Sequence record: SRR31147125_4898
DNA length: 33,363 bases
Direction: 5' to 3' (one strand)
The notes under the pieces were generated by a model. The model saw nothing but the letters and a program-made list of their open reading frames with translations, was not told the DNA's origin and searched no databases. How positions within the stretch are numbered: position 1 is the stretch's first letter; each line of letters opens with the position of its first letter. Of this stretch, positions 1 to 33,363 are shown piece after piece. A program made the translations under genes and the position numbers.

Positions 1-204
1 ATTCATAATATTAGATTAGGAATGATGGTTGTAAAAAACCAAGATAACTCCAATGAATACACAGCTATTCCAGTTTGGGATTTCTTTGGAAACTATGAAA
101 TAGAAGGCAAACCATCAATGATGCAAACTAAATATGTTTATGAATCCTATTTAACGATAAATGCAGTTGATGGATCCATAATAAATAGATATTTGGGTTA
201 CTAG
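1..204 (+). CDS. C-terminal part of DUF6034-like secreted protein (5' truncated by window edge)
   Basis: Frame open from base 1; contains IPVWDFF...YLTINAVDGSIINRYLGY, the signature shared with downstream paralogues. Confidence 0.75.
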   Translation: MHNIRLGMMVVKNQDNSNEYTAIPVWDFFGNYEIEGKPSMMQTKYVYESYLTINAVDGSIINRYLGY

Positions 205-356
205 TTTAGTATGAACATTAAAATTTTCTTGGAACAAAGTCTTTAAGTTTAATACTAAGACAAGCCATCATCAAGCAGATAGTGACGAATTATAAGATAC
301 TGTTTGTAAGATGAATGGTGGTTATTTAGAAGCCATTAGATAAATAGGAGGTTTTT

Positions 357-1790
357 ATGAACTGCGAAAAATATATAGCTTTGTTAACAGCACTAGTCAT
401 ACTGTGTACATTTAGTGCCTGTCAGCAAACACCAGAGAAAGAAGCTGTTATTCAAAGAGACAATACGGAAAAAGTAGTATTAGAATCATCTGAACAGGAA
501 GAATCCAATAAAGTTACAGAAGAGATAAGAAAGATACCTGAGACCATCCAGAGTAGATTTGAAGTTGTTGAAGATTATATGGATATTGTAATCAATGCAC
601 CAATCAACTTTCCATATATCGATAATATATCTGTTGTAAAAGTAAAGCCTATAACCTTTAGTATAAATCAGGCAGAAATAATTAAAGAATACTTTGCTAA
701 GGATGGAGAGTTACAAGAGCATATAGAATTAACACAATCTGAGTATGACGATATGATTATCGAAGCAAAAAGAGGTCAACTAATAGATGGTGTATACGTG
801 GTTAATGAAAGTAGTGAGGCTTGGGTCGAAGAATTAATTAAGCGTCGAGATGAAGCACCTGACGCTAGAAACCCGCAGCCGATATCTGAGTATTCCATTG
901 AAGATGGAATACATGCTAATATAACTATAAATGGCAAAAAACTTGGATCCGTTCATTTTTCAGAAAACATAATCTCATTTAGTGCTGGTTTAAAAACAGC
1001 AAGCAAATCTATGCCCATAATTGTACACCGCGCAGGAGAGAGGCCAGTTGCTGAATATCTTCCTGATGTCCAAATCGATATGTTTGAAGCTGAAGCCATA
1101 AATATAGGGAAAAAAATACTAGATGACTTAGATATACAAGGCATGAATATTAAGGAAATTGAAGAAGTAGTTTTTTTTGAGGATAATGTTGAAGATGCTA
1201 CAAGTGGCGGTTATAAAATGGTGTTTATGCGTGAATCCTCTGGTATTATGCCAGTCTATATGACAGGCTATGGTAGAAATACTCAAGAACCTTTAATGGA
1301 ATATACTCAACCAGCTGAAATGGAAAGTCTTATTATCACCATAAATGATAGTGGCGAAGTCACATTTTTCTCTTGGAGAAATCCCATAGAAATCGTTGAG
1401 GTTCTTTCTAATGATGTACCAATCATTTCTTTTGATGAGATATTAACAAGATTAGAGGATTTCTCTAAGTATCAATGGTCCTACTTGGATGATATGGTAA
1501 AAAGCGAAAGCTATAAGTCTGTAAAATACATTTACGATATTAACCTAAATCTTTCTTATCTACCCATTAAAAATAATCCAACCGAATTTATGTATGTACC
1601 GTGCTGGGTTTTTACTTATAAGCCAGATCAATTTGATACAATGGATTTAGAAAGAATGGATACAGAGGGTATTTATCCTGATTTAAGCGAAGTAAGTCTT
1701 GCGTATAGTGATGAATATATTATATTCAGTGCCATTGATGGTGCTAGTGTTTCTGCTTATCCTGCGAAAATTTTAGAACCTATAAAGTAA
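357..1790 (+). CDS. DUF6034-like lipoprotein (477 aa)
   Basis: AGGAGG RBS; signal peptide with lipobox FSAC (Cys22); FSWRNP, VPCWVF and IFSAIDG motifs. Confidence 0.75.
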   Translation: MNCEKYIALLTALVILCTFSACQQTPEKEAVIQRDNTEKVVLESSEQEESNKVTEEIRKIPETIQSRFEVVEDYMDIVINAPINFPYIDNISVVKVKPITFSINQAEIIKEYFAKDGELQEHIELTQSEYDDMIIEAKRGQLIDGVYVVNESSEAWVEELIKRRDEAPDARNPQPISEYSIEDGIHANITINGKKLGSVHFSENIISFSAGLKTASKSMPIIVHRAGERPVAEYLPDVQIDMFEAEAINIGKKILDDLDIQGMNIKEIEEVVFFEDNVEDATSGGYKMVFMRESSGIMPVYMTGYGRNTQEPLMEYTQPAEMESLIITINDSGEVTFFSWRNPIEIVEVLSNDVPIISFDEILTRLEDFSKYQWSYLDDMVKSESYKSVKYIYDINLNLSYLPIKNNPTEFMYVPCWVFTYKPDQFDTMDLERMDTEGIYPDLSEVSLAYSDEYIIFSAIDGASVSAYPAKILEPIK

Positions 1791-1832
1791 ATCTATGCCC
1801 ATAAAAGATCAACTATTGCATTAGAGGTGCGA

Positions 1833-1916
1833 ATGAAAGAATTAACAGAAAACAACTGCAAGATTATTGCTAGAAATTTAATAAAAGTATATAAAATAAA
1901 TAAGGCAAGACTATAG
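1833..1916 (+). CDS. Possible 27-aa basic peptide MKELTENNCKIIARNLIKVYKINKARL
   Basis: GAGGTG at 1824-1829 upstream of ATG 1833; TAG 1914-1916; no recognisable family. Confidence 0.25.
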   Translation: MKELTENNCKIIARNLIKVYKINKARL

Positions 1917-1917
1917 C

Positions 1918-2014
1918 CTCTCTCTAATGTAGATATAAATTCAGGGTTGTTAGCGATTATGTTTAGCAGATGATATTAGACCCTTGAGTTAATATATATA
2001 ATCTAAAGAGAAAG
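1918..2014. repeat. Degenerate ~30-bp inverted repeat
   Basis: Left arm CTCTCTCTAATGTAGATATAAATTCAGGGT versus reverse complement of right arm CTTTCTCTTTAGATTATATATATTAACTCAAGGGT. Confidence 0.35.
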
Positions 2015-2182
2015 TGATATGTATGAGATTTTACAAAAGTTTTAGCAAAATCAATAGTTGGAAGTCCATCGCAGAAATGTAATGCTGGCATAAAATGATT
2101 TAATAAGCGCTTATTCAATGGATAGGATATGAAAAGTACTAAATGTTAAAGGAATATAATTTTTTTGGAAGAAGGAGAGAAA

Positions 2183-3703
2183 ATGAAAAAGCAAAGTAGC
2201 TATATTACTGTATTATTATGCATGATTTTTTTTACTACTGCTTGTATGCCAAGTGAACAAAGGGAGCCAGTTGTTAAAAATGCAATTCAAATGACCGCTG
2301 AAGAAAAGCCATCTACAAAAGAAGAACAGACTAAGGAAGTTGAAGAGGTTTTATCTACTCCTATAAAGCAGATTGTGGATGCACCTGATTCCATTGATAA
2401 AAAGTTCAATGTGTTTGATGAGAAATTAAAAGTAACTATAAAAAGTGATATCGAAATACCTGATGTAAGCGTGACGCCTATTTTTAATGTAACGCCAGCA
2501 GATTTTACACAGGAAACGGTTGATGGACTTATCAATGTGCTATTTGAGGGGAAAAAAATTCTGGAGATAAATGAAACCCCTATAGACAAAAGCGATATAA
2601 AGCAGCAAATGGACACAATAAAGAGGCTCATGAGCAAGGAAGTAGAAGGTTATGAGGAAGAGTCAAAAGACGAAAACGAACAGTGGTTGGAAAGATTAGA
2701 ATTATTATACGAATCTGCGCCTGATGAAGAAGAAATAGAATTTGTTGAGTCTGATGGGAAATTAAAACTAAAAACTGATAAATGGATACCAAGAGAGGAG
2801 ACTGATATATGGGGGAGTTATTGCCTTTTTGTGCGTACTCATGCCGATTATAATCAATCTCAGTCATTTTCCGTAATGAACAACGTAAACCAAGTAACGG
2901 CTGATTTATCTGAAACTAATAAAACATATAATAATTCATACCTTACTTATTATGATAATACGCAGGGTAATTCCTATGATGAAAGTGGTAATGGATATTA
3001 TAAAGCTTATGATGAAATGGAACTTGATAACGATGAATTAGCCGCAACATTAGCTTTTAAACCTAGTGATGCTGTTTCATATGTAGAAGAGTTCTTTGAA
3101 AGTGCTGGCAGAGGAGATATTAAAGTACATTCTATCTTTATAAAAGATAATGAGCAAAAAGGTAATGTTGATGATATTGTAGCTGATGCAACTGAATACT
3201 ATTATGAGATATTTATGCAAAGAGTTGTAAATGATATTCCATACACGAGTGATTTATCGGCTATTAAAATTGATAAAAAAATTATTTGGGAAAATGAACG
3301 GATTGTTGTAAAAGTAAATCAGAGTGGGATATTTAATATAGAGTGGCATAGTCCAATTGAAATTGGAGGAATCATTGTACAAGAAATTCCTTTAGTAAAA
3401 TATGAAGAAATTGAATCCAATATAGAAAAATACATTGAACAAACCTATGAAGGATATGTAGAAGGGCTTATAAATGATAGTGATATTGAGCCTTATATAA
3501 ATATTGACCAAGTAGCATTCGAATACTTAAGGATTCCTGTAAAAGGTATTGATGGGAAAGAGGCTGTTGCTATACCTGTATGGAACTTTTACGGAACAGC
3601 TGTCTTTGATCAATATGGGGTAGATAATCCTCAAGAACCAGAAGTGATACTTAGTATTAATGCAATGCATGGGAGTTTGATTACCAAAGAATCATCCTAT
3701 TAA
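2183..3703 (+). CDS. DUF6034-like lipoprotein
   Basis: Start moved from TTG 2165 to ATG 2183 behind AAGGAG; lipobox FTTAC (Cys21); IEWHSP, IPVWNFYG, ILSINAMHGS. Confidence 0.75.
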   Translation: MKKQSSYITVLLCMIFFTTACMPSEQREPVVKNAIQMTAEEKPSTKEEQTKEVEEVLSTPIKQIVDAPDSIDKKFNVFDEKLKVTIKSDIEIPDVSVTPIFNVTPADFTQETVDGLINVLFEGKKILEINETPIDKSDIKQQMDTIKRLMSKEVEGYEEESKDENEQWLERLELLYESAPDEEEIEFVESDGKLKLKTDKWIPREETDIWGSYCLFVRTHADYNQSQSFSVMNNVNQVTADLSETNKTYNNSYLTYYDNTQGNSYDESGNGYYKAYDEMELDNDELAATLAFKPSDAVSYVEEFFESAGRGDIKVHSIFIKDNEQKGNVDDIVADATEYYYEIFMQRVVNDIPYTSDLSAIKIDKKIIWENERIVVKVNQSGIFNIEWHSPIEIGGIIVQEIPLVKYEEIESNIEKYIEQTYEGYVEGLINDSDIEPYINIDQVAFEYLRIPVKGIDGKEAVAIPVWNFYGTAVFDQYGVDNPQEPEVILSINAMHGSLITKESSY

Positions 3704-3730
3704 TATAAAATTATAAAATAATCTCTTCTT

Positions 3731-3756
3731 TAGCCAGCTTTGTTCTGGCTATTGTT
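3731..3756 (+). terminator. Putative intrinsic terminator
   Basis: TAGCCAG-N7-CTGGCTA stem followed by TTGTT, 27 nt after stop. Confidence 0.5.
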
Positions 3757-3763
3757 ATATCCA

Positions 3764-3865
3764 AATTGTAAACAAATGGATTTTATGTTGACATTAAGGT
3801 AGGGTTGTTATACCATAAATACGGTAGTTTTATACTACCAAACTATATAGTAGAAGGTATATACC
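3764..3865 (+). promoter_or_regulatory. SigA-type promoter of blaI-like gene 1 with repeated operator boxes
   Basis: TTGACA 3788-3793, 17 nt, TACCAT 3811-3816; RGTAG-N7-MTACC boxes at 3798-3814, 3823-3839, 3849-3865. Confidence 0.65.
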
Positions 3866-4330
3866 ATGAATGAATATAAGTTAACAAATACAGAAAGAAT
3901 CATAATGGAAGTTTTATGGAGACATGAAGAAGAGATTAAAAAGCAAACATGCGGAATGAAGGATTTGCCTAACGCGAAAACAAGTGCGCAACAAGAGGTG
4001 AAGGCCGAGCCTGAAGGGATGTCTAATGCTGAGATTCATAATATTATTGGCGAAAAAAACGAATGGTCAAGGCATATGGTAAAGACATATACCAAAGCTT
4101 TAGCTGATAAGGGCTTTTTGGGTGTTAATCAGATATCGGAGAGAAAGATTAAATTTTATCCTATCATAACTAAGGATGAATTTTTAGCGAATGAAGCTAA
4201 TGGTTTTTTACGTAAAAACTATAAAGGTTTATCGGGTATGATTGCTGGGCTAATCGATAATGAAAAGGTTAGCAAAGATGAAATTGGTGAGCTTGAAAAA
4301 CTGATTGCTGACTATAAGGAGAATGAATAA
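3866..4330 (+). CDS. BlaI/MecI/CopY family repressor (with ~30-aa insertion)
   Basis: LTNTERIIMEVLW, WSRHMVKTY, L..KGFL wHTH motifs; stop overlaps M56 start (TAATG). Confidence 0.9.
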   Translation: MNEYKLTNTERIIMEVLWRHEEEIKKQTCGMKDLPNAKTSAQQEVKAEPEGMSNAEIHNIIGEKNEWSRHMVKTYTKALADKGFLGVNQISERKIKFYPIITKDEFLANEANGFLRKNYKGLSGMIAGLIDNEKVSKDEIGELEKLIADYKENE

Positions 4331-6812
4331 TGGTATCCATATTTAAAGTCATGATAGAAGTAGCTTTACTGTCTTCAATTATGATTGTATCAATACTTAT
4401 GTTAAGGTTGATTTTTCAAGACAAGCTTTCTATAAAGATAACAATGCTCCTTTGGCTACTTGTAATGATAAGATTAATCTTGCCATTTACCATTCAGTCC
4501 CCAGTGCAGATTATAGGACTTTTTCCGCACAATACAAATACTGAGGTTGAGACATTAGAATCTGATATAGCAAAAGATGAAATAGAAACAACTGATACAG
4601 ACAATATTGCTATAAATCAAACACAAGAGGATTCTACAGCAACAGATGTACAGCAAAAACCAGTGCAAATGGAAACAGTTGAAACATCAATAGATGCAAA
4701 AGTGCAAGAAAAAAGCAACTTGTTTGGTGGACTAAGCCTTATAGAAATACTCTGTTACATATGGCTGGTTGGTGTTTTTGTCTCGTTGGTTATCAATATC
4801 GTATGGATTATAATTTTTAATAACAAAGTGAAAGAATCCGCTTTTTTAAGCGATAAGTTGATTGCCCAGAAGATATACAACGATTGCTATAAGCTTAACA
4901 TTGGTAAAAATGTATCTGTCTATGAATGCGACTATATCGATTCGCCAATTACGTGTGGCGTAATTAGACCAAAAATTCTGTTGCCTGCTGATTTGATTAC
5001 CAATGTTGGTAAACAAAAAGCGGAGCTTATAATCTTTCATGAGCTAATTCATATCAAAAACTTTGATATATTGAAAAGTTATGTTTGGATGTTTGCTAAA
5101 GTTATCTATTGGTTTAATCCACTGATATATTTAGGGTATCATAAATATCTTGAAGATGTAGAGCTGAATTGCGATAATGCAGTTAAGCAAAACATTCAAA
5201 ACAGGAGATTTTACATTACTCTCAAGGTCTTTTAGATGTTCTAAAGTTATCCCAAGGTGAAATTAAACTTCCTACAGCGATGCCTTTCTGTAAAACTAAA
5301 ATCAGAAAGAGAGTGGAAACTATGCTTAAACCAGAAAAGAAATGGAAAGTGGCAACGGTAGTTTCGTATGCTGTTATTGCTATATTAATAGTTGGTTGTT
5401 TTACAACTGCATGTATGAAAAAGGAGTCTGAAATAGAAACAGATGATATTATTGTAGAACCTAAAATAAAGCAAGCTGAAACGGTAGAAAGCAAAACAGA
5501 AGTTGATAGTGAAAAAATTCAACAGAATAGTACAACGAACAGTGAATTTGTTAATGTATTTGATTATTGGACTAATGATGAAGAAACAGTTACAGTGGAA
5601 ATAGATGCGGAAGTAGAGATGCCAGTACCAAAAACAATGCCTGTTGCACAAATTGAACAGTTTAAAATATCCCCAGAGCTTGCAGAACATATTGCAAAAA
5701 CTTTTTTTGGTGATGTTCCTATGATTGATGGAACTATATATACAAAATCGATGTACGAGCAGGCACTTGCGAATATTGAGGAATCAGCAACTGATATGAA
5801 TTCTGATATGGCAACTGCAAGTGGAGCGAAGAATCTTGAAGAGCTTAGAAAAGTTGCTGATATTCAGATCGAAAAAGTAAAGAAAGCCATGAAAGATGCA
5901 CCCGAAACGGCAAGTGAAGTTGATTTTGAAGATATTGATAGTTCGATGGGGCTGATATCAAATGTTGATATAGGGAAAGAGTATACAGGTACAATCTATG
6001 CTGAAAATAACAGCACTAGTCCGCAAAGAGGAATAAGGTGCTTTGCTTTTGGCAGTGGATTTAAAATTTCTAGAAAACTTGATTATAGTGCGATTACGCC
6101 GGCCGATATGAATAACCTTAACAAAGATGCAGAAAAAGGAAAAGAATTAGCCGAGAAGCTAGTTTCGGATATGGGAATTGACGGTGTGAAACTTGGGAGG
6201 ATATATTTATCAGATGATTATACAGGATTAATGTCTGAAGATAACACAGACCAAGAGCTACAAGGAATTAGTAGCGATAGGAGATTTTATGTTTATGTCT
6301 TTGAAAGAGAAGTTAACGGCAAATTGATAGACTTTTCACTTGTTCAAGGAGATTATAAAAATCCATATGAGAGAATAGAGGTTTGGGTAGAGGACAGTGA
6401 TAAGATAAGACAATTTTCATGGATATCACCTAAAGAAGTTGTAGATGTAATTTCCGAAAGTGCTGAAATAAAAATCGATTATCTTCAAGCTGTAGAGCTG
6501 ATGAAAGAAGCGTCGATTAACAAGTTTGTAGATAAATATGGGTTTTATGACCATTTCAATGTTTATGTAGATAATATCCAGTTTGAATACTTAGGTGTGA
6601 ATATAGATGACCAGTGGGTTTCTACACCTGTTTGGGTATTTTACGGCGAAGCTTTTGGAAGGATTACAGAAAAAGTATTAGAAGATCCTGGTAACAGTGA
6701 TAAAGAAGTAGGTGATTATTCGAGGCAAACAGTAGGTTTTACAAGGGCAAACATAATGATGTGTATAAACGCACTTGATGGCAGTGTAATTGAATTAGAG
6801 CCAAGAAGCTGA
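4330..6812 (+). pseudogene. BlaR1-like M56 metalloprotease fused to DUF6034-like extracellular domain; frameshifted near 5190-5201 as sequenced
   Basis: HELIH zinc motif, RPKILLP, WFNP; the -1 frame continues QEILHYSQGLLDVLKL...RKRVETM, matching YSQSLIDAIKL...RKRVENM of the intact paralogue; one added base gives ~827 aa. May be a sequencing error rather than a true pseudogene. Confidence 0.8.
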
Positions 6813-6846
6813 GGTGTCATTGATGATGGTTTTTTAGTTAAACTAA

Positions 6847-6927
6847 GGTATAATGACCAGATTTTTTATGGTGTTTAATGTGAAAGATGGTAGTATAATA
6901 AAATCGTATATTGAGAACAAAGGATAG
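6847..6927 (+). pseudogene. Relic C-terminus of a further DUF6034-like paralogue
   Basis: Translates GIMTRFFMVFNVKDGSIIKSYIENKG*, resembling the family's terminal INAxDGSII motif. Confidence 0.4.
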
Positions 6928-6987
6928 AATTATAGGCGGTTAGCAGCAGTAGCTTTAAAGAAGTTATTGTACGGAGGTAAAGATATA

Positions 6988-7922
6988 ATGGAAAGAAAAA
7001 TTAAAACGATTATAATTATTTTTATGCTAGTATTTATTACAGGGTGCAAAGCAAATGAGTCTGAAATAGAAGCAGTAAATATTATTGAAAGCACCCCGAC
7101 GCCAACAGCAGTATCAGAAAGCGAAGAAAAAATTATTGAAGATAATGTAGTGAAACATATTTCTTCGCCTGATGAAGAAACAGAAGAATCAGAAAAATCA
7201 GATGAAGAAATCATTATTGGCACAACTAAGGGCGAAACGAGGCTTGTTAGCCAAAAAGTGATGTATATTCCTGGTGCTGAATTTGACACAATAAGATATT
7301 TAGACGAAGGTGAAGAGTTACTACTTATTGAAGCTGGATGTGAGTGGCACAAGGTTAAAGCTGGTGATGATGAGGGTTATGTTTTGGCTAGGGACGTAAA
7401 TGGGATTGAGCTTGCTGATTCTCCTTATTATATCTATATAGAAAAAGGCTCGCATACGATAAATGTATATAAAAAAGATGGTAACGATGAATATACTAAT
7501 CTTGTTAAAACATTTGTAACAGCGACTGGAGAAACAGCAGGAAAGACACCAACAGGAGTATTTTTTATATATCGTAAAAGAGAGTGGAAGCAGTTTGATA
7601 GCGGTGGAGAAAAAGAGAATACTCATATTCGCCATTTGTTTCGCAGTTTACAAGGGGGATATATATACATGGATCAGTTTATGAATCTGAGGATTTTGAT
7701 AAGATGTTTGGAAACACCTATAGAGAAATTGGAACGGATTCTACTGCTGGGTGTTTAAGAACAAACGCTGGCTCTGCTTATTGGATATATTCGAACTGTC
7801 CGCTTGGAACAATGGTTGAAATAGTAAATGGGAGTCCAAGAGGAATTGAAACGCCTAAACTTGAACCTCCAATAAAAAAAGGAGGAAGGTTTTACGATCC
7901 GACGACTCCGCTTTTAGATTAG
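6988..7922 (+). pseudogene. Lipoprotein with SH3b domain and YkuD-type L,D-transpeptidase; frameshifted near 7610-7615 as sequenced
   Basis: GGAGGT RBS, ATG 6988, lipobox ITGC; WHKV...EGYV (SH3b); TPTGVF; the -1 frame gives IYIHGS...STAGCLR catalytic motif continuous with ORF 7704-7922; ~311 aa if one A is restored. Confidence 0.8.
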
Positions 7923-7934
7923 AAAATACAAGCG

Positions 7935-8013
7935 AATTGTAAACAAATATAGAAACAGTTGACAATTAGGGTGGTGTGGTATACTCTTTACACGGGTATG
8001 AAACACCACCCTA
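7935..8013 (+). promoter_or_regulatory. SigA-type promoter of blaI-like gene 2 with paired operator boxes
   Basis: TTGACA 7959-7964, 17 nt, TACTCT 7982-7987; GGGTR-N8-YACYC boxes at 7969-7986 and 7994-8011; perfect 11-bp inverted repeat 7967-7977/8003-8013. Confidence 0.65.
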
Positions 8014-8046
8014 TTAGTTTGCAAACGCTAAGGAAAGGATCCTTTT

Positions 8047-8421
8047 ATGAACGAACAAAGATTAACAGGTGCAGAAAGAACGATTATGGAGGTTTTGTGG
8101 GAACATGGAGAGCGATCTAACACGCAAATAACCGTGATTTTAAATGATGAAACAGGCTGGTCTAGGCATACTGTAAAGTCTTATACAAACAGCTTGGTGT
8201 CGAAAGGTTTTTTAAGCGCAAATCAGCTAAGTCAGCGAAAGATATACTATATGCCAACAATGAGTAAAGATGAATATTTGGCTATGGTGACGGGTAAGCA
8301 CCTAAGAGAGAACTATCAGGGGCTTAATTTTATGGTAGCAGGGCTTATAAAAAATGAGCAGGTTTCGGATGACGAAATTGAAGCTTTAGAAAAAATGCTT
8401 TCGGAATATAAGGAGAAATAG
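8047..8421 (+). CDS. BlaI/MecI/CopY family repressor
   Basis: LTGAERTIMEVLW, WSRHTVKSY, LVSKGFL; 124 aa; directly upstream of M56 gene. Confidence 0.92.
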   Translation: MNEQRLTGAERTIMEVLWEHGERSNTQITVILNDETGWSRHTVKSYTNSLVSKGFLSANQLSQRKIYYMPTMSKDEYLAMVTGKHLRENYQGLNFMVAGLIKNEQVSDDEIEALEKMLSEYKEK

Positions 8422-8422
8422 C

Positions 8423-10942
8423 ATGGATGAAATCGTTAAACAACTATTGCAGTTGACTCTGTTTTCATCAGCTGTAATGATTGCAGTGCTTTTACTTCGA
8501 AGGCTTTTTGAAAATAAGCTTTATCCAAAGGTTTTATCAATGCTTTGGGTTATCGTGCTTGTTAGATTATTTATTCCAATCACTATTACATCACCAATCC
8601 ATTTTAATGAGCTGATACAAAGAGAAGCGATTATAGAAAAAGAACAGCTGACGGCAGTTTTTAACCAGCAACAGAGTATCCCTTTAGCAAATACCGATAC
8701 TATTGCAATAGAAAATAGCGATATCACGGATATCCAAACGGATAAACCAAATAATATCGCCATAAATCAAACACAAGATAATTCTATAGCAAAACAAAGC
8801 GGTTTTCAAGTTTTTGTAGCAAAGATAAAGGATAAGCTCACTGGTTTTACTGCTTTAGCATTTATCTGGATAGTTGGCATGATAGTATCGGCTGTTATTA
8901 ATAGCATAAAGATGATTAGCTTTAAAAGAAGGCTTGATGGTGCAAGGATGATTTATGATAAACCAGCTTATAGAACTATGATAAGTGCAAAGAAGTCGAT
9001 TAACCTAAAGCAAAGGGTGTTTATTTATGAATCTAACTTTATCGAAACACCTGTAACGATGGGTGTGTTACGACCAAAGATAATTCTGCCTGCTGGTTTT
9101 GCTGAATCGTTTGAAATGCCAAAGCTTGGACTTATTTTGCTTCATGAATTATGCCATATTAAACGAAAAGACATAGTGAAAAACTACTTGTGGCTAATTG
9201 CTAGTATTGTTTATTGGTTCAACCCAATTATTTATATTGCATACAAAGCTTATACAGATGATATTGAGTATATTACTGATGAGATGGTGCTGAAAAACAC
9301 AAGCAAAGATCAGAGAATTGCATATTCTCAATCGTTAATCGATGCAATTAAGCTAGCTAAGCTAAACCAAACCCAAAGCAAAATCGCTCTTTCTTTCTGT
9401 ACATCAAAGACCAAACTTAGAAAGAGAGTTGAAAATATGATAAGACCAAATGAAAAACGAAAAGCAGCAACGATTATTTCTATGATAATATGTGTTGTTT
9501 TGATGGTTACATGTTTTACTACGGCTTGTATGAAAAATGAAGAAGGTATGCAAGAGGATGCCGAATCAAAAGAAAAAATAAAAGTAAAAGCAATTGATGA
9601 AGTTATAACTTCGGAGAAATATGTATTAAATATTAAAGCTGATATTGAGGATTATAGCGATAGTGATTTTAATATTTACAATGCAACTGTACTGCAATTT
9701 GACATGCACAGTTGGTTTGAATACTTTTTTAGTGGTAAGAATAAAGAAAACTTAAGGCACTATTTTGATTCTTTTGATACAGCAAGTTTAGAAAATATGG
9801 GCATTGAAGATGATTATCGTGATACGACATTTGGTTATTTTTCTGGAAATGGAAAGGATATGTATTATGCTGCATATGACCCTACGGAGGCAATGTTTCT
9901 TTATGAAGAACCGATGCTTAACTCAGGATTAGGCGAGTACTATTTATCACCTATTGACTACGCAATTGATTCTGAAGCTGTAGACAAAGCGAATGAATTA
10001 ATAAGCTTTATATCAAATGATTCTTTTATGATGACCGAGAGCTACAAAATAGAGAATACAGATAAATCAAGCGAAGTATATGAGTTGGTCTATCAACTCC
10101 AAATTGACGATTTTGATGTGTTGTATGATGTCCCTGTTGTTGACATTGCGGATAATATAAATTTGTATACGACTGTAGAAATAGATAGGATTAAAGTTAG
10201 AATTGTTGATGGGAAAATTGCCTACGCAAGTGGATTTATTCGCTCGATAGAAAAAGAAAGCTTTCATAAAGCCATTTCGGCTGATGATGTTATTGATATT
10301 ATCAAAGATAACATGGATGATATTGATGCCTTTTCTCCTAGTGGACAAGTTGATGGTTATCAAATTGAGTTTGATATCAACTCTATTATACTTAAATATT
10401 ATCCAGTTACATCAAATCTAACTAATAAAGAAACAAGTAATGTCAATGTACAATACATACCCGTTTATGTTGTTGCATCTGGTTCAAGAGTAAACACATA
10501 TCTTGAATATGTAATGATAATAAATGCGATTAATGGGGAAGTTTTGAATAAACATGAGATGGGTCTTAATAACCCTGTACCAGACTATCCTCCAATTGTT
10601 AAGGGACAAAGCAATGGGTATAATATGATTGCCGAACTGACAGGCGATTTTATTGATATGGATATAAAGTATATTAATAAAGAAACGCAAGAAGAATATA
10701 CATTTAAAACTAATAATGAGTTTTGTCAAATGCTTGATGGAGAAAACTGGGAGGCAGTTGGCAAACAGCTTTTGTCCGATCAGTCAACGGTTTTTTCTGA
10801 ATGGATTGAAATTATGGGCTGTAAAATTGTAAGCGCTGATGAAGAGCTGTTATTTTACTATAAGGATAAGATGTACACGATAAAAGCTGATAGCAATATT
10901 TTTGATATGATGAAAAATATGATTAAGGGTTCAGGTGATTAG
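8423..10942 (+). CDS. BlaR1-like M56 metalloprotease fused to divergent DUF6034-like extracellular domain
   Basis: Transmembrane segments, RPKIILP, HELCH, WFNP, KLRKRV, internal CFTTAC, IPVYVV...IINAINGEV. Confidence 0.88.
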   Translation: MDEIVKQLLQLTLFSSAVMIAVLLLRRLFENKLYPKVLSMLWVIVLVRLFIPITITSPIHFNELIQREAIIEKEQLTAVFNQQQSIPLANTDTIAIENSDITDIQTDKPNNIAINQTQDNSIAKQSGFQVFVAKIKDKLTGFTALAFIWIVGMIVSAVINSIKMISFKRRLDGARMIYDKPAYRTMISAKKSINLKQRVFIYESNFIETPVTMGVLRPKIILPAGFAESFEMPKLGLILLHELCHIKRKDIVKNYLWLIASIVYWFNPIIYIAYKAYTDDIEYITDEMVLKNTSKDQRIAYSQSLIDAIKLAKLNQTQSKIALSFCTSKTKLRKRVENMIRPNEKRKAATIISMIICVVLMVTCFTTACMKNEEGMQEDAESKEKIKVKAIDEVITSEKYVLNIKADIEDYSDSDFNIYNATVLQFDMHSWFEYFFSGKNKENLRHYFDSFDTASLENMGIEDDYRDTTFGYFSGNGKDMYYAAYDPTEAMFLYEEPMLNSGLGEYYLSPIDYAIDSEAVDKANELISFISNDSFMMTESYKIENTDKSSEVYELVYQLQIDDFDVLYDVPVVDIADNINLYTTVEIDRIKVRIVDGKIAYASGFIRSIEKESFHKAISADDVIDIIKDNMDDIDAFSPSGQVDGYQIEFDINSIILKYYPVTSNLTNKETSNVNVQYIPVYVVASGSRVNTYLEYVMIINAINGEVLNKHEMGLNNPVPDYPPIVKGQSNGYNMIAELTGDFIDMDIKYINKETQEEYTFKTNNEFCQMLDGENWEAVGKQLLSDQSTVFSEWIEIMGCKIVSADEELLFYYKDKMYTIKADSNIFDMMKNMIKGSGD

Positions 10943-11099
10943 GAAAAGAGAAACTCGATAGAGAAATTGTTGAAATGAACCCAATAGAATACTATGTAAG
11001 TTTTGAATATGGCAATGAGATATTCACCTCGGGTATATTGATAGATACAGGAGAACTTGATAGTAGACAACGTAGTGCAAAGCAATAGTATGAATTAAC

Positions 11100-11139
11100 A
11101 AGGAGGTTATCTTTTATTACTATAAGATAACTTCTTTTT
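11100..11139 (+). terminator. Intrinsic terminator
   Basis: AAGGAGGTTATCTT / AAGATAACTTCTTT stem with T tail. Confidence 0.6.
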
Positions 11140-11245
11140 AATTTATATACTTATAAATAAATGATGAACTATTATGCAATCATTTGTATGCATATATAGA
11201 TTATGGTAGCATAATGTGTAGAATAATTGTTGGGAGACAGTAATT

Positions 11246-11974
11246 ATGCATATAGCAATTTGTGATGATGATTTTATTGTATGTTCACAGGTGAAAGGTT
11301 TCTTAAAAGCACTATCTGTGAATCGAAATATTAAAATGTCGATGACAGTATTTAATACTGGAGAGAAATTTTATAAGTCTATTGAGAGTGGTCTAAAATA
11401 CGACATAGTTTTTTTAGATATTGAGCTTGGAGACTTAATGGGTACTACTATTGCTTGTAATGTTAGGAATCATTTGAAAGATCCATTCACTAAAATCATT
11501 TTTATTTCAAGTTCAAATGATTATGGACCAGAAGTTGTAGATTCTTCGCCAATTAAGTATCTTATTAAGCCTTTAAACTACGATATGATAGAAGATGCAT
11601 ATTTAGTTGCTAAAAAGTCAATTGATGAAGATAGAAAAGAGTTTATATACAAAGAAGGTAAATCGAAAAAAAGCGTTCCTTTAAAGAGTATTCTTTATTT
11701 TGAAGCATTTGATAAAAAAGTCAGAATAGTAACTACAAAGGGTGATGTTTTTTTCTACGGAAAAATATCTGAAATTGTAAAGCAGGATATTACTGGTTTT
11801 ATTTTCACCCACAGATCATATGTTATTAATTATTTTTACCTTAAAGATTATGCGGCTAATGAAGTTGTAATGAAAAATAACGATAAGTTACCAATATCGA
11901 TAGCTAGAAGAGACCAAGTGGAAGACATAATGATGAAATATTACGAAAGGTATGCAACCTCTAGTCAAATCTAG
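11246..11974 (+). CDS. LytTR family (AgrA-like) response regulator
   Basis: IAICDDD, FLDIEL, FISS, YLIKP receiver motifs; THRSYVIN LytTR motif. Confidence 0.92.
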   Translation: MHIAICDDDFIVCSQVKGFLKALSVNRNIKMSMTVFNTGEKFYKSIESGLKYDIVFLDIELGDLMGTTIACNVRNHLKDPFTKIIFISSSNDYGPEVVDSSPIKYLIKPLNYDMIEDAYLVAKKSIDEDRKEFIYKEGKSKKSVPLKSILYFEAFDKKVRIVTTKGDVFFYGKISEIVKQDITGFIFTHRSYVINYFYLKDYAANEVVMKNNDKLPISIARRDQVEDIMMKYYERYATSSQI

Positions 11975-11994
11975 TTTGCATAAACTTTAACTAT

Positions 11995-13290
11995 ATGAAT
12001 GATATTGTATTTACTATTTTATTTTTGCTAATAAGCCTATTTGGAACATATACACTATCTAAAGTGTTTCAGATTTTCTTTAAAAGACCGATTAGAAGAT
12101 TGCGTTATGTATATAGTGCATATGCCTTGTATTTTATTATCAATAGTACTTGTTATTTGCTATTTCATAATGTTTATATCACAATGACTACGAATCTTGT
12201 ACTATATTTTATAATTTCATTAAATTATAGAGCACCATTTTTGAAAAAGGTTCTATTTATTGTTTTAATATATATAGGCTTGATTATATTAGAGGTATTA
12301 ACAATCGTCATATTTAATCTTTTTGGTATAAATCCGCTGTTGGAAAACACCAATATTTTATCTTTATGGATAACGCTTTTTGTAAATGTCACAGCACTTA
12401 TTGTATCATCAATAATCTTAAGAAATAATCTATTCAATAATAATTCTCGTGTATCATTTAGAAGTTCATTTCCGATTTTTGTTTTATCAATGTTGATATT
12501 GATATTAGCGGTTGTTTTACCTCCGCTTAGTTATAAGAGTGATAAGTACATAACCGTTTCAATCTTAACGCTTTGTTCTATTTCGGTTTTTATGTATATT
12601 TTTATTGATAATATTGCGAGAATTTCTGATGAAAAATCAAAGAAGGAAATTTTTTCGAGTCAAGTTGACTATTATAAAATGCAAATTGAGCTTATGAATC
12701 GCCAGCAAAACAATATAAGGACTATTAGACATAATATAAATGGTCAGATAGAAACTATATATACTTTAATCGATGATAATGAAATAGAATCTGCGAAAGA
12801 GTTCATAGGTGGGCTCATTGACCTTGTTAAAATCAGCGAGAAGAAAGTTTCTACAAATATCCCAGAACTAGACAGTCTGTTGAATTATAAGATGAATTAT
12901 GCTGATAAAATGGGGATTAATTTGTCGGTAACTACTAGAATAGAAGAAGATATAAGAATCAAACCTCATGATTATGTGAGTGTATTGGATAACTTGATAA
13001 ATAATGCAGTAGATGCTGTTAAAGATTTAGAGCATGATAAACGAGCAGTTCAACTTGTTTTTGCTGCATTTAAAGGTAGGGTTTTTATCAAAATCGAGAA
13101 TGCTTATGAACATGAAATACAAGTAACTAATGATGTGTTTGAAACATCTAAAAATGATAGTGATAAGCACGGCTATGGAATAGAATACATTAAGAGCATA
13201 GTGGATAAATATAATGGAAAAATCGATATAGATTATTCTGATAAGTTTACAGTTAAGATGTCTATGCAAAATTCTAACGACATTAATTAA
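11995..13290 (+). CDS. AgrC/VirS-like membrane GHKL histidine kinase
   Basis: About 6-7 N-terminal TM helices; IRHN H-box, LDNLINNAVDA N-box, TSK...HGYGI G-box. Confidence 0.88.
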   Translation: MNDIVFTILFLLISLFGTYTLSKVFQIFFKRPIRRLRYVYSAYALYFIINSTCYLLFHNVYITMTTNLVLYFIISLNYRAPFLKKVLFIVLIYIGLIILEVLTIVIFNLFGINPLLENTNILSLWITLFVNVTALIVSSIILRNNLFNNNSRVSFRSSFPIFVLSMLILILAVVLPPLSYKSDKYITVSILTLCSISVFMYIFIDNIARISDEKSKKEIFSSQVDYYKMQIELMNRQQNNIRTIRHNINGQIETIYTLIDDNEIESAKEFIGGLIDLVKISEKKVSTNIPELDSLLNYKMNYADKMGINLSVTTRIEEDIRIKPHDYVSVLDNLINNAVDAVKDLEHDKRAVQLVFAAFKGRVFIKIENAYEHEIQVTNDVFETSKNDSDKHGYGIEYIKSIVDKYNGKIDIDYSDKFTVKMSMQNSNDIN

Positions 13291-13305
13291 GAAATATTAT
13301 ACATA

Positions 13306-13425
13306 TCACGGCTTCAACATGCATCCTCCTGCAACCCCGATTTTCACTTTTCACGGCGAAGAAGTGGGGTTTTCGCGAAATTATACTGATTTATACAATT
13401 AAATAGGGTACAATCCGATTATAAT
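13306..13425 (+). promoter_or_regulatory. Candidate LytTR-dependent promoter
   Basis: TTTTCACG 13348 and TTTTCGCG 13370 spaced 22 bp, extra TCACGGC at 13306; TACAAT 13409 and TATAAT 13420 with no consensus -35. Confidence 0.4.
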
Positions 13426-13444
13426 TTGATTTTTGGAGGGTGCT

Positions 13445-13572
13445 ATGAAAAAGTTTTATTACAAAATACTTGTAAGTATATTTAGTTTCGTAATAATGCT
13501 TGCTTCTTTAAAAATTAGCATTCCTAGTTGGTTTGGTTCGAACCGAAAAAACACCTGAAAATCAAAGGATGA
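13445..13572 (+). CDS. agrD: AgrD-like cyclic lactone autoinducer precursor (37 aa as read to 13558; 42 aa if one T is restored)
   Basis: GGAGG RBS 13435-13439; amphipathic leader MKKFYYKILVSIFSFVIMLASLKISIP then SWF; the -1 frame continues FEPKKHLKIKG*; position directly after LytTR/GHKL pair. Confidence 0.65.
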
Positions 13573-13604
13573 TATGGTTGATTGCCCTTCAACCATATCA
13601 TTTT
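13569..13604 (+). terminator. Intrinsic terminator/attenuating hairpin after agrD-like gene
   Basis: Perfect 13-bp stem ATGATATGGTTGA/TCAACCATATCAT, 7-nt loop, T run. Confidence 0.7.
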
Positions 13605-13644
13605 ATATAAGTATTTAGGACTTATAAAAAAAGGAGTATAAAAA

Positions 13645-14469
13645 ATGTTTAAACAAAAGAGAAACATCAACATAGCGAGTGTTATATGTATAGTAGTAAT
13701 TTTAATTGTAACTATTACAGAAACAATAACAGCCTGCAGACCACCGGTAGATGAAACATATGTTTCAACTGAATCTGAAGGACCAATGGTTTTGCAAGTA
13801 GAAACAGATATTTTTAATCCAAAAGACAATAAACTAAAAGAAATTAATCAAACTGATGATATTGTCATTGAAAAGGACTCCATAACTATTAAACGCGACT
13901 ATGAAATCATTATGCCGACAGACGATGAAATAAAGCTAATTGAAGTTTTTCCCAAGCACTTTACTTTGGATCAGATGTATAAAATGGTTGAACTAGTTAA
14001 CCCAAACAAACCGCTATATGATTTTTTTGATCACTCTGAATTTGATGTGACCTGGTCAGTGTTTGAGGATGATAATGATAAGCTTATTTCACTTTTATCT
14101 CCAACTGACGATGGCAGAGAAATTTTATTCGACATCAATCAAAGTGAAGATGGAATGGATCAACTGAGTTTTCAATATACAAATGATATGAGTATTCCTG
14201 CTTACAGTGAATATGAAGGACAAGATATTGAGGGCATGGAAAAATCATATGTTGAATGTTTGGATATTGCCAAAGAATTTATAGCAGAGTTGGATGGCGA
14301 AGATAGCTTTCGATATATCCTTACACCAATGTGGGAATTTGATTGCGAGGTTAAATACAGTGATTTTTTTACGGATGATTATTTTAATACTCATGGTATC
14401 TATTATTATACTCATGGTAACTATAGGTTCTTAACGATCAACGCTTTGGATGGTTCGATTGTTAACTAA
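13645..14469 (+). CDS. Short, internally deleted DUF6034-like lipoprotein (274 aa)
   Basis: AAGGAG RBS; lipobox ITAC (Cys31); TPMWEF...LTINALDGSIVN. Confidence 0.65.
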   Translation: MFKQKRNINIASVICIVVILIVTITETITACRPPVDETYVSTESEGPMVLQVETDIFNPKDNKLKEINQTDDIVIEKDSITIKRDYEIIMPTDDEIKLIEVFPKHFTLDQMYKMVELVNPNKPLYDFFDHSEFDVTWSVFEDDNDKLISLLSPTDDGREILFDINQSEDGMDQLSFQYTNDMSIPAYSEYEGQDIEGMEKSYVECLDIAKEFIAELDGEDSFRYILTPMWEFDCEVKYSDFFTDDYFNTHGIYYYTHGNYRFLTINALDGSIVN

Positions 14470-14515
14470 ATATAATTAGTAATTGAAAACCTATATGGAA
14501 AGAGAGTTTTAAAAC

Positions 14516-15967
14516 ATGTTTATAACGGATGAAAAATCAAAATTGATTTGTGCAACAAGTGCATTATTAATAACTATTGCTATGGTTGGCTGTTTTGCGA
14601 CAGCATGTTTTTCGTTAGACAAGGAAACAGTACATACCATATTAGAAACCAAGCAGGTTGGAAATGATGAATTAAGCATAGAAGATAAACAAATTTATGA
14701 AAATAATAAAAAAGATTTAAGAAAACAAATATTAATGATTGACAGTCATCAGGACGAATTGATTGATACTGTTAATGAAGGAGTTAAGATTAAAATAGAT
14801 GCAGATATATTGATACCGGAGCAAGAGCATATACCAATTGCTAGAATACGGCCTGAAAATTTTTCAAATGATCAATTTATAAAATTTTCGAACACTCTAT
14901 CAAATGGAAATCAGCTCTACTTTTCAGATGGTAATCAATACTCAAAAGAAGAGATAGAGAATGTTATAAACTCACTTAAGACATATCAATCTGCTCCAAA
15001 TTTACCTTATTATATAGAAAATGAAATTAATAGACGAATAGAATGGTTTGAGAAAAAATATAAAGGCGCAGTTAACAAGTCTGACGAGAAAAAGTTTGAA
15101 GGCGATTTGCAAAGTGTAGTGAGAGATTATAGATATACTCTTAAAGCGTATATGGGTCATGATATTGCTGCGAAATTTCAAATGGATTATAAAAAAAATA
15201 AAACGGAAACCATGTTGCTTTTTAGAAATCATAATTATTCTGAAGCTTACAATTATTTTGATGATTACGTAGGAGTTGATGCTGAAAGAATGAGTACTTC
15301 TTATGACGAAGCTAAAGAAACTGCATTGGATGCAGTAAGACTCATAGATGGACAAGAAAGTAATTTTATAATTTATGATTCTTCAATCGCATACGAAATT
15401 GAGTCCGAACGAAACCTATCAAAGGATGAATCTCCACAAGGTTATAAGTTTAAACTTGCACGAAATTACAACGGAGTAGATTGTAAATTAGTACCTAATT
15501 TAGGTGTGTATTATAATGTAAACTATGAAGCTCAAGTTTTACCTGAAAGGATTGAAATAATTGTTGATGATAGCGGAATACAATCTTTTGTATGGCTGGG
15601 GTATACACAGTATGTGGAAACGATTGCGGATGATGTTTTGTTGAAGGATTTTACAGATATATGGGCGTTATTTGAAGATGATTGTAGAAAAAAATTCAAT
15701 TGGAAACCAACATTGCCATCTTTTCCTGACGATGTTAATGTACTTGTGCATGTTAAAAGCGTTGAAATGAATCTCATGCCAGTAGCCGAAAATGAAACTT
15801 TAGAAACATATAAAGTGATTCCAGTATGGGATTTTATTGCTGATATTGAATATTCCGATAAAGTATATGACGATGATGGTTTTGCATCTGTTATCCCAAC
15901 TGGTGAAAGCATTCTGACGATTAGTGCGATTGATGGAACTATAATGAATAGAGAGCAAGGGTATTAG
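14516..15967 (+). CDS. DUF6034-like lipoprotein (483 aa)
   Basis: CFATAC lipobox (Cys31); GIQSFVW, IPVWDF, LTISAIDGTIMNREQGY. Confidence 0.78.
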   Translation: MFITDEKSKLICATSALLITIAMVGCFATACFSLDKETVHTILETKQVGNDELSIEDKQIYENNKKDLRKQILMIDSHQDELIDTVNEGVKIKIDADILIPEQEHIPIARIRPENFSNDQFIKFSNTLSNGNQLYFSDGNQYSKEEIENVINSLKTYQSAPNLPYYIENEINRRIEWFEKKYKGAVNKSDEKKFEGDLQSVVRDYRYTLKAYMGHDIAAKFQMDYKKNKTETMLLFRNHNYSEAYNYFDDYVGVDAERMSTSYDEAKETALDAVRLIDGQESNFIIYDSSIAYEIESERNLSKDESPQGYKFKLARNYNGVDCKLVPNLGVYYNVNYEAQVLPERIEIIVDDSGIQSFVWLGYTQYVETIADDVLLKDFTDIWALFEDDCRKKFNWKPTLPSFPDDVNVLVHVKSVEMNLMPVAENETLETYKVIPVWDFIADIEYSDKVYDDDGFASVIPTGESILTISAIDGTIMNREQGY

Positions 15968-16086
15968 GATAATGCAAAAAATATGGTTAGTGCTTAACTG
16001 CACAAGCTTTTTTATTTCTCGATTATAAACAGAAACAAATATAAAGACAATTATGGATCGAAAAGCATAGTATTGATTTTATAGTA

Positions 16087-16137
16087 TTGACTTTAATCAA
16101 AGATATGATATAAGATAAGTTGTAATGTTATAACATA
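16087..16137 (+). promoter_or_regulatory. Promoter and GntR/HutC-type operator
   Basis: TTGACT 16087; palindrome ATGTTATAACAT 16125-16136 resembling HutC-subfamily GT...TA...AC sites. Confidence 0.5.
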
Positions 16138-16148
16138 TCGGAGAGAAT

Positions 16149-16892
16149 ATGGCTTTTAAAAACTATAGTATTGACAAAAGCACACCAATACCAATGTATT
16201 TTCAGTTAAAGAATATAGTTCTCGATGAGATAAAGAATGAAAACTTATTGGAAGGTGACGTATTACCAACAGAAATAGAACTTGGGGATATGTTTGGTTT
16301 GAGTCGTACAACAACGCGTCAAGCGATAATCGAGCTTGTTAATGAGGGCTATTTGTACCGCATTAAAGGCAAAGGCACTTTTGTTGCTAAGCCAAAATTA
16401 GTTCAGGATTTTATGAGGAAAATTGAATCTTATGACGATCAAATGCAGCGACTAAACTTGAAACCAAAAACCGAGGTTATCAAAAAAGAAGTGATAAATG
16501 CTGATGAAAAAACGGCAAAAGCTTTGAATATAGATATAGGAAGTAATGTTGTACTCTTGAAACGACTTCGATATGCAGATGATGAACCAATTGTTGTGTT
16601 AGATACTTATTTAACTATGGACTGTAATAAAATCATGGATATGGATATGGAAAAGAATGGGATGTATGATATTTTATCCAAAGACAGCAAAACTAAGATT
16701 GAACGGGTAATTAGACAGTTTGAAGCCATTGCGGCTAGGGCTTTTGAAAGTGAGTATTTAGCGATAGATCAAGGGCACCCAATTCAATATGTGACGACGA
16801 TTGGATTTAATATGGACGGTAAGCCGATTGAATATTCGAAAGCCAGTTATCGAGGCGATAAAAATAAGTTTGTTGTTGAATTGCATTCCTGA
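16149..16892 (+). CDS. GntR family (HutC/UTRA) transcriptional regulator
   Basis: LPTEIEL...LSRTTTRQA...GKGTFV wHTH and C-terminal UTRA domain (PIEYS...YRGD). Confidence 0.93.
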   Translation: MAFKNYSIDKSTPIPMYFQLKNIVLDEIKNENLLEGDVLPTEIELGDMFGLSRTTTRQAIIELVNEGYLYRIKGKGTFVAKPKLVQDFMRKIESYDDQMQRLNLKPKTEVIKKEVINADEKTAKALNIDIGSNVVLLKRLRYADDEPIVVLDTYLTMDCNKIMDMDMEKNGMYDILSKDSKTKIERVIRQFEAIAARAFESEYLAIDQGHPIQYVTTIGFNMDGKPIEYSKASYRGDKNKFVVELHS

Positions 16893-16903
16893 TAAATAAT
16901 TTG

Positions 16904-16961
16904 TTGACAAATTATAAGTGAAGCAATATTATATATGTAATGACATAGTGACATTATAACA
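16904..16961 (+). promoter_or_regulatory. Promoter and palindromic operator of catabolic operon
   Basis: TTGACA 16904-16909, 17 nt, TATTAT 16927-16932; TGTAATGAC-ATAGT-GACATTATA 16936-16958. Confidence 0.6.
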
Positions 16962-16967
16962 CTTTGA

Positions 16968-17936
16968 ATGGATAGTTGTATGAGAATAATAAGAACTGTA
17001 AATGGCGATATAAATGAAGATGAGCTTAAATGGTGTCAATGTCATGAGCACTTACTGATTGAAAAATGTAAATCTTATGATGTTGATAATAATTTGTATG
17101 TGGATGATGTTGATAAGAGTCTTTTTGAACTTAGCACATATATAAAAGCTGGTGGTAAATCTATTGTTGATGCACAGCCATATGATAGCGGAAGAATGGC
17201 GGAGAATTTACCATATATATCCAAAAAGGCGAATGCAAACATAGTTGCTGTAACTGGTTTTCATAAAAAGATATTCTACTATAATGATAGCTATTTATTT
17301 AATCAAAATGTTTCTAAGATATCTGAATTCTATATATCGGAGATTGAGCAAGGCATGCTTTCATCTAAAAAAAATGGTAGAAATCGGTTAAATAGCAAAG
17401 CTGGTTTGGTTAAAGCTGCGGTAGAAAGTGGAGATTTTTTGAAAGGCGAGTACGCTAAGCTGTTTGAAGCCTGTGCGAATGCTGCGTATGAAACAGGAGC
17501 TAGTGTATTTTGCCATTTAGATAAAGATGCAGATGCTATTGGTGTTATAAATTATTTTGTGGGCAAGGGTATTAAGCCAGAAAAGATTATATTGTGCCAT
17601 TTAGATAGAGCTAAATATGACTTTGATTATCACAGAGATGTTTTAAGCTGTGGAGTGTATTTAGAATATGATACCATACAACGCTTAAAATATCATAGCA
17701 ACAAGCAAGAGATTGAGCTGATTATGCAGATGATAGTTGATGGTTATGAAAAACAGATACTTCTTGGATTAGATACAACGAGGGCAAGATTAAAAGCATA
17801 TGGTGCTAAATTTGGTTTAGATTTTATTTTAACTGAATTTATAGATAGATTAAAAGAATATGGAGTAAAAGAGAAAAGTGTTGAGAGTTTTATGATCAAT
17901 AATCCTAAAAACGCTTTATCTATTGAAAAGCTGTAA
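16968..17936 (+). CDS. Phosphotriesterase-like (PTE/Php) amidohydrolase, probable lactonase
   Basis: IRTVNG, HEH, AVTGFH, GLVKAA, two CHLD motifs, LGLD, NP terminal motif. Confidence 0.88.
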   Translation: MDSCMRIIRTVNGDINEDELKWCQCHEHLLIEKCKSYDVDNNLYVDDVDKSLFELSTYIKAGGKSIVDAQPYDSGRMAENLPYISKKANANIVAVTGFHKKIFYYNDSYLFNQNVSKISEFYISEIEQGMLSSKKNGRNRLNSKAGLVKAAVESGDFLKGEYAKLFEACANAAYETGASVFCHLDKDADAIGVINYFVGKGIKPEKIILCHLDRAKYDFDYHRDVLSCGVYLEYDTIQRLKYHSNKQEIELIMQMIVDGYEKQILLGLDTTRARLKAYGAKFGLDFILTEFIDRLKEYGVKEKSVESFMINNPKNALSIEKL

Positions 17937-17953
17937 TATACAAGGAGGAAATA

Positions 17954-18895
17954 ATGATATTAGAAAAAGCAACACAACCAACATTTTATTTTATCGGCGT
18001 TACAACCGGAAAATCTTCCATTATGAAGGTTTTTCCTGAGTGGGCAGAGGCTTTAGGGCTGGATGCAGTTATGAAGGGGATTGATATTGAGATTCATGCT
18101 GAGCCAAAAGTTTACCGTGACGTTGTAGAATTTATAAAAAATGACGAACTATCACTTGGCGCGTTGGTGACAACACATAAAATAGACTTATACGATGCTG
18201 CAAAGGATATGTTTGAATATTTAGACCCTCATGCGCAGAATTTTGGGGAACTTTCTTCTATATATAAAGATGGTGATAAGCTTTGCGGTGCTGCAAAAGA
18301 CCCAATCACATCTGGTCTTTCTATGGACGAATTTGTACCTGCCGATTATTATGGCAAGACGAATGCTGATTTATATATTATGGGAGCAGGTGGCTCTGCA
18401 ATATCTATGGGTTTCCATGTGATGCAAGAAAAATTTAAAGGCAACTACCCGAGAAAAATTGTAATAGCTAATAGAAGCCAACCGAGATTGACGGAAATTG
18501 AAAAGATATTTACAAGATTAAACCCAGGCGGTATTGAATTTGAATATCATCTAACGCCACAAGCTGGTCAAAACGATAAGGTTATGGAAAACTTAAATAC
18601 TGGTTCGGTTATTGTTAATGCAACAGGGCTTGGTAAGGATAGACCAGGAAGCCCGCTAACTGATGATGCTGTTTTTCCTATGAATGCAAAGGTTTGGGAA
18701 ATCAACTATCGCGGGGATTTAAGATTTATGTATCAAGCATTAGAGCAAAAGGAAGAGCGCAACCTTGAAGTTATTGACGGATGGAAATATTTCATCTATG
18801 GATGGACATCTGTTATCTCTGATGTGTTCCATATGCCTATTGTAGGAGAAAAATTGGATGTATGCGATAAGATTGCAAGTAAATTTAGAAAGTGA
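17954..18895 (+). CDS. Shikimate dehydrogenase-like NAD(P)-dependent oxidoreductase
   Basis: LVTTHK, GAGGSA, ANRS, IVNATGLG, INY, DGW motifs. Confidence 0.78.
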   Translation: MILEKATQPTFYFIGVTTGKSSIMKVFPEWAEALGLDAVMKGIDIEIHAEPKVYRDVVEFIKNDELSLGALVTTHKIDLYDAAKDMFEYLDPHAQNFGELSSIYKDGDKLCGAAKDPITSGLSMDEFVPADYYGKTNADLYIMGAGGSAISMGFHVMQEKFKGNYPRKIVIANRSQPRLTEIEKIFTRLNPGGIEFEYHLTPQAGQNDKVMENLNTGSVIVNATGLGKDRPGSPLTDDAVFPMNAKVWEINYRGDLRFMYQALEQKEERNLEVIDGWKYFIYGWTSVISDVFHMPIVGEKLDVCDKIASKFRK

Positions 18896-18913
18896 TAAAG
18901 GAGTTAAACTATA

Positions 18914-19516
18914 ATGAGTGCTGTAAATAAGAACAGTGAGAAGTTTGATTGGCTAAAAGGCTTTACCGTAGATTTTGATAAGATTTCTGGCATGTCAAAA
19001 TCTGAAGCTGAGACATCAGTTAGGATGATGGAAAATATGAAAGGCATGTACGCGGATAGTGAAGCAGAGCAAGCCTTGATTGATGGAGAAAACCCTAAAG
19101 TATATGAATTTTATGAAATGGGTGCACCAGACCACGAAGGCGATTTGGCTTTTGGGACGTCGATTACTTATCCTGGGAAAGTTGGTGATGAATACTTTAT
19201 GACAAAAGGGCATTTTCACACTATTTTAAATACTGCAGAAGTATATTATTGCTTGAGTGGACATGGATATATGATGATGGAAAACCCAGAAGGCGACTGG
19301 TCTTGTAAAGAACTAAAACCGGGTGAAGCTATTTATGTGCCAAAGAGATATGCGCATAGAAGCATCAACGTTGGAACAGAACCGTTTGTTACGTTTTTTG
19401 TGTTTAGAGGTGATGCAGGTCATGATTACGGTACAATTGAGACAAAGGGTTATAGAAAACTTTTAGTTGAAAAAGACGGAAAACCAACTGTGGTTGATAA
19501 CCCAAAATGGAAGTAG
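18914..19516 (+). CDS. Cupin-type (archaeal-like) glucose-6-phosphate isomerase family protein
   Basis: PGKVGDEYFMTKGHFH, AEVY, HRSIN, AGHDYG. Confidence 0.88.
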   Translation: MSAVNKNSEKFDWLKGFTVDFDKISGMSKSEAETSVRMMENMKGMYADSEAEQALIDGENPKVYEFYEMGAPDHEGDLAFGTSITYPGKVGDEYFMTKGHFHTILNTAEVYYCLSGHGYMMMENPEGDWSCKELKPGEAIYVPKRYAHRSINVGTEPFVTFFVFRGDAGHDYGTIETKGYRKLLVEKDGKPTVVDNPKWK

Positions 19517-19525
19517 GTTAAGTGT

Positions 19526-20476
19526 ATGAAAATACTTGTAACACCGACATCGTTTCAAAAGCCGCAAAACGATGAAGCAAGAGCGTTATTGGAAAAGTTT
19601 GCGGATGAAGTTATTTATAATCCATATGGTAGACCATTGGAGACAGATGAAGTTGCTGAACTGATTCGAGGATGTGATGGATTTATTGCTGGACTTGATT
19701 ATATAGAAGCCAAAGCTTTTAGCGCAATGGATCAGTTAAAAGTGATATCCAGATACGGGGCAGGGGTAGATCGCGTTGATTTGGAGAGTGCTAAAGAAAA
19801 GGGGATTACAGTAACGAATACACCAGGTACAAATTCGGTTGCTGTATGCGAGTTGGCTTTTGGTCTTATGTTGTCATTAGCAAGGTCGATTCCGAGATTA
19901 AACAAAGCTGTAGAAAATGGCGAATGGCCAAGAAATAATGGTGTTGAGCTAAAAGGTAAAACACTTTCGATTCTTGGGCTTGGTGCTATTGGAAGAAACC
20001 TAGCTGAAAGAGCAATTGCTTTTGGTATGCATATTTGCGCATATGATCCTTATATTAATGAAGCTTATGCAAGTGAAAAAGGTATTAAGGTTTGTACATT
20101 TGATGAGGCTATTAGTAAGGGTGACTTTGTATCACTGCACATGCCTTTGATGGAAGCGACAAAGCATTGTATTAATGCTGATGCCATAAGCAACATGAAA
20201 GACGGTGTTTTTATTATAAACACAGCAAGAGGCGGTTTGATTGATGAAATTGCAGCGTATGAAGCCGTACAATCAGGTAAAATATCAGGTTTAGGATTGG
20301 ATGCATACGAATGTGAGCCTGTGACGGATTCACCTTTAGTGAAGCTTGATTGTGTAATTTCTACACCACATACTGGTGCTCATACTAATGAAGCAATAAG
20401 CGGTATGGGGATGACTGCAGTGGAAAATTTAGTAGCTGTTCTTGAAGGCAAAGATTGTAAAAATAAAATCATATAA
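19526..20476 (+). CDS. D-isomer-specific 2-hydroxyacid dehydrogenase (phosphoglycerate dehydrogenase-like, no ACT domain)
   Basis: RYGAGVD, GLGAIG, INTARG, DAYECEP, TPHTGA. Confidence 0.9.
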   Translation: MKILVTPTSFQKPQNDEARALLEKFADEVIYNPYGRPLETDEVAELIRGCDGFIAGLDYIEAKAFSAMDQLKVISRYGAGVDRVDLESAKEKGITVTNTPGTNSVAVCELAFGLMLSLARSIPRLNKAVENGEWPRNNGVELKGKTLSILGLGAIGRNLAERAIAFGMHICAYDPYINEAYASEKGIKVCTFDEAISKGDFVSLHMPLMEATKHCINADAISNMKDGVFIINTARGGLIDEIAAYEAVQSGKISGLGLDAYECEPVTDSPLVKLDCVISTPHTGAHTNEAISGMGMTAVENLVAVLEGKDCKNKII

Positions 20477-20712
20477 CTATGAATCTTGTTTTTGATTTTG
20501 ACCGTACACTGTTTGATATGAGATCTATTATAAGTGCAGCTTATAATAGGGCACTTAAAGCACTTTATGAACCAGAAAGGTGTTTTATCTTGTGTTGGTG
20601 TGTCCATAAGAGATATAGTTAATTTGCTTTTACCCGATAAGCGAAAGACCGAATGTATTGTGAATAGCTCAAAAGAGATTTTTGGATATTATATTTAATT
20701 TAGGAGAATAAA

Positions 20713-21354
20713 ATGAGCAAAATAGATGTTATAAAGAAGCTGACTGATTGCGGGGTTGTTGCAGTCGTTAGAGCTGAAAGTGAAGAACAAGCGTTAAAGA
20801 TTGCCGATGCATGCGTAAAAGCAGGCATAGTTGGAATAGAGATTACATACACAGTTCCAGTCGCTACAAAAATTATTGAGGCGCTTGCAAAAGTGTATGG
20901 TGATGGTGAAATTATTATTGGTGCAGGTACTGTATTGGATCCAGAAACTGCAAGGGCAGCGATATTGGCGGGTGCGAAATATGTGGTGTCACCTTGCTTG
21001 GATGTTCCGACAATAAAGCTTTGCAACACATATGATGTTCCTTGTATGCCTGGGGCTATGACTTTAAAAGAAGCAGTTGAAGGTATGCGTGCTGGGGCTG
21101 ATATCATAAAGATATTCCCAGGTGGATTATTTGGTTCTGCGATTATCAAAAACTTTAAAGGACCAATGCCGCAGATGAAGATGATGCCGACTGGCGGTGT
21201 TGATGAAACAAATGTTGGAGAATGGATTAAGGCTGGTGCTGTTGCCGTTGGGGCTGGTAGTAGTTTAACAAAAGGAGCGTTAACTGGTGATTATGATTCT
21301 ATCGTAGAAATTGGCAAGAAGATGGTTGCACAAGTTAAAAAAGCTCGTCTATAA
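20713..21354 (+). CDS. eda: KDPG/KHG aldolase family protein
   Basis: VAVVR, IEIT, GAGTVLD, VVSP, KIFP, PTGGV. Confidence 0.88.
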   Translation: MSKIDVIKKLTDCGVVAVVRAESEEQALKIADACVKAGIVGIEITYTVPVATKIIEALAKVYGDGEIIIGAGTVLDPETARAAILAGAKYVVSPCLDVPTIKLCNTYDVPCMPGAMTLKEAVEGMRAGADIIKIFPGGLFGSAIIKNFKGPMPQMKMMPTGGVDETNVGEWIKAGAVAVGAGSSLTKGALTGDYDSIVEIGKKMVAQVKKARL

Positions 21355-21408
21355 AATAGGTTGCCATAAATATTATAATATAAGAGTTTTGTGTAAAAGC
21401 AAAAAGTT

Positions 21409-21450
21409 GCCCTTAGAATTTCCCTCCTTTTAAAATTTAAGGGCTTTCTT
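21409..21450 (+). terminator. Hairpin/terminator after aldolase gene
   Basis: GCCCTTAGAATTT / AAAATTTAAGGGC imperfect stem followed by TTTCTT. Confidence 0.5.
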
Positions 21451-21644
21451 ATGCAAAAAAATGTTGAGGATATTTTGATTATTCAATCCAGTTTCACAAA
21501 AAAACAGATTTATGATGTTGTTTTCACTTAAAAATATGTAAACGGTTTACTGTATATTTATGTACTATTTTGTTAAAAAAACTTAATAAAAGCTTAAAGA
21601 AGGTATTAAATATCTGTTTTTAACTAAAAAAATTAAAAAATGTG

Positions 21645-21701
21645 TTGACATTTTAAGCTTGGTGAGTATAATAATAAACATGATATGAAACCGATTACAT
21701 A
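21645..21701 (+). promoter_or_regulatory. SigA promoter plus LacI-type operator
   Basis: TTGACA 21645-21650, 16 nt, TATAAT 21667-21672; ATGAAACCGATTACAT 21685-21700. Confidence 0.7.
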
Positions 21702-21718
21702 TAAATGGAGGATGAACA

Positions 21719-22753
21719 GTGACAATTGACGATATCGCAAAAAAGGCTAAAGTCTCTAAAGCAACAGTGTCAAGAGTGCTGAATGATTCCGGTTATGTCG
21801 GTGAAGAAACAAAAACGAAAATTAACGAAATTATTGAGAAATATAACTACGTACCATCATCTCACGCGAGAAACCTATCTAAACAGGATAGTGACGTAAT
21901 AGGTGTAGTGGTTCCAGAATCTGAAAACCCGTTTTTTGGTGAAGTGTTTGTTGGTATTAGTGAAATCGCCAATGAAAATGGTTTGGCAGTGATGTACTGT
22001 AATACAAGAAAGTCTGAAGAGCTTGAGCGAAGAGCTTTAAATATGTTCAGACAGCAGCGGATAAAAGGACTGATTATAACACCGGCTACTGAAGGTAAAT
22101 ATTCAAATGAGCAAGCACAAAGCTTTGAATCATTGGTTGAAAGTCTAAATGTTCCGGTTATTTTACTGGACAGAGATGTTAATCCAACATGGAGTGGGGT
22201 TTTCACCGATGGCTATCAGGGTTCATATACGTGTACAAAGCTACTGATCGATGAAGGACATACGAAGATTGGTAATGTAACAGGTGATCTTGATTTAAAA
22301 ATTGCTCAAACTAGACTTAAAGGATATAAAGGTGCATTGCAAGAAGCTGGGCTGAAAATAGAAGAAAAGTATATCTATGAAGGTGATTTTGCTCAATATA
22401 AATCCTATGAAATTGTTAAAGAGATGTTGAAAAGTAAGGACCGACCGACTGCGATTGTAACGGCTAACAACTTGACAACAGTTGGTGCAATTAGAGCGAT
22501 TAATGAAGCTGGTTTAAAAATACCAGATGACATAGCGATGGTGGGATTTGATGATGTACAGATGATTAACTTTATGAATATCAAGTTAACCGTTGCTGAG
22601 AGAAAAACAAAGGATATGGGCCATGAAGCGATGGCGTTGCTTTTGAAACTGATTGAGGAACATTCACAAGGGAAAAAGCCGAAGATGACGAATCGTATTG
22701 TCATGATACCCGAAATAATCAAACGGGGTTCCGAAAAGCTTATAAAGAAGTAG
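21719..22753 (+). CDS. LacI family transcriptional regulator
   Basis: TIDDIAKKAKVSKATVSRVLN HTH; IPDDIAMVGFDD; GGAGG RBS, GTG start. Confidence 0.95.
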   Translation: MTIDDIAKKAKVSKATVSRVLNDSGYVGEETKTKINEIIEKYNYVPSSHARNLSKQDSDVIGVVVPESENPFFGEVFVGISEIANENGLAVMYCNTRKSEELERRALNMFRQQRIKGLIITPATEGKYSNEQAQSFESLVESLNVPVILLDRDVNPTWSGVFTDGYQGSYTCTKLLIDEGHTKIGNVTGDLDLKIAQTRLKGYKGALQEAGLKIEEKYIYEGDFAQYKSYEIVKEMLKSKDRPTAIVTANNLTTVGAIRAINEAGLKIPDDIAMVGFDDVQMINFMNIKLTVAERKTKDMGHEAMALLLKLIEEHSQGKKPKMTNRIVMIPEIIKRGSEKLIKK

Positions 22754-22766
22754 TTTTTTTACAAGC

Positions 22767-22786
22767 GATATGGAAGCGGTTACATA
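22767..22786 (+). promoter_or_regulatory. Second LacI-type operator upstream of ABC transporter
   Basis: GATATGGAAGCGGTTACATA is 17/20 identical to GATATGAAACCGATTACATA at 21682-21701. Confidence 0.65.
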
Positions 22787-22850
22787 ATTTGAATGATATG
22801 TTTGACCATAATGGTATGGTTGATTAAAAAATATTCCAGGAGGAAAAAGA

Positions 22851-23918
22851 ATGAAAAAATTATTAGTTGTTATTTTAGTGTTAGCTATGATGTTTACTTT
22901 TGTAGCATGTGGGGCGCAAGAAGCTGCACCAGAAGAGGAAGCTGCTGCTGAACCTGCAAAAGCAGAAGAAGCTGCACCAGAAGAGGAAGCTGCTGAGCCT
23001 GTTGAGATTGCTTGTATTATCAAAGCGACAAGCAGTGATTTTTGGCAATATGTTTTGGTTGGTGCTGAAAATTATGGTATCGAACAAGGTGATGCAGTTA
23101 ACGTAACAACATATGGTCCTGCTACAGAAGCTGAAATCGAAGAGCAAGTTTCGATTCTTGAAGGTGTTATAAATTCTAACCCTGATATCATCGTTATCGC
23201 TTCTACATCTTCTGATGCAACTGTTGATGCAATCAACGAAGCAAGAGAAAAAGGCATCATCGTTGTTACAATCGATAACAAAGTAAACACAGAAGTTGAT
23301 TCTTTCTTAGCTACAGATAACATTGTTGGTGGCGCAACAGCTGCTGAGCAATTGGTTGCTTCTATGATAGAAAAGCAAGGTGTTGAAAGTGCATCTGATC
23401 TAGAAGGTACAGTTGGTCTTGTAACAGCAATGAGTGGTGTTCAAGTTCTTACAGATAGAGATAAAGGTTTTTCAGATAAAATGGCTGAACTTGCTCCTCA
23501 ACTTGAAATCCTAGAAACTATTGACATCAACAATGATATGGCAATGGGCGTTGAAAAATTTGAAGCACTTGTAAAAGCAAATACAGACTTAGCTGGAGTA
23601 TTTGGAGACAACAATACTGGTGGTAATGCAGTTGCTAACGTACTTTCAGACAAAGGCATGGATAATGTTGCTGCAGTAGCATATGATTCTGACCCTGCTG
23701 AAGTTCAAGCGGTTAAAGACGGATGGCTACAAGGAATAGTTGTTCAAGATCCTTATAGAATGGGTTATGATGGATGTACATATGGTATGGATATGCTTCT
23801 AAACGGAACTGATCTTCCAGATTATGTTGATACAGGTGCAGTATTGATTACAGCTGCAAATATCGATGATCCTGATAGTTTAGGTCTATTAGATCCTTTC
23901 ACAAGAAGTTTGAAGTAA
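22851..23918 (+). CDS. Sugar ABC transporter substrate-binding lipoprotein (RbsB-like)
   Basis: Lipobox FVAC, Ala/Glu/Pro linker, ATDN, VQDPYRMGY, VDTG. Confidence 0.93.
   Translation: MKKLLVVILVLAMMFTFVACGAQEAAPEEEAAAEPAKAEEAAPEEEAAEPVEIACIIKATSSDFWQYVLVGAENYGIEQGDAVNVTTYGPATEAEIEEQVSILEGVINSNPDIIVIASTSSDATVDAINEAREKGIIVVTIDNKVNTEVDSFLATDNIVGGATAAEQLVASMIEKQGVESASDLEGTVGLVTAMSGVQVLTDRDKGFSDKMAELAPQLEILETIDINNDMAMGVEKFEALVKANTDLAGVFGDNNTGGNAVANVLSDKGMDNVAAVAYDSDPAEVQAVKDGWLQGIVVQDPYRMGYDGCTYGMDMLLNGTDLPDYVDTGAVLITAANIDDPDSLGLLDPFTRSLK
22918..22995 (+). repeat. Intragenic 30-bp direct repeat (48-bp period) in binding-protein linker
   Basis: AAGAAGCTGCACCAGAAGAGGAAGCTGCTG at 22918 and 22966 (EAAPEEEAA twice). 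Confidence 0.85.
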
Positions 23919-23939
23919 AAAAAATTATACATAATAGTA

Positions 23940-23969
23940 AATCGAGCCGCCAAATTTGGCGACTCGATT
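23940..23969 (+). other. Intercistronic stem-loop after binding-protein gene
   Basis: AATCGAGCCGCCAA-AT-TTGGCGACTCGATT with no T tail; typical position for mRNA-stabilising hairpins. Confidence 0.6.
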
Positions 23970-24044
23970 GCTATAATAGAGAGAAGAAACAGCGAATTTA
24001 ATTTGAAATTAGGCAAAAACATTTTTTAATATAAAAAGGAATGG

Positions 24045-25571
24045 ATGAAAGATGGAAAAAGAGAATTGTTGCGCTGCGAAAACATAAGCAAAACTTTTCC
24101 GGGTGTTAAGGCATTAAGTGGTGTTAACCTACAAGTCTTAGAGGGCGAGGTTCATGCATTGATGGGTGAAAACGGCGCTGGAAAATCAACGATTATCAAA
24201 TGTATTATGGGTGTTTATAAAAAAGATCCGGGTGCAGGTGAGATATATGTTGAAGGGAAAGAAGTAGAAGTTGAAGGACCATTGCACGCAAAAAAATTGG
24301 GTCTTGGAGCAGTTTATCAAGATGTTATGATGGCAAAGGATTTAACCGTTGCCGAAAACTTCTTTTTGGGTGAATTGCCAAGAACAAAGATTGGAACTGT
24401 GGATTGGAAAACCGCGCATCAAGAGGCAACAGCGATTTTGAAAGAGCTGCGAATTGATGTGGATACAAAAAGCATTCTAGGAAAGCTTTCGATTGCAAAA
24501 CAAGAGATGGTAGCGATTGCAAAGATGTATGCTGATAATTGTAAGGTTGCAATCTTTGATGAGCCAACTGCTCTGCTTTCCACAGAAGAGACGGTTATAC
24601 TTTTTGAATTGATCGAAAGATTGAAAAATTCTGGTATGGGTATTATCTATATCTCGCATAGAATGAAAGAAGTATTTGAAATATCAGATCGTGTAACTGT
24701 GTTTAAAGATGGTAAATATATGGATACATTGATCACAAAAAACACCAATGAAGATGAAATCATTCAGTTGATGGTTGGAAGAAGTGTTGTAGACCTATAC
24801 GGCATTAAACGTCCTAAACGTAGTGAAGACATTGCGCTAGAGGTTAAAGGTTTATCACGAAATGGTATTTTTAAAGACATCAGCTTTGATGTAAAAAAAG
24901 GCGAGATATTTGGAATGTTTGGCTTGGTAGGTGCAGGAAGAACGGAGATTGTCGAAACCATATTTGGTGCAGAACACTATGATACTGGCGAAATATTTAT
25001 TCATGGTGATAAATACAAAGGGAAATCCCCAAAAGAATCTATTAAAAAGGGCGTTGGTTTTTTAACAGAAGATAGGAAGAAAACAGGTCTTTATATGAAA
25101 CTATCGGTTAAAGACAACACCAATGCATTATCCTATAAAAAACTTTCTAAGTATGGTGTTATCAGCAACAAGATGGAACACAAGAATGCGGAAGAGTTTA
25201 AAGAAAAACTTGATATTAGAACACCATCGGTTGTTCAGTTAGCTCAAAACTTGAGCGGAGGAAATCAACAGAAAGTGGTGATATCAAAGTGGTTAAGCAA
25301 CGAAAGTGATATTTTGATTATTGATGAACCAACTGTAGGTGTGGATGTTGGTGCCAAAGTTGAGATATATAAGCTTTTAGAGGCGTTGATAAGTCAAGGG
25401 AAGTCTATTATTTTGATATCATCATATTTACCAGAGGTTATGGGTCTTGCAGATAGAATTATGATTGTATCAGAAGGCAAAAATATGGGCGTTATAGATA
25501 GAAGTGAATACGGACTTGCAAGCTACGAAGATGAACAGCGCTTTGTAAAACTTGCATCTGGATTGAGATAG
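24045..25571 (+). CDS. Sugar ABC transporter ATP-binding protein (CUT2, RbsA-like)
   Basis: GENGAGKST, DEPT, LSGGNQQKV, tandem NBDs. Confidence 0.95.
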   Translation: MKDGKRELLRCENISKTFPGVKALSGVNLQVLEGEVHALMGENGAGKSTIIKCIMGVYKKDPGAGEIYVEGKEVEVEGPLHAKKLGLGAVYQDVMMAKDLTVAENFFLGELPRTKIGTVDWKTAHQEATAILKELRIDVDTKSILGKLSIAKQEMVAIAKMYADNCKVAIFDEPTALLSTEETVILFELIERLKNSGMGIIYISHRMKEVFEISDRVTVFKDGKYMDTLITKNTNEDEIIQLMVGRSVVDLYGIKRPKRSEDIALEVKGLSRNGIFKDISFDVKKGEIFGMFGLVGAGRTEIVETIFGAEHYDTGEIFIHGDKYKGKSPKESIKKGVGFLTEDRKKTGLYMKLSVKDNTNALSYKKLSKYGVISNKMEHKNAEEFKEKLDIRTPSVVQLAQNLSGGNQQKVVISKWLSNESDILIIDEPTVGVDVGAKVEIYKLLEALISQGKSIILISSYLPEVMGLADRIMIVSEGKNMGVIDRSEYGLASYEDEQRFVKLASGLR

Positions 25572-25586
25572 AGGGAGAAAAGAAAA

Positions 25587-26552
25587 ATGTTAGCTAAATT
25601 AAAAAATAAAAAAGGATTGAATCCTATAAAAAGTATTTTAGAATCATCCGCAGGAGTTGTATTGATTGTTTTATTCTTGCTTTGGGTGACTTTGACAATT
25701 ATGACAGATACGTTTTTTAAACCAGATAACTTATCTGACCTATTTAGAGCAACTGCGATATATGGCATTATTGCTATAGGTATGACGTTTGTTATTTTAA
25801 CTGGAGGTATCGATTTATCTGTTGGTTCGGTTGTGGGGCTTTCAAGTATATTGGTTTCAATGCTTATGGTTAAGGGCGTTGCAATTTTTCCTGCAATCAT
25901 TATATCTGTTATGGCGGGAACGTTTGTAGGTGTTGTAAATGGTATCATAATTCACTACGGAAAAGTACCACCGTTTATAGCGACATTGGGGACAATGACG
26001 ATTACACGCGGTATTATAAAGTTGATATCAGAAGCAAAGATGATTACTGGTCTGCCAGATAGTTTTAAACTGTTTGCAAAAGAAAAGTTTTTAGGCGTAC
26101 CTAACTTAGCTTGGGTATGGTGTATTGTAATAATTATATCATGGTTTGTATTAACAAGAACAATCTATGGTAGAAATGTTTATGCGATTGGCTCAAACGA
26201 AGAATCTGCAAGGCTTGCAGGTATTAATATTCCTAGAAACATTATTTATGTATATGCAACTAGTGCGGTTTTATGCAGTATTGCTGGTGTTATGCTGGCT
26301 TCCAGATTGAAATCTGGTATTCCAACTTCAGGTACAGGGTACGAGTTGGATGCGATTGCAGCGACTGTTGTTGGTGGAACATCGCTTAGCGGTGCAAAAG
26401 GCGGTGTTATAGGAACTGTTTTTGGTTCTATTTTATTGGCTACCATCAGAAATGGTGGTGTTTTGCTTGGGGTCAACCCGTTTATTTTAGAAATTATTAT
26501 AGGTTCGTTGATTGTTGTAGCGGTTATAGCGCAAAGAGGATCTAGCAAATAA
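25587..26552 (+). CDS. Sugar ABC transporter permease (RbsC-like)
   Basis: GGIDLSVG, PPFIATLG, YELDAIAATVVGGTSLSG. Confidence 0.95.
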   Translation: MLAKLKNKKGLNPIKSILESSAGVVLIVLFLLWVTLTIMTDTFFKPDNLSDLFRATAIYGIIAIGMTFVILTGGIDLSVGSVVGLSSILVSMLMVKGVAIFPAIIISVMAGTFVGVVNGIIIHYGKVPPFIATLGTMTITRGIIKLISEAKMITGLPDSFKLFAKEKFLGVPNLAWVWCIVIIISWFVLTRTIYGRNVYAIGSNEESARLAGINIPRNIIYVYATSAVLCSIAGVMLASRLKSGIPTSGTGYELDAIAATVVGGTSLSGAKGGVIGTVFGSILLATIRNGGVLLGVNPFILEIIIGSLIVVAVIAQRGSSK

Positions 26553-26567
26553 ACCTCAGGAGAAATT

Positions 26568-28097
26568 ATGAAATATTTATTAGCACATGACCTTGGAACA
26601 TCGGGGAATAAAGTTACGCTTTTTAGTGTTGCTGGGAAACTGATTGATAGTGTTACGGTTTCATATGATGTGAAATGGTTTAATGATGTGTTTGCAGAAC
26701 AAAATGCTGATGATTGGTATGCAGCAGTATGTAGCTCGACTAAAAGTATATTGAAGAACGTCAGCAATGAAGATATAGTCGGTGTTTCTTTCAGCGGGCA
26801 GATGATGGGGTGTTTATGTGTGGATGAACAAGGAAATCCACTAAGAGATTCGATTATTTGGGCAGATATGCGTGCGGGTAAGCAAGAAGAATATATTAAG
26901 CAAAAGTTCACTGAACATGAATTTTATAAACTTACAGGACATAAACCATCTTCATCATATACACTTGCAAAGTTGATGTGGGTAAAGGACAATGAACCAG
27001 ATATCTATGAAAAAACTTATAAAGTTTTAAATGCAAAGGATTATATCATTCAGAAACTAACAGGTGAATTTGTTACAGAGTATTCAGATGCATCTGGAAC
27101 TAATTTGTTGGATTTAAATATGCTTGAATGGAGCAAAGAAATTGCTAAGGCAGTTGGAATTGATATTGACAAAATGCCAAGTCTATTAAAGTCTACGGAT
27201 GTTGCTGGGCATGTAACACAAAAAGCTGCTGAGGAGACTGGGTTAAAAGCTGGAACACCAATTGTATGCGGAGGTGGTGATGGTGCGATGGCTGGAGTTG
27301 GATCTATGTGTACCAAACCTGGAACTGCATATTTGACGATAGGGACTTCGGCTTGGAATTCATTTTCATCTGAAAAACCGATATTTGACGATGAGATGCG
27401 TATATTTAATTGGGCGCATGTTGTTGATGGATTATATACACCTTGCGGCACAATGCAAACTGCAGGAGCGGCTGTACAGTGGTTGGTGGATGAAGTTGCA
27501 AAATATGAAACTAAAATTGCACAAGATAATGATAATTCTGTATATGATTATATTGAAAGTCAGGTGAAAGAAAGCCCTGTTGGTTCAAACGGTTTGCTGT
27601 TTCTTCCTTACTTGCTTGGAGAAAGAAGCCCAAGATGGAATGCGGATGCTAGAGGCTGTTTTGTTGGTCTTAAAATGGAAACAAAACGGGCAGATATACT
27701 CCGAAGCGTCTATGAGGGCGTAGCTATGAATTTAAAAGTGATTTTAGATGTGTTTTTAAAAAATGAAGATATATCTGAGATAACGCTGACGGGCGGGGGT
27801 GCTCGTTCGCAGATGTGGTGTCAGATATTTGCTGATGTATATAATATGCCTGTTAATATTCCTAACTATATTGAGGAAGCAACATCAATTGGTGCGGCGG
27901 TGACTGCGGGCGTTGGCTTAGGCGTGTATGAAGGATTTGAGCGAATAAAGGATTTTATTGAAATTGATAAGACTATTTTTCCAATTAGAGAAAACGTGGA
28001 GGTTTATAAAGATCTGATTAAGCTTTTTGATCAAACTTATTTTGCGTTGGAAGATGTATATACTGGGCTTGCAAAATTCACAGCGAAGTCAAACTAA
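26568..28097 (+). CDS. FGGY carbohydrate kinase (xylulokinase-like)
   Basis: DLGTSGNK, SGQM, WADMR, SDASGT, GGGDG, GERSP, TGGGARS. Confidence 0.9.
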   Translation: MKYLLAHDLGTSGNKVTLFSVAGKLIDSVTVSYDVKWFNDVFAEQNADDWYAAVCSSTKSILKNVSNEDIVGVSFSGQMMGCLCVDEQGNPLRDSIIWADMRAGKQEEYIKQKFTEHEFYKLTGHKPSSSYTLAKLMWVKDNEPDIYEKTYKVLNAKDYIIQKLTGEFVTEYSDASGTNLLDLNMLEWSKEIAKAVGIDIDKMPSLLKSTDVAGHVTQKAAEETGLKAGTPIVCGGGDGAMAGVGSMCTKPGTAYLTIGTSAWNSFSSEKPIFDDEMRIFNWAHVVDGLYTPCGTMQTAGAAVQWLVDEVAKYETKIAQDNDNSVYDYIESQVKESPVGSNGLLFLPYLLGERSPRWNADARGCFVGLKMETKRADILRSVYEGVAMNLKVILDVFLKNEDISEITLTGGGARSQMWCQIFADVYNMPVNIPNYIEEATSIGAAVTAGVGLGVYEGFERIKDFIEIDKTIFPIRENVEVYKDLIKLFDQTYFALEDVYTGLAKFTAKSN

Positions 28098-28100
28098 GCG

Positions 28101-29099
28101 ATGGAGAAACAAATGATATATAGAAAAGTGAATAGGATAGAAAATGAGTTTTCGGTAATTGGTTTAGGTTGTTGGGGTTTATCGGGTGCAAGCGTTTGGG
28201 CAGATAGTAACGATGATGATTCTGTTCTTGTCGTGAAAACAGCATTAGATAGAGGCATTAATTTTTTTGATGTAGCACCAGTTTATGGTTTTGGACACGC
28301 GGAAAAAATCCTTGGTAAAGCGCTTAAAGGCGTGAGCCGAGATAGTGTGGTTATAGGCAGTAAGTGTGGACTGCGATGGGATGAAAACGGGAATATAAAA
28401 AATGACCTGACTGAAAAAAGAATATTGGAAGAAATCGATATGAGTTTACAAAGATTAAATGTGGACTATATAGATATTTATCAGTTGCATTGGCCAGATC
28501 ATGATACTCCATTAGAAGAGACTATTGGTGCCATTAGAAAAGTAAAGGAAGCCGGAAAGATTAAGCATTTAGGTGTTACTAATTTTTCTGTTGCTGATAC
28601 CAAAAAAATCATGAGTATGATGGATGTTGTCTCTCAACAAGGGTTATATAATATGTTGGAAAGAAACCCAAAGTCATATCATGATATCTCATTAGAATAT
28701 AAATCCGAAGATGAGATGATTCCTATGTGCAAAAAAGAAGGACAAGCGTTCTTCCCTTATAGTCCATTGTTTCAAGGGTTGTTAAGCGGTACTTTTAAAG
28801 CAAGCGGTAATTTTGAAAAAAATGATATTAGAACGGCAAACCCAAAACTGAACGGAGATAGCTTTGATAAATACTATAAAGCTGTACAGGAATTACAGGT
28901 AATTGCTGATGATATTGAAAAACCATTGAATGAGATGGCAATAAATTGGCTTGTTGAGAATAAAGGTGTTACATCTATTATTGGCGGAGCTACAAGAGCA
29001 GAGCATATTGAAAAAAATACTAATGCGTTAAGCTGGTCATATGATGATGTAACATTGAAACGTGTAAATACGATACTAGATAATTTTATTGATGAATAA
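28101..29099 (+). CDS. Aldo/keto reductase (IolS/YhdN-like)
   Basis: GLGCW, FDVAPVYG, SLQRLNVDYIDIYQLHWPD, YSPL.QGLL. Confidence 0.92.
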   Translation: MEKQMIYRKVNRIENEFSVIGLGCWGLSGASVWADSNDDDSVLVVKTALDRGINFFDVAPVYGFGHAEKILGKALKGVSRDSVVIGSKCGLRWDENGNIKNDLTEKRILEEIDMSLQRLNVDYIDIYQLHWPDHDTPLEETIGAIRKVKEAGKIKHLGVTNFSVADTKKIMSMMDVVSQQGLYNMLERNPKSYHDISLEYKSEDEMIPMCKKEGQAFFPYSPLFQGLLSGTFKASGNFEKNDIRTANPKLNGDSFDKYYKAVQELQVIADDIEKPLNEMAINWLVENKGVTSIIGGATRAEHIEKNTNALSWSYDDVTLKRVNTILDNFIDE

Positions 29100-29104
29100 A
29101 CGTT

Positions 29105-29174
29105 GTTAGGCATCCTTTTTCATTTTTTCCTTATAAAAAAAGTAATGAATTTCCTAATTTTTAGGGTGCCTAAT
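29105..29174 (+). other. Large intercistronic hairpin
   Basis: GTTAGGCATCCT / AGGGTGCCTAAT outer stem with inner TTCATT/AATGAA stem. Confidence 0.45.
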
Positions 29175-29194
29175 CGAAACGTGAAACGAGGTGT

Positions 29195-30124
29195 GTGATG
29201 AAAAAAGCGATTGTTTTTGGTAGTTTTGTAGTTGATTTGATGGCGAGGACACCACATTTACCGAAACCAGGTGAAACGGTGAAGAGTACAATGTTTAAGC
29301 TTGGGCCAGGAGGCAAGGGTTTTAATCAAGGTATTGCAGCAAAAAAATCTGGTGCGGATGTTTTAATGATAACGAAACTTGGCAATGATGCTTTTGCAAA
29401 GGTGGCTCTTGATAAGTTGGAAGAAGAGAACATGTCTACAGAGTATATATTTAGAACACAAGAATATGATACTGGAAACGCACTTATTATTGTGGATGAA
29501 AAAACATCTCAAAATATGATTGCAGTGAGCCTTGGTAGCTGTGGACAGATTGATGATGAGGACATAAAAAAGATAGAAAAAGCAATGGATGATTGTGAAA
29601 TATTGCTGACACAGTTGGAAACAAATGTGGATGCGATTGAAAAAGTTCTAGACATAGCAAAAAGTAAGAACATTCAAGTTGTTTTAAATCCTGCACCAGT
29701 TCAAGAGATTGATGATGTAATATATAGTAAGGTGAATATTATTACACCTAACGAGGTTGAAGCTTCTATTTTAAGTGGTATTGAAGTAAAGGATGAACAC
29801 GATGCGCTGAAGGCGGCGCAGTTTTTTATGGACAAGGGCATAGAGAATGTTGTTATCACTTTGGGTGATTTAGGCGTTTTAGCAGTCAATAAAGATACTC
29901 ATAAAATGTATAAAAACTATGATTGTATTAATGTGATGGATACAACAGGCGCAGGAGATGCGTTTAATGGCGGTTTTTTAACTGCACTTTCAGAGGGGAA
30001 AACTTTTTTTGATGCAGTTGAATTTGGAAATATAGTTGCTAATATATCTGTAGAAAGATTAGGCACTTCGCCAGCAATGCCATCACGGAACGAAATTGAC
30101 GAATTTATTAGAAGCAATTCTTAA
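29195..30124 (+). CDS. rbsK: Ribokinase
   Basis: GSFVVDL, PGET, GGKGFNQ, QLE, NPAP, PNEVE, DTTGAGDAFNG. Confidence 0.88.
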   Translation: MMKKAIVFGSFVVDLMARTPHLPKPGETVKSTMFKLGPGGKGFNQGIAAKKSGADVLMITKLGNDAFAKVALDKLEEENMSTEYIFRTQEYDTGNALIIVDEKTSQNMIAVSLGSCGQIDDEDIKKIEKAMDDCEILLTQLETNVDAIEKVLDIAKSKNIQVVLNPAPVQEIDDVIYSKVNIITPNEVEASILSGIEVKDEHDALKAAQFFMDKGIENVVITLGDLGVLAVNKDTHKMYKNYDCINVMDTTGAGDAFNGGFLTALSEGKTFFDAVEFGNIVANISVERLGTSPAMPSRNEIDEFIRSNS

Positions 30125-30135
30125 GGAGGTATATT

Positions 30136-30531
30136 GTGTTAAAAGGCGGAATACTGAATCCTGATATGGCTAAATTGTTTGCATCTCTAGGGCATTATGA
30201 TCAGATTGTTATCTGTGATGCGGGGTTACCTATACCTGATGGAGTACAGCGCATAGATCTTGCATGGAAACCAGGTGAGCCAAAGTATTTGGATGTACTG
30301 GAAGAAATATTAAAGTACTTAACGATTGAATATGCGTATCTTGCTAATGAACAAAAAACTGTCAGTCCAGATATGAACAGATCTGTTTTAAATTTGCTTG
30401 GTGATATTCCAGTTAAGTACATTGATCATGTTGACTTGAAGGCAGAAAGTGCAAAATCGATGGCGATTATTCGTACTGGGGAATTTACACCATATTCTAG
30501 TGTTGTATTAGTCAGTGCATGCGCATATTAA
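30136..30531 (+). CDS. rbsD: D-ribose pyranase
   Basis: LGHYDQIVICDAGLPIP, IDLA, IRTGEFTPY. Confidence 0.9.
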   Translation: MLKGGILNPDMAKLFASLGHYDQIVICDAGLPIPDGVQRIDLAWKPGEPKYLDVLEEILKYLTIEYAYLANEQKTVSPDMNRSVLNLLGDIPVKYIDHVDLKAESAKSMAIIRTGEFTPYSSVVLVSACAY

Positions 30532-30700
30532 AGCAACATACTATTAAAAAAACTTTAAACAAAGCAAGCATGCGTATATAAAAAAAATATAGTGAACTTA
30601 TAAAACTCTATTGCCTGATTTTATACTTGTCTGTCACAGGAGATTTGAAGATTGACGAGTAGTAAATTCATTAACTTTTGTGAAATAATGTTACGGGGAG

Positions 30701-30732
30701 AAAGCAACGGTGATCATCACTACCGTTGCTTT
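30701..30732. terminator. Bidirectional intrinsic terminator
   Basis: AAAGCAACGGT-N10-ACCGTTGCTTT between convergent genes. Confidence 0.7.
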
Positions 30733-30790
30733 AATCGTATGCGTTATTATTATATTTTTCTTAAAAACCTTATTTGATACAGACTATTGA

Positions 30791-31318
30791 TTATATCCTT
30801 TTAGAGTATCTTAATATTGTTATACCCTCTTGTACTGTACATTCATTTAAGTGTAGTTTAATATTTGGATTATCTTCAAAAAATAAAGGTTTACCTTTTC
30901 CAAGTATTATAGGAATAATACCGATGATATATTCATCAATAGTATTTGTCTTAATAAACTGATCAGCAGTAACGCCGCCGCCAAATATCCAGATGTTTTT
31001 GCCGCTGTTTCTTTTCAGTTTCTCAACATAAGCAGTAATATTGTCATTAATAAATTTGACATTCTCATAGTCTTCAACCTGTTTAGAAGTTACTACAAGA
31101 ACTTGCTTATCTTTAAAATTATCAATACCGCAATCCTCATATGAATTTCTACCTATAATAATTGTATCCACACCATTTATAAATTCATCAAAATCAAACA
31201 GATTTTTGGTATTGTGCCTTTTATCGCCATCTCCGACGATCCATTCAAAACCACCATTTTCATCGGCAATAAATCCGTCTAAACTTATTGCAATATTAAG
31301 TATTATTTTTCTATTCAT
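30791..31318 (-). CDS. Dihydrofolate reductase-like (RibD C-terminal domain) protein
   Basis: IAISLDGFIA, GRNSY, IWIFGGG, PIILGKGKPLF. Confidence 0.9.
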   Translation of the reverse strand: MNRKIILNIAISLDGFIADENGGFEWIVGDGDKRHNTKNLFDFDEFINGVDTIIIGRNSYEDCGIDNFKDKQVLVVTSKQVEDYENVKFINDNITAYVEKLKRNSGKNIWIFGGGVTADQFIKTNTIDEYIIGIIPIILGKGKPLFFEDNPNIKLHLNECTVQEGITILRYSKRI

Positions 31319-31620
31319 TTCAACTTCCTACTACTTCTTTTACAAGTATACTATGAATAATATTTTAGGACAATTTCTTTAATCAAAAAATTATATTTAG
31401 CAATTAAATGGAAACCTAAAGTGCTATTTACTCTATTATATATGTGCAAAATTTTTTATTAAAGATATAGAAACTTATAAGTATATGTTGTGCGTAGATA
31501 GTGATTTGTTGTATATTATATATGATTTGAATTATTAGCTTTTTGTTGTTTTGAATCGAATTAATAGATATAAATAAGTATAAAAATTACAACTTGGGCA
31601 AGATCAGCGGAGGATATATA

Positions 31621-32265
31621 TTGATATATAAGCATATAATATGGGATTACAATGGCACGATATTGGATGATGTAGATTTGTGCTTGGATATCTTAAATAA
31701 TATGATGTATGAACATAATGGGGTGAAGAAAAGTTTTGATTTAAAAAGATATAAGGAGATATTTGGTTTTCCTATATATGATTATTACATTAAAGCAGGA
31801 TTTGATTTTAATAAAAAGAGCTTTGCTGAACTTTCTGATGTTTTTATTGAATCATATTACTTAAGAGAAGCCGAGCAAACGATAAAAGATGGAGCGCATA
31901 AGGTTTTAGAGTATGTAAAGCAGTGTAATATAACGCAGTCGATACTTACAGCTTCGATGAAAGAAAAGACACTGTACCAGTTAAAAAATTTTGGAATAAA
32001 AGATTATTTCTCGCATGTTTCTGGGCTTGATAACAACCAAGCAAAAGGCAAGGATGATTTGATACCAAAGCACTTATCTGGTATTGATGCAAAAACAGAC
32101 GAAATACTGTTTGTGGGTGATACTGATCATGATTTGTTTGTAGCTAATAAGATTGGGTGTAAGTGTGTGTTGGTTGCAGATGGACATCAATCTAAAAATC
32201 GCTTATCGAGCTTGCATACAGAAATAGTTGAGGATTGTTATGAATTGCTGGAATATATAAAATGA
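31621..32265 (+). CDS. HAD family hydrolase (phosphoglycolate phosphatase-like)
   Basis: WDYNGT motif I variant, ILTAS, VGDTDHD; start placed at TTG 31621 behind GGAGG. Confidence 0.85.
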   Translation: MIYKHIIWDYNGTILDDVDLCLDILNNMMYEHNGVKKSFDLKRYKEIFGFPIYDYYIKAGFDFNKKSFAELSDVFIESYYLREAEQTIKDGAHKVLEYVKQCNITQSILTASMKEKTLYQLKNFGIKDYFSHVSGLDNNQAKGKDDLIPKHLSGIDAKTDEILFVGDTDHDLFVANKIGCKCVLVADGHQSKNRLSSLHTEIVEDCYELLEYIK

Positions 32266-32294
32266 TAAATTAATTTACTTAAGAGGGGCGAATA

Positions 32295-32975
32295 ATGAAA
32301 TATGATTTAATACTGCTAGATGTAGATAATACTTTATTGGATTTTGATTATAGTGAAAAAAAAGCAATAGAAAAGGTCTTTAAAGCACATAATCTTTTAT
32401 TAACAAATGAAATATTAAATTATTATATAAAAAAGAATGTAGAATTATGGGAAATGCTTGAAAGAGGAGAGGTTTCTAAGGATTTTGTGCTCTTAGAAAG
32501 ATTTAATCAGACGTTTATTAAATTTGGTTTGAAAGCAGACGTTTCTCAATTGAATCATGATTATCAAGTTGAGTTGGGTGATAATCCTATGCTTTTTGAA
32601 GGGGCGCTTGAACTCTGTAATAAGCTAGTTGATATGTGCAAGCTTGCGATAGTTACAAACGGAACAAAAGTAGCGCAGGATAGAAAATTAGAAATCACTG
32701 GTTTAAATAGGGTGATTAAAGATATATTTATATCGGAAGTTGTTGGCTATAATAAGCCTGATAAACGTTTTTTTGATTATGTGTTTTCTAAAGTTGGAGA
32801 TTTTAGTAAAGATAAAGTGCTTATAGTAGGTGATTCGTTAACTTCTGATATTAGAGGTGGTAACAATGTTGGGATCGACACATGTTGGGTTAATATTAGA
32901 AATCAAAAAAATACGAGTGAAAAAGTAGACTATGAAATAAACAAAGTGTCGGAGTTGCTAGATATAATAATATAG
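32295..32975 (+). CDS. YjjG family HAD nucleotidase
   Basis: DVDNTLLDF, VTNG, ISE.VG.NKP, VGDSLTSDIRGG. Confidence 0.88.
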   Translation: MKYDLILLDVDNTLLDFDYSEKKAIEKVFKAHNLLLTNEILNYYIKKNVELWEMLERGEVSKDFVLLERFNQTFIKFGLKADVSQLNHDYQVELGDNPMLFEGALELCNKLVDMCKLAIVTNGTKVAQDRKLEITGLNRVIKDIFISEVVGYNKPDKRFFDYVFSKVGDFSKDKVLIVGDSLTSDIRGGNNVGIDTCWVNIRNQKNTSEKVDYEINKVSELLDIII

Positions 32976-33035
32976 GTGTTATTTATAATTATATAAATAG
33001 TTGATGTAGATATTTATGTATAATATTGATAGATA

Positions 33036-33062
33036 AAAAGCAGGTGAAAACCACCTGCTTTT
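33036..33062. terminator. Bidirectional intrinsic terminator
   Basis: AAAAGCAGGTG-AAAAC-CACCTGCTTTT between convergent genes. Confidence 0.75.
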
Positions 33063-33085
33063 AGTATTGCCCAAATTTATATCAA

Positions 33086-33363
33086 TCAAAAACAACGCCC
33101 GTTTTCCTGTTTGTCACAGTTGACGCCTTTCTTCTTGCACTGATAGCAAATCTCATTTGTTAAAGCTTCATTAGATACAAATTCTTTAAAATTACCAATA
33201 GTAGTTTCGGCAATATTACTTAATGCCTCATGGGTTAAAAATGCCTGATGAGAAGTGATTAGAACATTAGGGAATGTAAGGAGCCTTGATAAAACATCGT
33301 CCGAAATAATCTCTTCAGAAAAATCTTCAAAGAAGTAGTTCATCTCTTCTTCGTATACGTCAA
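33086..33363 (-). CDS. 3' end of D-lactate dehydrogenase-like (LdhA-type) 2-hydroxyacid dehydrogenase, truncated by window edge
   Basis: LDVYEEE..YFFED.S...RLLTFPNVLITSHQAFLT.EAL. Confidence 0.85.
   Translation of the reverse strand, partial: DVYEEEMNYFFEDFSEEIISDDVLSRLLTFPNVLITSHQAFLTHEALSNIAETTIGNFKEFVSNEALTNEICYQCKKKGVNCDKQENGRCF

What the first reader, a model, noticed from the sequence alone, without database searches (positions are those of the whole stretch)
5304..14608. A complete lipoprotein gene is nested inside each M56 sensor: internal SD-like/Met and lipobox, co-linear with stand-alone paralogues
Seen: in both M56 genes the RKRV codons read AGAAAGAGAG (5304-5313; 9419-9428), 8 nt before an in-frame ATG (5322; 9437). 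A basic stretch, a hydrophobic helix and CFTTAC follow, with the last Cys exactly residue 31 from that Met. Stand-alone genes 13645 (ITAC) and 14516 (CFATAC) also have Cys31. Gene 14516 is preceded by the same GAAAGAGAGTT (14498-14508) in place of a canonical RBS. Known: BlaR1 autocleaves at a basic KRR-type site in the cytoplasmic region before the last TM helix, and lipoboxes are processed by Lgt/LspA. Inference: (a) the stand-alone genes arose by fission at this Met; (b) the fusions may yield a free lipidated sensor by internal initiation, or by autocleavage that exposes a type II signal peptide.
Basis: partly seen in the sequence, partly recalled or inferred. Interest (0 to 1): 0.8.

Follow-up and report, generated by a model that had tools for sequence, protein, structure and literature searches.

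The report
Lipoprotein signal inside BlaR1-type sensors
Two penicillin-sensor-like membrane proteases in this window carry, right after their last membrane helix, the same lipid-attachment signal that their free-standing sister proteins use, which suggests that one gene may be cut into a protease and a lipid-anchored sensor.

Summary
The sequence features are real at the stated coordinates. One caveat: in the window, M56 gene 1 is broken by a 1-nt frameshift in an A-run (5189-5192). A read-derived contig carries one more A there, which restores the frame.

The C-terminal domains are DUF6034, a PepSY/YycH-like fold. The lipobox Cys is present in all 65 M56-DUF6034 fusions examined, 34 residues after an Arg conserved in 64 of 65. 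That Arg aligns with the active-site Arg294 of S. aureus BlaR1.

The Met is not a family feature: M in 35 of 65, otherwise I, V or L. The SD-like tract comes mostly from the conserved basic residues, with a modest extra push from codon choice.

Among 87 M56 ORFs fished by the protease domain alone, 43 have a lipobox at the end of the last helix.

My best reading is that this helix is an internal type II signal peptide handled by Lgt and LspA. The known parallel is SpsB (type I peptidase) cutting BlaR1 after the same helix.

Gene 14516 is a fission product: the 30 nt before its ATG are a relic of the KTKLRKRVEN codons. The protease module and the sensor body have discordant histories, with breakpoints at the Cys.

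No experiment exists and I found no paper on this. I rate it a new variant of a known kind.

The parts
1..201 (+). 3' end of a further DUF6034 gene, cut by the window edge
   Evidence: Pfam PF19499 E 6.5e-16, model positions 405-481; tblastn with the 14516 protein, E 2.5e-8
357..1790 (+). Stand-alone DUF6034 lipoprotein of the canonical type: short signal peptide, TFSAC, Cys22, then QQTPEKE; AGGAGG RBS
   Evidence: Pfam PF19499 E 1.2e-24; translation and DNA; passes both lipoprotein patterns
2183..3703 (+). Stand-alone DUF6034 lipoprotein with the fusion-type lipobox FFTTAC (Cys21 from ATG 2183; the ORF opens at TTG 2165)
   Evidence: Pfam E 7.5e-60; the better SD precedes 2183; body 62% identical to fusion P0020, sister with support 100; AF2 model pLDDT 85.1
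3866..4330 (+). BlaI-family repressor 1
   Evidence: Pfam PF03965 E 3.2e-18, residues 52-148 only
4330..5235 (+). M56 gene 1, protease part, ending at a premature TAG in the window's reading
   Evidence: Pfam PF05569 E 9.3e-47, model 3-253 of 296; translation
5189..5192 (+). A-run (4 A) where the frame of gene 1 is lost; a read-derived contig has one more A behind 5188
   Evidence: read-laying table 4, run X1, 1 contig, depth 5.8; frames; tblastn shows the frame change between 5193 and 5196
5196..6812 (+). M56 gene 1, continuation in the other frame: end of the protease domain, last TM helix, lipobox, DUF6034 body
   Evidence: tblastn of gene 2 residues 294-369 on 5196-5414; Pfam PF19499 E 1.4e-24; 40% identical to the intact 818-aa fusion P0008
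5304..5313 (+). AGAAAGAGAG = codons Arg-Lys-Arg-(Val) of gene 1; the last Arg is the equivalent of BlaR1 Arg294
5322..5324 (+). In-frame ATG, 30 residues before the lipobox Cys
5397..5414 (+). CFTTAC codons of gene 1 (Cys26 and Cys31 counted from Met 5322)
8047..8421 (+). BlaI-family repressor 2 (carries ..GLNFMVAG.., an Asn-Phe pair like the BlaI cleavage site)
   Evidence: Pfam PF03965 E 4.5e-24; translation; BlaI site Asn101/Phe102 read in PMC9834060
8423..10942 (+). M56 gene 2, intact 839 aa: protease, last TM helix, lipobox, divergent DUF6034-like body with a C-terminal extension of about 130 aa
   Evidence: Pfam PF05569 E 4.6e-48, residues 7-338; hhalign of the C-part to the DUF6034 profile, probability 86.7, E 4.3e-6; alignment
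9392..9397 (+). Ser324-Phe325 codons, equivalent of the BlaR1 autocleavage site Ser283/Phe284
   Evidence: alignment to 8EXP, registered by eye on SF..R; Phe325 invariant in alignment A4
9419..9428 (+). AGAAAGAGAG = Arg333-Lys334-Arg335-(Val336) codons of gene 2
9437..9439 (+). In-frame ATG (Met339), first residue after the Pfam M56 match
9512..9529 (+). CFTTAC codons of gene 2 (Cys364, Cys369)
13645..14469 (+). Short stand-alone DUF6034-like gene, Cys31 (ETITAC), canonical AAAGGAG RBS
   Evidence: Pfam E 2e-07, C-end only; hhalign N-part probability 95.8; fails both lipoprotein patterns
14486..14515 (+). Relic of M56 codons (KTKLRKRVEN, now KTYMEREF*N) serving as 5' leader and only purine-rich RBS candidate of gene 14516
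   Evidence: tblastn E 3e-4 in frame; DNA alignment; 10-mer statistics; duplex energy -9.0 kcal/mol, within the range of the window's real genes
14516..15967 (+). Stand-alone DUF6034 lipoprotein derived from a fused gene (CFATAC, Cys31)
   Evidence: Pfam E 3e-40; tree position among fusions; passes the G+LPP pattern at Cys31

Best explanation
The last transmembrane helix of these BlaR1-type M56 proteins, with the conserved CFTTAC at its outer end, is an internal lipoprotein (type II) signal peptide.

Shown:
- The Cys is present in all fused genes examined. It sits at a fixed distance from the active-site Arg.
- It is followed by the same mature N-terminus (C-Q-P-T-P-E) as in free DUF6034 lipoproteins.
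- Half of a protease-domain-based sample of clostridial M56 proteins has a lipobox at this spot.
- BlaR1 of S. aureus is cut at the equivalent spot by a signal peptidase.

Inferred:
- After membrane insertion, Lgt lipidates the Cys and LspA probably cuts in front of it.
- One gene then gives a four-helix M56 protease module plus a lipid-anchored PepSY/YycH-like sensor that works with it non-covalently.
- The free paralogues next door are the same kind of lipoprotein encoded on its own.

Because the segment from the Met onward is already a working signal peptide, and the RKR codons before it already resemble a ribosome-binding site, the fused gene can break at this point and yield a viable lipoprotein gene. 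Gene 14516 is such a product.
For: 1. A profile of the DUF6034 body only (466 positions, starting after the Cys) found 4722 proteins at E<=0.001.
- Among the best 150, all 57 fused proteins (700 aa or more) that were not part of the profile carry a lipobox Cys at the junction. With 8 more from other searches the count is 65 of 65.
- Arg at -34 is present in 64 of 65, with no indel between it and the Cys.
- Counts out of 65: -4 F 58, -3 T 58, -2 T 60, -1 A 60, +1 Q 52, +2 P 57.
- 62 of 65 internal segments pass a relaxed G+LPP lipoprotein pattern at that Cys.

2. Free homologues are ordinary lipoproteins. The Cys lies mostly at 18-24, and the mature start CQPTPE is the same.

3. Control set: 87 M56 ORFs from 79 loci fished with protease-domain patterns only.
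- 19 have CFTTAC, 24 have another lipobox and 44 have none. The same pattern occurs at 0.021 per 31 residues elsewhere in these proteins.
- 49 of 87 have a Cys within -6..+8 of the helix end, and 43 of those have A, G or S before it. Overall Cys content is 1.2%.
- Their sensor domains differ: RCC1 repeats, DUF4309, M23, or none known.

4. Precedent. From passages read in PMC9834060: SpsB cleaves S. aureus BlaR1 between Gly331 and Gln332, in the linker after the last helix, and the sensor domain is shed. Arg294 to Gly331 is 37 residues; here Arg to Cys is 34.

5. LspA and Lgt genes are present in 3 of 3 related MAG genomes that carry such fusions.

6. Fused and free states interchange often.
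- At least 37 changes occur among 147 labelled rows of the body tree.
- Protease module and body have discordant histories. P0087/P0150 are 78% identical in the protease module and 26% in the body; P0027/P0031 are 22% and 61%. The nearest neighbour is the same in both parts for only 7 of 65.
- Breakpoints lie at the Cys.
This is easy to understand if the two parts work as separate modules.

7. Fold. The AF2 model has pLDDT 85.1. Its best PDB matches are 5COZ (E 7e-12), YycH, the YpeB C-domain, YycI and protease propeptides. These are membrane-tethered regulators of membrane sensors, or PepSY-type domains.
Against: - No experiment of any kind bears on this, and no RNA or protein data were available.
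- By the usual definition a type II signal peptide is N-terminal. I know of no demonstrated case of Lgt/LspA acting behind three other helices and a cytoplasmic domain, and my paper searches found none.
- The fused genes use an unusual lipobox: Thr at -3 in 63 of 70 fused rows, against 5 of 77 free ones. Only 6 of 65 fit the classic [LVI][ASTVI][GAS]C. So the motif may be kept for another reason, such as helix packing or a pair of cysteines (C at -5 in 49 of 65). It may also be lipidated without being cut.
- If LspA cut constitutively, covalent coupling of sensor and protease would be lost. BlaR1 is thought to need that coupling for signalling, and the BlaR1 paper reads the SpsB cut as turnover, not maturation.
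- The 65 fusions are the top of a list of 4722 hits. The rest were not examined.
- The window's own genome is not held, so Lgt and LspA are not shown for this organism.
Confidence: 0.5

Rival explanations
1. Internal translation initiation. Ribosomes start at the in-frame Met, using the RKR codons as a Shine-Dalgarno site. The fused gene then also yields a free prolipoprotein, which is exported and lipidated like any other. This may coexist with the best explanation.
For: - Predicted pairing of the tract before the junction Met with a recalled 15-nt 16S rRNA 3' tail has a median of -10.1 kcal/mol, and 16 of 21 sites are at or below -9. For 414 other in-frame ATGs of the same 21 ORFs the median is -3.2, and 3.4% are at or below -9.
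- Codon choice adds to this. In synonymous resampling the observed tract is stronger than half of the resamples at 19 of 21 sites (median percentile 0.17). The control median is 0.58.
- In all 10 sequences with Arg-Lys-Arg the codons are AGA-AAG, while neighbouring synonymous sites vary.
- The same tract is the only RBS candidate of the free gene 14516.
- In the near clade, 18 of 21 sites have ATG and one has TTG.
Against: - The Met is not conserved across the family: 35 of 65, otherwise I, V or L.
- The same hydrophobic position, and a nearby Met, occur in M56 proteins without a lipobox.
- Most of the SD-likeness follows from the conserved residues. The mean of the resamples is about -7, already far from the -3.2 of controls.
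- With the core anti-SD alone the codon effect nearly vanishes (median percentile 0.42).
- The 21 sites are related sequences, so the counts are not independent.
- The 16S tail is recalled, not read from this organism.
- No promoter signal above chance: 89 sites against 84.1 +/- 8.9 in shuffles.
Confidence: 0.2
2. No processing. The motif is a structural feature of the last helix of this M56 clade, or a relic of the lipoprotein from which the sensor was captured. The only product is the full-length (or autocleaved) membrane protein.
For: - The fused genes have their own, very uniform motif CFTTAC, which differs from the lipobox of free homologues. It goes with the protease module rather than with the body.
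- It also occurs with bodies that my DUF6034 profile does not recognise: L006, L007, L009, L011, L015.
- 44 of 87 M56 proteins manage without any Cys there, often with an LTNP-type helix end.
Against: - A relic would decay, yet the Cys is kept in 65 of 65 fusions whose bodies are about 24% identical (median).
- The -1 residue is A, G or S in 65 of 65 fusions, though these were located with a pattern that requires it. In the pattern-free check, 43 of the 49 M56 ORFs with a Cys near the helix end have A, G or S before it.
- 24 M56 proteins with unrelated sensors have classical lipoboxes (LIGC, LVAC, LTAC, MAGC) followed by Ser/Gly/Gln-rich linkers.
- When the segment is placed at an N-terminus it is kept as the only export signal of intact genes (14516; P0010).
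Confidence: 0.25
3. Reader's b2. Autocleavage by the M56 protease must first free the N-terminus of the segment. Only then can Lgt/LspA treat it as a signal peptide.
For: - The equivalent of the BlaR1 autocleavage site is present: Ser-Phe in gene 2, Pro-Phe in gene 1.
- In the 65 fusions position -45 is A 25, S 24 or G 8, and position -44 is L 19, F 10 or M 10.
- BlaR1 autocleaves spontaneously.
Against: - The cut in BlaR1 is at Ser283/Phe284, not at the basic residues.
- A helix inserted N-in/C-out presents its lipobox to Lgt in the same way whether or not its N-terminus is free. SpsB cuts purified BlaR1 without any stated need for prior autocleavage.
- Nothing here tests the order of events.
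Confidence: 0.1

Closest known systems
BlaR1 / MecR1 of Staphylococcus aureus (M56 sensor-transducer, structures 8EXP-8EXT) with the BlaI repressor
   Same: - M56 domain with HExxH, the third-ligand Glu, and the Asp-Arg pair.
- A BlaI-family gene directly upstream of each.
- An autocleavage-loop Ser-Phe (gene 2).
- A last helix followed within a few residues by a signal-peptidase site. BlaR1 is cut there by SpsB at Gly331/Gln332.
   Different: - The sensor is a DUF6034 (PepSY/YycH-like) domain, not a penicillin-binding domain.
- The site after the helix is a lipobox (type II), not a type I site, so the released sensor would stay on the membrane instead of being shed.
- There is no reason to link these genes to beta-lactams.
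Stand-alone DUF6034 lipoproteins (Pfam PF19499), uncharacterised. The crystal structure 5COZ (EUBREC_2869) is the best fold match.
   Same: Same body and the same mature N-terminus C-Q-P-T-P-E. The Cys is preceded by a signal peptide.
   Different: - In the free genes the signal peptide is N-terminal and short (Cys at 18-24), with Leu at -3 in 44 of 77.
- In the fused genes it is the fourth helix of a protease, always 30 residues from the hydrophobic position that is Met here, with F-T-T-A before the Cys.
- I did not test whether 5COZ belongs to PF19499.
YycH / YycI of Bacillus subtilis (membrane-tethered extracellular regulators of the kinase WalK) and PepSY-type propeptides (YpeB, M4/M36 proteases)
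   Same: Fold likeness only: Foldseek E 1.5e-5 (WalK-YycH model 9A5D), 1e-4 (YpeB 5BOI), 2-3e-3 (YycI 2O3O). Like them, the protein is held at the membrane surface next to a membrane sensor.
   Different: No sequence similarity was shown. The partner here is a protease, not a kinase, and the anchor is a lipid (predicted), not a helix.
Genes with an in-frame internal start that give two products (for example the two forms of IF2; recalled, no call)
   Same: An in-frame ATG preceded by an SD-like tract inside a longer ORF.
   Different: The start codon is not conserved across the family (35 of 65). No product has been shown.

Membership tests
Peptidase M56 (BlaR1 family) | Pfam PF05569 match above the curated cut-off | tested here: met
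   Gene 1 N-part 160.1 bits and gene 2 164.3 bits; cut-off 31
Peptidase M56 (BlaR1 family) | Zinc site HExxH plus downstream Glu, and the Asp-Arg pair (BlaR1 Asp246-Arg294) | tested here: met
   H241, E242, H245, E282, D286 and R335 are invariant in 10 fusions. They align with the corresponding BlaR1 residues, whose roles I read in PMC9834060.
Peptidase M56 (BlaR1 family) | Partner BlaI/MecI-type repressor gene next to it | tested here: met
   PF03965 hits at 3866..4330 and 8047..8421
BlaR1/MecR1 proper (beta-lactam sensors) | C-terminal penicillin-binding (transpeptidase-like) sensor domain | tested here: not met
   Pfam finds DUF6034 (gene 1) or nothing (gene 2) after the last helix. The fold is PepSY/YycH-like.
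DUF6034 (PF19499) | Pfam match above cut-off (27 bits) | tested here: met
   Bits: 357..1790 87.5; 2165..3703 203.6; gene 1 C-part 87.3; 14516 139; 13645 30.7 (C-end only); 1..201 58.7
DUF6034 (PF19499) | The same, for the C-part of M56 gene 2 | tested here: inconclusive
   No Pfam hit at E 0.01. hhalign to my DUF6034 profile covers the C-terminal half only, probability 86.7, E 4.3e-6.
Bacterial lipoprotein (type II signal peptide) | Basic n-region, hydrophobic h-region, lipobox ending in Cys | tested here: met
   Patterns are recalled (G+LPP; PROSITE PS51257 core). The segments from 5322, 9437 and 14516 pass G+LPP at Cys31. Gene 13645 fails both patterns and gene 2183 fails G+LPP. 62 of 65 fusions pass a relaxed G+LPP.
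Bacterial lipoprotein (type II signal peptide) | The signal peptide is at the N-terminus of the precursor | tested here: not met
   In the fused genes it begins at about residue 339 of 839, behind three helices and the protease domain
Bacterial lipoprotein (type II signal peptide) | Lgt and LspA present in the organism | tested here: inconclusive
   The window's genome is not held. Both are present in 3 of 3 related MAG genomes that carry such fusions.
Bacterial lipoprotein (type II signal peptide) | Diacylglyceryl modification and cleavage before the Cys | not testable with these tools
   Needs labelling, globomycin treatment and mass spectrometry
Nested gene with internal start | Conserved in-frame start codon with an SD at proper spacing | tested here: inconclusive
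   Met in 35 of 65 across the family. In the near clade 18 of 21 have ATG, with a strong SD-like tract in 16 of 21.
Nested gene with internal start | A separate product made from the internal start | not testable with these tools
   No RNA run holds the stretch

The most novel reading that the evidence does not exclude
In many clostridial BlaR1-type switches the sensor is not a fixed domain but an exchangeable lipoprotein cassette. Protease and sensor are made as one chain and separated by the lipoprotein pathway at a conserved Cys. The same junction (..AC|QPTPE..) serves as the recombination point at which sensor bodies are swapped between protease-linked and free copies. This would give each genome a shuffling repertoire of PepSY/YycH-like surface sensors. 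It would also make LspA, the target of globomycin-type antibiotics, a maturation factor for a whole class of transcriptional switches.
Probability: 0.3. Interest if true: 0.85.

Novelty: new variant of a known kind. Interest (0 to 1): 0.68.

Why it matters
BlaR1-type proteases are the textbook example of a receptor that cuts a repressor, and thousands of uncharacterised relatives exist in gut and environmental Firmicutes.

If about half of the clostridial ones carry a working lipoprotein signal behind their last helix, their mature form is a two-piece complex: a protease plus a lipid-anchored sensor. That changes how signalling in the family must be modelled. It would be the first natural case I know of in which the lipoprotein pathway acts on an internal helix of a polytopic protein. 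It would also link these switches to LspA and Lgt.

The locus further gives a clean example of gene fission in which former coding sequence (Arg-Lys-Arg-Val codons) has become the ribosome-binding site of the new gene.

The hypothesis is directly testable with a tagged construct, globomycin and a Cys-to-Ala mutant.

Tried and rejected
- Own genome: not held, so no paralogue census and no 16S tail for this organism.
- Word-based protein searches gave only 7 and 5 hits. The family is too divergent for them, and the profile search replaced them.
- The search for related loci with 26 diverse fusions found no stretch conserved enough. It was repeated with 10 closer ones.
- RNA evidence: no RNA holder listed. 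Only contigs of one DNA run could be laid, so nothing is known on expression, transcript ends or internal starts.
- Promoter scan: 89 sites against 84.1 +/- 8.9 in shuffles. This gives no support for an internal promoter.
- Natural split of a fused gene into two lipobox-bearing genes: L004 and L005 looked like it. In fact they are bodies interrupted by a frame change (L004) or an in-frame stop (L005), and the downstream pieces have no signal peptide.
- Search for M56 remnants upstream of 2165 and 13645: nothing significant (best E 0.4 at 2186-2245).
- Literature: 'DUF6034' 0 papers; 'internal lipobox' 0; 'BlaR1'+'lipobox' 2, judged unrelated from the search listing (title and start of abstract) only; 'internal signal peptide'+'lipoprotein signal peptidase' 0; 'M56'+'lipobox' 2, one checked in passages and the other judged from the listing; a four-term search on signal peptidase II, internal, polytopic and lipobox gave 7 general papers, seen as listing only.
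- Earlier notes of this scan: nothing on this genome or on an M56 lipobox.
- I considered a complex prediction of protease module with sensor body and dropped it. It cannot tell a cut chain from an uncut one.

Full report
**1. What is in the sequence**

- AGAAAGAGAG lies at 5304-5313 and 9419-9428. Each ends 8 nt before an ATG, at 5322 and 9437.
- From each Met the protein reads a basic stretch, a hydrophobic helix and CFTTAC, with the second Cys at residue 31.
- Genes 13645 and 14516 also have a Cys at 31. Gene 14516 is preceded by GAAAGAGAGTT (14498-14508) and by no other purine tract.
- The 10-mer GAAAGAGAGT occurs three times in 33 kb, only at these places. The expected count is 0.07, and 0 of 100 shuffles reached 3.

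**2. The genes**

Pfam gives this order:
- A DUF6034 3' end (1..201).
- A canonical free DUF6034 lipoprotein (357..1790; Cys22, TFSAC then QQTPEKE, AGGAGG RBS).
- A free DUF6034 with FFTTAC (2165/2183..3703).
- BlaI-type repressor 1 (3866..4330).
- M56 gene 1 fused to DUF6034 (4330..6812).
- A YkuD gene in two frames.
- BlaI-type repressor 2 (8047..8421).
- M56 gene 2 (8423..10942).
- A LytTR/GHKL two-component pair.
- A short DUF6034-like gene (13645..14469) and a free DUF6034 (14516..15967).

The C-part of gene 2 is not recognised by Pfam. It aligns with the C-terminal half of my DUF6034 profile (probability 86.7) and carries a further ~130 residues. The Pfam M56 match of gene 2 ends at residue 338, and the Met is residue 339.

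**3. A caveat on gene 1**

As the window reads, gene 1 is two ORFs. 4330..5235 stops at TAG 5233, and the rest continues in another frame. A contig assembled from public run X1 (789 nt, depth 5.8, covering 4670-5457) has one more A behind 5188, in the run of four A at 5189-5192.

With that base, the two readings I obtained separately (..AVKQ and KHSKQEILHYSQGLLD..) would follow each other. This matches the intact 818-aa homologue P0008 (..RQKHSKEDMLQY..).

So the break is a homopolymer error or a variant. The YkuD gene split over two frames hints that the assembly has such errors. The run may be the window's own source and is not independent.

**4. Is the lipobox conserved?**

I searched 1.84 billion representatives with a profile of the DUF6034 body only. 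Its 466 positions begin after the Cys, so the junction could not bias the catch. It found 4722 proteins at E<=0.001, and I examined the best 150.

Fused proteins:
- 57 proteins of 700 aa or more were not part of the profile, and all 57 have a lipobox Cys at the junction. Adding the two fusions in the profile and six from word searches gives 65 of 65.
- Relative to that Cys, Arg at -34 is present in 64 of 65, with no indel in between.
- Counts out of 65: -5 C 49, -4 F 58, -3 T 58, -2 T 60, -1 A 60, +1 Q 52, +2 P 57, +3 T 46, +4 P 50.
- Position -30 is M 35, I 19, V 7, L 4.

The constant 31 simply reflects the fixed length between the hydrophobic position and the Cys.

Free homologues (88 under 540 aa):
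- They are ordinary lipoproteins. At least 79 have a lipobox within the first 60 residues. In one search's stricter pattern, 77 of the 91 records under 700 aa matched, mostly with the Cys at 18-24.
- Leu is at -3 in 44 of those 77.
- The mature start CQPTPE is the same as in the fusions.

**5. A control from the protease side**

The search for related loci picked 79 loci using two patterns inside the protease domain only. The closest are Christensenellaceae MAGs. These loci hold 88 ORFs that match the M56 model, and 87 of them reach the end of the model.
- 19 have CFTTAC, including some whose bodies my DUF6034 profile does not recognise.
- 24 have another, mostly classical, lipobox: LIGC|S, LVAC|Q, LTAC|S, MAGC|SS and others.
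- 44 have none, often with an LTNP-type helix end.
- The same pattern occurs at 0.021 per 31 residues elsewhere in these proteins, so about 1.4 would be expected among the 68 non-CFTTAC ORFs.
- Without using the pattern: 49 of 87 have a Cys within -6..+8 of the helix end, and 43 of those have A, G or S before it. Overall Cys content is 1.2%.
- The ten I scanned carry RCC1 repeats, DUF4309, an M23 peptidase or no known domain.

A lipobox behind the last helix is therefore a common trait of clostridial M56 proteins, not a quirk of this locus.

**6. What RKRV is**

HMMER aligns gene 2 with S. aureus BlaR1 (8EXP, E 6e-14). I registered the alignment on the shared Ser-Phe and Arg. This shifts HMMER's printed register, which pairs R333-K334 with Arg293-Arg294, by one residue. 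On that registration:
- Window S324-F325 corresponds to Ser283-Phe284.
- R333-K334-R335 corresponds to Lys292-Arg293-Arg294.
- Met339 corresponds to Ile298.

In the BlaR1 cryo-EM paper (PMC9834060; I read passages found with terms):
- Autocleavage is between Ser283 and Phe284, by Edman sequencing.
- Arg294 sits on helix alpha-9 and forms a conserved salt bridge with Asp246 at the active site.
- The type I signal peptidase SpsB cuts BlaR1 between Gly331 and Gln332, in the linker after the last helix, releasing the sensor domain. A G331K change blocks this.

Three consequences follow:
- The basic motif is conserved for catalysis.
That an older report placed it at Arg293/Arg294 is my recollection only.
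- The last helix of BlaR1 already behaves as an internal, cleavable signal peptide. In BlaR1, Arg294 to the cut is 37 residues; here, Arg to Cys is 34.

**7. Is the SD-like tract more than a by-product?**

I used a recalled 15-nt 3' tail of Firmicute 16S rRNA.
- The tracts before 5322, 9437 and 14516 pair at -9.2, -9.0 and -9.0 kcal/mol. This is within the range of annotated starts in the window.
- Over 21 junction sites (19 relatives plus the 2 window sites) the median is -10.1, and 16 of 21 are at or below -9. For 414 other in-frame ATGs of the same ORFs the median is -3.2, and 3.4% are at or below -9.
- Resampling synonymous codons with local usage gives means near -7, so most of the effect is the amino-acid sequence.
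- The observed codons are still stronger than half of the resamples at 19 of 21 sites (median percentile 0.17), against a control median of 0.58.
- All 10 Arg-Lys-Arg sequences use AGA-AAG, although AAG is 31% of Lys codons in the window and the neighbouring synonymous sites vary.
- With the core anti-SD alone the signal is weak (median percentile 0.42).

The sites are related and the tail is recalled. I take this as a modest hint, not proof, of selection at the nucleotide level.

**8. Fission**

tblastn aligns residues 329-369 of gene 2 with 14486-14608, in the frame of gene 14516 (E 3e-4). The 30 nt before its ATG read KTYMEREF*N against KTKLRKRVEN. With one 1-nt gap on each side, I count 25 of 34 DNA columns identical by eye on the sequences (alignment).
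- Gene 14516 therefore descends from a fused gene. The former Arg-Lys-Arg-Val codons are now its only RBS candidate.
- Its body lies in a starred clade of 12 with six fusions.
- Gene 13645 has Cys31 and an n-region co-linear with the fusions P0002/3/5, its nearest bodies. But it has a canonical RBS, and a Glu at -5 makes it fail both lipoprotein patterns.
- Gene 2165/2183 keeps FFTTAC and is 62% identical to fusion P0020.
- Only 2 of 77 free homologues have the Cys at 31.
- P0010 starts exactly at the Met (MLKPEKKSK..) and is sister to fusion P0014. Such database records may also be gene calls on frameshifted fusions, exactly as the window's gene 1 would be called.

**9. Modules**

On a FastTree of 152 bodies, fused and free forms are interleaved. 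At least 37 changes occur among 147 labelled rows, with many starred fused/free sister pairs. Five N-truncated rows were left unlabelled, and three partial records were counted as fused.
- The lipobox type follows the context, not the body. Thr at -3 occurs in 63 of 70 fused rows and 5 of 77 free rows.
- Among the 65 fusions, the identities of protease part and body are only loosely correlated (Spearman 0.39). P0087/P0150 are 78% against 26%, and P0027/P0031 are 22% against 61%. The nearest neighbour is the same in both parts for 7 of 65.
- In 20-residue bins the switch lies at the Cys or within 20 residues after it.

FastTree topologies are uncertain, so the count of 37 is only the fewest changes on this one tree. 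The pairwise identities do not depend on the tree.

**10. Fold**

An AF2 model of 2183..3700, built with 81 sequences, has pLDDT 85.1 and pTM 0.84. Foldseek against the PDB gives:
- 5COZ, an uncharacterised Eubacterium rectale protein (E 7e-12).
- A WalK-YycH model (1.5e-5).
- The YpeB C-terminal domain (1e-4).
- YycI (2-3e-3).
- Propeptides of M36 and M4 proteases (6e-3 to 8e-2).

These are PepSY-type and YycH/YycI-type domains: surface modules that regulate membrane sensors or proteases.

**11. Mechanism**

My best reading (0.5) is that the last helix plus CFTTAC is an internal type II signal peptide. Lgt would lipidate the Cys and LspA would probably cut before it. One gene would then give a protease module and a lipid-anchored sensor, the type II counterpart of the SpsB cut in BlaR1.

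- Shown: the conservation, its spread in the M56 family, the common mature N-terminus, the BlaR1 precedent, and the presence of LspA and Lgt in 3 of 3 related genomes.
- Inferred: lipidation, cleavage, and non-covalent cooperation.
- Against: the odd, uniform lipobox of the fusions, only 6 of 65 of which fit the classic pattern. It may serve helix packing or slow down LspA. A constitutive cut would also uncouple sensor and protease.

Rivals:
- Internal initiation (0.2). It may coexist with the best reading.
- No processing (0.25).
- Autocleavage as a prerequisite (0.1).

**12. Novelty**

I found no paper on DUF6034, on an internal lipobox, or on a lipobox in M56 proteins. The library lacks most subscription journals. 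Earlier notes of this scan hold nothing on it. I file the finding as a new variant of a known kind: a BlaR1-type switch whose post-helix signal-peptidase site is of type II.

**13. Limits**
- No genome for the window, no RNA or protein data, and no SignalP.
- Only the top 150 of 4722 hits and 79 loci were examined.
- The lipoprotein patterns and the 16S tail are recalled.
- Supplements of the BlaR1 paper were closed.

Noticed in passing
window 5189-5192: M56 gene 1 is frameshifted at a run of four A. A contig from public run X1 has five A there, which would keep the gene in one frame.
   Followed up: yes
window 6967-7922: A YkuD (L,D-transpeptidase) lipoprotein gene (signal ..VFITGC) is split over two overlapping frames. 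6967..7758 holds model positions 1-62 and 7704..7922 holds positions 114-146. This is probably another indel, which hints at homopolymer errors in the assembly.
   Followed up: partly
window 3866-4330 and 8047-8421: BlaI-type repressor 1 is 30 residues longer than repressor 2. Pfam matches it only from residue 52, and it reads ..GLSGMIAG.. where repressor 2 has ..GLNFMVAG.. (an Asn-Phe pair as at the BlaI cleavage site). Repressor 1 may not be cleavable in the same way.
   Followed up: no
window 1-15967: Seven DUF6034-related genes or gene parts lie in 16 kb. They comprise two kinds of free gene: the canonical short signal peptide (357..1790) and the fusion-derived 31-residue signal peptide (13645, 14516).
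   Followed up: yes
L045:5051-7159, L047:3971-5632, L068:3467-6928: M56 proteins with classical lipoboxes after the last helix carry quite different outer domains: RCC1 repeats, DUF4309 and an M23 peptidase. The last would put a cell-wall hydrolase domain on a BlaR1-type switch.
   Followed up: partly
proteins P0087/P0150, P0098/P0115, P0027/P0031: There are sharp identity switches exactly at the lipobox Cys. For example, P0098/P0115 are 100% identical in the 40 residues before it and 20-50% after. This suggests recombination of sensor bodies at the conserved ..AC QPTPE.. junction.
   Followed up: partly
L005:3992-6445 and L004:4001-6550: In two related MAGs the fused gene is interrupted inside the DUF6034 body: L005 by an in-frame stop and L004 by a frame change. 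The cause may be assembly errors or decay.
   Followed up: no
window 13569-13601: A 13-bp perfect hairpin lies between the histidine-kinase gene and gene 13645, followed by a T-run on the + strand. It is a likely terminator that sets 13645 and 14516 apart as their own unit.
   Followed up: no
window 11246-13290: A LytTR response regulator and a GHKL sensor kinase with a multi-helix N-terminus sit between M56 gene 2 and the free DUF6034 genes. Any link to them is unknown.
   Followed up: no
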